Positions 1 through 64,000 of a stretch of DNA of 64,000 nucleotides are shown piece by piece. Numbering within the stretch: the stretch's first letter is position 1; each line of letters starts with the position of its first letter. The stretch is taken from the IMG/VR virus record IMGVR_UViG_3300044857_000313, positions 1 to 64,000 of that record; one strand, written 5' to 3'. A program made the translations under genes and the position numbers. This stretch comes from a virus. Under the pieces are notes generated by a model, which was not told where the DNA came from, did no database searches, and was given only the letters and a program-made list of their open reading frames with translations.

Positions 1-111
1 TGCATTATCAACATCAATAGATTCACTCTCTGTTAAGCTATTGACAGGAGCTTCCCCAATGCCTGAAAGAATCAGATTGATTGCGTCTAACTCTGTGGAT
101 ACAAATAGCAT
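1..111 (-). CDS. tail tubular protein A (T7 gp11-like), 5' fragment cut by window edge
   Basis: nt 1-157 identical to 43556-43712, the 5' end of ORF 43100..43666; start codon at 109-111. Confidence 0.7.
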   Translation of the reverse strand, partial: MLFVSTELDAINLILSGIGEAPVNSLTESESIDVDNA

Positions 112-126
112 CTTTTCACTCCCTTT

Positions 127-160
127 AAAAGAATAAAAAGGGGAGCATTACACTCCCCTA
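127..160 (-). terminator. hairpin plus U-tract immediately downstream of major capsid gene (position of T7 T-phi)
   Basis: minus-strand RNA GGGGAG-UGUAAUG-CUCCCC followed by UUUUUAUUCUUUU; identical copy at 43682-43714. Confidence 0.6.
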
Positions 161-177
161 TAACTCTCAACAATCTA

Positions 178-1191
178 CTAAGCAGGATTGTTAATAACAC
201 CCATAAAGGTAGATTCAGGACGAAGACCACCAATACCAATAGCATACTTAGCAATAAGCTGGTCTGCCTGATATTCAGCACGACGTGCCGTTTCAAAGCT
301 AATGTCTTTCAGGGACAAGACACCAACAGAAGATTTGTGACAAATCAAAAGCGGAGACTTGCTTGCATAGGTCGACGGGAACGCATGCCCATCACCCTGG
401 ATGGTATTCGTCGGGTCATCACCACCCTGTGCCAGATGAGGGCATTCAATAATCTGGAAGCCATCCATGCTGATAATATTGGAATTAGTCAGCGTAGCGG
501 CGGCACCATAATTGCTGTTCAAGAAATCAAGGTTCGTTGCCAGTGCGGCGTGAATTTCAGGAGTTACGAAGCAATAACGGTCCCCCTGCGGAACATAGTT
601 AGCGGCCATTTTAGCTTTAACTTCCAACAGAATATCCCGGACTGCGATACCTGTTTCTTTGTTAATGCCAAGAGTGGTACCTGTTGCGAGAATCTTTTCA
701 ACGACGCCACCTTTACCAAGGCCCGCAACGTTTTCAGAAGTGTTCAGCGCTTCCTTAGCAACCTCTGCGAGAATAGACGCATCCATGGAAATTGCCAGTG
801 CTTCGCCAAGCTGGGTAGCATACGGAGAACGGAAATCATAATGTGCGATAAATTCATCAAGGTCAAATACCAAGCAGTCCGTCGTCAACAGACCATCAAT
901 AACGATGGTACGTTCACCCTGCTGAATGTTTTCCCGAAGGTCATCAAGGCTCGTACCACTTTTCAGGTAATGGGCTTTAGTACGACCGAATACAGGAAAC
1001 TGAGCAGATTTACCACTCTGAATTGTACGTTTGATAAATTTACCCTTCGTTACGGAAGCACGTGCAAATGCCGTGAGAGTTTCACCACTAAATACTTTAA
1101 GGGCAAGGGCAAGTTTGTCGGCAGCTGTGGTTACCTGAGTACCAATCGCCATAGGAGTTGCAATTTTAATATCTGCCATAATTAATATCAT
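178..1191 (-). CDS. major capsid protein (T7 gp10-like), copy A
   Basis: 337-aa ORF with gp10 motifs DKLALxLKVFxGExLTAFAR, SGKSAQFPVxGRT, QADQxIAKYAxGxGGLRPE; SD spacing favours Met at 1179 (MADIKI). Confidence 0.9.
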   Translation of the reverse strand: MILIMADIKIATPMAIGTQVTTAADKLALALKVFSGETLTAFARASVTKGKFIKRTIQSGKSAQFPVFGRTKAHYLKSGTSLDDLRENIQQGERTIVIDGLLTTDCLVFDLDEFIAHYDFRSPYATQLGEALAISMDASILAEVAKEALNTSENVAGLGKGGVVEKILATGTTLGINKETGIAVRDILLEVKAKMAANYVPQGDRYCFVTPEIHAALATNLDFLNSNYGAAATLTNSNIISMDGFQIIECPHLAQGGDDPTNTIQGDGHAFPSTYASKSPLLICHKSSVGVLSLKDISFETARRAEYQADQLIAKYAIGIGGLRPESTFMGVINNPA

Positions 1192-1280
1192 CCACCTTTC
1201 AAAATAGAAAATTATATAGAGAAAGACACCAAAGAATTAGTGTGTCTTAATCACCAAATTGTATTGGCTATTACAATTTA

Positions 1281-2078
1281 TTAGAACAATTTAGAATATT
1301 TTACTTTTCGATACACTTCACGCGTAAACTTTGCGTCTTTCTGATACCGAGGGTCGGACATGTCCTTAATCATTTCATCCGTCGATTCATAGCCACTGCG
1401 GTCTACAGACGGAGCGGCATTGCCAACGATAGAAGGACGCTGAGTACCATACTGTTTCACCATCTGACCTTTAATACCTTCAAGGGTCATGCGAATCTGC
1501 ATCAGATTTTCACTGTCTAAGGTAGCATTAAATGCATTAATGACATCCTGATTCTGGGAAGACACGAATTGCTGAATACGTGTAAATTCTTCCTGACCCC
1601 CTGCCAATGAATATACATCACTGACAAAGCGAGTGGAAGCGGCTTCCCAACCAGCCAACATACCATCAACAACGGCTTTCGGATACCCTGCTTTCTCAAG
1701 TGTTTCATAAGACTGCTGACTGAGCCCACCATTGTTCATGTATTCATTTTCAAGACCTGTAAAGTCTACACCCTTGCTTACTAAATCCTTTTCAGCACTA
1801 TCAAGGGCAGTATGTGCTGTAGACAACTGCTGTTCTGTAGTCTGTTCACCTTTCGGAGCTTCTTCCTGTGTGTCTGTCTGTGTTTCAGCGCTCTGTGTGC
1901 CCATAGCCTGATTATCTTCATTGGCTACATCATCCAACACATTGTCCACACTTTCTGCGGTGTCTTTCATAGAAATCTGGGTATTAGAAGATGTTGTTAC
2001 AGTTACATTATCAACCGTCTGTTCAGGCTGTGTGTCTGTCTGCTGAGTATCAACTACTTTGTTTTCGTTTTCATCCAT
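1281..2078 (-). CDS. scaffolding protein (gp9 position), copy A
   Basis: 265-aa acidic Q/T/E-rich ORF between portal and capsid genes. Confidence 0.65.
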   Translation of the reverse strand: MDENENKVVDTQQTDTQPEQTVDNVTVTTSSNTQISMKDTAESVDNVLDDVANEDNQAMGTQSAETQTDTQEEAPKGEQTTEQQLSTAHTALDSAEKDLVSKGVDFTGLENEYMNNGGLSQQSYETLEKAGYPKAVVDGMLAGWEAASTRFVSDVYSLAGGQEEFTRIQQFVSSQNQDVINAFNATLDSENLMQIRMTLEGIKGQMVKQYGTQRPSIVGNAAPSVDRSGYESTDEMIKDMSDPRYQKDAKFTREVYRKVKYSKLF

Positions 2079-2093
2079 TATTTATCAATCTCC

Positions 2094-3647
2094 TTATTGT
2101 TGATTATTGTCCATCATTCCTTGCGCAATAGGTGACGCCATCTGCTGTGCCATCTGTGCTTGCATCATTTGAGCCTGCATGGCCTGATATTCCTCATCAC
2201 TCATGACGAGGGAATCCGCATCAAGACCAAGTGCTGTACCAATCTGCGAAAGAACATTGCCTGTCTTCAAACGCTGTTGGAAGTCAGGAAGTACCGAACA
2301 TGTCTGTAAGAACTGTTCAATCTTTGTCAGATCATGTCCACGACCTAACGCTTCCATACCTGTTACAATGTGTGTCTGGACACCATCACTGCCCTGTGGA
2401 ATATCAGGGAGTGCGCCTTGTGCCATAAGCTGTGCCATAAGACACTGGACAAGGGGTAACTGCAATTCCAAAGACAACAAAGAATAAATATTGCCTACGC
2501 TGTCCTCAAGCTCATTTGCCACATAACGAATTTCTTCGGCTGTGACACGTTCAGCATTACGCTGTACGGAGCTATTCAGCAGGAAAGCGAACGACAAATT
2601 GCTTTGTAATTCCTGCTTGTGCTGATAGGCCACCTGCAAGTCACTCACCTTATTCAGCTGGAAAGCAGTAATGTCCCCTTCCTTCCCTTTGAAGAAATCC
2701 CCACTCTGTGCGTCTTTCAGCTTATCGACACGGAGCTGAGAAGAAGGATTCACAAGGAACAATGCGAAAGCAGACAACGTCGCCATTTCGGCAATAGATT
2801 TACTGATAGAGTTCAGGGACTTCAAATCACCATAGTATTCATCCACATAGGAACGACCATAGGCTTCTCCATCCATCTTACGGAGTCGCAAGGGAATCCA
2901 AGGAACCTTATCCCTAGGAAATTCCTGTTCGCTACCTTTGATAATCTGCCCTTCAATCTCTTGATACATTTCAAAGGTTTCACCATCAGCAAGATATACA
3001 TGAGTGTAAAGCTCTACATTCTTGTCTGGTGAAACGTCTGTACCTTCTACACACGCCTGTGCTTCGGGGGGCAAGGCGGCATAACTAATGCTATCTTTCG
3101 CAATCAGTTCAATCCAATTACCCGTACCATCTCGAACAACCACATAGTTATTCAGACGATATAATTTAATACCGCCTGTCTGAGGGGGCAGATACAGTAA
3201 ACAGTTACCTGCCACGATGAGCTGTAAGACACCCTCGCTGATAGTGATACGACAACGATTAGTTTCCATGTAGTCCATGAGCTGTCTTTCAATAGCCCCC
3301 ATGAGCTTGTCAATCTTTGTCATCGCTGAGGTGTCACCCTGCTGTGCTACTTGCTGTTTAGCCATGTCCCCAAGCTCCAATTTGAAGAAAGGCTCATTTG
3401 GTGGGAACAAAGCAAGCATAATTTTAGCCGCAAGGTTATTGACACCTCTAGCCCCAATGCTCTGATAGGGTGTCTCATACTCTGTGGTAGAGGTAGCATT
3501 TTCATCAGGGAACAGCATAGGAATCGTAATCTTTGCGTTCTTTACCGCTCTGTCTACATACACCTTTCTATCGGACACCAATTTATCATAACGAGATTTT
3601 GCGGTATCTGTCCGATAAAATGTATTGGTGTCTACGCTACTACTCAT
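2094..3647 (-). CDS. portal / head-tail connector (T7 gp8-like), copy A
   Basis: 517-aa ORF; gp8 motifs GARGVNNLAAKIMLALFP, VVAGNxLLYLP, YGRSYVDEYYGDLKSL, RVTAEEIRYVANELED, LSLELQLPLV. Confidence 0.9.
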   Translation of the reverse strand: MSSSVDTNTFYRTDTAKSRYDKLVSDRKVYVDRAVKNAKITIPMLFPDENATSTTEYETPYQSIGARGVNNLAAKIMLALFPPNEPFFKLELGDMAKQQVAQQGDTSAMTKIDKLMGAIERQLMDYMETNRCRITISEGVLQLIVAGNCLLYLPPQTGGIKLYRLNNYVVVRDGTGNWIELIAKDSISYAALPPEAQACVEGTDVSPDKNVELYTHVYLADGETFEMYQEIEGQIIKGSEQEFPRDKVPWIPLRLRKMDGEAYGRSYVDEYYGDLKSLNSISKSIAEMATLSAFALFLVNPSSQLRVDKLKDAQSGDFFKGKEGDITAFQLNKVSDLQVAYQHKQELQSNLSFAFLLNSSVQRNAERVTAEEIRYVANELEDSVGNIYSLLSLELQLPLVQCLMAQLMAQGALPDIPQGSDGVQTHIVTGMEALGRGHDLTKIEQFLQTCSVLPDFQQRLKTGNVLSQIGTALGLDADSLVMSDEEYQAMQAQMMQAQMAQQMASPIAQGMMDNNQQ

Positions 3648-3943
3648 AAGTTAATACCTGAACCGCTACCACTGGAACCCGCAGACGAGGAAACATAGAG
3701 CGAGTTTTTACCACGCTTCTTTTTCTGGTTCTGCACTGCGGCATCATATTCAGCCTGTTCCGTTGCTGTGGGAGCAGGGGCGGCACTAGGAGTAACTACA
3801 ACCTGCTGGTCACTCCCTGCTACACTATTTTGATAACCACCTAAAATACCCCCTGTAACAGCGCCTACGGTGTTCTTTACGACCCCTGTAATACCATGCC
3901 ATGCGTTAGACACCGTGTGTCCTAACCAACCGCCACTCGACAT
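3644..3943 (-). CDS. small Gly/Ser-rich protein, paralog 2 (MSSGGWLG...)
   Basis: 99-aa ORF, shares N-terminal MSSGGWLG and C-terminal KKKRxK..SLYV..GS-rich tail with adjacent ORF; conserved in copy B. Confidence 0.55.
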   Translation of the reverse strand: MSSGGWLGHTVSNAWHGITGVVKNTVGAVTGGILGGYQNSVAGSDQQVVVTPSAAPAPTATEQAEYDAAVQNQKKKRGKNSLYVSSSAGSSGSGSGINL

Positions 3944-4239
3944 TAAAGACCACTCCTTCCTGTATAATCCCCTGTGGAACCTGTACCACTCGTACCATTA
4001 TTTACATACAAGCTAGACAGTCCACGTTTATTTCTTTTCTTCTGAGAGTATGTTGTATCATCACCCATTACAGGTGCATCAGGTGTCTGCGCTGTTGTAC
4101 TAGACACCAAGTCAGATGCCTTTACTGTCGGACTATAGTTATCTGATGCACTATAGGTCTGACTTCCTGCTCCTGTGATACTGGAGATAATCTTCATGGG
4201 AAGACTCAGTAAACTTCCCAACCAACCACCACTAGACAT
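3943..4239 (-). CDS. small Gly/Ser-rich protein, paralog 1 (MSSGGWLG...)
   Basis: 98-aa ORF, tandem paralog of 3644..3943; conserved in copy B. Confidence 0.55.
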   Translation of the reverse strand: MSSGGWLGSLLSLPMKIISSITGAGSQTYSASDNYSPTVKASDLVSSTTAQTPDAPVMGDDTTYSQKKRNKRGLSSLYVNNGTSGTGSTGDYTGRSGL

Positions 4240-4241
4240 AA

Positions 4242-4424
4242 TCAGTCCTTCCTTTCTGCGAGATTATGAAGAACGGAAATAATTTCAGTACACCCCTGCA
4301 TGTACCCCATACGAATATCATTGTTGTCTACATCTGCATTGATGAAGAAATCAGGAGTGTAGATAGCCTTTAGATAATCCACGACATCACGAGGGACAAA
4401 AGGTAATTCATCATGCATAATCAT
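4242..4424 (-). CDS. hypothetical protein (60 aa)
   Basis: ORF identical at protein level to copy B 47787..47969, tightly packed between neighbours. Confidence 0.5.
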   Translation of the reverse strand: MIMHDELPFVPRDVVDYLKAIYTPDFFINADVDNNDIRMGYMQGCTEIISVLHNLAERKD

Positions 4425-4895
4425 CTAATCCATCTCCTTCAAATAGGATTCGCCATAGACAACAAAGCCGTGTTTCTTATACATGTTACGAACAATCGGC
4501 GTGTCTTGAACCATGCTACTACCTGAGCAGATCATGACACATTCATTATCACGTGCAATGTCCTCCAATAGCTGGACTGCAAATCGTCCAAAGCCATTAG
4601 GTTTTGTGTCTATGGAAGCCACCAAATCTTCCACCAATACAGGGCCATCAATCCACCAAAGCCTGACCACATTGCAAGCTAAAATACCTGCATATTTCCC
4701 CTGTTCATCTGCAAAGACAGCTAATGTGCCAAGCTTCTGCATTTTCCACATCTGCTGTGCTAAATCCTGAACGGACTTTCTGTGTCTAAACAAAGGCGTC
4801 GGATTTTTATCTGCTTTATGTGTAATGGCTGTTACAATAATTTCCATATCGTCAAGTGTTACATCCTTCACGAGTGTAAACTTTGAGGTGTCCAT
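4425..4895 (-). CDS. putative GNAT-family acetyltransferase
   Basis: 156-aa ORF; motif-A-like KPNGFGRFAVQLLEDIA and C-terminal YKKHGF, weak by-eye call. Confidence 0.4.
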   Translation of the reverse strand: MDTSKFTLVKDVTLDDMEIIVTAITHKADKNPTPLFRHRKSVQDLAQQMWKMQKLGTLAVFADEQGKYAGILACNVVRLWWIDGPVLVEDLVASIDTKPNGFGRFAVQLLEDIARDNECVMICSGSSMVQDTPIVRNMYKKHGFVVYGESYLKEMD

Positions 4896-5647
4896 AATTT
4901 TACCTTTCCTTTCTCATAATCTCCATTCTGTAAGATATGTGCCACATGAGCCTGTAAGAGTGCATCATCTTCTGTAAGGTTTGCTTTTTTAAAACACTCA
5001 ACAACAGCTTCCCATGTGGGATTATCATCTAAAATACGTTCTGCTCTCACCTTGCCAATTTTCGGACAACCTGTGTAGTTATCCGCTGTGTCCCCTACAA
5101 GAGTCTGATAGAGCAGATTATAGTTTGCTTCTTCCTGTGTCACCTCTACCAAGGTGTCTGTCAGGAAGTTATAAATCTTTGTTGGTATCGTCTGCATATC
5201 TTTATCAGCAGAGATAATGATGTTGTTTCCTTTGTACTTTCCTGTAGCCAATAGGCCGATAACATCATCTGCTTCTAGGGTGTCTAATTGTTCAGACACC
5301 CAATTATCACGCACCCATTGTTTAAGTGCATGATAGGCAACAGGCTTTCTTTTACCAACACGATTCAGCTTGTATGTAGGCAACAGCTTCTTTCTAAAGT
5401 TGTTGTCATCATCCGAAAAAGCATAGACAACATTTACATTCCCTGAATACTGGTCAAGCTCCAAGGCCCTCTGAATCCAAGCATCCATATGGTCTTGTAA
5501 GTATGCAAGGGCTTCGTTGAAATCTACATGAAGCGTCCAAATATCGTCACCCCAGTTAATCTCACATTCACAAGAGGAACAGGCACGATACACAGCCATG
5601 TCAGCATCCACAAGGATTGTGATAGGTTTCTTCATCGGCTTATACAT
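4868..5647 (-). CDS. 5'-3' exonuclease (T7 gp6-like / FEN family), copy A
   Basis: motifs ILVDADM, FRKKLLPTYKLNR, EADDVIG, IISADKDMQTIP, GDTADNYTG; start set at Met with GAGGAAG SD (ORF track extends to 5776). Confidence 0.75.
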   Translation of the reverse strand: MYKPMKKPITILVDADMAVYRACSSCECEINWGDDIWTLHVDFNEALAYLQDHMDAWIQRALELDQYSGNVNVVYAFSDDDNNFRKKLLPTYKLNRVGKRKPVAYHALKQWVRDNWVSEQLDTLEADDVIGLLATGKYKGNNIIISADKDMQTIPTKIYNFLTDTLVEVTQEEANYNLLYQTLVGDTADNYTGCPKIGKVRAERILDDNPTWEAVVECFKKANLTEDDALLQAHVAHILQNGDYEKGKVKLWTPQSLHS

Positions 5648-5891
5648 TTGCGTCTTCCTCTTCATCCGTAGCAGGGACATAAAGACCACAACGACATGTA
5701 CTGTAGTTACGCATGTACTTACAAGGGCAAATGGTGTCTTTCGTCTTGCTAGGCTGGCAAGGACAATAACCATCATTCAGAGCCAAGCGACCACGAATAG
5801 TATCATAGACAGTCTGGTTTCTTGTCACCTGCATATGGCGTTCCTTGAGGAATTTACTGTTGTCTCCATAAATGGTATGCATCGCTGTCAT
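5640..5891 (-). CDS. Cys-rich protein resembling ferredoxin-thioredoxin reductase catalytic subunit
   Basis: 83-aa ORF with CPC-x9-CPC-x8-CRC (FTR catalytic chain has CPC..CPC-x8-CHC). Confidence 0.4.
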   Translation of the reverse strand: MTAMHTIYGDNSKFLKERHMQVTRNQTVYDTIRGRLALNDGYCPCQPSKTKDTICPCKYMRNYSTCRCGLYVPATDEEEDANV

Positions 5892-6502
5892 TAGACCACC
5901 CCCAAATCTTTCGCTTTCGGAAGCGCTTCAATCCAATCACAAACAACTTTCCATTCAGGGAGTCTATGATTCTTTCGCTGTGCATAGATGTTTTTGAGCT
6001 GTAAGTAGTTCGTTGTCATCCGAGCTGTCAGCAACAGGCCGCTAGGATAGCTGTAGATCATACGTCGCCAGTTTTCTTCACTAGGATTCTGATTGTAGTC
6101 CCTCACGATATCAAGGAACAAATCAATGATTTTACGGTCTGTATAAGAGATGAAGCGAACGTCCATCTTTGCCAGCATGTGCATAGCGGACATGGAAGAC
6201 ACAAAATCAAGAAAATGATAACGCTGTGCTTCGGGCCACGCCTGTTTTGTAAGCGTCAAATCAAACTGGACAATGATACCTTTAAGGTAACAATCATGAC
6301 CACTGCCAGCAGGTGCTTTACCAAGACGTACAGCACGTTTCATATCACCATTGGTAGCCCCACGTGTTTCTAAATTACACGGATTGATTTTATCCGCCAT
6401 AGGGTAGCCAGACGCTACAATAGATTCATCAAGTCCATAGACGTATGTGTTATCAATGATGTTATAATCATGCTTTTTCATATTTATTGTGTCTCCTTTC
6501 AT
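5891..6502 (-). CDS. divergent ThyX-like (Thy1-fold) protein, function uncertain
   Basis: 203-aa ORF; GHDCYLKGIIVQFDL...QRYHFLDFVSSMS parallels ThyX GHxSvlEh..F.i..SR...RHR...S but RHR is not conserved. Confidence 0.3.
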   Translation of the reverse strand: MKGDTINMKKHDYNIIDNTYVYGLDESIVASGYPMADKINPCNLETRGATNGDMKRAVRLGKAPAGSGHDCYLKGIIVQFDLTLTKQAWPEAQRYHFLDFVSSMSAMHMLAKMDVRFISYTDRKIIDLFLDIVRDYNQNPSEENWRRMIYSYPSGLLLTARMTTNYLQLKNIYAQRKNHRLPEWKVVCDWIEALPKAKDLGVV

Positions 6503-6644
6503 TCTTAGACAATTCCTTTTTCATCTCTGCGGACTGCGGATATGTGACATGTCCACACGAACATGTAATCTCTTCTACATTCTTTGCACAGCCTGTAACC
6601 AAGGTACGGCCACATTTTTTACAACGGATACGTTTTGCGTACAT
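6468..6644 (-). CDS. small zinc-ribbon protein
   Basis: CKKCG-x17-CSCG; start set at MYAKR with GGGGG SD just after DNAP stop. Confidence 0.45.
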   Translation of the reverse strand: MYAKRIRCKKCGRTLVTGCAKNVEEITCSCGHVTYPQSAEMKKELSKNERRHNKYEKA

Positions 6645-6654
6645 AAAATACCCC

Positions 6655-7206
6655 CTAATGACAATCAAACCAATTATGACCAATGATACCCTCTGTATCC
6701 AACTGGACATGAAAGTTGAAATATTCCTGTGTGTCTCTCATCGCCTGTTGCGCTTCTTCACACACAATCTTTGCTATCTCTTCGGTACGACATGCAATCT
6801 GTTGCTCATCATGAATCCAAGCCATCAATGCAAAATCGCCCTCCCATCCATGTCTCAATCCTCTCGCCAATAATCGCTCCTCTGTCGTGACAATCCACTT
6901 CTTGCATATCAAAGCGCCAGCTGATTGCAAGAGCAGATTTAAGGCACTGTGAGGACTTCTTACATGTAGTTTGCGTCTGTCAAGACCATAGAGGAAATGA
7001 CGTTTCCATGTGACTTTAGGTTTCCCATGTGTGCTTTTAAAATCAATAGGATAGACAAGCGCATTTTCTACGGCCTGTCTGAGCTTCGCAATGGCAGGGA
7101 TAGCCTTATTGAATTTCTTCTTAATCTGCTTCCCCTGTCCTGCTGTACCCCCTATGATTTTTCCAATCTTTGCATCCCCTGCACCATATAAATAGGCGTA
7201 AATGTT
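6655..7206 (-). CDS. DNA polymerase (T7 gp5-like) copy A, 3' segment (from motif B IYAYLYGAG to C-terminus)
   Basis: stop-to-stop frame encodes (N)IYAYLYGAGDAKIG...HNWFDCH, collinear with residues 459-639 of intact copy B; no in-frame start, TAA at 7207-7209. Confidence 0.85.
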   Translation of the reverse strand, partial: NIYAYLYGAGDAKIGKIIGGTAGQGKQIKKKFNKAIPAIAKLRQAVENALVYPIDFKSTHGKPKVTWKRHFLYGLDRRKLHVRSPHSALNLLLQSAGALICKKWIVTTEERLLARGLRHGWEGDFALMAWIHDEQQIACRTEEIAKIVCEEAQQAMRDTQEYFNFHVQLDTEGIIGHNWFDCH

Positions 7207-7891
7207 TTAATGTTCCCATGAGTTCGCTACTCTCATAGCGTTCAAAACGAACTGCTATATGTCACCATATAGAACAGACTATCTCTTTACAGAAGCCTCT
7301 GTATCCACCGCTTCCCTCTGCTTAGAGGTACTCCCTTTCGGGATAGTCGTTACACTTTGCAAGTAGTGATAAGCATTTTGTAGCAAGGACGAATCTTCTT
7401 GAAACAGTCCTAATGCTCTATTACAATTATGACAAAGAAGGCCTCTCACATTTCCTGTTTCATGATCATGGTCAACCACAAGACACCCTGAATGATTAGT
7501 ACCCATCGGAAAATTCTCTTTACCACAAATTTTGCATACAAAGTTCTGTGACTCTGCAATTTCCAAATATCCATCTAAAGATATCCCGTAGACACGTTTG
7601 TAATAAGCATCTGCTACCCCATAGTTTTTACACTCATCTGAACAATAAAGTTCTGAGGGTGCTTTAGGGATAAATTCCTTATGGCATTTCTTACATCTCT
7701 TAGGTTTGAAATAGCCTTGTGGATACTTAGAAGGAGTTGCTGTCTGTTCTTTCTTAGGTTTATTCCAATCACGTAACAGTTTATGTAAGTATTCTTCTTT
7801 TGTCATATAATCACCTCTTGCCTTAGCACGGTATTGTCTTATTCCTAAGATGTTCACCGTTTTCAATGGATTTATAGACGCCCATTTAGTT
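7204..7891 (-). mobile_element. 688-nt intervening sequence splitting DNA polymerase A (intron-like, carries HNH gene)
   Basis: absent from copy B, where AAGACGTTT|ATCTACGC is continuous; P1-like AGACGUUU/GGGCGUCU and P10-like UAAAU/AUUUA pairings at its 5' end. Confidence 0.7.
7279..7806 (-). CDS. HNH / endonuclease VII-type homing endonuclease
   Basis: LVVDHDHETGNVRGLLCHNCNRALG plus N-terminal CxxC..CxxxC; start set at MTKEEY with GAGGTG SD (ORF open to 7866). Confidence 0.8.
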   Translation of the reverse strand: MTKEEYLHKLLRDWNKPKKEQTATPSKYPQGYFKPKRCKKCHKEFIPKAPSELYCSDECKNYGVADAYYKRVYGISLDGYLEIAESQNFVCKICGKENFPMGTNHSGCLVVDHDHETGNVRGLLCHNCNRALGLFQEDSSLLQNAYHYLQSVTTIPKGSTSKQREAVDTEASVKR

Positions 7892-9262
7892 AAACGTCTT
7901 CGCCTGATTGCGTGTTGGCAATCCTGCGGCTTTCTGATTCATCGTGTGAATATCACCATTCAAAATTGTATGGGCATATTGGCCCCCATCATACTTGTAC
8001 ATGAAGTGGGCAAGACAACGGAGTTCAAGACCACAAGCATCTATCCCTGCTTGCCACCATCCGTCAGGTACTCTAAAGAGTTCCCGACATTCCTTGCCAT
8101 ACGGACTGCCGACATGTGGTACTTGTGCGACGTTCGGTCTGGAATGAGTAGCACGACCACTAACAGCCCCATTAGGGATAACAGAACCATGGATATTCCC
8201 ATCCTTTCCAATCATAGACAACCAAGCATTATTGCCATCTGCAAGTTGCCCCAAACGCTTTTTGAGCATTAAGGACTCCTCAAGGACAGACACCATAGCT
8301 TTCACTTCATCGGGAGCTTGAGGGTCTTCCTTCATGAATTTCATGCTTTCATCATCAATCTTCAATCGACATTGTGACAAGTCAACATCATCTGCATCCG
8401 TGTCTTCCACATCATAACAATCAATGTTCGATGGAGAATAACCGTAATGCGTCCGCAACAGCCATTCAATCTGTTGTCTACTATTCGGATTAAAGTCTTT
8501 ATACTTCTGAACGGGAACCCCTGCTTTATAGCCAAGGCGTTTGTTGTCTCTTTTCGGTACGAAAATCTTATCAGGTACACGAGGTACGATCTGAATTAGT
8601 TTCGCTGTCAATACACCTGCTCTGGAACGCAAGGTAGCTTCCAATTCCTTTGCCTTTTCAAGGTCAAAAGGAAAGCCATTCTTTTCCTGTTTAGACATCA
8701 ACCATGCTACCTCATGTTCAAGCTTTATGGCCTTTGGTGCATAATCGTATGAAGCCAGCTTTTCATAGAGCTTTACCGTTACAACTACGTCCTGCTTATT
8801 GTAAGCAAGCATTTCAGGATTGTAACAAGCCCATGCATCTTCTTCCTCTCCATATGTACCCTTTAGTTCCCCTAAACGATACCCCCAAGCCTTTAGGCTA
8901 TGGGATTTATACAGCTTCGAGGGTAGCTGTTTCTTTCGGATAAGTCCTGCATCCATGTCTTCGATATGAGAATAGATGAGTCGTGACAAAACAAGGGTGT
9001 CTACTACATCCTTATGCATGTCGTGTGTAATCTCAAACCACGGAAAAAGTTTTGCCAAGGTGGGAAGGTCATAGTTAATAACATTGTGTCCACAAAGACA
9101 CGCCCCTCTTTTCCATGCATCATACAAATCATGGACACCTTGCTCTGCGTGTACATCATCATACTGCTTCATTTCCTGTGTGTCTGTATCATAGACACTC
9201 AGGCAGAACAGCTTCGTAACGTCGGCATATAAGCCGTTCGTTTCAATATCAAAGACTAACAT
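7886..9262 (-). CDS. DNA polymerase copy A, 5' segment (3'-5' exo domain to motif B ...NQAKTF)
   Basis: 458-aa ORF, MLVFDIETNGL exo motif; ends KTFN-stop exactly where copy B continues KTFIYAYLYG. Confidence 0.9.
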   Translation of the reverse strand: MLVFDIETNGLYADVTKLFCLSVYDTDTQEMKQYDDVHAEQGVHDLYDAWKRGACLCGHNVINYDLPTLAKLFPWFEITHDMHKDVVDTLVLSRLIYSHIEDMDAGLIRKKQLPSKLYKSHSLKAWGYRLGELKGTYGEEEDAWACYNPEMLAYNKQDVVVTVKLYEKLASYDYAPKAIKLEHEVAWLMSKQEKNGFPFDLEKAKELEATLRSRAGVLTAKLIQIVPRVPDKIFVPKRDNKRLGYKAGVPVQKYKDFNPNSRQQIEWLLRTHYGYSPSNIDCYDVEDTDADDVDLSQCRLKIDDESMKFMKEDPQAPDEVKAMVSVLEESLMLKKRLGQLADGNNAWLSMIGKDGNIHGSVIPNGAVSGRATHSRPNVAQVPHVGSPYGKECRELFRVPDGWWQAGIDACGLELRCLAHFMYKYDGGQYAHTILNGDIHTMNQKAAGLPTRNQAKTFN

Positions 9263-9275
9263 AGAACCATCCTTT

Positions 9276-9464
9276 CTATCGTAACTTTTCTAAATCTTCT
9301 GCCTCTGTATCAAGATTAAAAGCCTCATTACGGAGCTTACTCGCAAGCTCTCTCTTTTTATCAGCAAGCAAACTAATTTTCTTCTGTCGCTGTGCCTGTA
9401 CCTTAATGCTCCACTGATACAGCTTTCGCCACAAGGCATCATAGAATTTAATAAACCACATCAA
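9276..9464 (-). CDS. hypothetical protein (62 aa)
   Basis: ORF conserved in copy B (53423..53608). Confidence 0.5.
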   Translation of the reverse strand: MMWFIKFYDALWRKLYQWSIKVQAQRQKKISLLADKKRELASKLRNEAFNLDTEAEDLEKLR

Positions 9465-9473
9465 GACACCCCC

Positions 9474-11258
9474 TTACTTTTTTAAATGGTGGTAGAATCG
9501 TTTTCCTGCTTCCTTCTGTCTTGCTTCGGAGAAGTTGCTAATGCGTTTCAGATACCCAATAACACGAGTACCATAATCAACATCCGTGCTCCCACATTTC
9601 ACACAATGGGTTTCTGTGTCTGTATTGATGTAGCCACATTCATTGCAAATCGTACACAAGACATTGGTTGTCCAATACTGTACACCATACTTAGAGCAAA
9701 GCTTATACAAATGGACAAACTGTTCTGCACTCAACATCTGTTCAAGATTCAGATGGAGCGCCGAACCCCCATCAAGGTACTGAACAATGTCCTTTGAATA
9801 CAATTTGAGCTTATCAAGTACATTCACCTTCGTGTCTTCTACAGGGTAGAAATAACTGTTGTAACAATCACGAGGTACATAAAGACCTGCTTCCTTATCC
9901 CATTTAGCATTTTTAACACCGAGATTTTCGGCAGGAACAAACTCAGTATTGAAGCGGACTCCATACTCAGACAGAGCGGCCTTATTAGACATCGTAAGGA
10001 AAGACAACAAGGACTGTAAATAATTAAGATATTCCTTGTCTGTCACAGTACCTTTCTTATCTCTCAGGTACTCAAAGTATTCCAAGACACCATTCACACC
10101 AAGGGTCAAGAACTGCTTATCAATGTCCATGAAGCCCTGTGTGTACGCAGGGAGCAAACCTGCATCAATATAGCCTTTCAACACTTCACGATGGGCCAAC
10201 AGGTACTTATGTACTCTGTCCACTACTTCGTCAAGCTTAATACCACATTGACCGATACGGTTGATGTTCAAACTAATGACACGAGCAGAACCCGTAACAA
10301 CACCACCTGCACCCAACGTATAACTGAATGTGTTGTCGGCCAATTTATTGCGCAAACGACAGCAAGACGCAAGACTATCCACCTTGTCAGACATATAGAC
10401 AAAGAAGGAAAGACCTTGTTCCTGTTCCTTTGCTAGTGTCTGCATAAAATCATTATCCTTGAAACCACCTCTGCCATCGGTCAAGAGTGCGGCGGTGACA
10501 ACAGGGAACGTCAACAACTCTTTTTCTCGTTCCTGTCTGAACCATCGCAAGAAATGCAACTGCAACCGATAGGTGCTTTCAATGTCTACCTGTGTACCGT
10601 CTGGATAGTAGAAACCACCAAACATTTCTTTCAGGTAATCATGATCAAACACACTCACATTCCAAAAGACAGACTGGTCCCCTCGTGCGCTGGCGGGCTG
10701 ATTCAGTGCGTAGACAACGCCCTGAAATTCCTGATTGACTTCTTCAAAGTGTTTACCAAGGTAATTTTTGCCCCACTGTTTCCGTGCAAAGTAGTCAAAC
10801 ATGTGAAGGAACTCAACAGTAGCAATAGCTCCACTGAAATTACTTGCAATCTGATAAACAAGATTGACAAAGGAACCGCAAAAGCTCTGCAAGTTCTTCG
10901 GTGCTTTAGACACACCGCCTAAGCACTTCGTACCCTCCAACAAGAAGGGATACAAAGTGATACTGGCACAATAAGGTTTCAAAGATGTTTCATCATGTGT
11001 ATAGATATAATGATTTGCAAGGTCCTCTTCATAAGCCGTTGCCATGTCTTCGCCAAACATCTGAGTCAGTTTGTCTTTAACCAATTTACGGTTAATCTGA
11101 ATAGTATCTGGCTTAAATAATTCCGCTTCCAAGCCTGCAATCGTCTTCTGAGTAACATTACTGTTCGCATCTACCTTAGAGGCCGTAGCGGCATTGGAAG
11201 ACACCATATAATCATGGATGTATTTAATCTTTTCTTTTAAATCAACATTAGGTAACAT
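9474..11258 (-). CDS. nrdD: anaerobic (class III) ribonucleoside-triphosphate reductase, copy A
   Basis: C-terminal CxxC..CxxCG zinc site then glycyl-radical motif TRVIGYL; start set at MLPNVDL just after nrdG stop (ORF track extends to 11315). Confidence 0.85.
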   Translation of the reverse strand: MLPNVDLKEKIKYIHDYMVSSNAATASKVDANSNVTQKTIAGLEAELFKPDTIQINRKLVKDKLTQMFGEDMATAYEEDLANHYIYTHDETSLKPYCASITLYPFLLEGTKCLGGVSKAPKNLQSFCGSFVNLVYQIASNFSGAIATVEFLHMFDYFARKQWGKNYLGKHFEEVNQEFQGVVYALNQPASARGDQSVFWNVSVFDHDYLKEMFGGFYYPDGTQVDIESTYRLQLHFLRWFRQEREKELLTFPVVTAALLTDGRGGFKDNDFMQTLAKEQEQGLSFFVYMSDKVDSLASCCRLRNKLADNTFSYTLGAGGVVTGSARVISLNINRIGQCGIKLDEVVDRVHKYLLAHREVLKGYIDAGLLPAYTQGFMDIDKQFLTLGVNGVLEYFEYLRDKKGTVTDKEYLNYLQSLLSFLTMSNKAALSEYGVRFNTEFVPAENLGVKNAKWDKEAGLYVPRDCYNSYFYPVEDTKVNVLDKLKLYSKDIVQYLDGGSALHLNLEQMLSAEQFVHLYKLCSKYGVQYWTTNVLCTICNECGYINTDTETHCVKCGSTDVDYGTRVIGYLKRISNFSEARQKEAGKRFYHHLKK

Positions 11259-11259
11259 T

Positions 11260-11799
11260 CTACACCCTCTTCCAAAATTTGTGTGTCTCATCCAGGAAGT
11301 ATGGACGACCATCAACTAAATTATCTTGTGCGTCAAGACGATAGGTTGCCGTGATTCGATAGAACCTCTGGTTTGTCCGTGTGCTTTCAAGACCACCCAA
11401 TGTAGCAACATAAGGGCCTGTCTTCAACCAAGTACAATGCCCTTCAACTGCAATCATCTTGTCATGGTCTTCATCATCACTCCCACTGTACAAACCTGTA
11501 GGAGCAATGAAAGCCAAATCACGTAGGAGAGCGATTAAAGATTCATCTGTGATATGCTTATTATTTGTACCGCCCATTACAACAATAGCGTTTGCCCCTG
11601 CATCAACGGCGTCCTGTGCTTCTTCTAAAATATCAAGAAGGGACGTTAAGTCCACATCTTCGTTCTGTAATTCTGGACTATGACAACCAACACAATGTTG
11701 TTTGCAAGCCCCTAATTCAAGCGCATAGGCCATTTTATCAGGCAATTCGTTGAATGTAATATCTGTATTAACAACAGGGTACTTTAAAACTCTTGACAT
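11260..11799 (-). CDS. nrdG: class III RNR activating enzyme (radical SAM), copy A
   Basis: CKQHCVGC = CxxxCxxC cluster motif, directly upstream of nrdD. Confidence 0.7.
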   Translation of the reverse strand: MSRVLKYPVVNTDITFNELPDKMAYALELGACKQHCVGCHSPELQNEDVDLTSLLDILEEAQDAVDAGANAIVVMGGTNNKHITDESLIALLRDLAFIAPTGLYSGSDDEDHDKMIAVEGHCTWLKTGPYVATLGGLESTRTNQRFYRITATYRLDAQDNLVDGRPYFLDETHKFWKRV

Positions 11800-13376
11800 G
11801 ATTCATCTTCCTCTCCTAGTAATCTGTGTCTGTCCTTATCCCAATGGAGATACCCTGCAAGCCCTGTTGAACCTGCAAAGCGATTCTTTAAGACACGAAT
11901 TTTAATCAAGTTTCTTTCGGACTCATCCTCTGCCTGTTGGTTGCGTTCTAGGGCTAATACTTCATCGGGTATTTGCTTCAATGTACCACTACCACGCAAG
12001 TCATCAAGCGAGATGATTCCACCTTCTTCAAAGGATTTTTCACCACTTGTCTTTTTTAAGTGGGATATAACAATCATCCCGACACCCGTTTCTTCAACAA
12101 GTGACCTTAACTGTGTCATCAATTTATCAATGGTCTTCCGTTCATCTCCACCTTCATCCATACCAGATACAGCAATAGAGATATGGTCGAAGATGATAAA
12201 ATCACATTGTTCCGCTACGGCTAAATAGCGGATACGAGACAACAAGTTCCCACTCTCAATCGAACCAAAGTGATCATAGAGGACAAACCGTTTATCACTG
12301 AACAGCTCTTCATAGGCTGTCTTTAACTTATCCTTGTCTACACTACCCCACATAATAGACAGAGGTTTTTCAACACGGATAGACAACAACTCACGGAGTG
12401 TCTTTTTCGGATTTTCTTCAAGAAAGACAAGCCCAATTTTCAGTCCATCCTTCACCTTGAGTTTGTAGGCAATCTCACGAGCCGCTGTAGACTTCCCAAT
12501 GCCTGTGCCTGCTGTCAGCATCACAAGCTCCCCTTTACGGAGGCCCTTCGTGATACTTTTCAGCCCCTTACACCATGGATAGTCGTAACACTGAGCTTCT
12601 GTGTCATCACTGAAAAATTCATCTTCAATATCAGCGGCATTGATAATCCCATCGGGCCTATATTCCTTTGCGGTAAAGATGGCCTGTATGATTGCGTCTC
12701 CCTTACCCACTACAAGACACGCATTGGCATCCTTTTCGGGTAGGTCTGCAATCTTTAGTTTGTGTGGAGACAACATCCCCTGCACATCCTCAACAGCCTT
12801 TCGTCCCTGAGCGTCCATGTCAAACATGACAATGACTTCATCAAAGGACTCTAACCATTCGAGGTTTTCTTTAAAGGTACGTTTAGCCGATGTACAGCCG
12901 TGAGGTAAGGACACAACAGGCCATTTGTTACCACCCATCTGTGACACGGTCAGACAATCAATCTCACCTTCTGTAATGACAAGTTTCTTGCCACTATGGA
13001 AAAGATTCTGTCCAAAAAATCTATAAGCAGAAGTACCGTTCAAATAGAACTTCTTGTCCTTTGTCCGTAACTTCTGGAAAAGAACAGAACCGTCCTCATC
13101 ACAATACTCTGCGACTTGAACGGTTCCCAATTGTGTCTTTGTAACATAATAGCCATAACGCTCACATGTTTCAGCAGACAGACCCCTAGCACGTAGTGTC
13201 TTAAACTCCATGTCCTCATGGAGAATAATGGAATGTTTAGCCACCTCTATACCTTCTTTCGGGAATTCTGTATGATGACAACTAAAACAATATGTGTGCC
13301 CGTCATCATACAGCGTAGCGGCATCATGACTACCGCAATATGGACACGGAATATGCGCCTGTACAATTTCCGACAT
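11784..13376 (-). CDS. primase-helicase (T7 gp4-like), copy A
   Basis: N-terminal CPYCGSHDA..CFSCHH zinc finger, TOPRIM region, Walker A GTGIGKST, DnaB-like C-terminal half. Confidence 0.9.
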   Translation of the reverse strand: MSEIVQAHIPCPYCGSHDAATLYDDGHTYCFSCHHTEFPKEGIEVAKHSIILHEDMEFKTLRARGLSAETCERYGYYVTKTQLGTVQVAEYCDEDGSVLFQKLRTKDKKFYLNGTSAYRFFGQNLFHSGKKLVITEGEIDCLTVSQMGGNKWPVVSLPHGCTSAKRTFKENLEWLESFDEVIVMFDMDAQGRKAVEDVQGMLSPHKLKIADLPEKDANACLVVGKGDAIIQAIFTAKEYRPDGIINAADIEDEFFSDDTEAQCYDYPWCKGLKSITKGLRKGELVMLTAGTGIGKSTAAREIAYKLKVKDGLKIGLVFLEENPKKTLRELLSIRVEKPLSIMWGSVDKDKLKTAYEELFSDKRFVLYDHFGSIESGNLLSRIRYLAVAEQCDFIIFDHISIAVSGMDEGGDERKTIDKLMTQLRSLVEETGVGMIVISHLKKTSGEKSFEEGGIISLDDLRGSGTLKQIPDEVLALERNQQAEDESERNLIKIRVLKNRFAGSTGLAGYLHWDKDRHRLLGEEDESCQEF

Positions 13377-13378
13377 AA

Positions 13379-13711
13379 CTAGTCGTCCCCATAGTGTACA
13401 TCAAGGACATATTTGTTCTTAATGTCCCTCATGGTTTTGCGCTGTGCATCGGACATGTCCTTTTCGCAGGCACAACCAACCAACAGCACATAGACGGAAT
13501 CTTTCGCATGAGCGAGTCTATAGTCACCGTAAGCGAGGAAGGGAATCCCTTCTTTCACTTCACCATTCGGCATCACGATCAGGTGATACCCGATATTGAA
13601 CAGACCTTCTCGTCGCTGTTCTACATAAATTTCCCGAATGGTCTTCACCTTCGGTTCAAACAAGACACGCACCATGTTAGTTTCCTCTCTTTCTTTGTAC
13701 TTCAAATTCAT
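13379..13711 (-). CDS. T7 gp3.5 (lysozyme/amidase)-like protein lacking zinc-ligand regions
   Basis: IREIY..GYHLIV..NGEV.EG..VLLVG..DAQRKTM aligns with T7 lysozyme core; segments holding His17 and His122/Cys130 absent. Confidence 0.55.
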   Translation of the reverse strand: MNLKYKEREETNMVRVLFEPKVKTIREIYVEQRREGLFNIGYHLIVMPNGEVKEGIPFLAYGDYRLAHAKDSVYVLLVGCACEKDMSDAQRKTMRDIKNKYVLDVHYGDD

Positions 13712-13723
13712 GTTCTCACCCCC

Positions 13724-14053
13724 TTACTTTTTCTTTTTAGGGATAAGACCTTTCATAGGCTTCTTCTTTTCTCTAAACCATGCGTCGGGAATCTGTCTAG
13801 TGGAGTATTTAAATCCATTTTTCTCCGCCCAATCTGCATAGGTTGTCTTACTGCCTTTATACAACTTCAACTTCGGATTTTGGAAGACAAACCGAATATC
13901 CAAATCAGGATATTGCAACTTGATAAGCAAGTGTTTCTGTCTGTCTTCCCTCTCAAAAATCCCTTTTGCTTCTATAATGATTCCATTCGGCAACACAAAA
14001 TCTGGAGTATACTTATGCTGTGTGGCAGGTTTTTCATAGTTGATGTAGTACAT
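13724..14053 (-). CDS. endonuclease I / Holliday junction resolvase (T7 gp3-like), copy A
   Basis: HKYTPDFVLPNGIIIEAKG..EDRQKHLLIK.QYPDLDIRFVF..KLYKGS matches T7 endo I; the homologous frame continues upstream to about 14155 without a start codon. Confidence 0.8.
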   Translation of the reverse strand: MYYINYEKPATQHKYTPDFVLPNGIIIEAKGIFEREDRQKHLLIKLQYPDLDIRFVFQNPKLKLYKGSKTTYADWAEKNGFKYSTRQIPDAWFREKKKPMKGLIPKKKK

Positions 14054-14361
14054 CTCATATTTTTCCTGCTTCTTTAGCTCCTGAATTTGTGCGCTAATGG
14101 TGTCTTCAAAATGACTTCTCTTTTTAGGTGGTCTGTATGTATACGCACCCCCATTACAAAAACTCCGTCTCAGGTCTTACCACCACCCCAATTACAAAAA
14201 CTTCGTTTCAGGTCTTATCACCACACTGTGAACGTACTCCCACCTCTATAGGCGGGAGCTTCCTGCTTCAACGAGAACAGCGCCACTGACTCCAAAGAGT
14301 TGTGGCATCTTACACTCTCTCCACAGGCGTAGATTCCCGTGCGACCCACGGTATGTTATGA

Positions 14362-14994
14362 TTAAAAATCTTCACCGTCATCCGAACCGTCCGTGAATGG
14401 TACATCTACATCCGAACGTGTGTCTTCTTCATCGTCATCAATGACAGACGTAGAATCAAAGGCATCCTCATGCTTCTTAAAGCCGAAAGAGCTTGCATCC
14501 TGCCCATTACCATACGGAACGTACTTCAACAGCTGTACCGCCTGTAAGCGGAAAGACACACCAAAGTTTTTAGATGTATTGTAATACGGAAAGAGCTGGT
14601 AGGCGACAGCAACGACGCTTCCATTACCAATAGAACGCTTGATTTTGCTAGTAACAGGCCGCTCAGCACCATCAAATACAGGAACAACCTTGTCAATTTC
14701 TTTACCTGCCTTCGTGACAATATGAGCATTAGTAACAAATTTAACACTTACGTCGCCCTTGTCATCTTCACGGAACGACCCCATATTAGGCTCTGCGGCG
14801 AACTTCTTGTTCTTGAGTGTTTCTTTAAATTCTTCCCACACCGTCTGGGCTTCCTGCATCAGATTATTCATGTCTTCAACAGACGGAACAAGAGTAATGC
14901 TATATTTGTTTGTGTCTGTACCATTAAAAGTTTCTGTGTCTGCTAAATGACACCACATAGCTTTCCCTGTAATTACACCATCATTCATATTCAT
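14362..14994 (-). CDS. ssDNA-binding protein (T7 gp2.5-like), copy A
   Basis: 210-aa ORF in gp2.5 position with acidic C-terminal tail ending DGSDDGEDF (terminal Phe as in gp2.5). Confidence 0.7.
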   Translation of the reverse strand: MNMNDGVITGKAMWCHLADTETFNGTDTNKYSITLVPSVEDMNNLMQEAQTVWEEFKETLKNKKFAAEPNMGSFREDDKGDVSVKFVTNAHIVTKAGKEIDKVVPVFDGAERPVTSKIKRSIGNGSVVAVAYQLFPYYNTSKNFGVSFRLQAVQLLKYVPYGNGQDASSFGFKKHEDAFDSTSVIDDDEEDTRSDVDVPFTDGSDDGEDF

Positions 14995-15011
14995 GTTTCA
15001 TTTCTCCTCTT

Positions 15012-15239
15012 TTATAATAAACTTGCACGAGTAACTAAAATCATGCCGTCGGAATTTTCGAGTAGTAAATCCGCTATGGCTGTCTTAATGCCGTCTTCAA
15101 GCTTTACATGCTTCCTGCGGGACTTAGCGGCGATGACGCCTAAAAGACACAAGGTATCATTATCATAAGTCCCGCCATATAAAAAGCGGATGAGCTTGTT
15201 TGCATAGGCAACATAAGGTTTGTTCATGGTTTCCATCAT
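15012..15239 (-). CDS. hypothetical protein (75 aa)
   Basis: ORF conserved in copy B (58989..59222). Confidence 0.5.
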   Translation of the reverse strand: MMETMNKPYVAYANKLIRFLYGGTYDNDTLCLLGVIAAKSRRKHVKLEDGIKTAIADLLLENSDGMILVTRASLL

Positions 15240-15267
15240 GGTTATTTCTCCTTTTTTGTAGTGGTCA

Positions 15268-15936
15268 TTACAATACGATACGGTCCCCGTTCTTGATTGT
15301 ATCTAACCACATTTCATAGACACAAAGTTTATCATAATCAGCTTTCATATCTTCCTCAGTGCCTTTATGACCCATACGGAGCCGATATTTAAGGATATTG
15401 CCCTTGAGGAAGCCGATAAACTCATCGTGACTAAATAAAGCCTGCATGACAAGAATAGGATTTACAACAGTCTCACGATAATGTTTATCATGCATAGTGT
15501 CTTCCTGCGTGTCTTCATCCTCATGGATACGGGAGACACGCTGTGCCTTAACTACGAATACGTCATCACTGCCACGGAACCGTACACCATATATTACTTT
15601 GGAGCTTTCTGCATCGGTGTTAGGAGTCTCCCACGCGTCAACAACTACTGCATAACCACTTTCGTGCGGTGGCGGCGTAGCCCCCCAATTAGACATATCC
15701 ACCCACACGGTATCATAGATATTAATGTTATTTTCAAACATCTTTAACACATGAAGTTCACCATCCAACCAGTCATAGCCAACCTTTTTGTCAGTATCCT
15801 TACCACTATCACCGTGTATAATAGATACAACTTTAGCCATGTATTCCTCTACAGAATCACTTGTCTTGTCATTATTACCTAAGACATTACGAACATCAGT
15901 AATGATAACGTCGTCGCCTACTTTAATTTCTCTCAT
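15268..15936 (-). CDS. modular protein with DUF3310/SaV-like C-terminal domain, copy A
   Basis: C-terminal HYRxxVVNPILVMQALF..FLKGNILKYRLRMGHKG; start set at MREIKV after dut stop. Confidence 0.45.
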   Translation of the reverse strand: MREIKVGDDVIITDVRNVLGNNDKTSDSVEEYMAKVVSIIHGDSGKDTDKKVGYDWLDGELHVLKMFENNINIYDTVWVDMSNWGATPPPHESGYAVVVDAWETPNTDAESSKVIYGVRFRGSDDVFVVKAQRVSRIHEDEDTQEDTMHDKHYRETVVNPILVMQALFSHDEFIGFLKGNILKYRLRMGHKGTEEDMKADYDKLCVYEMWLDTIKNGDRIVL

Positions 15937-15943
15937 GGTTCCT

Positions 15944-16441
15944 CTAGTCCTTTCCTGTGCTTCCAAATCCTTCGTGTGTCCCTTCTTTTGTAAGGGAATC
16001 CACTTCTACTAATTCAGTCTGAACGTTCTCTACAAGCATAACCTGTGCGATACGTTCCCCTTTATTGATTCTTGTAACACTACTTCCGATATTTTCAACA
16101 AGCAAAAACAATTCATCGACATAGTCACTATCAACAATCCCTGTGCCATTTGCTAGTCTCAGTTTTGTTTTAAGACCTGTAGAAGACCGTACATAGACCT
16201 CTAAATGATATCCTTCGGGAATCTCAAACGCTACGCCTGCGGGGACTTTATAAGCTTTGTCCTGACCCCGTTGCGGATATAATGTCACTGTGTCATTTGC
16301 AAAGACATCATAGCAAGCAGATGACGCCGTAGCCCTATAAGGTGCTTTTGCGTCAGGTGTAATACGTGCGAATTTTAAAGACACTAAAGATTTATTGTTT
16401 GTGGTTGTCTTCCTTCGCTTGCGTGTTGTTTGTTCTGTCAT
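15944..16441 (-). CDS. dut: dUTPase, copy A
   Basis: RSSTG..LANGTGIVDSDYVDELFLLVEN..GERIAQ trimeric dUTPase motifs. Confidence 0.8.
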   Translation of the reverse strand: MTEQTTRKRRKTTTNNKSLVSLKFARITPDAKAPYRATASSACYDVFANDTVTLYPQRGQDKAYKVPAGVAFEIPEGYHLEVYVRSSTGLKTKLRLANGTGIVDSDYVDELFLLVENIGSSVTRINKGERIAQVMLVENVQTELVEVDSLTKEGTHEGFGSTGKD

Positions 16442-16486
16442 TGTTTATGCTCCTTTCAAAAGCAAAATAGAAAATGAAGACTTTCT

Positions 16487-16509
16487 TTCTTCGTTAGGTG
16501 CCACAATTA
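16487..16509 (-). promoter_or_regulatory. phage RNAP promoter, type A (TAATTGTGGCACCTAAC|GAAGAA)
   Basis: 23-nt T7-architecture motif (-17 TAAT, +1 G) repeated in arm A; tandem with next. Confidence 0.65.
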
Positions 16510-16535
16510 AAAAGACACACCTTGAAAGACTTTCT

Positions 16536-16558
16536 TTCTTCGTTAGATGCCACAATTA
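16536..16558 (-). promoter_or_regulatory. phage RNAP promoter, type A variant (TAATTGTGGCATCTAAC|GAAGAA)
   Basis: 49-bp tandem repeat of the previous unit, one change at -5. Confidence 0.5.
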
Positions 16559-16728
16559 AATGTGTGTCTTGCTACAAAGAGAAAAAGACATACAAAAAGA
16601 GAAATACTTAAATTATTTATATTAATTATTAATTATCATCAATAATTAATAATAAAAGAACTATAAGTATCTTAAAGTATCTTTAAGTATATATAGTTAC
16701 TTTAAGTATCTTATAGTTCTTTTCTCTT
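16559..16728. other. AT-rich repeat region between phage promoters, candidate replication origin (arm A)
   Basis: very AT-rich; 12-bp inverted repeat AAGAACTATAAG/CTTATAGTTCTT, three AAGTATCTT repeats; flanked by phage promoters downstream of the RNAP gene, as at the T7 primary origin. Confidence 0.4.
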
Positions 16729-16751
16729 CTCTTCGTTAGGTGCCACAATTA
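16729..16751 (-). promoter_or_regulatory. phage RNAP promoter, type A
   Basis: TAATTGTGGCACCTAAC|GAAGAG immediately after RNAP stop. Confidence 0.65.
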
Positions 16752-16766
16752 CAAACTATATAATAT

Positions 16767-19400
16767 TTATGCAAAGCAGTATTTGCTGTTTATCACCTCA
16801 TCAAGATTTAAATTTCCTTTTGTTGGAAGTTCAGGTACTTCTTTATTCGAGGGTAAAAGATATTCTACATCATCCAGCCATTCTTCTAAATAATTATGTC
16901 CTTTGTACATGTTGACTAATTCGGTGCGGATCGCCTTAAATATGCTCCCTGCGTGTTCCATATCTGTACCAAAGCTGTCATGAATCATAAAGAAATTATT
17001 GTTCCCCTTTTCTGCCTGATTCATGATAACTCGTTGCATGTGACAAGCATCCATAGAGTGGATAAAGTTCGGTGCGATTGCTTGTGCTTGTCCTCGTGTG
17101 TCTATATCTGTACCCTCTTTAGGGACGTATAAGCGAATGAAACCCCCATTAAAGCGCATCTTACATGTTTCAATATTAGGTACAAACTTGTTCTGTTGAA
17201 TCGGTAAGCCATTTGGGCTTGTCCATGCTACAGCCTCTCCGTTCTTACCAACCATGCCTGCAATCTTTTTCAGCCACTCCATCCCTTCAACAGCCTTTAC
17301 AACCGTTGTGGTTACAGCATCCCAAATAAGACCTGCCATGTAGTTTGCGGCCTGTGAGCGACTCAAGAAAATCGTGTTGTCTTTATGTTCGTCAATCCAT
17401 GGCTTGATAATGTCGCTCTTGAGATTTTCGGAGAATCCATATTTACGGCTTCCATAGGCAAGAGTCATGACGGAGCGTTTGCACACTTTACGCTTGATAC
17501 CATCTGTACCAAACTTTTGTTGTGCATAAGACAACCATTCTGTAGCCAACTCTTTTGTACCGTACACAATGCACTTTTTACCGTTGCTGTCAAGTACATA
17601 TTCGCCATTTTTTTTGTCTTTTTTGTAGTCGTCTGCCGTCCCTGTAATGACATCTTGATGTAAGACAACATTCACCTTATCCGCTACAACTTGATAAATG
17701 TCATGGACGGTTTCGTCGGGAATTAGATTAACGTTCTTGCCCCCTATTTCATCGGCGAGGAGCATGGAGAAATGTTGTAAGCCTGAGCAGGTTCCGTCAA
17801 AGCTGATAGGAAGACCCGACTTGAATCCCACAGCAGACCCGTCATGATCAGATTGATAGACACGGAGTCTTTCAAATTCAAAACAGAAGGCCAGAAATTC
17901 CATGGGACTCTCATCGCCTGCCACTTCGTCCCACCATGTATACGTTAAAGGGGAAGCGGCGCTCTGTAAAATGTTGTCTTCATTATCAAGTACCCATTGG
18001 ATACGGTCATCAAAGGGAATCTTGTCAAGACCTGCAAAGCCTGCGCCTGCAATGTAAAACCACTTGAGGGCTTCGTTACTTGACAAGGGTGTTGGCTCCG
18101 CAAAGAGGAGTAAGGCTTTCTGTGTGTCGTCCCCCTGCGGATTCAAGGCAGGACACATAGGGTATATACGTCCTCTATAGTCTAAGTTCCATGGGAAGTA
18201 GATTTTTTCATACTTGCTGTACTTCTTTGCACAGCCTAAAGAGGTATTTGTTCTAAGCACCTTGGATGCTCTAGCTCTTTCATGCTTGTAATAAGCAACA
18301 AGACGTTTTTTATGAGCTTCAAGTTCTTCGGGTGTCGGGTCAATCAAATGTGGAATTTTGGGCGTTTCGTCCGTTCTGGGAAGGCCCCCTAAGCCCCCAT
18401 GGTTCTCCATAATAGACGCCATGGTATTAAGGATTCTTTCGTTGATTATAAAAGGTGTTGACTGTAAAGCATTAACGCACTTGAAAAGCCATGTTAAGTC
18501 AAGCTGTTCACACTTTTCTAAATACTGTGTCATATAAACATTATGTTGGTTAAAGTTGGCACGGATAAAATGAGCAAAAAGAGCATTTGCACCATAATAA
18601 GCGCCTTCCCATACACTGCTCCACGGTTTAGGGGGTACGACACAGGGATTGAATTTATATGTATTTAAAGCAAGCATATCAATACTTTTTTCCCATGTTT
18701 CTACAAGCCAGTCGACGGCCTTTAAGACTTTACGCTGTCCTAGTTTACCGTTTTTGTTTTCTGCTTCTGTTTTGTACTCAAAGTAGTCACTACCTTTTAA
18801 AACCGCATCCACTAAGACAAGGAGCAATTTATATAAATTGGTAGTGTCTAATTCTTGCGGTGAAAATCCCATAGCTTTATAAGCTTTATGGGCATATTGT
18901 ACTTTGTATTCTTTTTGACCTCGATGTTTCAAACCATCTTCAAAAAAGGCTCCGTCCTGCCGTGTGGCATTTTTTAAGTATTCGTAACTTGTTACTTCTT
19001 CCCTAAAATCGTCCGCAAGCCCATCCATAAAGCAATCAAGGTATGTATAAGTATCGCCTGCGCTATGTAAGACAGCACCAATAAGCGTATTTAAAATTGT
19101 GGTGACACTCATTTTAATTAGTGTGTCTTCATCCCCTTCATAAAGGGCCTTGAGTTGGTTTACAACCCCTTGATATTTTGGCACTACTCCCCTTTTTTTC
19201 TGAGGAAATAAAACGTTTTTCACGTTGTCATAGCAATCAGAAAATACATGTTCCATTAATTTGCTTCCTACTTTTGTTTCTCCTGCTTTACCATCTAAGG
19301 CCGCTTGAGCATAAGTAGCTTTTAATACCTGTTCCGCTAACTGTTTCGATTCTTTTTCAAGTGCTAATTGTTCTTGTAAAGTACCCTTGATTTTTTTCAT
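16767..19400 (-). CDS. single-subunit DNA-directed RNA polymerase (T7 gp1-like), copy A
   Basis: T7 RNAP C-terminal motifs AIAPNFIHSMDA, FFMIHDSFGT, LPTKGNLNLDEV..KYCFA; start aligned with copy B MEKIKGTLQEQ (ORF open to 19406). Confidence 0.95.
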   Translation of the reverse strand: MKKIKGTLQEQLALEKESKQLAEQVLKATYAQAALDGKAGETKVGSKLMEHVFSDCYDNVKNVLFPQKKRGVVPKYQGVVNQLKALYEGDEDTLIKMSVTTILNTLIGAVLHSAGDTYTYLDCFMDGLADDFREEVTSYEYLKNATRQDGAFFEDGLKHRGQKEYKVQYAHKAYKAMGFSPQELDTTNLYKLLLVLVDAVLKGSDYFEYKTEAENKNGKLGQRKVLKAVDWLVETWEKSIDMLALNTYKFNPCVVPPKPWSSVWEGAYYGANALFAHFIRANFNQHNVYMTQYLEKCEQLDLTWLFKCVNALQSTPFIINERILNTMASIMENHGGLGGLPRTDETPKIPHLIDPTPEELEAHKKRLVAYYKHERARASKVLRTNTSLGCAKKYSKYEKIYFPWNLDYRGRIYPMCPALNPQGDDTQKALLLFAEPTPLSSNEALKWFYIAGAGFAGLDKIPFDDRIQWVLDNEDNILQSAASPLTYTWWDEVAGDESPMEFLAFCFEFERLRVYQSDHDGSAVGFKSGLPISFDGTCSGLQHFSMLLADEIGGKNVNLIPDETVHDIYQVVADKVNVVLHQDVITGTADDYKKDKKNGEYVLDSNGKKCIVYGTKELATEWLSYAQQKFGTDGIKRKVCKRSVMTLAYGSRKYGFSENLKSDIIKPWIDEHKDNTIFLSRSQAANYMAGLIWDAVTTTVVKAVEGMEWLKKIAGMVGKNGEAVAWTSPNGLPIQQNKFVPNIETCKMRFNGGFIRLYVPKEGTDIDTRGQAQAIAPNFIHSMDACHMQRVIMNQAEKGNNNFFMIHDSFGTDMEHAGSIFKAIRTELVNMYKGHNYLEEWLDDVEYLLPSNKEVPELPTKGNLNLDEVINSKYCFA

Positions 19401-19440
19401 ATGCATTTACTTCCTTTCTTTAAGTGACACATTTTTTATT

Positions 19441-19463
19441 TATTTCGATAGGTGCCACAATTA
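19441..19463 (-). promoter_or_regulatory. phage RNAP promoter, type A, directly upstream of the RNAP gene
   Basis: TAATTGTGGCACCTATC|GAAATA, about 40 nt upstream of RNAP start. Confidence 0.6.
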
Positions 19464-19582
19464 AACTTTTAGGTTGACAAAATATTTGTTAGTATTTTAA
19501 ACATACGTTTGGTGCTTGATTAAAAAATAATAAAGATAGACAGCAATCATCTATCTACGAACACTTGTTCGATACCTAGGGT

Positions 19583-19622
19583 ATAAAAATGGCGTGTCCC
19601 TGCCGTGTTGGTAAAGACACGC
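19583..19622 (-). terminator. GC-rich hairpin plus U-tract between early genes and RNAP gene
   Basis: GGCGUGUC-16 nt-GACACGCC then AUUUUUAUACC; conserved (one mismatch) in arm B at 63584-63624. Confidence 0.45.
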
Positions 19623-19684
19623 CTTGAGTTAGAACAGTTGTTCGATATTCTATTATTGTATCAAACGTTCGTTTGCCTTGCTAG

Positions 19685-19900
19685 TCACAAGAGGTAGAAT
19701 CTAACTCTTTCCCCATCCATGCAAACGAAAAACTGATAATTAGAAACTTCACTCTGAAAGTCGTCGTCTTTCGTGACAAGCTGGCCCCCAATAGCACATG
19801 AGGCTTCATCACTATCATTCCATTCAGTACCCAATAAGAGAACGCTTTTTCCTTGAAGATGTGCTTGCAAGGCTTCTTGTGCTGTGATTTGTTTCATCAT
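19685..19900 (-). CDS. hypothetical early protein (71 aa)
   Basis: ORF with GGGGG SD; no counterpart in the arm B early region within this window. Confidence 0.5.
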   Translation of the reverse strand: MMKQITAQEALQAHLQGKSVLLLGTEWNDSDEASCAIGGQLVTKDDDFQSEVSNYQFFVCMDGERVRFYLL

Positions 19901-19911
19901 GATTATTCCCC

Positions 19912-20007
19912 CTATAAATGCTCAATGTAATTGGCTAGACAACACAGGCCAATAAGGCAGGCGATGTAGACAAGGCCGTCTATTTTGTGCCAGTAGTGTT
20001 TTATCAT
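19912..20007 (-). CDS. possible 31-aa membrane peptide
   Basis: MIKHYWHKIDGLVYIACLIGLCCLANYIEHL, GGAGAAAG SD 5 nt upstream; below ORF-track size cutoff. Confidence 0.3.
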   Translation of the reverse strand: MIKHYWHKIDGLVYIACLIGLCCLANYIEHL

Positions 20008-20084
20008 GGTTCTTTCTCCGTTTCTGCCAGTGTCGCAAGGGACTTTTTACAGCCCCTTGCTTTTTGTACTGGCTAATACAATTT

Positions 20085-20756
20085 CTATCTGTCTCGTCCT
20101 GTCTTGACTAGCATTTTTTCCATGCAGTCACCACAGAGAACATTAGTGTTTTCCTTACCCTTTACGGTTGCACCGCATTTAGGGCAGAAGTATGTAACCG
20201 TTTTAGGGCGTGTTTTCTTGATTTTCTTCTTTGCTTCTCCCTTGAGGGCGAAAAGCGTATGACAAGGAATAAGCAATTCTTTCGGCATGGCCTGAAAAGC
20301 CAGATCAAACGGCCCACCTTCCTTGATATAATGTGTCACATGCTGTCCAGTCCGCTTCCCGTTGGGTGTACCATCGGAAGATGTGATAAGGCCCACGGTT
20401 TCCATTTTTTCCGCAAAGTCCTTATTGTGGTAACAACGCCGTGGCGCGGAGCCGTCATATTCCTGCCACAAGTGACACATTTCGTGAACAAGGGTGCTAT
20501 AAACTTCTTTGTCCGTCCGCTTGCCATCCTTGAGGATGTAATCGGGATTTAGGGCAATTTCGCCCCAATTTTCAATCCCCTTGTCATCCGTCCAAATCGA
20601 CGGGACGTAATAGCCGAACGTGTTACGTTCACGATTGAGGGTAAGCATAACTTGTGGCAGGCTGTCTTTAAACAGCGCTTCATTGAAATAATCAAATGCG
20701 TCTTGCAAAACTTGATACTGTTTTTCGGTTGGTTTAAAAATCATTTTAGGTTCCAT
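20085..20756 (-). CDS. SprT-like zinc metalloprotease-domain protein
   Basis: HEMCHLWQ zinc motif plus C-terminal CPKCG..CGDC ribbon; start set at MEPKMIF with AAGGGAG SD. Confidence 0.6.
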   Translation of the reverse strand: MEPKMIFKPTEKQYQVLQDAFDYFNEALFKDSLPQVMLTLNRERNTFGYYVPSIWTDDKGIENWGEIALNPDYILKDGKRTDKEVYSTLVHEMCHLWQEYDGSAPRRCYHNKDFAEKMETVGLITSSDGTPNGKRTGQHVTHYIKEGGPFDLAFQAMPKELLIPCHTLFALKGEAKKKIKKTRPKTVTYFCPKCGATVKGKENTNVLCGDCMEKMLVKTGRDR

Positions 20757-20775
20757 AATTTTCTCCCTTCTAAAT

Positions 20776-20845
20776 ATGGCTTGTCTCATCGGTAGGCAGG
20801 TTGCCAGCCTTACCTAGACAAGGGATTTTAGTCCCTTGTTTCGAC
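20776..20845 (-). repeat. 70-nt structured leader element, copy 1
   Basis: near-identical 70-nt copy at 21375-21444; each ends 20-27 nt upstream of a start codon. Confidence 0.5.
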
Positions 20846-20847
20846 TC

Positions 20848-21054
20848 TTATTTTTTAATAAAATGCTGTAAAGCGTCTAAAATGTAATACATTTCTCTTG
20901 TTGTTACTCTGTAACTTTCTTCTGTATAACCATTATTTTCGTATTCATGTACAAGCTTTACACCACCATAACCATAATCAAGATAGTATTGTCTTCCTGT
21001 CTGGTGATTGATATTTTTAACCATGTTATCTAAAAATTTATGTGTGATTCTCAT
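20848..21054 (-). CDS. hypothetical early protein (68 aa)
   Basis: ORF in early-gene array. Confidence 0.45.
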   Translation of the reverse strand: MRITHKFLDNMVKNINHQTGRQYYLDYGYGGVKLVHEYENNGYTEESYRVTTREMYYILDALQHFIKK

Positions 21055-21066
21055 GTTAAAGCCCCC

Positions 21067-21348
21067 TTATTTTCTGTAAGCTGAAATCATACCTTCCGTG
21101 AAAAATTTTGCGTATGTCCCTACCTGTCCATAACAGCAGTAATATTCAAAAGCAGAAACATTATCATCAAAACTTTCATATTTCATTGTCTTTTTGTTCA
21201 ATTCATACGATTCTGCCCACATAGAATCAGGATTAAAATTGACAGGGTATAAATAAAGCGTCGCCCCTAATTTAAAATATTGTCTTGCTTGTGCTTTTGA
21301 TACCCTATAAACTGTTTTCCCATTGATTGTTATGGTTTCACTTCTCAT
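21067..21348 (-). CDS. hypothetical early protein (93 aa)
   Basis: ORF in early-gene array. Confidence 0.45.
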   Translation of the reverse strand: MRSETITINGKTVYRVSKAQARQYFKLGATLYLYPVNFNPDSMWAESYELNKKTMKYESFDDNVSAFEYYCCYGQVGTYAKFFTEGMISAYRK

Positions 21349-21374
21349 AATGTGTACCCCTTTCGTTATGTGAA

Positions 21375-21444
21375 ATGGCTTGTCTCATCGGTAGGACGGT
21401 AGCCAGCCGTTCCTAGACAAGGGATTTTAGTCCCTTGTTTCGAC
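21375..21444 (-). repeat. 70-nt structured leader element, copy 2
   Basis: see 20776-20845; a compensatory change in the inner stem distinguishes the copies. Confidence 0.5.
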
Positions 21445-21693
21445 AGCGTTTACAAATTCTTGCCATGCTCTTCTTTCTATCCCGTCACAGATATAGTCAA
21501 GGACGGTATTTCTTTCTACCCTGTCGGGAATTTGAATTGAGAGTAAAAGGCGTAAAATGTTTCGCTTATCAAACCAACCGTCGTTTATACTTTCTAACCT
21601 GTCTAAATTGTTTTCTTTGTAAATGTAGGTTTGAATGTAGGACATTTCATCAATCGTGTTTAAAATCTTTTCTTGTAATCTTTCTTCTAACAT
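21427..21693 (-). CDS. hypothetical early protein (88 aa), first gene after host-type promoters
   Basis: ORF with AGAGAGG SD. Confidence 0.5.
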   Translation of the reverse strand: MLEERLQEKILNTIDEMSYIQTYIYKENNLDRLESINDGWFDKRNILRLLLSIQIPDRVERNTVLDYICDGIERRAWQEFVNAVETRD

Positions 21694-21708
21694 ATGGGCC
21701 TCTCTTTC

Positions 21709-21738
21709 TGTATATCAGTGGATATACACACTAGTTAA
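21709..21738 (-). promoter_or_regulatory. host-type promoter (TTAACT-N18-TATACA) overlapped by palindromic operator O1 (21710-21727)
   Basis: operator GTATATC-AGTG-GATATAC covers spacer and -10. Confidence 0.45.
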
Positions 21739-21785
21739 AAATTTTTAGGGGAGTGTGTTTCTTGTGTTCCCCTTTCGTTGTATAC

Positions 21786-21814
21786 AGTATATCAGTGGAT
21801 ATACATTTTGTCAA
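21786..21814 (-). promoter_or_regulatory. host-type early promoter (TTGACA-N17-TATACT) overlapped by operator O2 (21787-21804)
   Basis: consensus -35, 17-nt spacer; the same 18-bp palindrome as O1 lies over spacer and -10. Confidence 0.6.
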
Positions 21815-21874
21815 GCATTTTTCAAAAGAAATTTTAGAAAGACACACAAAACCGCATTACTAAGCCATTTATTA

Positions 21875-21903
21875 TAGACAACTTTCTCATTTCATGGTAT
21901 GAT
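21875..21903 (+). promoter_or_regulatory. host-type promoter for RHH gene (TAGACA-N17-TATGAT with TG extension)
   Basis: divergent from the early promoters; about 50 nt upstream of the RHH start. Confidence 0.55.
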
Positions 21904-21953
21904 ATGTATATCAAAAGACACACATATATAGAAATAAGAAGGGAGTGAAAAGA

Positions 21954-22112
21954 ATGACAGGCAAAGAAGACAAGCACAAAGATGTAATGATACAAGTACG
22001 TGTACCCAAAGAAGTACGAGACGAGTTTAGACAGTTAGTGGATAAAAAAGCACAGACACAAGCTAAAGTGATCAGACAGTTAATAGAAAGATACATACAA
22101 GATAATAAATAA
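21954..22112 (+). CDS. ribbon-helix-helix (CopG/Arc-like) DNA-binding protein, candidate repressor
   Basis: 52-aa ORF below track cutoff: MTGKEDKHKDVMIQVRVPKEVRDEFRQLVDKKAQTQAKVIRQLIERYIQDNK; GGGAG SD; beta-strand then two helices pattern. Confidence 0.6.
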   Translation: MTGKEDKHKDVMIQVRVPKEVRDEFRQLVDKKAQTQAKVIRQLIERYIQDNK

Positions 22113-22120
22113 AGACACAA

Positions 22121-22166
22121 AAAGGCCCCACACAAGCGTAAATGCTCATGTAGGGCCTTTTATTTA
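22121..22166. terminator. bidirectional hairpin terminator between convergent genes
   Basis: AAAGGCCC..24 nt..GGGCCTTT then TTATTT on plus; A-run on the other side. Confidence 0.55.
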
Positions 22167-22167
22167 T

Positions 22168-22491
22168 CTATCTATCATGTTTTTGATTAAAGACAACATT
22201 ATTCATATTTTCTATTGTTCTTAATTGTGATGTATCTTTATCAAGCATATCTAAATATATACATATCTCTTCTAAATAATGATTTTCTAATGATATTTTA
22301 AATAAATTAAGTATTGTCATTATTAAAGCTACATCAAGTTTGTTGTCTTTATTATTGATTGTGTATAAAGCATAAACACAAGCAACCTCTAATAAATAAA
22401 AATGTTGTTTCATCTTTACATATTTAAAGTAAGTCACAAAAAGAAGGAATAAAGTTAATAGAAGACACGCAATAATTATTTTGTTCACCAT
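22168..22491 (-). CDS. AT-rich membrane protein (moron-like)
   Basis: N-terminal TM IIIACLLLTLFLLFVTYF; visibly lower GC than the rest; start set at MVNKII with AAGGGAG SD. Confidence 0.5.
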   Translation of the reverse strand: MVNKIIIACLLLTLFLLFVTYFKYVKMKQHFYLLEVACVYALYTINNKDNKLDVALIMTILNLFKISLENHYLEEICIYLDMLDKDTSQLRTIENMNNVVFNQKHDR

Positions 22492-22615
22492 TTCCAACAC
22501 TCCCTTTATGATATTTTATATCCCTATCATATCATAAATATCTATGTGTGTCTTTGTGTCTTCTCATCGTACTTATTATGTACTATACAGTGTGATTGTA
22601 GCGACGACTACAAGG

Positions 22616-22655
22616 ATACTAAGAGGTACTAAGAGAGTCTAAGAGGTACTAAGTG
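22616..22655. repeat. four tandem 10-bp repeats (ATACTAAGAG GTACTAAGAG AGTCTAAGAG GTACTAAGTG)
   Basis: read directly; related TCTAAGCG x2 at about 23154-23171. Confidence 0.6.
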
Positions 22656-22888
22656 ATACCGTAAAGATACCAACAGATGACAGAACACATGTAAAACCAC
22701 GATTGAACAAAATTTCAAAACACAACGGATAACCATGCACACCCATGCACACCCCTTCACAAACATATGAACAATCATTCATATATAAAATAAAACAGAT
22801 ACAGTTGATTCAGTTAACTATCTAAAAAACACCCTACATACTTACACGGTTCCGTGTGTATCATATAAAAATCATATGTAAACACGTA

Positions 22889-22917
22889 TTTACAAGCACT
22901 TTATAAGCACGTATAAT
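22889..22917 (+). promoter_or_regulatory. strong host-type promoter (TTTACA-N17-TATAAT) facing the integrase gene
   Basis: perfect -10; spacer contains AGCAC-N6-AGCAC, a motif recurring at 24299 and 24451. Confidence 0.55.
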
Positions 22918-23194
22918 GTTGGTAGAGCTTGATAGTAAGTGATGTAGGGTATTATAAATTGTAATGGCCGATACAATAAGGGCTGGCTAGGTTGCCATGG
23001 TGTGCAATAAGAGCGGAAAAGACTGAAAATGTACTAGAGGTACTGTGAAGATGTGAAGCGGCCGAAACGAAGGCCATACGGGGGAAAGCGGAACTCGAAG
23101 CCCGACACGTAAGGCCTCACAGATTTTTTAGAATTTTTAAAGTCCGAAGCGTATCTAAGCGATTCTAAGCGTACCCGAAAGGAGAAGACACACA

Positions 23195-24298
23195 ATGCCA
23201 AGAACACGACAAAGACGAAATAAGGGTGAAGGTTCGATAACCAAGACACCCAATGGGAAGTACAAAGCCACCATCACGATTGGAGTGGGTATTGATGGCA
23301 AGCAAAAGAGGAAGTCGGTAACAAGAGACACCAAGCGAGAAGTCATCGACGCCATCACGGAAATAAGACACAAATATAATATAGGTGATGTATCAAAGGG
23401 TGTGTCTAAGAGCGTCAAGGACGTTTGTGATGAGTTTTTAGACACCAAGGAACAGAAACTCACTGTGTCCTCTTTCGTGTCTTACAAAATGCACATCAAG
23501 GCATTTAAAGAGGTGTTTGGAAATATGATGATGGAAAATATAACAAAGACCATGATTGAGGATTACTTTAAGTCCCTGTCCCCTCATCATTATAAACCAA
23601 CTACCTTAAAGACCAAGAAGGCTATATTGTCTATCTTCTTTAGAGAAGCAAAGAAGGCAGGGTATATCAAAGAGAATATAATGGAGACAGCCAGTATCCC
23701 TATCAAGCGTGTCTTACCCAAGGCATCTACTATGATACTCCCCACTCCTGAACAGTTCCATAGGATACTAGAGGAAGCGGAAAAGTATGCCCATTGGTAT
23801 TATGTGCTCCTCTATTTTGCCTCTGTTACAGGAATGAGACGAGGAGAACTTTTAGGATTGAAATGGGACTGTGTGGATAAAGACACCAAGACGATCAGAA
23901 TTAATAATCAAATAAACATCAAGGGTGTAGACAGTCCATTAAAGACCCCTGCGGCCTATCGGACAATTCATGTCACCCCAAAGGCTTTTGAGGAGCTAGA
24001 CACACTGCCACATGAAGGAGCTTATGTTTTTTCGCGTCCCAAAGCCCCTACAAGGCCTGTTACAAGAGCTATGGTGTCTTTGGCTACCAACAGGGTATTT
24101 AAGGCCGCTGAGGCCCCAAAGGGATTTACTTTTCATGATGTAAGACATTATCACGCAACACAGCTTTTAAAGCATGGTATTAACCCAAAGGTTGTCAGTA
24201 GGAGATTAGGACACACATCGGTAGTTACTACCCTCAACATCTACTTTAATTATCTCCCCAGTATGGACGAAGAGGCCAGTGTTGTCTTAGACACGTAA
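23195..24298 (+). CDS. int: tyrosine integrase
   Basis: 367-aa ORF; N-terminal SAM-like arm domain, catalytic region TGMRRGE..HDVRHYHAT..LGHTSVVTTLNIY (R..HxxR..Y). Confidence 0.9.
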   Translation: MPRTRQRRNKGEGSITKTPNGKYKATITIGVGIDGKQKRKSVTRDTKREVIDAITEIRHKYNIGDVSKGVSKSVKDVCDEFLDTKEQKLTVSSFVSYKMHIKAFKEVFGNMMMENITKTMIEDYFKSLSPHHYKPTTLKTKKAILSIFFREAKKAGYIKENIMETASIPIKRVLPKASTMILPTPEQFHRILEEAEKYAHWYYVLLYFASVTGMRRGELLGLKWDCVDKDTKTIRINNQINIKGVDSPLKTPAAYRTIHVTPKAFEELDTLPHEGAYVFSRPKAPTRPVTRAMVSLATNRVFKAAEAPKGFTFHDVRHYHATQLLKHGINPKVVSRRLGHTSVVTTLNIYFNYLPSMDEEASVVLDT

Positions 24299-24463
24299 GT
24301 GCTTATAAGGTGCTTATATGAGAAATAGACACGAGTACATGAAATTATAAATGGCTAAAAATAGCGGTTTTCCTCTGTTCTTAGCTATTTATAATTTTAT
24401 TCCATATTCTATCAAGAATAAGACAACCATGCTGTTTATAAGATATGTGAGTGCTTATAGGTG

Positions 24464-24706
24464 CTAAAGGGTAATACTTGTGTCTATCGAGTGGCGCAAG
24501 AACTCGTATAGACCTTTGCGGTGTATTCTCCAATGAGTACCTATCTTAAATGCTTTCAAGGATTCATTATAGCACAAGGCGTAAACAGTAGACAAGGGAA
24601 CTCCTAGCATCTCTGAAACTTCTTTAGGAGAGAAGGTAAGGCGAGTGTCCCATTTATGAGAAGGAGTTGAGGTGAAACCATCAACATCAATACTTAAATA
24701 GGCCAT
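24464..24706 (-). CDS. xis: excisionase-like helix-turn-helix protein
   Basis: FSPKEVSEMLGVPLSTVYALCYNESLKAFKIGTHWRI typical of the Xis/HTH_17 family; convergent with int. Confidence 0.55.
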   Translation of the reverse strand: MAYLSIDVDGFTSTPSHKWDTRLTFSPKEVSEMLGVPLSTVYALCYNESLKAFKIGTHWRIHRKGLYEFLRHSIDTSITL

Positions 24707-24846
24707 AAGGCTCCTTTCGTAGACTAAAGGAAATCTTAGTAGACTTGAGATATGAAAAAATAGTAAGAAGCTTTAAGAATCTCTTTCTTTGATTTATCAT
24801 CATCATCAACAATCATCATTAAAGAATCTCTAGTCCCATATCTGTC

Positions 24847-24893
24847 ATAATAATAAAATATGAGGTTCTAGTCAGAACCGACTAGAACCTCAT
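24847..24893 (-). terminator. strong hairpin terminator downstream of terL-distal phage promoters
   Basis: perfect 14-bp stem AUGAGGUUCUAGUC-GGUUCU-GACUAGAACCUCAU then AUUUUAUUAUUAU. Confidence 0.65.
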
Positions 24894-24930
24894 AGATTCT
24901 ATTAGATACTATATATACTTTTCGTCTCTT

Positions 24931-24953
24931 TTCTTCGGTTGGTGCCACAATTA
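24931..24953 (-). promoter_or_regulatory. phage RNAP promoter-like site, type A core (TAATTGTGGCACCAACC|GAAGAA)
   Basis: shares -17..-5 with arm A promoters; just after terL stop. Confidence 0.5.
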
Positions 24954-24957
24954 ATTT

Positions 24958-24980
24958 TTTGTTTAATGGTGCCACAATTA
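24958..24980 (-). promoter_or_regulatory. phage RNAP promoter-like site, type A core, divergent -4..+1
   Basis: TAATTGTGGCACCATTA|AAC. Confidence 0.35.
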
Positions 24981-24988
24981 ATTTCTGT

Positions 24989-25603
24989 CTAATTATCATG
25001 TAGCTCTCTAATAGCTTTTATACATCTATTATTATGCGAACTATTTGTATAATTAGGCAATACGGATTCATTCAGCCAATCCTCAAGCTGTTCAGCTGTC
25101 AGCTCTGTAAGTTGACTATCTTCATCCACATCCATGCGCTCCATAAAATAAGACACCCCAATAGTCAGGGCATCCAATCTATCATCATGACTTAGGGCGT
25201 TCTTATCACGACATAAGCGTGTCATTTGATAAATCAGGGAATAATGATAGTCCTGTTGGAAGACCTTAAAATCCTGTTCTACTACTGGACGATTCACAAT
25301 TAGCTTATGCCGCATCATAACCGGCTCTAGGGTGTCTATCATACGCAATTCCTTTTGCCCTCTATTGGTAACAGGTTCAATGCCGCAAGGGTGGATTTTA
25401 TTGAAGATAGGTGTCATCAACTTAGTGAACATGCCATCCCCAAAGTTATCTTCGGGAACTACAACATCCACATCCCAGAACTTAGCACGATTTGCCATCT
25501 GAGTCAGCGTCAAGTCCGAATATCCCTCTTTAAAGCCCCCTACATCCATAAGGAACAAATAGCCATTCAGGTACTTTAAGATTGCATAGACTGTTTCGTC
25601 CTT
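24989..25603 (-). CDS. terL: terminase large subunit, exon 2 (nuclease domain)
   Basis: begins KDETVYAILKYLNGYLFLMDVGG, continuing the ..AIDPSGRG of exon 1; no ATG (track start is TTG). Confidence 0.85.
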   Translation of the reverse strand, partial: KDETVYAILKYLNGYLFLMDVGGFKEGYSDLTLTQMANRAKFWDVDVVVPEDNFGDGMFTKLMTPIFNKIHPCGIEPVTNRGQKELRMIDTLEPVMMRHKLIVNRPVVEQDFKVFQQDYHYSLIYQMTRLCRDKNALSHDDRLDALTIGVSYFMERMDVDEDSQLTELTAEQLEDWLNESVLPNYTNSSHNNRCIKAIRELHDN

Positions 25604-26414
25604 CAATCAGCCTATGCGTTCTGCTTTCCAACCCTTTGAGTGATGTCGGTTTCCTTTAGCCACTTGACGTAGATTTTGGGGTGAAAGATTATGCTCTCTG
25701 CAAAAAGCAGTAAAAGAAAAAGGCTCATACATCGTACCATCAGGTGCAATAAGCCTGAATCTTTCACCCTGTCCATAATTATGAGGAACATGCCCTTTTT
25801 GAAGAGTAGTAGGGAGACAGTCAGCACATACTGTCCCTGACTTGCGTTTTTGTAAATATTTACCACAAATAGGACAACGAACTGTTTTTCTGTCTCCCCC
25901 TGCTCTTACATTCCACCCCATATGCATTTTAGGACGTAGATTATATTCTATTGTTAATGCTTCTTCTTTTGGTAACATAGCAATTAAATCAATTTGAATA
26001 TTATCCTTACCCAGTTGTCTTAGAATTGTGCCAACAGGTCTCTTGCTACACATATGCTGACTAAGACGATAGGAAAGACTACGGCGAGTAACACCCACAT
26101 AACCTTCCTGTATATTTCTGTTTCCTACTTCATGGATATGGTACACTTTATATAATCTTGTTTTTTCTCTAAACAATAACATCACTCTCTTTTCTTTTTA
26201 GTGTTACGGTACATCGTTAGGGTACCTCACTATATTGCTATAGTGTTCAGACTATATCTTCTATCAAAAGATAGTGCGCTGTTTCCACCGAACCATTGCG
26301 GTGTACTAATAGTCGTTGAACGTTTCCTTATAAAAGGACTTCGCTGCTGATTGTCTTAGAAAGAGTTTCCAGCAATTAAGCGCATTTTTTAACGTAGGAG
26401 CAAGGACGTATTTT
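25604..26414 (-). mobile_element. group I intron-like element in terL carrying a GIY-YIG gene
   Basis: guide sequence GUCCUU-GCUCCUA (26395-26407) pairs with 3' exon AAGGAC and 5' exon UAGGGGU (U.G at splice site); intron ends in G; 229-nt ORF-free 5' part with several hairpins incl. GCAA tetraloop. Confidence 0.7.
25607..26185 (-). CDS. GIY-YIG homing endonuclease
   Basis: YKVYHI..GYVGVT..R..QH..E..GWNVRAGG plus C-terminal NUMOD-like HHSKGW. Confidence 0.8.
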   Translation of the reverse strand: MMLLFREKTRLYKVYHIHEVGNRNIQEGYVGVTRRSLSYRLSQHMCSKRPVGTILRQLGKDNIQIDLIAMLPKEEALTIEYNLRPKMHMGWNVRAGGDRKTVRCPICGKYLQKRKSGTVCADCLPTTLQKGHVPHNYGQGERFRLIAPDGTMYEPFSFTAFCREHNLSPQNLRQVAKGNRHHSKGWKAERIG

Positions 26415-27497
26415 ACCCCTACCCGATGGGTCTATAGCCATCACTGTTGTCTGATAGGGCATCGTTTCGGGACTACGGGACAGCTCACTGTAGTAATAGT
26501 CCCCTGCCATGGCTGTACAGGGAATATCAGACAAGAGCTGTTCCCTGCCTTTTGCCCATGCCCATTTGAGGCTACTTTCCTTCATATCAAGGTTAGTGAT
26601 AATCAAATCAGACACCTTCAACGGATACTTTTCAGCATCCGACAACCGAGTATTGAGCATATACTGGAGAGCAAACCCTGCTTTCCCATAAGACAAGGAA
26701 CGCTTCGCAATTTCTTCCTCATTGAATCGCAAGGGGTCTGTAGGCTTCCCTTCAAGACTAGGGTCAGCTTTCAGTTTGTTCCAAATAGAGGGAGCAAGGG
26801 AATCACCATAATTATCTTCTACCCTTGATAATTGAGGATACAAGACAGGCCAGATACGCGCAATATATCCACGGTCTTGTAAGGTGTTGTACAGACTTGA
26901 TTCAGTCTGTGGTGTACCGAGATATATGATCTGGCCGTTCGGTTTCAAGATAGCATCAAATTCCTTTACGGCCTCTGAGAGCTTATCACGCTGTTGCTGT
27001 GTTGCTGAGTTTTTCGGGACTTCTACGTCATCGGCAATTAGAATGTCTGCACGTGTCCCTGTAATCTGCCCAGTGATACCAATGGACTTTACAGAGGGGG
27101 AAATATCAGGAACGACACCCCCAACATCAAAGATATTCTGTGTGTCTAACTGCCCCTTGTCTGCAATCATGTCAGACAAGAAAGGGAGTGTCTGTATGAT
27201 ACGCTTGATAAAGCGAGCGTTCGCATCCGCTCTGTCCCCAGAGGCAGACACAATCAAAATCTTTAGCTGTCTTTCCTTCCACAATCTCCACACTACATAA
27301 GCACATGTCAAGAAGGACTTAGCGACACCACGGAACCCCTCAAGAATGATACGGTCTTTAGGGGGGTTCTGGAGATAGTTTGCAATGTCAATTTGAATGG
27401 GTGTCGGCTGTGGAAGGTCAATAGACCGCCATACAATATAGACAAAGGCCCAGAAGTGTTCACGTGCCTTCTGGACATCCGCTTCACTCCATTTCAA
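26415..27497 (-). CDS. terL: terminase large subunit, exon 1 (ATPase domain)
   Basis: Walker A-like GFRGVAKS, ILIADDVE; ORF runs 12 codons into the intron before its stop (26376). Confidence 0.85.
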
Positions 27498-27501
27498 TCT
27501 A

Positions 27502-27741
27502 TCAACCTTCTTTCACAAGTTCCATGAAGTCAGGAATCTTAGAGGCTTCCTGTTTTACTTCTTTGACACCTTCAATCTCAACAGTGGTGTTGAAATCGTT
27601 GTCTTTCAAGAACTGCCGTACCTTTGCGAGGAAGGCAGGATTTTTACGTTGTTCTTCATCCTCAAGCCCTTCTAAGAGAGCCTGCACTTCTTCGGTTGCC
27701 AAGCGGTCAATCAATTCCTGTGGAATATTAAAATTAGCCAT
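27502..27741 (-). CDS. terS: putative terminase small subunit (gp18 position)
   Basis: 79-aa acidic ORF immediately upstream of terL; positional call only. Confidence 0.4.
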   Translation of the reverse strand: MANFNIPQELIDRLATEEVQALLEGLEDEEQRKNPAFLAKVRQFLKDNDFNTTVEIEGVKEVKQEASKIPDFMELVKEG

Positions 27742-27747
27742 TTATCA

Positions 27748-28202
27748 TCATCCTCTCTCCATACTACATACTTTTAAATCTTTGTGTGTCTTCCCAAATA
27801 TAATGATTGCACTAGGGAAAGGCGCACTATTCTTACTGTTTCCAAATTTCAAACATCCTTTGATGAAACGAATCTCTGAGGCTTGCATGGCGTACTCATG
27901 CCACCACTTTGTGTCTGTTCGTGAAGGTACGAGGCAGACAACGATTGTCTCTGCTTCCATTGCTTTCTTCATCCAAGCTCCTATTTTTTTTTTCCATAGG
28001 GTGGATTCATCCAACAGACACCCTGCCAGTCTTGAGCTAGACCGTCATCAAGGGGTGAAAAGAACTTAGAGCATTTTGCATTTTCAGAGGTAGCACATAC
28101 ATCTATATCAAAATGAAATTCATCATTCAATCTATTAAATAACTCTTGTGGTGTCTCCCACACTTCATTTTCACTACTATATAAAACCTTATTTATCGCC
28201 AC
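27748..28202 (-). CDS. dam: DNA N6-adenine methyltransferase (phage Dam family) interrupted by frameshift at A10 tract
   Basis: ORF 27981..28202 ends NPPYGKKK-stop; ORF 27748..28014 continues KKKIGAWMKKA..LVPSRTDTKWWH in the frame reached by one extra A; T10 on plus at 27984-27993; GTG start with AGGAGG SD. Confidence 0.7.
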
Positions 28203-28218
28203 TATAAGCCTCCTACGT

Positions 28219-28256
28219 AAAAATAAAATTCCCCATAGGTAAATACACCTACAGGG
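28219..28256 (-). terminator. hairpin plus U-tract upstream of dam
   Basis: CCCUGUAGG-UGUAUUUA-CCUAUGGGG (two G.U pairs) then AAUUUUAUUUUU. Confidence 0.5.
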
Positions 28257-28283
28257 AGTTACATAACTTCTATTCTCAAGATA

Positions 28284-28496
28284 TTAAGGGATAGACACAA
28301 TTTTAACCTTATCTCCATATCTCCTGATAGCAGAATCAGGGCTACAACCAAATCTGTATGGAAATAAAGGACATTTCAATAATTCACATTTACGTACTTC
28401 TGCATCGTTTCCTGCACAACAGTCCATGCATTTTTCGCGGATTGCACGTTTAAAGGAAGTCTTAGTGACCTTCATCATTAAAACCTTATTACTCAT
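28284..28496 (-). CDS. small Cys-rich protein
   Basis: CMDCCAG..CELLKCPLFPYRFG; start set at MSNKVL whose ATG overlaps the upstream stop (ATGA). Confidence 0.5.
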   Translation of the reverse strand: MSNKVLMMKVTKTSFKRAIREKCMDCCAGNDAEVRKCELLKCPLFPYRFGCSPDSAIRRYGDKVKIVSIP

Positions 28497-28900
28497 CGTG
28501 TACACCCCCAAATCAACAAGCCACCTGCAACGACCCAAGCCAAATCACGCTGTCGCTCCATCCGCTTTACCGACTTATTCAGAGAGTCCGTTTGCTTTTG
28601 CAATGTCGTCAAATTCTGCTTGTAATCGGTCAAGTACACTTGCGCTTTCGTCAGCTCTTTCTGAGATTCTGTTAGCTGTGTCTTGAGCTTCTGTGAGTCC
28701 TGTTTCTGCGCTGTTGACTGCTTCTGTAGCTCTGTCACCATCTGTCGTAAGCTGTTGAATTGTTCGATTGACATTTCGACTTTCTGCGGACTCTGTGCGT
28801 GAACTGTAGAAGTAGACACAGAGGGAAAGACACAAAAGCATACCAACAGTGAAAGACACAAGCACCATCTTTGCAGAATATTTTTTGTTGTTGTCTTCAT
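28493..28900 (-). CDS. signal-peptide / coiled-coil / C-terminal TM protein, candidate unimolecular spanin
   Basis: MKTTTKNILQRWCLCLSLLVCFCVF.. then Q/K-rich coiled coil then LAWVVAGGLLIWGC; ATGA coupling to the next gene; follows the endolysin. Confidence 0.45.
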   Translation of the reverse strand: MKTTTKNILQRWCLCLSLLVCFCVFPSVSTSTVHAQSPQKVEMSIEQFNSLRQMVTELQKQSTAQKQDSQKLKTQLTESQKELTKAQVYLTDYKQNLTTLQKQTDSLNKSVKRMERQRDLAWVVAGGLLIWGCTR

Positions 28901-28904
28901 CCAT
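28575..28904 (-). CDS. alternative-frame ORF (N-terminal TM plus helical domain) fully overlapping 28493..28900
   Basis: ATG 1 nt after endolysin stop, 4 nt upstream of the other ATG; MVLVSFTVGMLLCLSLCVYFY TM segment. Confidence 0.3.
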   Translation of the reverse strand: MDEDNNKKYSAKMVLVSFTVGMLLCLSLCVYFYSSRTESAESRNVNRTIQQLTTDGDRATEAVNSAETGLTEAQDTANRISERADESASVLDRLQAEFDDIAKANGLSE

Positions 28905-29498
28905 TTACAACTCCTCATACCATTCATTCATATCTACCTCTGTGTCTCCAATATATTCATGTGCGCTCCACTGCCAACCTGCTACATGCTTATCAGGGTA
29001 GTCCTGCAAAAACCCATTGTATCCACGGTAATCTGCAATCCAATACGGTACATAGTCAGCAAGTAAGTTAGGCCGAATGGAGTTTGTCATGTAATCTGTA
29101 CATTTCAGCGTTGACGTATAAATCCCTGCTCTGTGTCCTGCTTCATTGCAAGCGACAATAAAAGCAGAGCAAAGGGCTGTGGTGTCTACACCTTCTGCAA
29201 AACATACATCAGCTTCACAATCGTACCAAATGCCCATAGGCGGCACATCATCACCAAGGAGTTCCAAGATTGTCTGAGCTTCTTCCCTTGCTCTTTCTGG
29301 TGTCTGAGCATGAGAGAAACAGTAGACACCCCAAGGGATACCCCTAGATTTACATTCTTCTGCGTGTCTTACCCATGTGTCTTCTTCGGAACACCCTTCG
29401 GAAATTTTGATAATGACACCTTGAACCCCTGCGGCCTCTACAGCATCATAATCAATATTGCGCTGATAATAGGAAACGTCAATTACTTTATTTGTCAT
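28905..29498 (-). CDS. endolysin, GH25 muramidase
   Basis: VIDVSYYQRNIDYDAV..GVQGVIIKISEG.. typical GH25 N-terminus. Confidence 0.8.
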   Translation of the reverse strand: MTNKVIDVSYYQRNIDYDAVEAAGVQGVIIKISEGCSEEDTWVRHAEECKSRGIPWGVYCFSHAQTPERAREEAQTILELLGDDVPPMGIWYDCEADVCFAEGVDTTALCSAFIVACNEAGHRAGIYTSTLKCTDYMTNSIRPNLLADYVPYWIADYRGYNGFLQDYPDKHVAGWQWSAHEYIGDTEVDMNEWYEEL

Positions 29499-29958
29499 CT
29501 AATCTGTCCACCTTCTTCTCTTTTGCAATCTGAGCAAGCGCACCCCTGATAAAGCTAGGGATGTACTGCCCATAACCAACACGATCAATATTTTCAACAA
29601 TACTAAGGGCCTCTACCACTGCAAAGGCTCCAATGAATAACGTCCGTACCATGTGAGTGTGCATTGCTGAATCCAATAGAACACCTAGACCAATGATAAG
29701 GAACATAGCGGCCTTCTTATATAAGCCATGTGTCGCAATCGAACTTGCAAAGGCATGGAGTTTGAAGGAAGCCCAAAGGCCTGTGAGAATGTCACAAGCC
29801 ACAAGGACAACCAAAGCATTAATCTGCTCATCCACCCCGCCCACAAGCTGATTGAAACACAACCAAGCAATAGAAAAAAGACAGCCAATCTTTACCTCGG
29901 TGGCTGTCCATAAGTTCCATAATGTGTTAATCATCTTATGTAGTGTACCTCGTTTCAT
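29488..29958 (-). CDS. holin (multi-TM, TcdE/LL-H holin-like)
   Basis: 156-aa ORF with 3-4 TM segments directly upstream of the endolysin. Confidence 0.6.
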   Translation of the reverse strand: MKRGTLHKMINTLWNLWTATEVKIGCLFSIAWLCFNQLVGGVDEQINALVVLVACDILTGLWASFKLHAFASSIATHGLYKKAAMFLIIGLGVLLDSAMHTHMVRTLFIGAFAVVEALSIVENIDRVGYGQYIPSFIRGALAQIAKEKKVDRLDDK

Positions 29959-30173
29959 TTTTCATCTTCCTTTTGTTCCTTTAAGATGGCATGGGAAATG
30001 CGAGCGTCAAGAATTTCAATATAAGCATCCATCACATCTGACTGCCGTCGCAATAAATAGCGTTCTGTATCGTCTATAATCTTAGAGTTATCACTTCTAA
30101 ACCCCATCAACTTACACATTTTCTCTGCTAAAGCACGACGTTCATCCATCATGCGATAAATATAATCTTTCAC
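29955..30173 (-). CDS. hypothetical protein (72 aa)
   Basis: ORF, tight packing. Confidence 0.45.
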   Translation of the reverse strand: MKDYIYRMMDERRALAEKMCKLMGFRSDNSKIIDDTERYLLRRQSDVMDAYIEILDARISHAILKEQKEDEK

Positions 30174-30176
30174 CTT

Positions 30177-30410
30177 CTATGCCCCCTTTCGCCTTAAAAT
30201 ATCTGATAGTAACTTAGCTACTTTATGTTTATTTACATACCCGTGCAATAGCTTATACAGCACACCCTTTCTCTTTTGCTTCTTTAGCTCCTTTTCCCTT
30301 AACACAAATGGACATTCATTATATGCTATATATACTGAGCATTGAAAACAATGCTTTTGCATACTACAATATTCTTCTATTTCTTTCTTAGATATGATAT
30401 TTCGTTTCAT
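30177..30410 (-). CDS. hypothetical Cys-containing protein (77 aa)
   Basis: ORF, tight packing. Confidence 0.45.
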   Translation of the reverse strand: MKRNIISKKEIEEYCSMQKHCFQCSVYIAYNECPFVLREKELKKQKRKGVLYKLLHGYVNKHKVAKLLSDILRRKGA

Positions 30411-30455
30411 TATTCAGACACCTTCTTCCCTACACAGTCCTATTCATTGTTATAC

Positions 30456-32417
30456 TTAATATTTGATACCATAGATAGCTACAATACCAGAGTTCTCCTT
30501 GTTGCAACACCAAACAGTATCCGTTGATAAAGTATAATCTGTAGCTGTACCTTGATAAGTATCCCCATAAATAAACCAATATAAACTCGACCAACCTAAA
30601 ATACAAAATCTGTAACTATTAGCAAATGCAAAAGCAAGTTCCCAAACGTCCCACATTTTATATACTAATACATCACCATAGTCATTACATGCTTTGATAA
30701 GTATTTTGTCAAAGTCTTTGTAGCTCTGAGTTAACTTAATGGTACCGGCAGGGTAACTGTTCTGCATACCAAGACCACCATTATACGCATAGATACCGAA
30801 TGAGTCATTCCAAATATTTTGTATGGAATTTCTAGCTTTGTTAATATTTGCTTTTTCTGATGCTTTATCTGAATCACTCATAGCTGACAGGTCAATAGTA
30901 CCTGCTCTGTCAAATATATCTGTAATGACTGGCGTATGGTTTCCCCTTAAACGCTCTAATACACTGCTAACTTCATCTGTAGTAGCAACAGCTTTAAATT
31001 TTGTATCATTTACAGGATGGTCGGCATTACCCCCTCTATAGTAAAGACGCCCTATATTTTGTTCTATCCACAACTGTGTACTTTCGTCGTTTTTATCAGC
31101 TGAAATATTAATAAGCTGTCCATATTGTGTTGGTTGGTTATCTATGGTGCTTTGCGTATAATATATGCTACAAAATCCTAACTTATTCCACCCTTTATTA
31201 GATGTATCAGAAGGAGCATAGTTATTCCCATAAGAATGAATGGTGTCCCATAGCGTATTAGGTGTTACTTTAGGGATGTCGCTCCATGTACCGTCCGCCT
31301 TTAGATACCTCCCCTGCTGTCCTGCTAAAGGTTTTGGAACTTTACCACCCATACCATCTGCGGACGCTGTGGCCCCCTGAAAGTCCTGAAAGACACCTGC
31401 GGATTCTGCGGCCTGTTTAGCACTGTTAGCGGCGGCCAGCTCTGAATTATGCGCATTAGCGGCACTCGTAGCAGACGCACTAGCACTAGACGCACTGGCA
31501 GAGGCACTTGCACTCGCATTAGTTTCCGATGTTTTTGCATTGGTTTCTGAGGTCTTTGCCCTCGTTTCGGATGACTTCGCATTGGTTTCCGAGGTTTTCG
31601 CATTGGTTTCAGAGGTCTTTGCGTTTGTCTCAGAATGCTTAGCGTTCGTTGCGGACGTTGCCGCTTCCTGTGCCTTCGTTTTGCTATACAAAGCCCACTC
31701 TTTAGAACTCTGTGTCTTCCCTGTGGTACTATCCGTATCCACTTCACCATCTGGAGAATCCGTAGCTTCTGCCCACTTCTTCGCCTTTTGATGAGAGATT
31801 TCTGAATTGGTTTCCGAAGTTTTTGCATTTGTCTCCGAGGTCTTAGCGGCTTCCTGCGAAGACTTTGCGGCGGACGCTTGCTTCGTTGCTTCCTGTACCA
31901 AAATTGTATTGGCCGCTACAAAACCACCCTGAACAGTTTCCATGTAATTTTTCGTTACTGCGTCTTGAGGGTCTTTGGGGTCACTTACGTTAATGACACG
32001 ATGATTCAATGCATCCCAAAGGACTTCTTTATCACTCGTTACTTTCGTAGAAATAGCATGAGCCATAATATAGTCCTGCTGTTCTTCCTGCAAGTGGAGC
32101 ATCTGAGCATCTTCTGTGTTCATGTCCCGTGCCAACAAGATAGAGCCATCATTCCACGTAACAATCTTATCTGTACTTGTCTGTCGATAAATAATGATAT
32201 GTTCTCCAACCTGTGCAGGGGTGGTCAAAGACACAGATAAATCATTTACTGTGTAGTCTACCCCATACTCCAATGCTGTTTCCGAAGCATCGGAGTGAAG
32301 GATAGACACCATGACAAACTCCTTGCGGAGATATGAAAAGGGGAACGTATACGTCTTTTGTGTCCCATCGGTAACTTCATATTCCACACGAGCTTTAAAG
32401 CCTGTTGTGTTTGCCAC
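30456..32417 (-). CDS. tail fibre (T7 gp17-like N-terminal adaptor domain)
   Basis: N-terminus YTFPFSYLRKEFVMVSIL, DGSILLARDMN, INVSDPKDPQDAVTKNYM as in gp17; divergent C-terminal receptor domain. Confidence 0.8.
   Translation of the reverse strand: MANTTGFKARVEYEVTDGTQKTYTFPFSYLRKEFVMVSILHSDASETALEYGVDYTVNDLSVSLTTPAQVGEHIIIYRQTSTDKIVTWNDGSILLARDMNTEDAQMLHLQEEQQDYIMAHAISTKVTSDKEVLWDALNHRVINVSDPKDPQDAVTKNYMETVQGGFVAANTILVQEATKQASAAKSSQEAAKTSETNAKTSETNSEISHQKAKKWAEATDSPDGEVDTDSTTGKTQSSKEWALYSKTKAQEAATSATNAKHSETNAKTSETNAKTSETNAKSSETRAKTSETNAKTSETNASASASASASSASASATSAANAHNSELAAANSAKQAAESAGVFQDFQGATASADGMGGKVPKPLAGQQGRYLKADGTWSDIPKVTPNTLWDTIHSYGNNYAPSDTSNKGWNKLGFCSIYYTQSTIDNQPTQYGQLINISADKNDESTQLWIEQNIGRLYYRGGNADHPVNDTKFKAVATTDEVSSVLERLRGNHTPVITDIFDRAGTIDLSAMSDSDKASEKANINKARNSIQNIWNDSFGIYAYNGGLGMQNSYPAGTIKLTQSYKDFDKILIKACNDYGDVLVYKMWDVWELAFAFANSYRFCILGWSSLYWFIYGDTYQGTATDYTLSTDTVWCCNKENSGIVAIYGIKY
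31516..31662 (-). repeat. seven tandem 21-bp repeats inside the fibre gene (heptad ETNAKTS)
   Basis: units GCATTGGTTTCNGAGGTYTTY read directly; encode KTSETNA repeats. Confidence 0.65.
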
Positions 32418-32435
32418 TATCTATCACTCTCCTTT

Positions 32436-35400
32436 TTATTTAGCTTTCAAACTATTTAATTTTGCCAGTGTGTCTATAGCCTGTGTATAGGGGATAAAAT
32501 CAGGAATAGGCGCCAAGTTTAATAACGTCCTCAAATCCTTTTGTGTCCCCTTGCTGGTAGCTAGTCGATAGGCACTGCGAATTGGTTTCCATGTCATATC
32601 CGACAAGGTATCCACAGCAGGTAACTGTTGGACACTATTGCCCACAAAGTCCCCAAAGTCTTTAGGGGGATTATTCCGATACTGTGATACTGTTGTTCTG
32701 ATTGTAGGAGAACCGTACATAGCTTCCCATCCATCATTTACAACACCCATAGGCGACAAGAAACCTGTTCGGAAAAATGCGGCCTTTGCTAGGGCCTTGT
32801 CATTCAGATAGTTTTCCTTGAGGTAGTTAGCGGCGTCTGTCTGTCCCAGCGCATACAGAGTGGCCATCTTAGCGCCATTACGAGCGGCAAAAGCGGCTGT
32901 GTTGGTCATAAGAGAAAGAGCAAATGCCATGGCATCCTGAGCTTCATGCTGTTGAATCATTCGCATAAACTGAGCATTGTTTGAGCGCATATTGAAGTCT
33001 TTAAACATCATGACAAGACGCATTAAAGAGTTTGTGTCTTTCAGCATATTTCTGTTGCCTTCGGACGAACTCAATAAGACACTCTTTTCCACCTGATTCT
33101 GCATCAGATCATACCAAGCCCAGAAGGTATCAGGACTTTCTTTTCTCCATGCATCTACATCAAAACCATCTGCAACAGTTCCTTTCTTGCCCTCCCACTT
33201 CACATAGGTACGCAAGTCTTTTTTCATCTGTGCAAGGTCTACGTGTCTGCCAAGAGCCTTGATATTTGCCTTGCTGAATGGATTACGTAACGCATTGAAG
33301 GTTTCTCCATGCGCCCAACGAATCGAATCTGTAATGGCCGCACTACGAGCAGAGCGCACCATTGTGTCTGTCATATGCCCAAGCATGTTAATCTGTGAAG
33401 TGAACTTGCCCAGATTGTGTGTCATATCAGCCGCACTAATCAATAGGTTGTCCACCCCAAAACCACGTTTAGACAAGGCATTACGGGTCTGTTTGTCTCC
33501 CCAATTCCCACGGAAAATGTAGCGTTCTACAGGTTCCCCAAAGACATGCCACGAGAGGTCTTCAACCATCTTAGAATTAGCTTTCCCAAGACGAACATCC
33601 TGTACGAATTTACGCAAGGGATTGAAGACACCAAATACCTGTTTTAGACCACCATAGGCAATAGCACCCCCTAAGTCGCCTAACTGGTTCCATCCCATCG
33701 AGCCACCACGCTTGAAGTATGCAAAGTTGTTGAGAATCTTTGTGACTGCTGAACCCTCATCATAGATGTTTCGTTCGTAGTGGTCACGCATCCCACGGAG
33801 CCGTGCAATGTTGTCTAAGAACCACCGCTTATTTTTTTCGGCTGTGGAACTGTTGATACGCCCATCATTCCCCATGGAAGCAAGTCGCAATTCATGGAGT
33901 ACCTTCTTCACGAAAGCACCATATTCATTAGCAGAACCAAGGACGTTACGGACTGCCACCTCTCCTGCAAAACGTCTATTCGTTCTGTTCAGGGTGTGTT
34001 CGAGGTCATAGTATCTAAGGTCATTATCAAATGAGAAGGCTTTAACAACATTACCTTCTGCATCTTTAATATCCATGACAACACCTGTGTCCATCGGAAG
34101 ACGCCCACGGAAGAAGTTCAAGTCCCCAAGTTTAGAGGAAGCACCATCGGTGTCTAAGCCATCCAATTTATCCTCAAGAGGTTGCATGATGTTGTCTGCC
34201 CATTCCTTACACTTTTCATCCCTGAAATCATCAATTTCTTTATCTGTGGTGTCTTTGATAGTGATAGCACGTTTTTGTTCAAGTTCTTCTTTGACACGTT
34301 TAACTTTGGCATGGTTAATCTTTTCTGGATCTTTAAGTGCTTCTTTTTTTAAAAAGGTCTCTGCATCCTTAATTTCACGCTGTAGTCTCAGTTCTTTTTC
34401 ACGTTTAATCATCTCCCCAATCAACTTACGAGACGTAGGCATATTGGAAGCGACTTGTGCATACTTCTCCATAAAAGCTCTCGCTCCCTTATCACCTGTG
34501 GTGGTGAAGTTAGACACAAACTCCCTATAAGCATCAGGGTCAACTAAGCGATGAAATTCATCGTCGACTGAATACCATCCATCCTCAATCAAGTTTCGTT
34601 CCATAGAACCTCCAAAAATAGAGGATGAATTTTTGCCAAGGTCAATACGGGTATCATAAAGACCCTGCAAAGACTTGACGGCCTTCATGACATTCTGGTC
34701 TACCATCGCATCATCAATGTTAATGTGTGTCTGCTGTTTAGACAAACTGTTGAACTTATCAATGACAAGCTTATCAAATTCTTGTCTATGGGCATCCCCC
34801 TTGCGGAAAGGATTAATGACACCCATTGTCCCATAGTGGTCACGTATCCACTCTTTACGAGCATCAAGAATATCGCCTTTGTACTTATCAAGCTGTCCCA
34901 TGAGATAGCCCTTCATTCGTTCAGCAGATGGCATATTGGAACCATTACGAGATGTACCACGACGCTGTGCATCTTCCCATAATTCAGAGGCTTTCTTCGC
35001 AAGCGTCATAGACGGAGAATGATAAGCGGCCCCATATGGAGTACGAGTCAGCAATGTATTGTCCATCCACCCCGATAAGGTATTGACGGTCTTTTCAAAG
35101 GCTGTCTTTCCTTTTCGTTCCTGCGCCAATTCATCTGCACTCTTTTCATAGTCGAGAAGACTTTCAGGAGCAAGCATGTTGTCTTTCGAGAAATGGACAC
35201 CATTCTGAATAATGCTCCCATCGGGATTAACAATGATACCCTGCTTTTTCAAGCTCTGATAGCGAACCGCTGTATTGACCATGTCGAGAATCTCGTTGTT
35301 GGTGAATTTTGATTTATCACCAAACCCCATTTCCTTTAGGCCTTCTCTAAAGCTAGACACCAAGGAATGACTCGATTTACGACTCAACATATCATGCTGA

Positions 35401-37550
35401 ATGGCGTAACCAAGAATCTCTTCGGGGTCTGTGCTGTTGGCAAGTCTTGCGGCCTGAGCAAATTTAGATGTTGTGTCTTTTGATTGAGTAGACACAAAAT
35501 CCATCAAGGACTGATAGCGGTCAGTACCTATGGTGTCTTTCAGAGATTGATGGACACCAATTTCATGAGCTAAGACACCATCTAATTCTTTCGCTCCCTT
35601 GATGTTGTCTTTGACTACTACGGTATAATCACCATGAGGAACAAAGAAACCTTTCGTGTTATCCGACACTTTGATACCCATGGAAGCTCCAAGTTTCTTT
35701 GCGTCTTTCAGCGACAATGCAAATACATCATCACGATCCGCTACGGAACTTGCAATCTTACCTTCCTGCTTCGTGAAGTATTCTACATCATGAAGTTTGG
35801 AAGCGGCTTCCTTTGTATCCATAATGGTGTAGGGTGTCTTGAGTCCTACGGCATCACGAGCGGCACTCGTTTCAATCCTATCTGCTGTACGAGCCAGATT
35901 AGCTATAGCAGGGTCTTTATGGAACAAGTTCTTTCCTGCCATGCCGAGAGTGCGTAAGACACCCCCTGAAATCCCTGCAATCATAGCGGCCCCTGCGATA
36001 CTGTCATCTGTACCATTACCAAGGTTAGCGGCATGTTGCTGTAAAGCCCCCAGAGCGGCCATGTTTAATGTTGTGTCCCCAATTCTTTTAGCGCCCCCTG
36101 CACTGAGAATCTTTTCAGCAGAGGCCTTAGCGGCACTATCAATAATACGTGTGTCTTTCACCACACCCCCGAGTGTCTTCATAATCTTCCCTGCCTGTAA
36201 GACCTTCAATTCAGGAAGTGCGTTCAAGGGGTCTAAGACAGCCCCTAAGACAGTACCAAGGGTATGTGCGCCTACCGAATTATAGTAAGCGGCATACTTT
36301 GTGTCCTCTGCCATCTCATCGGACTTCTTTTGTAATAGGTAATACAACTGTGTGGGGTCTTTTGCATTATCAATAATCCATTGTGCCTCTGCTTCATTAC
36401 CACTCCCCATAGCGGCCTTAATGTAGTTACGGTCTGCATCGGTAATCTTATCACGACCAAATGCATCAAGGTCACTGTGGAATAGGTCAGTGTACAGTGC
36501 ATCAACAAACTCATACGCAAAGTTCCCACTGCGCTTGAAGTCATGCCAAATGCCCTCAAGGATAGAAGGCTTTTCTTTCAGGGAGTCTTCATAGGCTTTC
36601 TGCATCTGTAGTTTTGCATCTGCAAGTGCCTGTATTTCAGGACTCACCATGTTCTGCATCTTAGGAGTAAAGACACCCTCACCAAAAGTGGTTGTGTCCT
36701 GTTTAGGCCCTAATATAGCATTGACTTCCTTTGATAAATCAGGATTAGCTACATGAAGGTGGGGGCCTGTACCATGAGGGTCACTAATAACTTCCTGAAA
36801 GCCTAATGAACGTGCATAGTCCGCAAGAGTAGATAAGGTGTCATCTCCCCACTGCAAACCATCCCATGCAATATCAGCTCCAAGACCTTTATAATGCCAG
36901 CTTGTTTCTGTGTGTGAATCATCATTAGCCCCTGCTGTCAGAATAGGAGAGACACCCAATTCCTGTGCCTTTTTGAACAGCATCCCTAAACGCTGATACA
37001 TGCTACCGTCAATACCCTTCATGTCATCAGGAAGATAGGAAGTGTAGTCTTCCGTGTCTGAACCACCACTGCTGGAATCACTAGAACCTGTAGCAGACGC
37101 ATCATAGCTTTCACCGCCATAAAGGTTTGAATAGACCTCACCTGCTACCTGTTGTCTTTGGTCAAGTGCCTGTCCTTGACAACGTTCATAGTAATCCGCA
37201 ATAGCGGCGGCGGCACTTTCAGCGCTCGACAAGTCCGAGTTGGAAATATCTTTCAAGGCTTGCGCTTCTGTATTATGAAGCTCCCAATCAACGAACTCTA
37301 ACTGTGCATAAATATCATTGGAATCATATCCATGCTCATCCATGAAGTTTTTGAAACTCGTCTGTCTGCTTTCATCAAGCCATTGTGCAATCCCGTACGC
37401 ACCATTAGGGGACGTACTGTCAGGATTAATGTCCTCACCGCCCCCTGTTTCAACTGCAAAGTTAGCGGCGAATCCTGCGGCCAGTGTTGGTGAATATCCA
37501 TGCTGGACAAACCAATTATAGACAAGGGCCATGTTATTTGAAACTGCCAT
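32436..37550 (-). CDS. internal virion protein (gp16-like) with two N-terminal peptidoglycan hydrolase domains
   Basis: 1704 aa; N-terminal tail-lysozyme motif AANFAVETGG..YGIAQW, then LAS/M15 peptidase motifs SWHYKGLGAD and GPHLHV. Confidence 0.75.
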   Translation of the reverse strand: MAVSNNMALVYNWFVQHGYSPTLAAGFAANFAVETGGGEDINPDSTSPNGAYGIAQWLDESRQTSFKNFMDEHGYDSNDIYAQLEFVDWELHNTEAQALKDISNSDLSSAESAAAAIADYYERCQGQALDQRQQVAGEVYSNLYGGESYDASATGSSDSSSGGSDTEDYTSYLPDDMKGIDGSMYQRLGMLFKKAQELGVSPILTAGANDDSHTETSWHYKGLGADIAWDGLQWGDDTLSTLADYARSLGFQEVISDPHGTGPHLHVANPDLSKEVNAILGPKQDTTTFGEGVFTPKMQNMVSPEIQALADAKLQMQKAYEDSLKEKPSILEGIWHDFKRSGNFAYEFVDALYTDLFHSDLDAFGRDKITDADRNYIKAAMGSGNEAEAQWIIDNAKDPTQLYYLLQKKSDEMAEDTKYAAYYNSVGAHTLGTVLGAVLDPLNALPELKVLQAGKIMKTLGGVVKDTRIIDSAAKASAEKILSAGGAKRIGDTTLNMAALGALQQHAANLGNGTDDSIAGAAMIAGISGGVLRTLGMAGKNLFHKDPAIANLARTADRIETSAARDAVGLKTPYTIMDTKEAASKLHDVEYFTKQEGKIASSVADRDDVFALSLKDAKKLGASMGIKVSDNTKGFFVPHGDYTVVVKDNIKGAKELDGVLAHEIGVHQSLKDTIGTDRYQSLMDFVSTQSKDTTSKFAQAARLANSTDPEEILGYAIQHDMLSRKSSHSLVSSFREGLKEMGFGDKSKFTNNEILDMVNTAVRYQSLKKQGIIVNPDGSIIQNGVHFSKDNMLAPESLLDYEKSADELAQERKGKTAFEKTVNTLSGWMDNTLLTRTPYGAAYHSPSMTLAKKASELWEDAQRRGTSRNGSNMPSAERMKGYLMGQLDKYKGDILDARKEWIRDHYGTMGVINPFRKGDAHRQEFDKLVIDKFNSLSKQQTHINIDDAMVDQNVMKAVKSLQGLYDTRIDLGKNSSSIFGGSMERNLIEDGWYSVDDEFHRLVDPDAYREFVSNFTTTGDKGARAFMEKYAQVASNMPTSRKLIGEMIKREKELRLQREIKDAETFLKKEALKDPEKINHAKVKRVKEELEQKRAITIKDTTDKEIDDFRDEKCKEWADNIMQPLEDKLDGLDTDGASSKLGDLNFFRGRLPMDTGVVMDIKDAEGNVVKAFSFDNDLRYYDLEHTLNRTNRRFAGEVAVRNVLGSANEYGAFVKKVLHELRLASMGNDGRINSSTAEKNKRWFLDNIARLRGMRDHYERNIYDEGSAVTKILNNFAYFKRGGSMGWNQLGDLGGAIAYGGLKQVFGVFNPLRKFVQDVRLGKANSKMVEDLSWHVFGEPVERYIFRGNWGDKQTRNALSKRGFGVDNLLISAADMTHNLGKFTSQINMLGHMTDTMVRSARSAAITDSIRWAHGETFNALRNPFSKANIKALGRHVDLAQMKKDLRTYVKWEGKKGTVADGFDVDAWRKESPDTFWAWYDLMQNQVEKSVLLSSSEGNRNMLKDTNSLMRLVMMFKDFNMRSNNAQFMRMIQQHEAQDAMAFALSLMTNTAAFAARNGAKMATLYALGQTDAANYLKENYLNDKALAKAAFFRTGFLSPMGVVNDGWEAMYGSPTIRTTVSQYRNNPPKDFGDFVGNSVQQLPAVDTLSDMTWKPIRSAYRLATSKGTQKDLRTLLNLAPIPDFIPYTQAIDTLAKLNSLKAK

Positions 37551-37571
37551 TGTGTCTTATCTCCTTTCTAT

Positions 37572-39932
37572 TTAATCCCCATACACCCATTTCTTTACAC
37601 GAGCTACTGCACTGCTTGCCTGTTCAGCGATAACATCTGCTACAGAGCCAGAGTGTTCAGCAACACCCCTAGCTTGTTCTTCTGTTACACCGCTATCCCC
37701 TACATAGGTAGCTTTGTAATCTGTTGTATCAGAAGAAGAGGCACTGCTACTAGAAGGCGGAACAGAGGTGGCTACATACTGAATTTCATTAGCCATATCA
37801 GAGCCGGAAAGCTGTGTATAGTTTCCATTTGAACTCTCTGAGAAAGACCACGTATTAGATGCTTCATCGTATGATACGTTAATATCTTCTGGGGACACTC
37901 CCCAATTACTTGCATATTGATAGCAAAGAGCATCAAGAGATTGTTTTGCGAAGGCATTTTCTGTAGAGGGAGACAAACCACTATTGAAGCAGTTTTTAGG
38001 AAAGACTGCCCCATGATAGTAAGCATAAGCATCCCTGATGTCGTTGCAAGCGGAATCTAAAGCGGCTTGGGGGTCATGATACGCTAAGTTATACATCAAA
38101 GCTCTATCCTTCACGGTTTCTGCAATCTGTGGATTGTCCCAAGAAATATCAGGAGCCGTACTACCTTCACTATTCCAGCTTTCCATACCACCAATAGACC
38201 AACCACCTGCGGCAATGCTTCTAATCTGTGCCATGTAATTCTGTTTATCCTGTTCGCTAGTGTCTTTAATACGACAATAGTTGGCGTATCCTCGAACAAG
38301 TGCATTGTCTGCGTCTTCTTCACCCGACGCATGGGAGAAGTTTACAACCGCTCCGATAGCGGCGTCTACCTTACTGCCGAAAGCACCTGCAAACTGTCCA
38401 TGATTAATGTTACGAGCCTTTACAAGATAAATGATGGAGTTAGGTACACCATTCGCTTCTACACTGTCTGCTGTGGCGCTGTTAATGGTCTGTAAGACAC
38501 TATTTACTAACTGTTCTTTTACGTTACTCACACCAGAATAGGTGTAGAGCTTCATAAGCTTCTGTGCCTTTGTGTCTTCATCAGCATCGCTATTAATAAT
38601 CTGATTTTCGTAATCCTGAAAAGAACTAAGTATCGTACCTGAATCAACTGCCTTACCACCTACTAAAGGTTTCCCAATGGAACTGCCATAACCATCTTTT
38701 ACAGGATTATCATCTTCCATGAACGCCCTAATGTTTTCCATAGCTGAAGCAGAACTGGCCTGTGATTTCGCGGCTGTCTTAACACCTTTAGCCGCCACCT
38801 TAGCCATACGAGCCTGCGTGGCCTTATTCTGGTTTTGAAGACTCTCAATTTCAGGCAACATCCCTGTAAGAATTTCAGCATTATCACGATCTGAACGATT
38901 GCCAGACTGACCCATTTTAATGACATCGGTATAGACACGATTCATATCTTTGTCTTTACCATACTTCTTAATTAAATCCATCTTTGATTTTTCCATATGG
39001 GCTTTACGATAGGCAAGATTTAGGGTGTCTAATTCCATGGTGTCTACCAAGTCCCCCATCGTCTGTGTCGTACCATCTAAGCGTGTCTGTACAGGAATAC
39101 GGTCAAGGATAGTAGCTTTAAAGTTCTTAAAGTCCTTGATTGTCCCTGTGGTAATAATTTCTTTGGTAAAATTATCAACAAGTGTCTGTCGCTGTGAAGG
39201 ATTCAGCCCCATCAAGCGACTCTGATTGAAAATCTCCGTTAGCTTCTGTACTTGTTCATCACGAGTCATAGTAGGAGCATCATAAATAAGATTCCCCAAT
39301 TCAGACTTAATGTTATTGAAGGTTTCAGAGATTCTGTCTTCAATATCACGCTGAACATGATTACTCATCAACGTTTGCTGATTTTCAATATTCTTGTCAC
39401 TGAAGCCCTGCTCAAAAGACACATTATTATCAATGAGTCCTTTATCAGTGAAACGCTGTCGATACTTCTGTACAAAGTCGTCATACCGCTTCACTTCCTC
39501 ATCGGGAGTACGCGCAGGACTATCACCAAATTCTTCTGTGTATGCAAGTTTTGCGGAGTCGCCTAAAGCCTGTCCACGCAATTTGTCACTATATGCGATA
39601 AAATAAGGATTATCTAAATTATTCCCATAGCCATATGTCAAGGCCATGTCAAGTGTATTAAGTTTCTGTCTGTCTTCCTCTGTGGTCGACGAAATGAGTC
39701 TGTTGGCTTCTGTAAGGCCCTCTTCATTCATGCGTTTCTCACGGTCTGTAATGAAAGACAACCAACTACTATTAAGATTATTAGCCGCGCTTGCAAACAT
39801 GGAAGCGGACGAGGACGAGGGATTAGTACCTCTAACACCCTGTACCTCTGTCAAACGCTCTTGATATGTTGCATCTGGTTGCGGCATAAATTGCATTTCT
39901 GTGCCTACAGCACTAGCAATCCGTTTCGCCAT
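37572..39932 (-). CDS. internal virion protein (gp15 position)
   Basis: 786-aa ORF between gp14-like and gp16-like genes; positional. Confidence 0.55.
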   Translation of the reverse strand: MAKRIASAVGTEMQFMPQPDATYQERLTEVQGVRGTNPSSSSASMFASAANNLNSSWLSFITDREKRMNEEGLTEANRLISSTTEEDRQKLNTLDMALTYGYGNNLDNPYFIAYSDKLRGQALGDSAKLAYTEEFGDSPARTPDEEVKRYDDFVQKYRQRFTDKGLIDNNVSFEQGFSDKNIENQQTLMSNHVQRDIEDRISETFNNIKSELGNLIYDAPTMTRDEQVQKLTEIFNQSRLMGLNPSQRQTLVDNFTKEIITTGTIKDFKNFKATILDRIPVQTRLDGTTQTMGDLVDTMELDTLNLAYRKAHMEKSKMDLIKKYGKDKDMNRVYTDVIKMGQSGNRSDRDNAEILTGMLPEIESLQNQNKATQARMAKVAAKGVKTAAKSQASSASAMENIRAFMEDDNPVKDGYGSSIGKPLVGGKAVDSGTILSSFQDYENQIINSDADEDTKAQKLMKLYTYSGVSNVKEQLVNSVLQTINSATADSVEANGVPNSIIYLVKARNINHGQFAGAFGSKVDAAIGAVVNFSHASGEEDADNALVRGYANYCRIKDTSEQDKQNYMAQIRSIAAGGWSIGGMESWNSEGSTAPDISWDNPQIAETVKDRALMYNLAYHDPQAALDSACNDIRDAYAYYHGAVFPKNCFNSGLSPSTENAFAKQSLDALCYQYASNWGVSPEDINVSYDEASNTWSFSESSNGNYTQLSGSDMANEIQYVATSVPPSSSSASSSDTTDYKATYVGDSGVTEEQARGVAEHSGSVADVIAEQASSAVARVKKWVYGD

Positions 39933-40747
39933 GTAGCACCTCTCCTTGAAATACCCCCATTAGACCAATCATAAGACAAGCCACTACTCATGTCACCACT
40001 AAAGTAACCATTGATAGCATTACTTGCAAAAAGGCCGTGAGGATTGAATAAATTCATACTGTCATATTTTGCAGACGCTTCATCGAGGTCTACAATTCGT
40101 GTCCCAATCTCTGTATTGTGAATGTCTTCACTGTGGATATAGGGGTCAAGATTTACAGGTTTAACGTCCCCTGTATGTCTATCAAGTGTCTTTCCCTGTC
40201 CGCCTTCAACACCTGCTTTCTTTCTCATGCTCTTAATACCCTGTAAGGTATTATAGGTCTGCATGAAATCAGAAAACATTTCCATACCCTGTGTAAGATA
40301 AGATGGTGTCTCAACGGACGAAATACTATTGATAGCATTACGTGTAGAGATAAGCGCCGCTTCCTTATTGAGGTCAATTTCATTCATTTTATTTTGATAA
40401 TTAGCCTGCGCCTGCGAAGCAACACGGGATTCATCTGCACGAACACTACGATTAATCAAGTTAGCTGTTCTGCCACCTCCTGCCAACTCTTCGTTGACAG
40501 CGGCCTTAACAGACGCTTCCTGTCTATGAGCGTTCATCCTGTCTTTCGTCATTGCATCAATCTGAGCGGCGAAAGCGGCCCTACGCTGTGTCTCATAGTT
40601 TTGAAAGGTATAGTTCATAGACTGGAGCAATCCCCTTGCGGTCTGATTGTTGGCATCAATCTGATTCTGAATTTCAGCCCTACTTGCTTTCTGCTTAGAC
40701 AAAGAGCTGAGAGCTGAAATACCATAACTAAGTGCTACGGTACACAT
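39905..40747 (-). CDS. internal virion protein (gp13/14 position)
   Basis: 280-aa ORF after the tail tube genes; positional. Confidence 0.45.
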   Translation of the reverse strand: MCTVALSYGISALSSLSKQKASRAEIQNQIDANNQTARGLLQSMNYTFQNYETQRRAAFAAQIDAMTKDRMNAHRQEASVKAAVNEELAGGGRTANLINRSVRADESRVASQAQANYQNKMNEIDLNKEAALISTRNAINSISSVETPSYLTQGMEMFSDFMQTYNTLQGIKSMRKKAGVEGGQGKTLDRHTGDVKPVNLDPYIHSEDIHNTEIGTRIVDLDEASAKYDSMNLFNPHGLFASNAINGYFSGDMSSGLSYDWSNGGISRRGATWRNGLLVL

Positions 40748-40750
40748 TCG

Positions 40751-43093
40751 CTATACCCCCTTTGTTCGTGTCGTATATAGACAATCCCAATTCAGCCCTA
40801 CAATAGAGAGGGGAACTGGCATGTCTGATTCAACTGCAATCGTAACTGATTCATTCTTTGCATGAATAGGAACATCAAACTTTCCTGTTTCATTTTGCTT
40901 CTTCCCCAAGCGAGCTGAAGAAGTACCAAGAATCTTACCGGTCATCCGATATATATACTCTTTGCTCCCAAGGTAAGACACCCTGCAAGCCAAGAAACCT
41001 GTATGATCATAATTGATATGGATGTTCTTGATTTGTGTCCTGCCTTCTGCATAGGAGCTAATGTTTCCATTGTCGTTCTTCTTAAGATAGAATGTGGTGA
41101 AGACAGCCTTAAACAAATAAGGTTCCCCCACTACTAATTTCTTTCCTGCAAAATTTCCATCAAGATAAATACAGCCTGCATCATCTGCTTTTAGATTTTC
41201 GTGCAAGACACCATCATGAGTGACTACACAAAGACTCTGCAAAGGTGTGGTGTCTGTGTAGGCATAAAGTGCCTTGAGGTCAAACTTTGTCTGTTCGGAT
41301 ACCTCATCATAAACACCATTATCCATCACTTTCTTCTGGTCGAGATAGACACGATATACTTCGGTATCATCGAACTCTTTGATGTTTACAGAGAAGTCCA
41401 ATTGCTCCATGGTAATCTGTGTCCCTCTACGCATGAGAAGATACAAATAACTGCCAATGAAACCTGCACCATAAATCTCACCATCAAAGACCCATTTAGA
41501 CCACGAGGACTGAATACGTTCTTCATTGGCAAATAGATACTTGTAAAGGTAAATGGTGTCTGTTGCCTTATTTGTCAGACAGAACAGCACATTTTCAGCC
41601 GTCGATGCAATAATGTCATAGACACCTGATTCAATATAGTTCGGGATGTGAGATGTAATGTCCTGTGCATTTTTCATCTGTGAAATATCCTGAACCGTAT
41701 AGTATTCCCGTATCGTAGAGAAATCTCCATGTTCAGAAGGGAAATATAAGTTCTTACCTGCTACCTTTGGTTGACAGTCAGGAGAACTATTGAACTGCGT
41801 AATTTCTGTAGGTGACGCTGTTTTCGGTGTCAAGGTGGAATCAGCACGAATAATAAACTGTGTATCATTCGAGAAAGCGTAAAGGTCTTCTGAAAAGACA
41901 ACACAATAATTAATCAGGTTTGCTTTTGTGGATGTAATAGGGACATCAATCCCATCTGTGTCTAACAGGTCATTGGCTGTTGTCATCCACCAATTAAAGT
42001 ATTCTCCTGATTCAGACATGATTATATTTTCACGGGAAGCAACACCTAAACGATTGCGATAAAAGAAGATACTGGACAGGGTATATCCTACAAAAGACGG
42101 AGACGGATTACTATCATCATCCCCCACCTTTCGTTCATCCCAATCAAGAGCCTTAAATGTGAAAGTGTCATCTGCATTATGGATGATGGCATGGGGCATG
42201 GTTGTCTTATCAAACTCAATGTTGATATTTGGACAAGCACATTCTTCCCACACATTACTGTCTTTGGAATACTTTACGTAATAACTACCTTCACTTGCTC
42301 CATTCGGGTCGCCCTTGACTTTGACACAATAGTTATCAGGCGCCGTAGCAGGAAGCAAGCTGAAACGCTGAATTGACTTTTTGAAGTTAATAAGAGCCTG
42401 ATGGTTGAATCCATCTGCTGTCTGTACAAGACCATCACCCTGAATACGAATCCAATTATCTTGATGTTCCGTAGACACACCATTATTGTTGAGCTGTTCA
42501 TTAATACGGTCTGCGATATAGTTGGTGTCTATCTGCTTCGTCTGGTTAGCGGCATCCCCATTTGGGCTTGTCCATGCGCATTTAGACACACCATCAATCC
42601 AAACCTGATAGGTACGACCATACTGCCCTTGACGCACATAAAGCATACTGCCCTGATTACTAAAGTAGTCTGGTGACTTCTTGCTGGACAACTGCACTGT
42701 TTTTGTATTATTCAGTACAAAAGTGTAGTCAGCTACCGTCATAACTCGTAAGTTATCCCTAGGAGTATTTGTAGCTAAATAAGCATCGTCTTCAATGTTG
42801 ACAGTCTTTTCGTTGCCTTTCATGTCGTAAATCTTGATAGTGTTATTTGCAAAGACAACCATGTATTTCTGTTGTTTATCCCTGTCAATGAAATGAACAA
42901 GAGGTTTACTGCCTGTGGTAAGGTTCAAGTCTGTGAGTGTCTTTAGATGGACTGTAGGGACACGATTCTGGAGCCCTGAAACCTCTGTCGAGAAACCATT
43001 AATCTGCTCCTCAAGCTGTTCAGGGAACCGTAAGAGTGGTGGCTGTTGAGACACACCCTGTACAAAGTTCTTAATGCTCTGTGAGTATAACAT
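40751..43093 (-). CDS. tail tubular protein B (T7 gp12-like)
   Basis: 780-aa ORF; N-terminal SIKNFVQGVSQQPP..R...Q.EEQ.N typical of gp12. Confidence 0.8.
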   Translation of the reverse strand: MLYSQSIKNFVQGVSQQPPLLRFPEQLEEQINGFSTEVSGLQNRVPTVHLKTLTDLNLTTGSKPLVHFIDRDKQQKYMVVFANNTIKIYDMKGNEKTVNIEDDAYLATNTPRDNLRVMTVADYTFVLNNTKTVQLSSKKSPDYFSNQGSMLYVRQGQYGRTYQVWIDGVSKCAWTSPNGDAANQTKQIDTNYIADRINEQLNNNGVSTEHQDNWIRIQGDGLVQTADGFNHQALINFKKSIQRFSLLPATAPDNYCVKVKGDPNGASEGSYYVKYSKDSNVWEECACPNINIEFDKTTMPHAIIHNADDTFTFKALDWDERKVGDDDSNPSPSFVGYTLSSIFFYRNRLGVASRENIIMSESGEYFNWWMTTANDLLDTDGIDVPITSTKANLINYCVVFSEDLYAFSNDTQFIIRADSTLTPKTASPTEITQFNSSPDCQPKVAGKNLYFPSEHGDFSTIREYYTVQDISQMKNAQDITSHIPNYIESGVYDIIASTAENVLFCLTNKATDTIYLYKYLFANEERIQSSWSKWVFDGEIYGAGFIGSYLYLLMRRGTQITMEQLDFSVNIKEFDDTEVYRVYLDQKKVMDNGVYDEVSEQTKFDLKALYAYTDTTPLQSLCVVTHDGVLHENLKADDAGCIYLDGNFAGKKLVVGEPYLFKAVFTTFYLKKNDNGNISSYAEGRTQIKNIHINYDHTGFLACRVSYLGSKEYIYRMTGKILGTSSARLGKKQNETGKFDVPIHAKNESVTIAVESDMPVPLSIVGLNWDCLYTTRTKGV

Positions 43094-43099
43094 GGTGTC

Positions 43100-43666
43100 T
43101 TATCTCCTTTCCAATGCACTCTGCATCCCTGTGGTCTGAAACATGTTGGAACCTGTGTCTATACAATACTGGACAATATCGGCATAAGCTCTTGATTCTT
43201 CAATCCGTAACTCCTGAGATACATTTTCGTCACCAAGGTAACGTTCCTGAAAGAAAATAGCCGCTTCTGCTGTAATGAATGTTTTGAACTCATCAGGCAA
43301 GTCCTCAAAGTCAACGGCTTCAATGATGGTAAGTTGCACCTCTTCATTGAAGGTATCTGTCTTCTCTGTAAGATTGTATAGAAAATCCCCACGTTTTACA
43401 TAGACCTCACCATTCGTCGCTGTAATCTTTATCCATGATGGATTGTATCGAATCTTTTTGCTGTTGGTGTCTGGCATAATAGTTACATTGGTCATGGTGT
43501 TGAACTGCCAGCCTTGACGCTGGATATTTCGAGACACCGTAGCTAGTAGGCTTCGTGCATTATCAACATCAATAGATTCACTCTCTGTTAAGCTATTGAC
43601 AGGAGCTTCCCCAATGCCTGAAAGAATCAGATTGATTGCGTCTAACTCTGTGGATACAAATAGCAT
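43100..43666 (-). CDS. tail tubular protein A (T7 gp11-like)
   Basis: 188-aa ORF; AINLILSGIGEAPVNSL and QRQGWQFN as in gp11. Confidence 0.8.
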   Translation of the reverse strand: MLFVSTELDAINLILSGIGEAPVNSLTESESIDVDNARSLLATVSRNIQRQGWQFNTMTNVTIMPDTNSKKIRYNPSWIKITATNGEVYVKRGDFLYNLTEKTDTFNEEVQLTIIEAVDFEDLPDEFKTFITAEAAIFFQERYLGDENVSQELRIEESRAYADIVQYCIDTGSNMFQTTGMQSALERR

Positions 43667-43681
43667 CTTTTCACTCCCTTT

Positions 43682-43714
43682 AAAAGAATAAAAAGGGGAG
43701 CATTACACTCCCCT
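43682..43714 (-). terminator. hairpin plus U-tract downstream of capsid gene B
   Basis: identical to 127-160. Confidence 0.6.
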
Positions 43715-43732
43715 ACACCTATCAACAATCTA

Positions 43733-44746
43733 TTAAGCAGGATTGCTAATAACACCCATAAAGGTAGATTCAGGACGAAGACCACCAATACCAATAGCAT
43801 ACTTAGCAATAAGCTGGTCTGCCTGATATTCAGCGCGACGTGCTGTTTCGAAGCTAATGTCTTTCAAGGACAAGACACCAACAGAAGATTTGTGACAAAT
43901 CAGAAGAGGAGACTTGCTTGCATAAGCCGTCGGGAAGGCATGACCATCACCCTGAATGGTATTCGTCGGGTCATCGCCACCCTGTGTCAGATGAGGACAT
44001 TCGATAATCTGGAAACCATCCATGCTGATAATATTGGAGTTAGTCAGCGTAGCGGCGGCACCATAATTACTGTTCAAGAAATCAAGGTTCGTTGCCAGTG
44101 CGGCGTGAATTTCAGGAGTAACAAAGCAATAACGGTCACCCTGCGGAACGTAGTTAGCGGCCATTTTAGCTTTGACCTCTAACAGAATGTCACGGACTGC
44201 GATACCTGTTTCTTTGTTAATGCCAAGTGTGGAACCCGTTGCGAGTGTCTTTGCAACGACGCCACCTTTACCAAGGCCAGCGACATTTTCAGTGTTGTTC
44301 AACGCTTCCTTAGCGACCTCTGCGAGAATAGAAGCATCCATGGAGATTGCCAGTGCTTCGCCAAGCTGGGTAGCATACGGAGAACGGAAATCATAATGTG
44401 CGATAAATTCGTCAAGGTCAAATACCAAGCAGTCCGTCGTCAACAGACCATCAATAACAATGGTACGTTCACCCTGCTGAATGTTTTCCCGAAGGTCGTC
44501 AAGGCTCTTACCACTTTTCAGATAATGCGCTTTAGTACGACCAAATACAGGGAACTGAGCGGATTTACCACTCTGAATAGTACGTTTGATAAATTTACCA
44601 TTCGTTACAGAGGCACGTGCAAATGCCGTGAGAGTTTCGCCACTAAATACTTTAAGGGCGAGGGCGAGTTTGTCGGCATCTGTGGTTGCCTGCGTACCAA
44701 TCGCCATAGGAGTTGCAATTTTAATATCTGCCATAATTAATATCAT
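43733..44746 (-). CDS. major capsid protein, copy B
   Basis: 13 of 337 residues differ from copy A. Confidence 0.9.
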   Translation of the reverse strand: MILIMADIKIATPMAIGTQATTDADKLALALKVFSGETLTAFARASVTNGKFIKRTIQSGKSAQFPVFGRTKAHYLKSGKSLDDLRENIQQGERTIVIDGLLTTDCLVFDLDEFIAHYDFRSPYATQLGEALAISMDASILAEVAKEALNNTENVAGLGKGGVVAKTLATGSTLGINKETGIAVRDILLEVKAKMAANYVPQGDRYCFVTPEIHAALATNLDFLNSNYGAAATLTNSNIISMDGFQIIECPHLTQGGDDPTNTIQGDGHAFPTAYASKSPLLICHKSSVGVLSLKDISFETARRAEYQADQLIAKYAIGIGGLRPESTFMGVISNPA

Positions 44747-44822
44747 CCACCTTTCAAAATAGAAAATTATATAGAGAAAGACACCAAATAATTAGTGTGT
44801 CTTAATCACCGAATTGTACTGG

Positions 44823-45623
44823 CTAGAACAATTTAGAATATTTAACTTTTCGATATACTTCTCGTGTAAACTTAGTGTCTTTCTGATACCGAGGGTCAGA
44901 CATGTCCTTAATCATCTCATCCGTAGATTCATAACCACTACGGTCTACAGACGGAGCGGCATTACCGACGATAGAAGGACGCTGAGTACCATACTGTTTC
45001 ACCATCTGACCTTTAATACCTTCAAGGGTCATGCGAATCTGCATGAGGTTTTCGCTGTCCAGAGTAGCATTAAAGGCATTAATGACATCCTGATTCTGGG
45101 AAGACACAAACTGCTGAATACGTGCAAATTCTTCCTGACCGCCTGCCAATGAATATACATCATTGACAAAGCGAGTGGAAGCGGCTTCCCAACCAGCCAA
45201 CATACCATCAACAACGGCTTTCGGGTAACCTGCTTTCTCAAGAGTTTCATAAGACTGTTGACTGAGTCCACCATTGTTCATGTATTCATTTTCAAGACCT
45301 GCAAAGTCAACACCCTTACTTACTAAATCTTTTTCAGCACTATCAAGGGCCTTGTGGGCTGTAGTCAACTGCTGTTCGGAAGGCTGTTCACTTTTTGGGG
45401 CTTCTTCCTTTGTGTCTGTCTGCCCCTCTGTAGGCTGTGTTTCTGTTGCCTGCTGATTATCCTCATTAACAACATCGTCTAACACATTATCCACATTCTC
45501 TGCTGTGTCTTTCACCGAAAGCTGTGTATTAGAAGATGTCGTTACAGTTACATTATCAACCGTCTGTTCAGGCTGTGTGTCTGTCTGCTGAGCATCAACT
45601 ACTTTGTTTTCGTTTTCATCCAT
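44823..45623 (-). CDS. scaffolding protein, copy B
   Basis: collinear with 1281..2078. Confidence 0.65.
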   Translation of the reverse strand: MDENENKVVDAQQTDTQPEQTVDNVTVTTSSNTQLSVKDTAENVDNVLDDVVNEDNQQATETQPTEGQTDTKEEAPKSEQPSEQQLTTAHKALDSAEKDLVSKGVDFAGLENEYMNNGGLSQQSYETLEKAGYPKAVVDGMLAGWEAASTRFVNDVYSLAGGQEEFARIQQFVSSQNQDVINAFNATLDSENLMQIRMTLEGIKGQMVKQYGTQRPSIVGNAAPSVDRSGYESTDEMIKDMSDPRYQKDTKFTREVYRKVKYSKLF

Positions 45624-45638
45624 TATTTATCAATCTCC

Positions 45639-47192
45639 TTATTGTTGATTATTGTTCACCATTCCTTGCGCAATAGGTGACGCCATCTGCTGTGCCATCT
45701 GTGCTTGCATCATTTGAGCCTGCATGGCCTGATATTCCTCATCACTCATGACGAGGGAATCTGTATCAAGACCAAGTGATGTACCAATCTGAGAAATAAC
45801 ATTGCCTGTCTTTAAACGCTGTTGGAAGTCAGGAAGTATCGAACATGTCTGTAAGAACTGTTCAATCTTTGTCAGATCATGCCCACGTCCTAATGCTTCC
45901 ATACCTGTGACAATGTGTGTCTGGACACCATCACTGCCCTGTGGAATATCAGGGAGCGCACCCTGCGCCATGAGCTGAGCCATAAGACACTGAACAAGTG
46001 GTAACTGCAATTCCAAAGACAGCAAAGAATAAATGTTACCTACGCTATCCTCAAGCTCATTAGCCACATAACGAATCTCTTCCGCTGTGACACGTTCAGC
46101 ATCACGCTGTACGGAGCTGTTCAGCAGGAAAGCGAACGACAGGTTGCTCTGTAATTCCTGCTTGTGCTGATAGGCTACCTGTAAATCACTTACCTTGTTC
46201 AGCTGGAAAGCTGTAATGTCACCTTCTTTTCCTTTGAAGAAATCACCACTCTGTGCGTCTTTCAATTTATCAACACGGAGCTGTGAAGAAGGATTCACAA
46301 GGAATAAAGCAAAGGCAGACAACGTAGCCATTTCTGCGATAGATTTACTGATAGAGTTCAGGGACTTCAAATCACCATAGTATTCATCTACATAGGAACG
46401 GCCATAGGCTTCTCCATCCATCTTACGGAGCCGCAAGGGAATCCAAGGAACCTTATCCCTAGGAAATTCCTGTTCACTACCTTTGATAATCTGTCCTTCA
46501 ATCTCTTGATACATTTCAAAGGTTTCACCGTCTGCAAGATATACATGAGTGTAAAGCTCTACATTCTTGTCAGGTGAAACGTCTGTACCCTCTACGCAAG
46601 CCTGTGCTTCTGGGGGTAAGGCGGCATAACTAATGCTGTCTTTCGCAATCAGTTCAATCCAATTACCTGTACCATCACGCACCACAACATAGTTATTCAG
46701 CCGATATAATTTGATACCACCTGTCTGAGGGGGCAAATACAATAAACAGTTACCTGCTACGATTAGCTGTAAGACACCCTCGCTGATAGTGATACGACAC
46801 CGATTAGTTTCCATGTAGTCCATGAGCTGGCGTTCAATGGCCCCCATGAGCTTGTCAATCTTTGTCATTGCTGAGGTGTCCCCCTGCTGTGCTACCTTCT
46901 GTTTAGCCGTATCACCAAGCTCCAATTTAAAAAATGGTTCATTAGGGGGGAAGAGAGCCAGCATAATTTTAGCCGCTAAGTTATTAACGCCCCTAGCCCC
47001 AATGCTCTGATATGGTGTCTCATACTCTGTGGTAGAAGTAGCATTTTCATCAGGGAATAGCATAGGAATCGTAATCTTTGCGTTCTTTACCGCTCTGTCT
47101 ACGTACACCTTTCTATCGGACACCAATTTATCATAACGAGATTTTGCGGTATCTGTCCGATAAAATGTATTGGTGTCTACGCCGCTACTCAT
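45639..47192 (-). CDS. portal protein, copy B
   Basis: collinear with 2094..3647. Confidence 0.9.
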   Translation of the reverse strand: MSSGVDTNTFYRTDTAKSRYDKLVSDRKVYVDRAVKNAKITIPMLFPDENATSTTEYETPYQSIGARGVNNLAAKIMLALFPPNEPFFKLELGDTAKQKVAQQGDTSAMTKIDKLMGAIERQLMDYMETNRCRITISEGVLQLIVAGNCLLYLPPQTGGIKLYRLNNYVVVRDGTGNWIELIAKDSISYAALPPEAQACVEGTDVSPDKNVELYTHVYLADGETFEMYQEIEGQIIKGSEQEFPRDKVPWIPLRLRKMDGEAYGRSYVDEYYGDLKSLNSISKSIAEMATLSAFALFLVNPSSQLRVDKLKDAQSGDFFKGKEGDITAFQLNKVSDLQVAYQHKQELQSNLSFAFLLNSSVQRDAERVTAEEIRYVANELEDSVGNIYSLLSLELQLPLVQCLMAQLMAQGALPDIPQGSDGVQTHIVTGMEALGRGHDLTKIEQFLQTCSILPDFQQRLKTGNVISQIGTSLGLDTDSLVMSDEEYQAMQAQMMQAQMAQQMASPIAQGMVNNNQQ

Positions 47193-47488
47193 AAGTTAAT
47201 ACCTGAACCACCGCCACTGGAACCTGCGGACGAGGAAACATAGAGCGAGTTTTTACCACGCTTCTTTTTCTGGTTCTGCACTGCGGCATCATATTCAGCC
47301 TGTTCCGTTTCTGTGGGAGCAGGTGCGGCACTAGGAGTAACTACAATCGGCTGTTCACTCCCTGCTACACTATTCTGATAACCACCTAAAATACCACCTG
47401 TTACAGCATTTACGGTGTTCTTTACGGCCCCTGTAATACCATGCCATGCGTTAGACACCGTGTGTCCTAACCAACCGCCACTAGACAT
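47189..47488 (-). CDS. small Gly/Ser-rich protein, paralog 2, copy B
   Basis: homolog of 3644..3943. Confidence 0.55.
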   Translation of the reverse strand: MSSGGWLGHTVSNAWHGITGAVKNTVNAVTGGILGGYQNSVAGSEQPIVVTPSAAPAPTETEQAEYDAAVQNQKKKRGKNSLYVSSSAGSSGGGSGINL

Positions 47489-47784
47489 TAAAGACCACTC
47501 CTTCCTGTGTAATCACCTGTGGAACCTGTACCACTCGTATCGCTATTTACATACAAGCTAGACAGTCCACGTTTATTTCTTTTCTTCTGAGAGTATGTTG
47601 TATCATCACCCATTATAGGCGCATCTGGTGTCTGCGCTGTTGTACTAGACACCAAGTCAGATGCCTTTACTGTCGGACTATAATTATCCGATGCACTATA
47701 GGTATTACTTCCTGCTCCTGTGATACTGGAGATAATCTTCATGGGAAGACTCAGCAAACTTCCCAACCAACCACCACTAGACAT
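47488..47784 (-). CDS. small Gly/Ser-rich protein, paralog 1, copy B
   Basis: homolog of 3943..4239. Confidence 0.55.
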   Translation of the reverse strand: MSSGGWLGSLLSLPMKIISSITGAGSNTYSASDNYSPTVKASDLVSSTTAQTPDAPIMGDDTTYSQKKRNKRGLSSLYVNSDTSGTGSTGDYTGRSGL

Positions 47785-47786
47785 AA

Positions 47787-47969
47787 TCAGTCCTTCCTTT
47801 CTGCGAGATTATGAAGAACGGAAATAATTTCTGTACATCCCTGCATGTAACCCATACGAATATCATTGTTGTCTACATCTGCATTAATGAAAAAATCAGG
47901 CGTATAAATGGCCTTTAGATAATCAACAACATCACGAGGAACAAAAGGTAATTCATCATGCATAATCAT
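47787..47969 (-). CDS. hypothetical protein (60 aa), copy B
   Basis: identical protein to 4242..4424. Confidence 0.5.
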   Translation of the reverse strand: MIMHDELPFVPRDVVDYLKAIYTPDFFINADVDNNDIRMGYMQGCTEIISVLHNLAERKD

Positions 47970-48440
47970 CTAAGCCATCTCCTTCAAATATGATTCACCA
48001 AAGACAACAAACCCATGTTTCTTGTACATATTCCGTACAATCGGTGTGTCTTTAACCATGCTACTACCTGAGCAAATCATTACACATTCATTATCACGCG
48101 CAATGTCTTCCAAGAGCTGAACTGCAAATCTCCCAAAGCCATTCGGTTTTGTGTCAATGGAAGCCACTAAATCTTCCACCAATACAGGGCCGTCAATCCA
48201 CCAAAGCTCAACCACATTACAAGCTAAGACACCTGCATATTTCCCCTGTTCATCTGCAAAGACAGCCAGTGTACCAAGCTTCTGCATTTTCCACATCTGC
48301 TGTGCTAAATCCTGAATGGACTTTCTGTGCCTGAACAAAGGTGTTGGATTCTTGTCGGCTTTATGTGTAATGGCCGTTACAATAATTTCCATATCATCAA
48401 GTGTTACATCATTTACGAGTGTAAATTTTGGGGTGTCCAT
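47970..48440 (-). CDS. putative GNAT-family acetyltransferase, copy B
   Basis: homolog of 4425..4895. Confidence 0.4.
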   Translation of the reverse strand: MDTPKFTLVNDVTLDDMEIIVTAITHKADKNPTPLFRHRKSIQDLAQQMWKMQKLGTLAVFADEQGKYAGVLACNVVELWWIDGPVLVEDLVASIDTKPNGFGRFAVQLLEDIARDNECVMICSGSSMVKDTPIVRNMYKKHGFVVFGESYLKEMA

Positions 48441-49192
48441 AATTTTACCTTTCCTTTCTCATAATCTCCATCCTGTAATATGTGTGCCACACGGGCCTGT
48501 AAGAGTGCATCATCTTCTGTAAGATTAGCTTTCTTGAAACAATCAACTACAGCTTCCCATGTGGGACTATCATCTAAAATACGTTCTGCTCTCACCTTGC
48601 CAATTTTTGGACAACCTGTGTAGTTATCCGCTGTGTCCCCTACAAGAGTCTGATAGAGCAGTTTATAATCCGCTTCTTCCTGTGTCACCTCTACCAAGGT
48701 GTCTGTCAGGAAGTTATAAATCTTTGTTGGTATCGTCTGCATGTCTTTATCAGCAGAGATAATGATGTTGTTTCCTTTGTACTTCCCTGTAGCCAACAGG
48801 CCAATAACATCGTCCGCTTCTAGTGTGTCTAATTGTTCAGACACCCAATTATCACGCACCCATTGTTTGAGTGCATGATAGGCAACAGGCTTTCTTTTCC
48901 CCACACGATTCAGCTTATAGGTAGGCAAGAGTTTCTTTCTAAAGTTATTGGCATCATCCGAAAAAGCATAGACAACATTTACATTTCCTGAATACTGGTC
49001 AAGTTCCAAGGCCCTCTGAATCCAATCATCCATATGGTCTTGTAAGTATGCAAGTGCTTCATTGAAATCTACATGAAGTGTCCATATATCATTACCCCAA
49101 TCAATCTCACATTCACATGAAGAACACGCACGGTATACAGCCATATCGGCATCCACAAGGATTGTGATAGGTTTCTTCATCGGCTTATACAT
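48413..49192 (-). CDS. 5'-3' exonuclease, copy B
   Basis: homolog of 4868..5647. Confidence 0.75.
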   Translation of the reverse strand: MYKPMKKPITILVDADMAVYRACSSCECEIDWGNDIWTLHVDFNEALAYLQDHMDDWIQRALELDQYSGNVNVVYAFSDDANNFRKKLLPTYKLNRVGKRKPVAYHALKQWVRDNWVSEQLDTLEADDVIGLLATGKYKGNNIIISADKDMQTIPTKIYNFLTDTLVEVTQEEADYKLLYQTLVGDTADNYTGCPKIGKVRAERILDDSPTWEAVVDCFKKANLTEDDALLQARVAHILQDGDYEKGKVKLWTPQNLHS

Positions 49193-49436
49193 CTTCGTCT
49201 TCCTCTTCATCCGTAGCAGGGACATAAAGACCACAACGGCAGGTACTGTATTTACGCATGTACTTACAAGGGCAAATGGTGTCTTTCGTCTTGCTAGGCT
49301 GGCAGGGACAATAACCTTCATTCAAGGCTAAACGGCCACGAATGGTGTCATAGACAGTATGGTTACGTGTCACCTGCATGTGACGTTCCTTGAGGAATTT
49401 ACTGTTGTCTCCATAAATGGTATACATCGCTGTCAT
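49185..49436 (-). CDS. FTR-catalytic-subunit-like Cys-rich protein, copy B
   Basis: homolog of 5640..5891; start aligned at MTAMYTIYGDN. Confidence 0.4.
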   Translation of the reverse strand: MTAMYTIYGDNSKFLKERHMQVTRNHTVYDTIRGRLALNEGYCPCQPSKTKDTICPCKYMRKYSTCRCGLYVPATDEEEDEDV

Positions 49437-50047
49437 TAGACCACCCCCAACTCTTTTGCTTTCGGCAATGAAGCAATCCAATCACAGACAACTTTCCATT
49501 CAGGTAATCTGTGTGTCTTTCGCTGTGCATAGATGTTTTTGAGCTGTAAGTAGTTCGTTGTCATTCGAGCTGTCAGCAACAGGCCGCTAGGATAGCTGTA
49601 TATCATACGCCGCCAATTTTCTTCACTAGGATTCTGATTGTAGTCCCGAACAATATCAAGGAACAAATCAATGATTTTACGGTCTGTATAAGAGATGAAG
49701 CGGACATCCATCTTTGCCAACATATGCATAGCGGACATGGAAGACACAAAGTCTAAGAAATGATAACGCTGTGCTTCTGGCCATGCCTGTTTAGTAAGGG
49801 TCAAATCAAACTGGACAATGATACCTTTAAGGTAACAATCATGACCACTGCCAGCAGGTGCTTTACCAAGACGTACAGCACGTTTCATATCACCATTGGT
49901 AGCACCCCGTGTTTCTAAATTACACGGATTGATTTTATCCGCCATAGGGTAGCCAGACGCTACGATAGATTCATCAAGACCATAGACGTATGTGTTATCA
50001 ATGATGTTATAATCATGCTTTTTCATATTTATTGTGTCTCCTTTCAT
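49436..50047 (-). CDS. divergent ThyX-like protein, copy B
   Basis: homolog of 5891..6502. Confidence 0.3.
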   Translation of the reverse strand: MKGDTINMKKHDYNIIDNTYVYGLDESIVASGYPMADKINPCNLETRGATNGDMKRAVRLGKAPAGSGHDCYLKGIIVQFDLTLTKQAWPEAQRYHFLDFVSSMSAMHMLAKMDVRFISYTDRKIIDLFLDIVRDYNQNPSEENWRRMIYSYPSGLLLTARMTTNYLQLKNIYAQRKTHRLPEWKVVCDWIASLPKAKELGVV

Positions 50048-50189
50048 TCTTAGACAATTCTTTTTTCATCTCTGCGGACTGCGGATAGGTAACATAACCA
50101 CACGAACATGTAATTTCTTCTACATTCTTTGCACAACCTGTGACCAAGGTACGACCACATTTTTTACAACGGATACGTTTTGCGTACAT
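50013..50189 (-). CDS. small zinc-ribbon protein, copy B
   Basis: homolog of 6468..6644. Confidence 0.45.
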   Translation of the reverse strand: MYAKRIRCKKCGRTLVTGCAKNVEEITCSCGYVTYPQSAEMKKELSKNERRHNKYEKA

Positions 50190-50199
50190 AAAATACCCC

Positions 50200-52119
50200 C
50201 TAATGACAATCAAACCAATTATGTCCAATGATACCTTCTGTATCTAATTGAATATGAAAATGAAAATATTCTTGTGTGTCTCTCATCGCCTGCTGGGCTT
50301 CTTCACACACAATCTTTGCAATTTCTTCTGTTCTACACGCAATCTGTTGCTCATCGTGTATCCACGCCATGAGTGCAAAATCGCCATCCCATCCATGTCT
50401 TAATCCTCTCGCCAATAATCGCTCCTCTGTCGTGACAATCCACTTCTTGCATATCAAAGCACCTGCTGATTGCAAGAGCAGATTTAAGGCACTGTGAGGA
50501 CTTCTTACATGTAGTTTGCGTCTGTCAAGACCATAGAGGAAATGGCGTTTCCATGTAACCTTAGGTTTCCCATGGCACTGTTTATAATCAATAGGGTAGA
50601 CAAGTGCATTTTCTACAGCCTGTCTGAGCTTCGCAATAGCAGGAATGGCCTTATTGAATTTCTTCTTAATCTGCTTTCCCTGTCCTGCTGAACCCCCTAT
50701 GATTTTACCAATCTTTGCGTCTCCTGCTCCATACAAATAAGCGTAGATAAACGTCTTCGCCTGATTGCGTGTTGGCAATCCTGCGGCTTTCTGATTCATA
50801 GTATGAATATCACCATTCAGAATCGTATGGGCATATTGGCCCCCATCATACTTATACATGAAGTGGGCAAGACAACGGAGTTCAAGACCACAAGCGTCTA
50901 TCCCTGCTTGCCACCATCCGTCAGGTACTCTAAAGAGTTCTCGACATTCCTTGCCGTACGGACTACCTACATGGGGTACTTGTGCGACGTTCGGTCTGGA
51001 ATGAGTAGCACGACCACTAACAGCCCCATTAGGGATAACAGAACCATGGATATTACCATCCTTTCCAATCATAGACAACCAAGCATTTTTACCGTCTGCG
51101 AGTTGTCCTAGACGCTTTTTGAGCATCAAGGACTCCTCAAGTACAGACACAACAGACTTCACTTCATCAGGAGCTTGAGGGTCTTCCTTCATAAATCCCA
51201 TGCTTTCATCATCAATCTTCAATCGACACTGTGACAAGTCAACATCATCCGCATCCGTGTCTTCCACATCATAGCAATCAATGTTTGAGGGTGAATAACC
51301 GTAATGTGTTCGTAATAGCCATTCAATCTGTTGTCTGCTATTTGGATTAAAGTCTTTATACTTCTGAATGGGAACCCCCGCTTTATAGCCAAGGCGTTTG
51401 TTGTCTCTTTTCGGTACGAAAATCTTATCAGGTACACGAGGTACAAGCTGAATTAATTTTGCTGTCAAGACACCTGCTCTGGCACGTAAGGTAGCTTCTA
51501 GTTCTTTTGCTTTTTCAAGGTCAAAGGGAAATCCATTCTTTTCCTGTTTAGACATCAACCATGCTACTTCATGCTCAAGCTTTATGGCTTTTGGTGCATA
51601 ATCGTATGAAGCCAGCTTTTCATAGAGCTTCACCGTTACAACTACGTCCTGCTTATTGTAAGCAAGCATTTCAGGATTGTAACAAGCCCACGCATCTTCT
51701 TCCTCTCCATATGTACCCTTTAGTTCACCTAAACGATACCCCCAAGCCTTTAGGCTATGGGATTTATACAGCTTAGAGGGGAGCTGTTTCTTTCGGATAA
51801 GTCCTGCGTCCATGTCTTCGACATGAGAATAGATGAGCCGCGACAAAACAAGGGTGTCTACTACATCCTTATGCATATCATGCGTAATCTCAAACCACGG
51901 AAAAAGTTTTGCCAAGGTGGGAAGGTCATAATTAATAACATTGTGTCCACAAAGACACACCCCTCTTTTCCATGCGTCATATAACTCATGAACACCTTGC
52001 TCTGCGTGTACATCATCGTATTGCTTCATCTGCTGTGTGTCTGTATCATAGACACTCAAGCAAAAAAGCTTCGTAACGTCGGCATATAAGCCGTTCGTTT
52101 CAATATCAAAGACTAACAT
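50200..52119 (-). CDS. DNA polymerase (T7 gp5-like), copy B, uninterrupted
   Basis: 639-aa ORF; exo motif DIETNGL, motif B NQAKTFIYAYLYGAG intact. Confidence 0.95.
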   Translation of the reverse strand: MLVFDIETNGLYADVTKLFCLSVYDTDTQQMKQYDDVHAEQGVHELYDAWKRGVCLCGHNVINYDLPTLAKLFPWFEITHDMHKDVVDTLVLSRLIYSHVEDMDAGLIRKKQLPSKLYKSHSLKAWGYRLGELKGTYGEEEDAWACYNPEMLAYNKQDVVVTVKLYEKLASYDYAPKAIKLEHEVAWLMSKQEKNGFPFDLEKAKELEATLRARAGVLTAKLIQLVPRVPDKIFVPKRDNKRLGYKAGVPIQKYKDFNPNSRQQIEWLLRTHYGYSPSNIDCYDVEDTDADDVDLSQCRLKIDDESMGFMKEDPQAPDEVKSVVSVLEESLMLKKRLGQLADGKNAWLSMIGKDGNIHGSVIPNGAVSGRATHSRPNVAQVPHVGSPYGKECRELFRVPDGWWQAGIDACGLELRCLAHFMYKYDGGQYAHTILNGDIHTMNQKAAGLPTRNQAKTFIYAYLYGAGDAKIGKIIGGSAGQGKQIKKKFNKAIPAIAKLRQAVENALVYPIDYKQCHGKPKVTWKRHFLYGLDRRKLHVRSPHSALNLLLQSAGALICKKWIVTTEERLLARGLRHGWDGDFALMAWIHDEQQIACRTEEIAKIVCEEAQQAMRDTQEYFHFHIQLDTEGIIGHNWFDCH

Positions 52120-52132
52120 AGAACCATCCTTT

Positions 52133-53377
52133 CTATCGTAACTTTTCTAAATCTTCTGCTTCCGTATCATCACGTTCAATCATGGGAATAATACCGTGCT
52201 TCTTAAGTAGCTGATATAAGAACAAGCGTCCTTTTTGTGTCCATTCAGTCTGCATTTTACAAGCAGTGCGTCCACTGGATAAAGTTAAATGGAAGGTCTT
52301 ACTATGAGTATAACCTTTATTCTGGTACTTAGCATACAGTAACCACTGTTCTCTGAGCTTATAAATAACATGTAGTGCATGAAGCATTTCATTGAATACC
52401 TTAGCACTCATCCCATAGTCTTTTGCAATTACTGTTATTGGGACAGTATTATTGCTAGACAAGATAAGGTCGGTGTAAGCGGCTTTTGGTTTTAATTCGC
52501 CGATTACCTGTTTTGCACTGGCCGCTTCCAGTTCGGCACACTTTCTTGCTTCTCGTTCAGCTTTCAGTTCCGTAGCCAATTTAATGAGGGTATCTGGATT
52601 TAGCAGAACTTCTTCAATTTTCTCGGGTGTTAAGTACGCCCCATGTTTACGGATTGCTGGGAGAACTTCATCAGCCAGAACAGCCTGGAACTTCTGTGCC
52701 GCTTCATTGCTGGCCTTGAATCCCAGCCGGTACACCATGTTTTCCGGAAGAAAATCATCTTTCCCCACAAGTGGGGAAAATCCAAATTCATGAAGATACT
52801 GGTTGACTCTGTCCCATCGGATGTATTCAACACCGTTCTTTTCTTGCGTAAATCCAAATCCTCGCGCCACGTCTTCGGCATTCAGATAGGCCGTACCATT
52901 TTCCTTATCCAAGTATCCGCGGACGTTATTGATATTTATAATTTCATGCGTGCTTCTGCTCCTTTCAAACGAGTCTGTATCCTCGCATTGGAGTGCGTCT
53001 TCATTCGTCATTGTTTCGGCGTTAGCGGTGTCCCCGCCGGTCTTTCTGATTGCCGGAAGAACCTCGCTTGTTACCCAGCGTTTAAACTTTTTGGCTGTCG
53101 GAAGCTTTGACCACATTACTAAGCTGTATAAGCCCGATTCGTTGATGAAACTTGGATACTGGTTACGACCAAGAGAGTCTTTGATGGATAGGGTAGCATT
53201 TCGTGCCCCCATCTTTTTGTCTTCATCATCCACACGGTTACGAAGTGCTTGGTTGTGATTTGTATAACCAAGAGCTGTAGCCACATCTTTACCAACAAAC
53301 CAAGGTTCGCCATTAATTAATATTGTACGTACCTTACCAAATGCCTTATTTTCAAAGATTATTAATTCGTTACTCAT
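52133..53377 (-). CDS. Bro-N / KilA-C (ANT) antirepressor-like protein, arm B only
   Basis: N-terminal IIFENKAFGKVRTILINGEPWFVGKDVATALGY (Bro-N), C-terminal ITVIAKDYGMSAKVFNEMLH..WLLYAKYQNKGY (KilA-C); start at MSNELI with AAGGAG SD. Confidence 0.75.
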   Translation of the reverse strand: MSNELIIFENKAFGKVRTILINGEPWFVGKDVATALGYTNHNQALRNRVDDEDKKMGARNATLSIKDSLGRNQYPSFINESGLYSLVMWSKLPTAKKFKRWVTSEVLPAIRKTGGDTANAETMTNEDALQCEDTDSFERSRSTHEIININNVRGYLDKENGTAYLNAEDVARGFGFTQEKNGVEYIRWDRVNQYLHEFGFSPLVGKDDFLPENMVYRLGFKASNEAAQKFQAVLADEVLPAIRKHGAYLTPEKIEEVLLNPDTLIKLATELKAEREARKCAELEAASAKQVIGELKPKAAYTDLILSSNNTVPITVIAKDYGMSAKVFNEMLHALHVIYKLREQWLLYAKYQNKGYTHSKTFHLTLSSGRTACKMQTEWTQKGRLFLYQLLKKHGIIPMIERDDTEAEDLEKLR

Positions 53378-53422
53378 ATTAAGTTCTCCTTCCAACTATA
53401 AATATTTAGACGCACTAATTGC

Positions 53423-53608
53423 CTATCGTAACTTTTCTAAATCTTCTGCTTCCGTATCAAGATTGAAAGCTTCATTACGTAGTTTACTCGCAAGCTCTCT
53501 CTCTTTATCAGCAAGCAAACTAATTTTCTTCTGTCGCTGTGCCTGTACCTTAAGGCTCCACTGATACAGTTTTCGCCACAAGGCATCATAGAATTTAATG
53601 AGCCACAT
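53423..53608 (-). CDS. hypothetical protein (61 aa), copy B
   Basis: homolog of 9276..9464. Confidence 0.5.
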   Translation of the reverse strand: MWLIKFYDALWRKLYQWSLKVQAQRQKKISLLADKERELASKLRNEAFNLDTEAEDLEKLR

Positions 53609-53621
53609 TAAGACACCCCCC

Positions 53622-55406
53622 TTACTTCTTCAAATGATGATAAAAGCGTTTCCCTGCTTCCTTCTGTCTTGCTTCGGAGAAGTTGCTAATGCGTTTCAGA
53701 TATCCGATAACACGAGTACCATAATCTACATCATTACTCCCACATTTCACACAATGATTTTCTGTGTCTGTGTTGATATAGCCACAATCATTGCAAATCG
53801 TACATAAGACATTGGTTGTCCAATACTGTACGCCATAGTCGGCACACAGCCTATACAAAAGGACAAACTGTTCTGCACTCAACATCTGTTCAAGATTCAG
53901 ATGTAGAGCCGAGCCACCATCAAGGTACTGCACAATATCCTTTGAATACAGTTTGATTTTATCGAGTACGTTCACCTTCGTGTCTTCTACAGGGTAGAAA
54001 TAACTATTGTAGCAACCACGAGGTACATAAAGACCTGCTTCCTTGTCCCATTTAGCATTTTTAACGCCGAGATTTTCGGCAGGGACAAACTCAGTATTAA
54101 AGCGGACGCCGTACTCAGACAGAGCGGCCTTATTGGACATCGTAAGGAAAGACAACAAGGACTGTAAGTAATTCGGATATTCCTTATCTGTCACTGCACC
54201 TTTCTTGTCTCTCAGGTACTCAAAGTATTCCAAGACACCATTGACACCAAGGGTCAAGAACTGTTTATCAATGTCCATAAATCCCTGTGTGTAAGCAGGG
54301 AGCAAACCTGCATCAATGTAACCTTTCAGCACTTCACGATGAGCCAACAGGTACTTATGTACTCTGTCCACTACTTCGTCAAGCTTAATCCCACACTGAC
54401 CGATGCGGTTGATGTTCAAGCTAATGACACGAGCAGAACCCGTAACAACACCACCTGCGCCCAAAGTGTAGCTGAACGTGTTATCAGCTAATTCATTGCG
54501 CAAGCGGCAACAAGACGCAAGACTATCTACCTTATCAGACATATAGACAAAGAAGGAAAGACCCCGTGCCTGTTCATCTGCCAGTGTATACATAAAAGTA
54601 TTATCTTTGAAATCACCTTTGCCATCGGTCAAGAGTGCGGCGGTGACAACAGGGAACGTCAACAATTCTTTTTTTCGTTCTTGTCTGAACCATTGCAAGA
54701 AATATCTCTGCAAACTATAGGTGCTTTCAATGTCTACCTGTGTACCGTCTGGATAGTAGAAACCCCCAAACATTTCTTTCAGGTAATCATGGTCAAACAC
54801 ACTAATGTTCCAAAATACCGACTGGTCACCTCTTGCGCTAGCTGGCTGATTCAGTGCGTAGACAACACCCTGAAATTCCTGAGCGACTTCTTCAAAATGC
54901 TTCTTGAGGTAATCTTTGCCCCACTGTTTGCGTGCAAAGTAATCAAACATATGGAGAAACTCAACGGTAGCAATAGCACCACTAAAATTACTTGCAATCT
55001 GATAAACAAGATTGACAAATGAGCCGCAAAAACTCTGCAAGTTCTTGGGTGCTTTAGACACACCACCTAAACACTTCGTACCTTCCAACAAGAAGGGATA
55101 CAAAGTGATACTGGCACAATAAGGCTTCAAAGATGTTTCATCATGTGTATAGATATAATGATTTGCAAGGTCATCTTCATACGCCTTTGCCATATCTTCA
55201 CCAAACATCTGAGTCAGTTTGTCTTTAACCAACTTACGATTAATCTGGATAGTGTCTGGTTTAAATAATTCAGCTTCCAAGCCTGCAATCGTCTTCTGAG
55301 TAACATTACTGTTCGCATCTACCTTAGATGCCGTAGCGGCATTGGGAGACACCATATAATCATGGATGTACTTAATCTTTTCTTTTAAATCAACCTTTGG
55401 TAACAT
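53622..55406 (-). CDS. nrdD: anaerobic ribonucleotide reductase, copy B
   Basis: homolog of 9474..11258; start aligned at MLPKVDL. Confidence 0.85.
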   Translation of the reverse strand: MLPKVDLKEKIKYIHDYMVSPNAATASKVDANSNVTQKTIAGLEAELFKPDTIQINRKLVKDKLTQMFGEDMAKAYEDDLANHYIYTHDETSLKPYCASITLYPFLLEGTKCLGGVSKAPKNLQSFCGSFVNLVYQIASNFSGAIATVEFLHMFDYFARKQWGKDYLKKHFEEVAQEFQGVVYALNQPASARGDQSVFWNISVFDHDYLKEMFGGFYYPDGTQVDIESTYSLQRYFLQWFRQERKKELLTFPVVTAALLTDGKGDFKDNTFMYTLADEQARGLSFFVYMSDKVDSLASCCRLRNELADNTFSYTLGAGGVVTGSARVISLNINRIGQCGIKLDEVVDRVHKYLLAHREVLKGYIDAGLLPAYTQGFMDIDKQFLTLGVNGVLEYFEYLRDKKGAVTDKEYPNYLQSLLSFLTMSNKAALSEYGVRFNTEFVPAENLGVKNAKWDKEAGLYVPRGCYNSYFYPVEDTKVNVLDKIKLYSKDIVQYLDGGSALHLNLEQMLSAEQFVLLYRLCADYGVQYWTTNVLCTICNDCGYINTDTENHCVKCGSNDVDYGTRVIGYLKRISNFSEARQKEAGKRFYHHLKK

Positions 55407-55947
55407 TCTCCACCTTCTTCCAAAATTTGTGTGTCTCATCCAAAAAGCAAGGCTGAACAAACACCACATTGTCATTTTTATCTAAACGGTAAGACTGCGA
55501 GATGTAGTAAAAGCGTTGATTTGTCCGAGGACTTTCAAGGCCACCTAAAGTCTCAACATAGGGGCCTGTCTTCAGCCAAGTACAATGCCCTTCAACTGCA
55601 ATCATCTTGTCATGTTCTTCATCATCACTCCCACTATACAGCCCTGTAGGAGCAATAAAGGACAAATCACTGAGGAGAGCGATTAAAGATTCATCTGTGA
55701 TATGCTTATTATTTGTACCACCCATTACAACAATAGCGTTTGCCCCTGCATCAATGGCGTCCTGTGCTTCTTCTAAAACATCAATAAGGGGCGTTAAGGG
55801 TACATCTTCTTTCTGTAATTCTGGACTGTGACAGCCAACACAATGCTGTTTGCAAGCCCCTAATTCAATCGCATAGGCCAGTTTATCAGGCAATTCGTTG
55901 AATGTAATATCTGTATTAACAACAGGGTACTTTAAAACTCTTGACAT
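55390..55947 (-). CDS. nrdG: class III RNR activase, copy B
   Basis: homolog of 11260..11799 with a different C-terminal tail. Confidence 0.7.
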   Translation of the reverse strand: MSRVLKYPVVNTDITFNELPDKLAYAIELGACKQHCVGCHSPELQKEDVPLTPLIDVLEEAQDAIDAGANAIVVMGGTNNKHITDESLIALLSDLSFIAPTGLYSGSDDEEHDKMIAVEGHCTWLKTGPYVETLGGLESPRTNQRFYYISQSYRLDKNDNVVFVQPCFLDETHKFWKKVENVTKG

Positions 55948-57524
55948 GATTCATCTTCCTCTCCAAGTAATCTGTGTCTGTCCTTATCCCAATGGAGATA
56001 GCCTGCAAGCCCTGTTGAACCTGCAAAGCGATTCTTTAAGACACGAATTTTAATCAAGTTTCTTTCAGATTCATCCTCTGCCTGTTGATTGCGTTCAAGG
56101 GCCAATACTTCATCAGGTAACTGCTTCAATGTACCACTACCCCGCAAGTCATCCAGAGAGATGATTCCACCTTCTTCAAAGGATTTTTCACCACTTGTCT
56201 TTTTCAAATGGGATATAACAATCATTCCGACACCCGTTTCTTCAACGAGTGACCTTAATTGCGTCATCAACTTATCAATGGTCTTTCGCTCATCTCCACC
56301 CTCATCCATGCCAGACACGGCAATAGATATATGGTCAAAGATAATAAAATCACACTGTTCCGCCACGGCTAAATAGCGGATACGCGACAACAGGTTCCCG
56401 CTCTCAACAGAACCAAAATGGTCATAGAGGACAAATCGTTTATCGCTGAACAGCTCTTCATAGGCTGTCTTTAACTTATCCTTGTCTACACTACCCCACA
56501 TAATAGATAGAGGTTTTTCAACATGGATAGACAACAACTCGCGGAGTGTCTTCTTCGGATTTTCTTCAAGAAAGACAAGCCCAATTTTCAGTCCATCCTT
56601 CACCTTGAGTTTGTAGGCAATCTCACGAGCCGCTGTAGACTTCCCAATGCCTGTGCCTGCTGTCAGCATCACCAATTCCCCTTTACGGAGTCCCTTCGTG
56701 ATACTTTTCAGCCCCTTGCACCAAGGGTAGTCATAACACTGAGCTTCTGTGTCATCACTAAAAAATTCATCTTCAATGTCAGCGGCGTTGATAATCCCAT
56801 CTGGCCTATATTCCTTCGCGGTGAATATAGCCTGTATGATTGCATCTCCCTTACCTGCTACAAGACATGCATTAGCATCTTTTTCTGGTAAGTCTGCAAT
56901 CTTTAGTTTGTGTGGGGACAACATCCCCTGCACATCCTCAACAGCCTTTCGTCCCTGAGCGTCCATGTCAAACATGACAATGACTTCATCAAAAGACTCT
57001 AGCCATTCGAGGTTTTCTTTAAAGGTACGTTTAGCCGACGTACACCCATGAGGTAAAGACACAACAGGCCACTTGTTACCACCCATCTGTGACACAGTCA
57101 GACAATCAATCTCTCCCTCTGTAATGACAAGCTTCTTGCCACTATGGAAAAGATTCTGTCCAAAAAATCTGTAAGCAGAAGTACCGTTCAGATAGAACTT
57201 CTTGTCCTTTGTTCGTAACTTCTGAAAAAGAACAGAACCGTCCTCATCACAATACTCTGCGACTTGAACGGTTCCTAGCTGTGTCTTTGTAACATAATAG
57301 CCATAACGCTCACATGTTTCAGCAGACAAACCTCTCGCGCGGAGTGTCTTAAACTCCATGTCCTCATGGGGAATAATGGCATGTTTAGTCACCTCTATAC
57401 CTTCTTTCGGAAACTCTGTATGATGACAACTGAAACAGTATGTGTGTCCATCGTCATACAACGTAGCGGCATCATGACTTCCGCAATAAGGACACGGAAT
57501 ATGTGCCTGTACAATTTCCGACAT
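55932..57524 (-). CDS. primase-helicase, copy B
   Basis: homolog of 11784..13376. Confidence 0.9.
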   Translation of the reverse strand: MSEIVQAHIPCPYCGSHDAATLYDDGHTYCFSCHHTEFPKEGIEVTKHAIIPHEDMEFKTLRARGLSAETCERYGYYVTKTQLGTVQVAEYCDEDGSVLFQKLRTKDKKFYLNGTSAYRFFGQNLFHSGKKLVITEGEIDCLTVSQMGGNKWPVVSLPHGCTSAKRTFKENLEWLESFDEVIVMFDMDAQGRKAVEDVQGMLSPHKLKIADLPEKDANACLVAGKGDAIIQAIFTAKEYRPDGIINAADIEDEFFSDDTEAQCYDYPWCKGLKSITKGLRKGELVMLTAGTGIGKSTAAREIAYKLKVKDGLKIGLVFLEENPKKTLRELLSIHVEKPLSIMWGSVDKDKLKTAYEELFSDKRFVLYDHFGSVESGNLLSRIRYLAVAEQCDFIIFDHISIAVSGMDEGGDERKTIDKLMTQLRSLVEETGVGMIVISHLKKTSGEKSFEEGGIISLDDLRGSGTLKQLPDEVLALERNQQAEDESERNLIKIRVLKNRFAGSTGLAGYLHWDKDRHRLLGEEDESCQEF

Positions 57525-57526
57525 GG

Positions 57527-57859
57527 TTAGTCGTCCCCATAGTGTACAGCAAGTGTGTATTTGTTCTTAATGTCCCTCATGGTTTTGCGCTGTGCATCGG
57601 ACATGTCCTTTTCATTAGCACAACCAACCAACAGCACATAGACGGAATCTTCCGCATGAGCGAGTCTATAGTCACCATAAGCAAGGAAGGGAATCCCTTC
57701 TTTTACTTCACCGTTCGGCATCACAATCAAATGATACCCGATATTGAACAGCCCTTCTCGTCGCTGTTCTACATAAATTTCCCGAACGGTCTTCACCTTC
57801 GGTTCAAATAAGACACGCACCATGTTAGTTTCCTCTCTTTCTTTGTACTTTAAATTCAT
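57527..57859 (-). CDS. gp3.5-like protein lacking zinc ligands, copy B
   Basis: homolog of 13379..13711. Confidence 0.55.
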   Translation of the reverse strand: MNLKYKEREETNMVRVLFEPKVKTVREIYVEQRREGLFNIGYHLIVMPNGEVKEGIPFLAYGDYRLAHAEDSVYVLLVGCANEKDMSDAQRKTMRDIKNKYTLAVHYGDD

Positions 57860-57874
57860 TTTCTCACCCCAATA

Positions 57875-58228
57875 TTATTTTTTATTTTTGGGGATAAGAC
57901 CTTTTGTAGACTTCTTCTTTTCTCTAAACCATGCGTCGGGAATCTGTCTAGTGGAGTATTTAAATCCATTTTTCTCCGCCCAATCCGCATAGGTTGTCTT
58001 ACTGCCTTTATACAACTTCAACTTAGGATTCTGGAAGACAAACCGAATATCCAAATCAGGATACTGCATCTTGATAAGCAAGTGCTTCTGTCTGTCTTCC
58101 CTCTCAAAAATCCCTTTTGCTTCTATAATGATTCCATTTGGCAACACAAAGTCTGGAGTATACTTATGCTGTGTAGCAGGTTTTTCATAATTGATGTAGT
58201 ACATCTCATACTTTTCCTGCTTCTTCAA
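57875..58228 (-). CDS. endonuclease I (gp3-like), copy B
   Basis: homolog of 13724..14053; track start is a TTG inside the conserved frame, which extends to about 58304. Confidence 0.8.
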   Translation of the reverse strand: MKKQEKYEMYYINYEKPATQHKYTPDFVLPNGIIIEAKGIFEREDRQKHLLIKMQYPDLDIRFVFQNPKLKLYKGSKTTYADWAEKNGFKYSTRQIPDAWFREKKKSTKGLIPKNKK

Positions 58229-58340
58229 CTCTTGAATCTGTGCGCTAATTGTGTCTTCAAAATGGCTTCTCTTTTTAGGTGGTCTGTATGTATACGCACC
58301 CCCATTACAAAAACTTCTTCTCAGGTCTTATCACCACACT

Positions 58341-58973
58341 TTAGAAATCTTCACCGTCATCCGAACCATCCGTGAACGGTACGTCTACATCCGAACGTGT
58401 GTCTTCTTCATCGTCCTCAATGACAGACGTAGAATCAAAGGCGTCTTCATGCTTCTTAAAGCCAAAAGAGCTTGCATCCTGCCCATTACCATACGGAACG
58501 TACTTCAACAACTGAACCGCCTGCAAGCGGAAAGACACACCAAAGTTTTTCGATGTATTGTAATACGGAAAGAGCTGATAGGCTACAGCAACAACACTAC
58601 CATTCCCAATAGAACTCTTGATTTTTCGAGTGACAGGGCGTTCAGCACCATCAAAGACAGGAACAACCTTGTCAATTTCTTTGCCAGCTTTCGTTACAAT
58701 GTGAGCATTGGTAACAAATTTGACGCTTGCGTCACCATTATCATCTTCACGGTACGAACCCATGTTAGGCTCAGCGGCAAACTTTTTGTTCTTGAGTGTT
58801 TCTTTAAATTCTTCCCAAATCGTCTGGGCTTCCTGCATCAAGTTATTCATGTCTTCAACAGACGGAACAAGTGTAATGCTATATTTATTTGTGTCTGTGC
58901 CATTAAAGGTTTCTGTGTCTGCTAAATGACACCACATAGCCTTCCCTGTAATTACACCATCATTCATGTTCAT
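58341..58973 (-). CDS. ssDNA-binding protein (gp2.5-like), copy B
   Basis: homolog of 14362..14994. Confidence 0.7.
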   Translation of the reverse strand: MNMNDGVITGKAMWCHLADTETFNGTDTNKYSITLVPSVEDMNNLMQEAQTIWEEFKETLKNKKFAAEPNMGSYREDDNGDASVKFVTNAHIVTKAGKEIDKVVPVFDGAERPVTRKIKSSIGNGSVVAVAYQLFPYYNTSKNFGVSFRLQAVQLLKYVPYGNGQDASSFGFKKHEDAFDSTSVIEDDEEDTRSDVDVPFTDGSDDGEDF

Positions 58974-58988
58974 GTTTCATTCTCCTTT

Positions 58989-59222
58989 TTATAATAAGCT
59001 TGCACGAGTAACTAAAATCATGCCGTCGGCATTTTCGAGTAGTAAATCTGCTATGGCTGTCTTAATGCCATCATCAAGCTTTACATGCTTCCTGCGGGAC
59101 TTAGCGGCAATTACGCCTAAAAGACACAAGGTATCATTGTCATAAGTTCCCCCATATAAAAATCGCAGGAGCTTGTTTGCATAGACAGTATAAGGTTTGT
59201 TCATTGTTTCCTTCATGTTCAT
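58989..59222 (-). CDS. hypothetical protein (77 aa), copy B
   Basis: homolog of 15012..15239. Confidence 0.5.
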   Translation of the reverse strand: MNMKETMNKPYTVYANKLLRFLYGGTYDNDTLCLLGVIAAKSRRKHVKLDDGIKTAIADLLLENADGMILVTRASLL

Positions 59223-59243
59223 TTCTCCTTTTTGTAATGGTTA

Positions 59244-59936
59244 TTACAATACGATACGTTCCCCGTTCTTGATTGTATCTAACCACATTTCATAGACACA
59301 AAGTTTATCATAATCAGCTTTCATATCTTCCTCAGTACCTTTATGCCCCATACGGAGCCGATATTTAAGGATGTTACCTTTCAGGAATCCAATAAGTTCT
59401 TCATGACTAAAGAAAGCTTGCATCACAAGAATAGGCTCTACAACTGCATTACGGTAATGTTTATCATGCAGGATGTCTTCCTGTGTGTCTTCTTCTTCAC
59501 AGATAGGAAAAACACGCTCTTCATTAACCATGATTACTTCATCACTGCCACGGAACCGTACATCGTATATTACTGGGCAAGTTTCAGGAAATACCGATAT
59601 GTGTAGACCAACAACTACTGCATAACCACTTTCGTGTGGTGGCATAGCCGCCCAATCCGACATGTCTACCCATACAATATCAAAGATATTAATTTTTCTC
59701 ATGGTTAATCTAGTCCTTTCCTGTGTGTCTTCTTCTTCACAGATAGGAGTAATACACCGTTCATCAACGGTGATTACCTTATGACTTCCACGAAACTGTA
59801 CACAATACATTACTGCGTCGCTTCCAGAGATAACACGTATGTCAATAACTACTGCATAACCACTATCATGTGGTGGTGTGAACGAACAGTTAGACATATC
59901 AACCCACACGGTATCGTCAATATTAATTTCTCTCAT
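59244..59936 (-). CDS. modular protein with DUF3310/SaV-like C-terminal domain, copy B (tandem N-terminal modules)
   Basis: two ~77-aa repeats (..VWVDMS..PPH.SGYAVV..FRGS..ICEEEDTQE) then the shared C-terminal domain. Confidence 0.45.
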   Translation of the reverse strand: MREINIDDTVWVDMSNCSFTPPHDSGYAVVIDIRVISGSDAVMYCVQFRGSHKVITVDERCITPICEEEDTQERTRLTMRKINIFDIVWVDMSDWAAMPPHESGYAVVVGLHISVFPETCPVIYDVRFRGSDEVIMVNEERVFPICEEEDTQEDILHDKHYRNAVVEPILVMQAFFSHEELIGFLKGNILKYRLRMGHKGTEEDMKADYDKLCVYEMWLDTIKNGERIVL

Positions 59937-59943
59937 GGTTCAT

Positions 59944-60435
59944 CTAGTCCTTTCCTGTGCTTCCAAATCCTTTGTGTGTCCCTTCTTTTGCAAGGGAATC
60001 CACTTCTACTAATTCATTCGGAACGTTCTCTACAAGCATAATCTGTGCAATACGTTCCCCTTTATTGATTCTTGTAACACTACTACCGATATTTTCAACA
60101 AGCAAAAACAATTCATCAACATAGTCACTATCAACAATCCCTGTGCCATTGGCTAGTCTCAGTTTTGTTTTGAAACCTGTAGAAGAACGGACATAAACTT
60201 CTAAATGGTATCCTTCGGGAATCTCAAAAGCTACACCCGTCGGAATCTTATATGCTTTATCTTGCCCCCTTTGAGGGTATAAAGTCACTGTGTCATTTGC
60301 GAATACATCATAGCAAGCGGCAGACGCTGTAGCCTTGTAAGGTGCTTTCGCATCTGGCGTTACACGCTTGAATTTTAAAGACACACTAGATTTAGATGTT
60401 GCCTTTCGTCGCTTACGTACTGTTGCTTCTGTCAT
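59944..60435 (-). CDS. dut: dUTPase, copy B
   Basis: homolog of 15944..16441. Confidence 0.8.
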   Translation of the reverse strand: MTEATVRKRRKATSKSSVSLKFKRVTPDAKAPYKATASAACYDVFANDTVTLYPQRGQDKAYKIPTGVAFEIPEGYHLEVYVRSSTGFKTKLRLANGTGIVDSDYVDELFLLVENIGSSVTRINKGERIAQIMLVENVPNELVEVDSLAKEGTHKGFGSTGKD

Positions 60436-60477
60436 GTTTTATGCTCCTTTCAAAAACTGAATACTTGAATACTTTCT

Positions 60478-60500
60478 TTCTTCACTACGTGGCACAATTA
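60478..60500 (-). promoter_or_regulatory. phage RNAP promoter, type B (TAATTGTGCCACGTAGT|GAAGAA)
   Basis: first of three tandem units (49-52 bp period). Confidence 0.65.
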
Positions 60501-60526
60501 AAAAAGACACCACTTGAAGACTTTCT

Positions 60527-60549
60527 TTCTTCACTACGTGGCACAATTA
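60527..60549 (-). promoter_or_regulatory. phage RNAP promoter, type B
   Basis: identical 23-mer. Confidence 0.65.
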
Positions 60550-60578
60550 AAAAAGACACCATGGAAGATTGTTTTTCT

Positions 60579-60601
60579 TTCTTCACTACGTGGCACAATT
60601 A
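60579..60601 (-). promoter_or_regulatory. phage RNAP promoter, type B
   Basis: identical 23-mer. Confidence 0.65.
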
Positions 60602-60837
60602 AATGTTTGTGTCTTATCCTTCGATAAAGAGAAAAAGACACACAAAAAGAGAAATATTTAAATTATTTATATTAATTATTAATTATCATCAATAATAAAT
60701 AATAAAAGAGAAATATTTAAATTATTTATATTAATTATTAATTATCATCAATAATAAATAATAAAAGAACTATAAGTATCTTAAAGTATTTTTAAGTATA
60801 TATAGTTACTTTAAGTATCTTATAGTTCTTTTCTCTT
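60602..60837. other. AT-rich repeat region, candidate replication origin (arm B), with 59-bp tandem duplication
   Basis: unit AGAGAAATATTTAAATTATTTATATTAATTATTAATTATCATCAATAATAAATAATAAA at 60648-60706 and 60707-60765; single copy in arm A. Confidence 0.4.
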
Positions 60838-60860
60838 CTCTTCACTACGTGGCACAATTA
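60838..60860 (-). promoter_or_regulatory. phage RNAP promoter, type B, just after RNAP stop
   Basis: TAATTGTGCCACGTAGT|GAAGAG. Confidence 0.65.
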
Positions 60861-60875
60861 CAAATCATGTTATAT

Positions 60876-63485
60876 TTATGCAAAACAATACTTACTATTG
60901 ACTACATCATCAAGATTTAGGTTCCCCTTCGAGGGAATTTTAGGTATTTCTTTTCCTTCGGGTAACATATATTCAACATCCTTTAACCACTCCTCTAAGT
61001 AATTGTGGTCTTTGTACATCTTGACTAATTCAGTACGAATAGCCCTGAATAAGTCCCCTGCATGTTCAATATCTGTGCCAAAGCTATCATGAATCATGAA
61101 AAAGTTGATATTTCCTTTTTCAGATTGATTCATGATTACCCTTTGCATGTGACACGCATCCATTGAATGAATAAAGTTAGGGGCGATTGCTTGTGCTTGA
61201 CCCCTTGTGTCTATATCGGTGCTGTCTTGGGGTACATAGATGCGAATGAAACCGCCATTAAAGCGCATACGGCACGTTTCCATGTTAGGTACAAATTTAT
61301 TCTGTTGGATAGGTAAGCCATTAGGGCTTGTCCATGCTACAGCTTCCCCATTCTTGCCAATCATCCCTGCAATCTTTTTCAGCCATTCCATGCCCTCTAC
61401 GGCCTTTACAACCGTGGTGGTTACAGCGTCCCAAATGAGACCTGCCATGTAGTTTGCGGCCTGTGAGCGACTCAAGAAGATAGGATTGTCTTTATGTTCA
61501 TCCAACCATGGTTTGATAATGTCTGATTTGAGATTTTCGGAGAAGCCATAAGTTCTCGACCCATACGCAAGGGTCATGACAGAACGCTTGCACACTTTGC
61601 GCTTGATACCGTCCGAACCGAATTTTTCGCGGCCATACATCAGCCATTCAGACGCAAGCTCTTTTGTGCCATATGCAATGCACTTTTTGCCCTTGTTGTC
61701 AAGTACAAAATCGCCTGTTTTCTTATCTTTTTTGAAGTCATCTGCTGTCCCTTCTAATGCGTCTTTATGTAAGACAACATTTACTTTATCGGCCACAACT
61801 TGATAAATGTCATGTACGGTTTCGTCGGGAATTAGATTGACGTTCTTACCCCCTATTTCATCCGCAAGAAGCATAGAGAAGTGCTGTAGACCTGAGCATG
61901 TACCATCAAAGCTAATAGGAAGACCTGATTTGAATCCAACAGCAGACCCGTCATGCTCAGCTTGATAGACACGGAGTCTTTCAAACTCAAAGCAGAAGGC
62001 CAGAAATTCCATGGGACTTTCATCACCTGCCACTTCGTCCCACCATGTGTACGTTAAAGGGGAAGCGGCACTCTGTAAAATGTTGTCTTCATTGTCAAGT
62101 ACCCATTTGATACGGTCATCAAAGGGAATCTTGTCAAGACCTGCGAATCCTGCGCCTGCGATGTAGAACCATTTTAATGATTCTTCATTTGTCAAGGGTG
62201 TTGGCTCTGCAAATAGCAAAAGAGCTTTTTGTGTGTCGTCGCCTTGCGGATTCAAGGCAGGACACATTGGGTAGATACGGCCACGATAGTCTAAGTTCCA
62301 TGGGAAGTAGATTTTTTCATACTTGCTATACTTTTTAGCACAACCTAACGTGGTATTTGTTCTAAGAACCTTGGATACTCTGGCCCGTTCGTGCTTGTAA
62401 TACACAACAAGCCGTTTCTTGTGCGCTTCTAACTCCTCGGGTGTCGGGTCAATCAAATGTGGAATTTTGGGCGTTTCGTCCGTTCTGGGAAGGCCCCCTA
62501 AGCCCCCATGGTTCTCCATGATAGACACCATGGTATCAAGTACACGCTGATTGATTATGAATGGAGTGGCTTGCAGGGCATTTACACATTTAAAAAGCCA
62601 TGCCAAGTCAAGCTGTTCGCATTTTCGGAGATATTGAGTCATAAATACATTTTTTTGGTTAAAATTAGCACGGATGAAATGTGCAAAGGGGGCATTAGCT
62701 CCGTAATAAGCACCTTCCCATACTGTTGTCCATGGTTTGGGTGGGATGACACAAGGACTAAATTTATAGCTATTCAACGCCATAATATCAATACTTTTCG
62801 CCCATGTCTGTACAAGCCAATCATTCGCTTTAAGTAGCTTTTGATTCCCTTCTGCTTTATAGTCAAAGTAGCCACTCCCTTTTATGACTGCTTCTAGGAT
62901 AACAGTCATTAGCTTATAAAGACCTTCTTTATCCATAGTTTGGGGCGCAAAGTTCATAATTTTATATGCTTTTTGTGCATATCGCACTTTAAATGTCATT
63001 TGCATACGATGTTTCAGGCCATCTTCAAAAAAAGCTCCATCTTGTCGTGTTGCCTGCTTTAAGTAGTCGTAGCTAATGACTTCTTCAGTGAAAGAAGACA
63101 CCAGTTCATGTAAGTTATTGTTAAAGTCTACATATGTATCCTCAGAGGTATGCATGACAAAACCAATCAAAGTATTTAGAGTAGAGGTTATGCATGTCTT
63201 AATAAGTGTGTCTTCATCCCCTTCATATAAGCTTTTAAGTTGGTTCACAACACCTTGATATTTAGGCACTACGCCACGCTTTTTCTGGGGAAATAAAACG
63301 TTTTTAACGTTCGTATAGCAGTCTGAAAAGACATGCTCCATCAGCTTACTGCCCACTTTTGTTTCCCCTGCTGTGCCTTTTAAAGCCGCTTGTTCATAGG
63401 TAGCACGTAGCACCTTTTCTGCAAAGTCTTTTGATTCTTGTTCAAGTGCTAATTGTTCCTGTAAAGTACCTTTGATTTTTTCCAT
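60876..63485 (-). CDS. single-subunit RNA polymerase, copy B
   Basis: 869 aa from MEKIKGTLQEQ with AGGAAGG SD; the 23-codon upstream extension in the ORF track contains a phage promoter and has no counterpart in copy A. Confidence 0.95.
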   Translation of the reverse strand: MEKIKGTLQEQLALEQESKDFAEKVLRATYEQAALKGTAGETKVGSKLMEHVFSDCYTNVKNVLFPQKKRGVVPKYQGVVNQLKSLYEGDEDTLIKTCITSTLNTLIGFVMHTSEDTYVDFNNNLHELVSSFTEEVISYDYLKQATRQDGAFFEDGLKHRMQMTFKVRYAQKAYKIMNFAPQTMDKEGLYKLMTVILEAVIKGSGYFDYKAEGNQKLLKANDWLVQTWAKSIDIMALNSYKFSPCVIPPKPWTTVWEGAYYGANAPFAHFIRANFNQKNVFMTQYLRKCEQLDLAWLFKCVNALQATPFIINQRVLDTMVSIMENHGGLGGLPRTDETPKIPHLIDPTPEELEAHKKRLVVYYKHERARVSKVLRTNTTLGCAKKYSKYEKIYFPWNLDYRGRIYPMCPALNPQGDDTQKALLLFAEPTPLTNEESLKWFYIAGAGFAGLDKIPFDDRIKWVLDNEDNILQSAASPLTYTWWDEVAGDESPMEFLAFCFEFERLRVYQAEHDGSAVGFKSGLPISFDGTCSGLQHFSMLLADEIGGKNVNLIPDETVHDIYQVVADKVNVVLHKDALEGTADDFKKDKKTGDFVLDNKGKKCIAYGTKELASEWLMYGREKFGSDGIKRKVCKRSVMTLAYGSRTYGFSENLKSDIIKPWLDEHKDNPIFLSRSQAANYMAGLIWDAVTTTVVKAVEGMEWLKKIAGMIGKNGEAVAWTSPNGLPIQQNKFVPNMETCRMRFNGGFIRIYVPQDSTDIDTRGQAQAIAPNFIHSMDACHMQRVIMNQSEKGNINFFMIHDSFGTDIEHAGDLFRAIRTELVKMYKDHNYLEEWLKDVEYMLPEGKEIPKIPSKGNLNLDDVVNSKYCFA

Positions 63486-63524
63486 GGTATTACCTTCCTT
63501 TCTAGTAGGCGGAACTATTAATAT

Positions 63525-63547
63525 TTCTTCAATACGTGGCACAATTA
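63525..63547 (-). promoter_or_regulatory. phage RNAP promoter, type B, directly upstream of RNAP gene
   Basis: TAATTGTGCCACGTATT|GAAGAA. Confidence 0.6.
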
Positions 63548-63583
63548 ATTTCATAAAAGCAAACTAATGTTTGGTACTTAGGT

Positions 63584-63624
63584 ATAAAATTGGCTTGTCC
63601 CTGCCGTGTTGGTAAAGACACGCC
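63584..63624 (-). terminator. hairpin plus U-tract between early genes and RNAP, copy B
   Basis: GGCGUGUC..GACAAGCC (one mismatch) then AAUUUUAUACC. Confidence 0.4.
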
Positions 63625-63649
63625 TAGATTAGAACAGTTGTTCGTATTG

Positions 63650-63916
63650 CTAGTATGCATCCTTTCTTAAGACAACATTCAAGCCATCCAAATAATAATT
63701 ATCAACTACTTTGAAATTTTTACCCATTACCTTTTCAACAACTCGACGTGTTACGGGTGCGGCGACGTAATTCATCCCATTAAATTCATTTTCATCTACC
63801 CATTTGTCACGTTCCTTTTTTGTTGGGAAGGCATAAAAATCATAAGCGTTTCCACCCATACTTGCATAGGAAACATTAATTCCATAGCTACAATATTCAG
63901 CGTAATACATAAGCAC
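63650..63916 (-). CDS. hypothetical early protein (88 aa), arm B specific
   Basis: ORF; unrelated to the arm A protein in the equivalent position. Confidence 0.5.
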   Translation of the reverse strand: MLMYYAEYCSYGINVSYASMGGNAYDFYAFPTKKERDKWVDENEFNGMNYVAAPVTRRVVEKVMGKNFKVVDNYYLDGLNVVLRKDAY

Positions 63917-64000
63917 TCATCCTTTCCTTGCTACCTTGTAAGACTCTAATGGCCTTAATCAGACATGCAAACTAGTTAAGTGTGCTTGCGTGTCTTGTTA

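Follow-up and report, generated by a model that had tools for sequence, protein, structure and literature searches.

The window, a stretch of 64,000 nt that covers positions 1 to 64,000 of the virus record IMGVR_UViG_3300044857_000313, carries an interrupted large terminase subunit gene (terL) on its minus strand, the strand of all features of this locus given below. Exon 1 (26415..27497, 361 codons), delimited by the open reading frame list, its translation and alignment to the T7-family large terminase structure 8dgc_E, encodes the ATPase domain. Exon 2 (24989..25603, 204 codons plus stop) encodes the RNase H-like nuclease domain, as judged from Pfam PF22530 and the same alignment. Between them lies an 811-nt group I intron (25604..26414) which comprises, in order, a 229-nt ribozyme part, an endonuclease reading frame and a 3-nt tail, UUG. 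It was recognised by the Rfam model RF00028, and its boundaries are exactly those marked by intron-less alleles of the gene (L050–L053).

The initial annotation described the break in the terL frame, and all of its coordinates proved correct. The unspliced upstream frame (27497..26376) reaches ..AIDPSGRG and then runs through 12 unrelated codons (KIRPCSYVKKCA) to a stop, while KDETVYAI.. resumes at 25603, across a gap of 811 nt. The 3' end of exon 1 reads ..GAC CCA UCG GGU AGG GGU, its last 8 nt (GUAGGGGU, 26422..26415) forming the 5' strand of P1, and exon 2 begins AAG GAC GAA ACA. Joining GGU|AAG, as originally suggested, gives an open frame of 565 codons through ..IDPSGRG|KDET.., with U as the last base of the exon (26415) and G as the last base of the intron (25604). 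The predicted ligated junction reads ..GGUAGGGGU|AAGGACGAA.., and the joined exon flank, with the window's own codons, ..AGGGGUAAGG...

We compared the spliced translation with known terminases. It aligns to 8dgc_E with 567 bits over residues 11–541, the 11-residue junction motif IDPSGRGKDET being identical in both, and to 4bij_A with 524 bits. Exon 2 matches PF22530 (Terminase-T7_RNaseH-like, 9.3e-32) and the whole matches PHROG 38 (5e-119). Among 2644 phage records, at least 80% of the spliced TerL was covered at one place. The predicted product is that of a full-length, collinear T7-type large terminase (gp19 / DNA maturase B).

Such a locus could also be a genuinely split terminase, with a free-standing endonuclease gene between two separately translated TerL fragments and no splicing. 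GenBank records and gene calls do show separate coding sequences, for example 40A/40.5/40B of K1E and gp44–47 of Henu2_3, and an in-frame TTG at 25606, ahead of exon 2, was accepted as a start by the ORF lister. However, the break interrupts an active-site motif of 11 invariant residues, the product of exon 1 would end in an unrelated tail of 12 residues, and a Shine-Dalgarno-like sequence was not noted before exon 2. The structure of the insert bears further on this reading.

Fold of the intron RNA

The initial annotation had proposed to check its group I assignment with Rfam models and by manual assignment of P3–P9, and both agree with it. RF00028 matches the first ~190 nt of the insert over the full model (1–253) with 78.7 bits (E = 1.4e-19), against a curated gathering threshold of 50 bits, and is the sole above-threshold Rfam match in the 64-kb window. 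Homologous inserts in relatives scored 52–82 bits. Together, this score and the alignment to 8dgc_E across the junction place the features of the locus far beyond chance. The manual assignment gave a complete core, including the P3/P7 pseudoknot and a predicted G-binding site.

The internal guide sequence (26394..26408) contains the P10 and P1 strands. The guide read in the initial annotation, GUCCUU-GCUCCUA (26407..26395), does pair with AAGGAC (P10) and UAGGGGU (P1), with a U.G pair at the splice site. Extended at its ends, the P10 strand CGUCCUU (26408..26402) pairs with exon 2 AAGGACG over 7 bp, counting the extra C-G, and the P1 strand GCUCCUAC (26401..26394) pairs over 8 bp with GUAGGGGU, placing U26415.G26401 at the splice site. 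An alternative register of P1, GUCCUUGCU with GGUAGGGGU, forms 9/9 pairs in the window but five of these are wobble pairs; it was rejected because it is wobble-rich and is not shared by homologues. The alignment of RF00028 itself misplaces P1.

The ribozyme core and periphery (26208..26384) were assigned by covariation and from the minimum free energy (MFE) fold. P3 (26384–26379/26280–26275) is followed by P4 (26374–26369/26350–26345), P5 (26364–26361/26357–26354), P6 (26343–26342/26322–26321) and P6a (26338–26334/26329–26325). P7 is formed by 26316–26309/26255–26249 and P8 by 26274–26270/26265–26261. One covarying hairpin, CACCG..CGGUG (26303..26286), separates the 5' strand of P7 from the 3' strand of P3 and constitutes P7.1 (26303–26299/26290–26286). 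The hairpin CACUAUA-GCAA-UAUAGUG (26245..26228), singled out in the first reading of the sequence, is P9 (26245–26239/26234–26228) with a GCAA (GNRA) loop, and P9.1 follows (26226–26222/26212–26208). Of the extras of subgroup IA, a second hairpin at the P7.1/P7.2 position was not found, and P2 is also absent. At the 3' end of the intron (25604..25606), UU (25606..25605) pairs with AA in J7/9 (26247..26246) to form P9.0, leaving G25604 as the terminal residue.

Comparison with homologous introns supports P1, P3–P9 and P9.1. In a MAFFT alignment of 18 distinct homologous introns, made with no structural input, 91.3% of cells were paired under the 60-pair structure (P3/P7 pseudoknot included), compared to 32–46% when the partners were slid. 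Compensatory changes occur in 40 of the 60 pairs, with at least one such pair in every helix, and cells with double changes number 203, against 22–31 with slid partners. The observed score was reached by none of 500 shuffles. All helices outside the pseudoknot also appear in the MFE fold (z = -2.79). In P7, a G-C pair (alignment columns 144/215) is invariant in 18/18 introns and is preceded by a bulged C or A, while the flanking pair covaries from A-U to G-C; the G-C pair beside the bulged C (26314/26250 in the window) is the presumed guanosine-binding site.

The elements that contact the exons were compared across 25 distinct homologues. P1 forms 6–8 of its 8 pairs, with the U.G at the splice site in 25/25 and compensatory changes at positions -6 and -7, and P10 forms 5–10 bp in 24/25; both covary with the exon sequence. 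P9.0 covaries as AA/UU, AC/GU and GA/UC, both pairs being formed in 20/25, and the terminal G is kept in 25/25. A split terminase would have to accommodate a complete group I ribozyme whose helices all show covariation and whose position coincides exactly with the break, as well as P1, P10 and P9.0 that follow the exon sequences across lineages. Such tracking of the exons would be pointless without splicing and therefore also counts against separately translated fragments, an explanation which we regard as highly improbable.

The initial annotation had correctly placed the stop codon of the endonuclease frame 3 nt ahead of the 3' splice site and had concluded that the frame must overlap the 3' core elements. 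This second point does not hold, as P3–P9 and P9.1 (26384..26208) lie wholly upstream of the frame; of the elements of the fold, its stop codon adjoins just P9.0 (2 bp) and the terminal G. An ORF 3' of the catalytic core is also the arrangement of the T4 nrdD (sunY) intron, which encodes I-TevII. The 3' splice site of sunY accordingly lies at a distance, and P9.0, P10 and the terminal G serve to bring it in. A search with RNAduplex against shuffled sequences found no conserved long-range helix that would loop out the ORF, in the window or in 16 homologues. One candidate, pairing GAGUGAUGU (the ribosome-binding site and start of the ORF, ~26193..26184) with ACAUCACUC near the 3' end of the ORF, was dropped because its z-score was ~-1 here and near 0 in the 16 homologues, and its pairing is unconserved.

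The intron-encoded reading frame

The homing endonuclease ORF (25607..26185) encodes 192 residues from GUG 26185, or 191 from AUG 26182, and is preceded by a purine-rich AAGAGAG. A GIY-YIG-like domain at the N terminus of the product is followed by a CxxC..CxxC zinc ribbon and, at the C terminus, by a NUMOD/I-HmuI-like DNA-binding domain. The GIY-YIG identity given in the initial annotation stands for the family, yet Pfam did not return it for the window's own protein. PF01541 (GIY-YIG) is matched by 19 of 28 aligned family members, which share 47–93% identity within the set; 10 members scanned individually scored 25.3–31.8 bits against a cutoff of 22.6, over profile positions ~4–68 of 78. The window ORF had no match to PF01541 at E <= 0.1 and no GIY-YIG match in NCBIfam. 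Seven residues, Y14, Y28, G30, R39, H43, E79 and N91, are invariant in the 28 sequences and are all present in the window copy; they fit the family pattern of a GIY Tyr, a YIG Tyr-x-Gly and then Arg, Glu and Asn, and we presume catalytic roles for them by analogy with I-TevI.

For the C-terminal domain, PF22083 (I-HmuI NUMOD-like) is matched by 22 of the 28 members, with the window copy at a sub-threshold 16.8 bits, and the structure of I-HmuI was found both by profile search (1u3e, E = 3.5e-4) and by Foldseek (1u3e_M, E = 3.1e-4). We used AlphaFold to explore residues 1–100, which were predicted to form a strand-strand-helix-helix-strand-helix arrangement (pLDDT 84, pTM 0.76). With Foldseek, no PDB structure matched this model at E < 1 and the full-length model matched through the C-terminal domain only; the endonuclease profile retrieved no GIY-YIG entry from PDB sequences. 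Against an approximate sequence of I-TevI, hhalign aligned the YVG..R..H motif without significance (E = 0.14), and neither that sequence nor the PDB provided a significant sequence or fold match to the I-TevI catalytic domain. An exact-sequence search for the endonuclease in an assembly index gave no match. On the conserved residues and family profiles, the ORF is assigned to a GIY-YIG + zinc-ribbon + NUMOD-like family. I-TevI, from the T4 td intron, is the prototype GIY-YIG intron endonuclease and likewise combines a zinc finger with a separate DNA-binding domain. The td ORF, however, loops out of P6, and the T4 introns reside in genes other than terL.

The intron may be real and yet need a host or phage protein, or active translation, in order to fold, or it may be a decayed copy in a packaging-defective prophage. 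Some introns of Bastillevirinae phages are spliced in vivo and not in vitro (PMC11878797), and here the 3' splice site is remote with no conserved helix closing off the ORF; the prophage that contains the element is also integrated, which could relax selection on terL. Several features speak against these possibilities: the core helices are all intact, the endonuclease frame is uninterrupted and has lost none of the family-invariant residues, the terL exons are free of frameshifts and stops, and the intron is identical or near-identical, where compared, in three viral contigs of 38–46 kb (L004–L006). We consider both dependence on such factors and decay to be improbable, and infer that the RNA is catalytic and independent of protein cofactors, and that the endonuclease is active.

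Alleles with and without the intron

Four IMG/VR contigs (L050–L053) encode a TerL 99–100% identical to that of the window in one uninterrupted ORF of 1695 nt (plus stop). They join exactly at the predicted junction, with different synonymous codons there. TerL genes of at least 99% identity show all four states of two introns: none (L050–L053), this intron only (the window), only an intron at residues 157/158 (L057), and both (L004–L006). In L007 the intron is 95.6% identical but is embedded in a terL only ~60% identical, where identity is 97% over the 30 nt that immediately precede the junction and falls to 30–67% farther out.

Every intron-less allele carries 4–6 synonymous changes clustered in the 12 nt upstream of the site, and has G, not U, at position -1. 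The window-type flank, ..AGGGGU|AAGG.., occurs with the intron in L135 and L136 (JGI) and L004–L007. A 23-mer spanning the ligated junction with the window's own codons (GGGTAGGGGTAAGGACGAAACAG) had no match in IMG/VR or JGI contigs, so that spliced RNA has left no direct mark in these collections, which also lack an intron-less allele bearing the window flank.

These alleles bear on whether the intron is still mobile. It might splice and no longer move, its ORF product being inactive or serving, for instance, as a maturase, with the patchy distribution due to loss and not to homing. The window ORF is sub-threshold for Pfam GIY-YIG, the model of its N-terminal region lacks a structural match, and presence and absence alone cannot separate gain from loss. 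Loss is, however, hard to invoke for the near-identical intron of L007 with its sharply bounded 30-nt block of flank identity. The retained family-invariant catalytic residues also speak against an immobile element, as does the lack, among IMG/VR and JGI contigs, of any joined window-type flank free of the intron; we consider this reading unlikely while giving it some weight. We put the probability that the 811-nt terL insert is a mobile group I intron at about 0.9. The original proposal of a group I intron with a GIY-YIG-type endonuclease gene in a T7-like terL is thus sustained by RF00028, covariation (n = 18), the intron-less alleles and the Pfam matches of the endonuclease family.

Our proposal is that a complete ribozyme would form from the intron's first ~210 nt in the late transcript, consisting of P1, P3–P9 and P9.1 with the P7.1 hairpin and a GNRA loop on P9, without P2. 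P1 would form as the guide sequence captures the exon 1 terminus, setting U26415.G26401 at the splice site for cleavage by an exogenous guanosine bound in P7. The 3' splice site, ~600 nt downstream past the ORF, would then be recruited by P10 (7 bp), P9.0 (2 bp) and bound G25604, and ligation of the exons would rebuild the invariant nuclease-domain motif IDPSGRG|KDET in a 565-aa T7-type TerL. A ribosome-binding site of its own would allow the ORF after P9.1 to be translated, yielding a homing endonuclease of the GIY-YIG family. This enzyme may cut intron-less terL alleles of related phages, which on repair would acquire both the intron and a short stretch of the adjoining exon.

Related introns in phage terminase genes

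The initial annotation was not aware of a group I intron in a T7-like terL. Homologous elements are nevertheless present in K1E, Lelliottia phD2B and Klebsiella Henu2_3. In K1E (genes 40A/40.5/40B) and phD2B a T7/SP6-like TerL is likewise interrupted where the nuclease domain begins (IDPxG motif), by an insert whose endonuclease ORF of ~170–190 aa shows 33–36% identity to that of the window across 94% of its length. In K1E an Rfam group I match (63.6 bits) lies just upstream of the ORF, which is the architecture of the window. The 2014 genome note on phD2B read the arrangement as an intron containing a homing endonuclease gene, with K1E as the sole other case, such that this Autographivirinae terL layout has been in print since then (PMC4246154). 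No report of splicing tests was found in the literature on K1E and phD2B. Both differ from the window in being virulent enterobacterial phages with a TerL only ~35% identical, and the splice site of K1E, as read from P1/P10, appears to lie two codons upstream (IDPAG|GGKNGDET).

Closer endonucleases, 47–50% identical to that of the window, occur in introns of the cultured Klebsiella phages Henu2_3, P284 and vB_KpnP_ZH4 and Pseudomonas phage PA28, whose hosts are Proteobacteria. These introns are unannotated, the records listing separate terL coding sequences and a 'GIY-YIG nuclease superfamily protein'. The Henu2_3 insert occupies the same codon as that of the window (IDPAGCG|GDE, Rfam 59.6 bits), and a second group I intron is found at TerL 157/158, as in some relatives of the window, which itself lacks it.

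The terminase intron of Lactobacillus phage LL-H, cited as precedent in the initial annotation, is that of Mikkonen & Alatossava 1995 (ref. 93 of PMC9610469), and for the TerL of SIOphi (Bastillevirinae) a 2025 Nucleic Acids Research paper showed splicing experimentally (PMC11878797). The LL-H and Bastillevirinae terL introns are self-splicing group I introns, often with endonuclease ORFs and sometimes several per gene. Unlike that of the window, they belong to siphovirus- and myovirus-type terminases, and their lineages, insertion sites and endonuclease families are unrelated to it. Self-splicing group I introns of T7-like phage DNA polymerase genes are also reported to interrupt conserved motifs of essential genes, but differ in host gene and endonuclease type. 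The neighbouring phage copy in the window has a likely DNA polymerase-type group I intron at 7201..7886.

The terL of the clade to which the window belongs has at least four independent group I intron sites, at TerL residues 157/158, 362/363, ~416 and ~509. Record MT835557.1 has an insert with an HNH ORF at residue 177/178, which had no Rfam match at E <= 0.01. We tentatively suggest, as a possibility that falls short of an expectation, that in these temperate T7-like phages, which come from anaerobes of the human gut and mouth, terL is an unusually active arena of intron homing. The flank pattern may then reflect an ongoing contest between endonucleases and resistant targets, perhaps between tandem co-resident prophages like the two in the window. 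A search of GTDB gave one genome match, a Veillonella metagenome-assembled genome containing a related prophage with a 62%-identical endonuclease, which is only suggestive of a Veillonella-type host for the phage; literature searches on the host yielded nothing more specific.

The element is a real intron of a family already known in T7-like phages, and represents no new kind of element or mechanism. For annotation, terL here should be entered as a single spliced 565-codon gene instead of two fragments and a hypothetical protein. Gene callers split such terL genes in the public collections examined, and TerL-based phage detection and phylogeny are therefore broken for this clade. For the study of homing, the locus contributes a well-resolved natural series in which terL genes ~35% to 100% identical to that of the window contain the same intron. 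Matched alleles with and without it, flank tracts that resemble co-conversion, and covariation of P1, P10 and P9.0 also belong to this series, which comes from temperate T7-like phages of the human microbiome, the window terL itself lying in a T7-like prophage.

The insert in terL and its predicted fold

The upstream terL open reading frame (27497..26376, minus strand) runs up to ..AIDPSGRG and stops after 12 further, unrelated codons, and the nuclease-domain frame resumes at 25603 (minus) as KDETVYAI... Between them lies an 811-nt insert (26414..25604, minus) with U just before it and G as its last nucleotide. When 26415 is joined to 25603, the terL frame is open over 565 codons; every coordinate in the initial annotation was confirmed. 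Exon 2 matches the T7 terminase RNase H-like domain (PF22530, 9.3e-32), while the spliced TerL matches PHROG 38 (5e-119) and, over residues 11-541, a solved T7-family large terminase (8dgc_E, 567 bits). The junction lies within an 11-residue motif, IDPSGRGKDET, that is the same in both proteins. By tblastn, at least 80% of the spliced protein is covered at one place in 2644 phage records, all Autographiviridae-like and each less than 60% identical to it.

Rfam Intron_gpI scores 78.7 bits (threshold 50; E = 1.4e-19) over 26465..26228 (minus), and is the sole Rfam family above threshold within the 64-kb window. We assigned P1 (26422-26415 with 26401-26394, minus) and, on the same strand, P3, P4, P5, P6, P6a, P7, P7.1, P8, P9 and P9.1, with P7 forming a pseudoknot with P3. 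P9 is capped by a GCAA loop, and a UAACGA stretch is conserved within the P9.1 loop. All non-pseudoknot helices were recovered by an ordinary MFE fold (z = -2.79).

Covariation and the splice sites

The internal ORF has 69 homologues in a metagenomic protein collection and its family is encoded at 45 IMG/VR loci; at 40 of these (L004-L043) it lies within terL, at residue 362/363 or beside that position. We aligned 18 distinct 5′ intron parts by MAFFT, without structural information, and scored a 60-pair structure on this alignment, with 3′ partners slid by 1-3 columns as the control. Paired cells reached 91.3% (32-46% when slid), compensatory change was found in 40 of the 60 pairs (11-19 when slid), and both sides had changed in 203 cells (22-31 when slid); the observed score was reached by 0 of 500 shuffles. 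No helix lacks a compensatory pair. The P7 G-C pair beside the bulged nucleotide does not vary, whereas the one on the other side of the bulge changes from A-U to G-C.

The initial annotation had proposed a guide sequence pairing with both exons, and these P1 and P10 helices covary with the exons among 25 distinct introns. The splice-site U.G of P1 is kept in all 25, and P1 follows synonymous exon changes (AGG GGU/GCUCCU, CGU GGU/GCCUCG, ACU GGU/GCCUGU). P10, of 5-10 bp in 24 of the 25, tracks exon 2 (AAGGAC/GUCCUU, GCAGAU/AUCUGC, ACAGAC/GUCUGU, AAGGAUGAG/UUCAUCCUU). P9.0, formed by the two nucleotides preceding the terminal G and J7/9, occurs as AA/UU, AC/GU and GA/UC, with both pairs present in 20 of 25 introns. 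Thus, the covariation of P1, P10 and P9.0 places the two splice sites without recourse to the protein alignment. A homologous intron in locus L036 (2274..3029) is inserted one codon upstream, between IDPSGR and GSDET, and its potential P10 with exon 2 is of exceptional length (7 + 11 bp), suggesting that the splice site may slide within this intron family.

The Rfam score, the P3-P9 assignment with compensatory change in each helix, and the covariation agree with the group I reading of the initial annotation, which had named the first two as checks. As judged from sequence, the terL of this temperate T7-like phage contains a genuine group I intron that carries a GIY-YIG-family homing endonuclease gene. 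Sequence analysis can give no stronger support for the structure and junction of the intron, and we infer splicing and homing.

Intron layout and the endonuclease gene

The ORF had been thought to overlap the 3′ core elements; instead, P3 to P9.1 (26384..26208) lie upstream of the ORF start at 26185 (minus). P9.0 and the terminal G alone among the intron elements adjoin its stop codon. At L029, L030, L031, L043, L036, L010, L011, L032 and L034 the ORF continues past the 3′ splice site to a stop 1-8 nt into exon 2, so that its last codons overlap exon 2 and the P10 pairing. We propose that the remote 3′ splice site, beyond the core and then the ORF, would be recruited via P10, P9.0 and the terminal G. 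The T4 nrdD/sunY intron reportedly has the same layout of core, ORF and remote 3′ splice site. A conserved helix closing off the ORF was looked for and none was found.

The 192-aa ORF product has weak Pfam matches of its own (NUMOD-like, 16.8 bits, and zinc ribbons) and none to GIY-YIG, but PF01541 (GIY-YIG) is matched by 19 of 28 aligned homologues and PF22083 by 22 of the 28. Ten homologues scanned singly gave 25-32 bits, all passing the PF01541 curated cutoff of 22.6, and Y14, Y28, G30, R39, H43, E79 and N91, invariant in the family, are kept in the window copy. The earlier GIY-YIG assignment therefore stands at the level of family profiles and conserved motif residues, not as a direct match of the window protein. 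In AlphaFold models (pLDDT 83-84), residues 10-82 form a strand-strand-helix-helix-strand-helix arrangement; a Foldseek search of the N-terminal domain against the PDB found no significant match, and the C-terminal domain matches the DNA-binding domain of I-HmuI (1u3e, E = 3e-4). Shine-Dalgarno-like sequences ahead of the ORF start in the homologues inspected argue for independent translation of the endonuclease.

A complementarity of 9-10 bp links ~26193..26184 (GAGUGAUGU, the endonuclease RBS and start) with ~25650..25640 (ACAUCACUC, near its own 3′ end; both minus), and could mask the start codon. Only the window and its closest relative, L007, have it, and the family as a whole does not conserve it.

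Phage context and the introns of related terL genes

The initial annotation was aware of no such intron in a T7-like terL, but tblastn places homologous endonucleases within the split terL of cultured Autographiviridae: K1E (40A/40.5/40B), Lelliottia phD2B, Vibrio VEN, several K1- and Klebsiella-specific phages, Klebsiella Henu2_3, P284 and ZH4, and Pseudomonas PA28. In K1E and Henu2_3, like the window, an Rfam group I match lies just upstream of the endonuclease ORF; the Henu2_3 intron sits at the same codon, whereas the K1E splice site, as read from its P1 and P10, would be two codons upstream. The 2014 phD2B genome announcement describes terL as split by an intron holding a homing endonuclease gene, and names K1E as the sole similar Autographivirinae case (PMC4246154). 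Splicing of terL introns has been demonstrated in Bastillevirinae (PMC11878797) and, as cited in PMC9610469, in LL-H.

The window is wholly phage-like and T7-like in gene content, with a single-subunit RNA polymerase, T7-type helicase-primase, family A DNA polymerase, portal, Gp10A-like capsid, nozzle and gp18-like small terminase. The 84-94% identity between positions 1..19656 and 43556..63656 (period ~43.5 kb) indicates two related T7-like genomes in tandem; they are tandem prophages, or else a pair that was concatenated or mis-assembled. A tyrosine integrase (23195..24298, plus) and an excisionase-like HTH_17 gene (24464..24706, minus) sit next to terL, between the terL end of one genome and the beginning of the other; integrases are uncommon in T7-like phages. 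The complete copy has a gene for the anaerobic ribonucleotide reductase NrdD (PF13597, 5e-100; 53622..55475, minus), which fits an anaerobic host, and a Bro-N/ANT antirepressor-like gene (52133..53395, minus), whose segment, ~52170..53422, has no match in the first 22 kb of the other copy. The single match of the endonuclease family in the genome collection is a Veillonella MAG, which points to a probable host among gut or oral anaerobes.

In the partial copy, a ~686-nt insert (7201..7886, minus) breaks the family A DNA polymerase gene, unbroken in the other copy (50200..52119), within Pol A motif B, between ..AKTFN and YAYLYGAG. The product of its ORF (7279..7866, minus), 195 aa long, is of the Endonuclease VII type (PF02945, 1.5e-19). 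With a sub-threshold Rfam group I match at 7429..7255 (31.7 bits, E = 8e-6), R/S-like elements and a GNRA-capped P9-like hairpin, this insert is probably a second group I intron.

Relatives of the terL gene carry further group I introns at three other sites (Rfam, 63-79 bits), with a maximum of three in a single gene: at residue 157/158 (L004 1335-1584, L005 799-1048, L011 853-1046, L037 1239-1484, L038 760-1005), residue ~416 (L015 and L027, from 3228) and residue ~509 (L012 3455-3687). The first, at the Walker B site between ILIADD and VEVP, has a 258-nt ORF-less form and a ~790-nt ORF-containing form. In a human-faecal phage contig (MT835557.1, 1993..2741), terL is interrupted at residue 177/178 by ~750 nt with an ORF (2103..2573) for a 156-aa HNH endonuclease; no Rfam match at E <= 0.01 was found in this insert, which may represent an intron type not yet recognised, or the gene may be truly split. 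The terL of Ralstonia phage RpT1 (OK274245.1, 1004..2726) is annotated as three overlapping CDSs, and tblastn joins three pieces that have no inserted sequence between them; this resembles frameshifts or sequencing errors more than introns.

Searching with the spliced TerL identified four IMG/VR contigs (L050-L053) with terL as one unbroken 1695-nt ORF plus stop, 99-100% identical to the window in protein and 93-97% in nucleotides, and with the join exactly at the predicted junction. Near-identical terL genes thus occur in four states: without an intron (L050-L053), with the residue 362/363 intron alone (window), with the 258-nt intron at residue 157/158 alone (L057), and with both (L004-L006). 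The intron-less alleles have G, not U, at -1, and over the last 12 nt ahead of the insertion site they differ from the window by 4-6 synonymous changes, well above their overall divergence of 3-7%. The opposite is seen at L007, where TerL is only ~60% identical to the window's and the intron 95.6% identical; the 30 nt directly upstream of the junction are 97% identical, against 30-67% farther out. The window-type flank is fused to the intron in two JGI contigs (L135, L136) and L004-L007, and no direct fusion to exon 2 was found in IMG/VR or JGI contigs. These flank and presence/absence patterns suggest horizontal transfer with a short co-conversion tract, in small numbers in which gain is not strictly separable from loss. 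We regard the window intron and its population as a moderate lead, not a discovery; the population is the more interesting part, with several intron sites in one gene, matched alleles that have or lack the intron, and target-site differences that fall in clusters.
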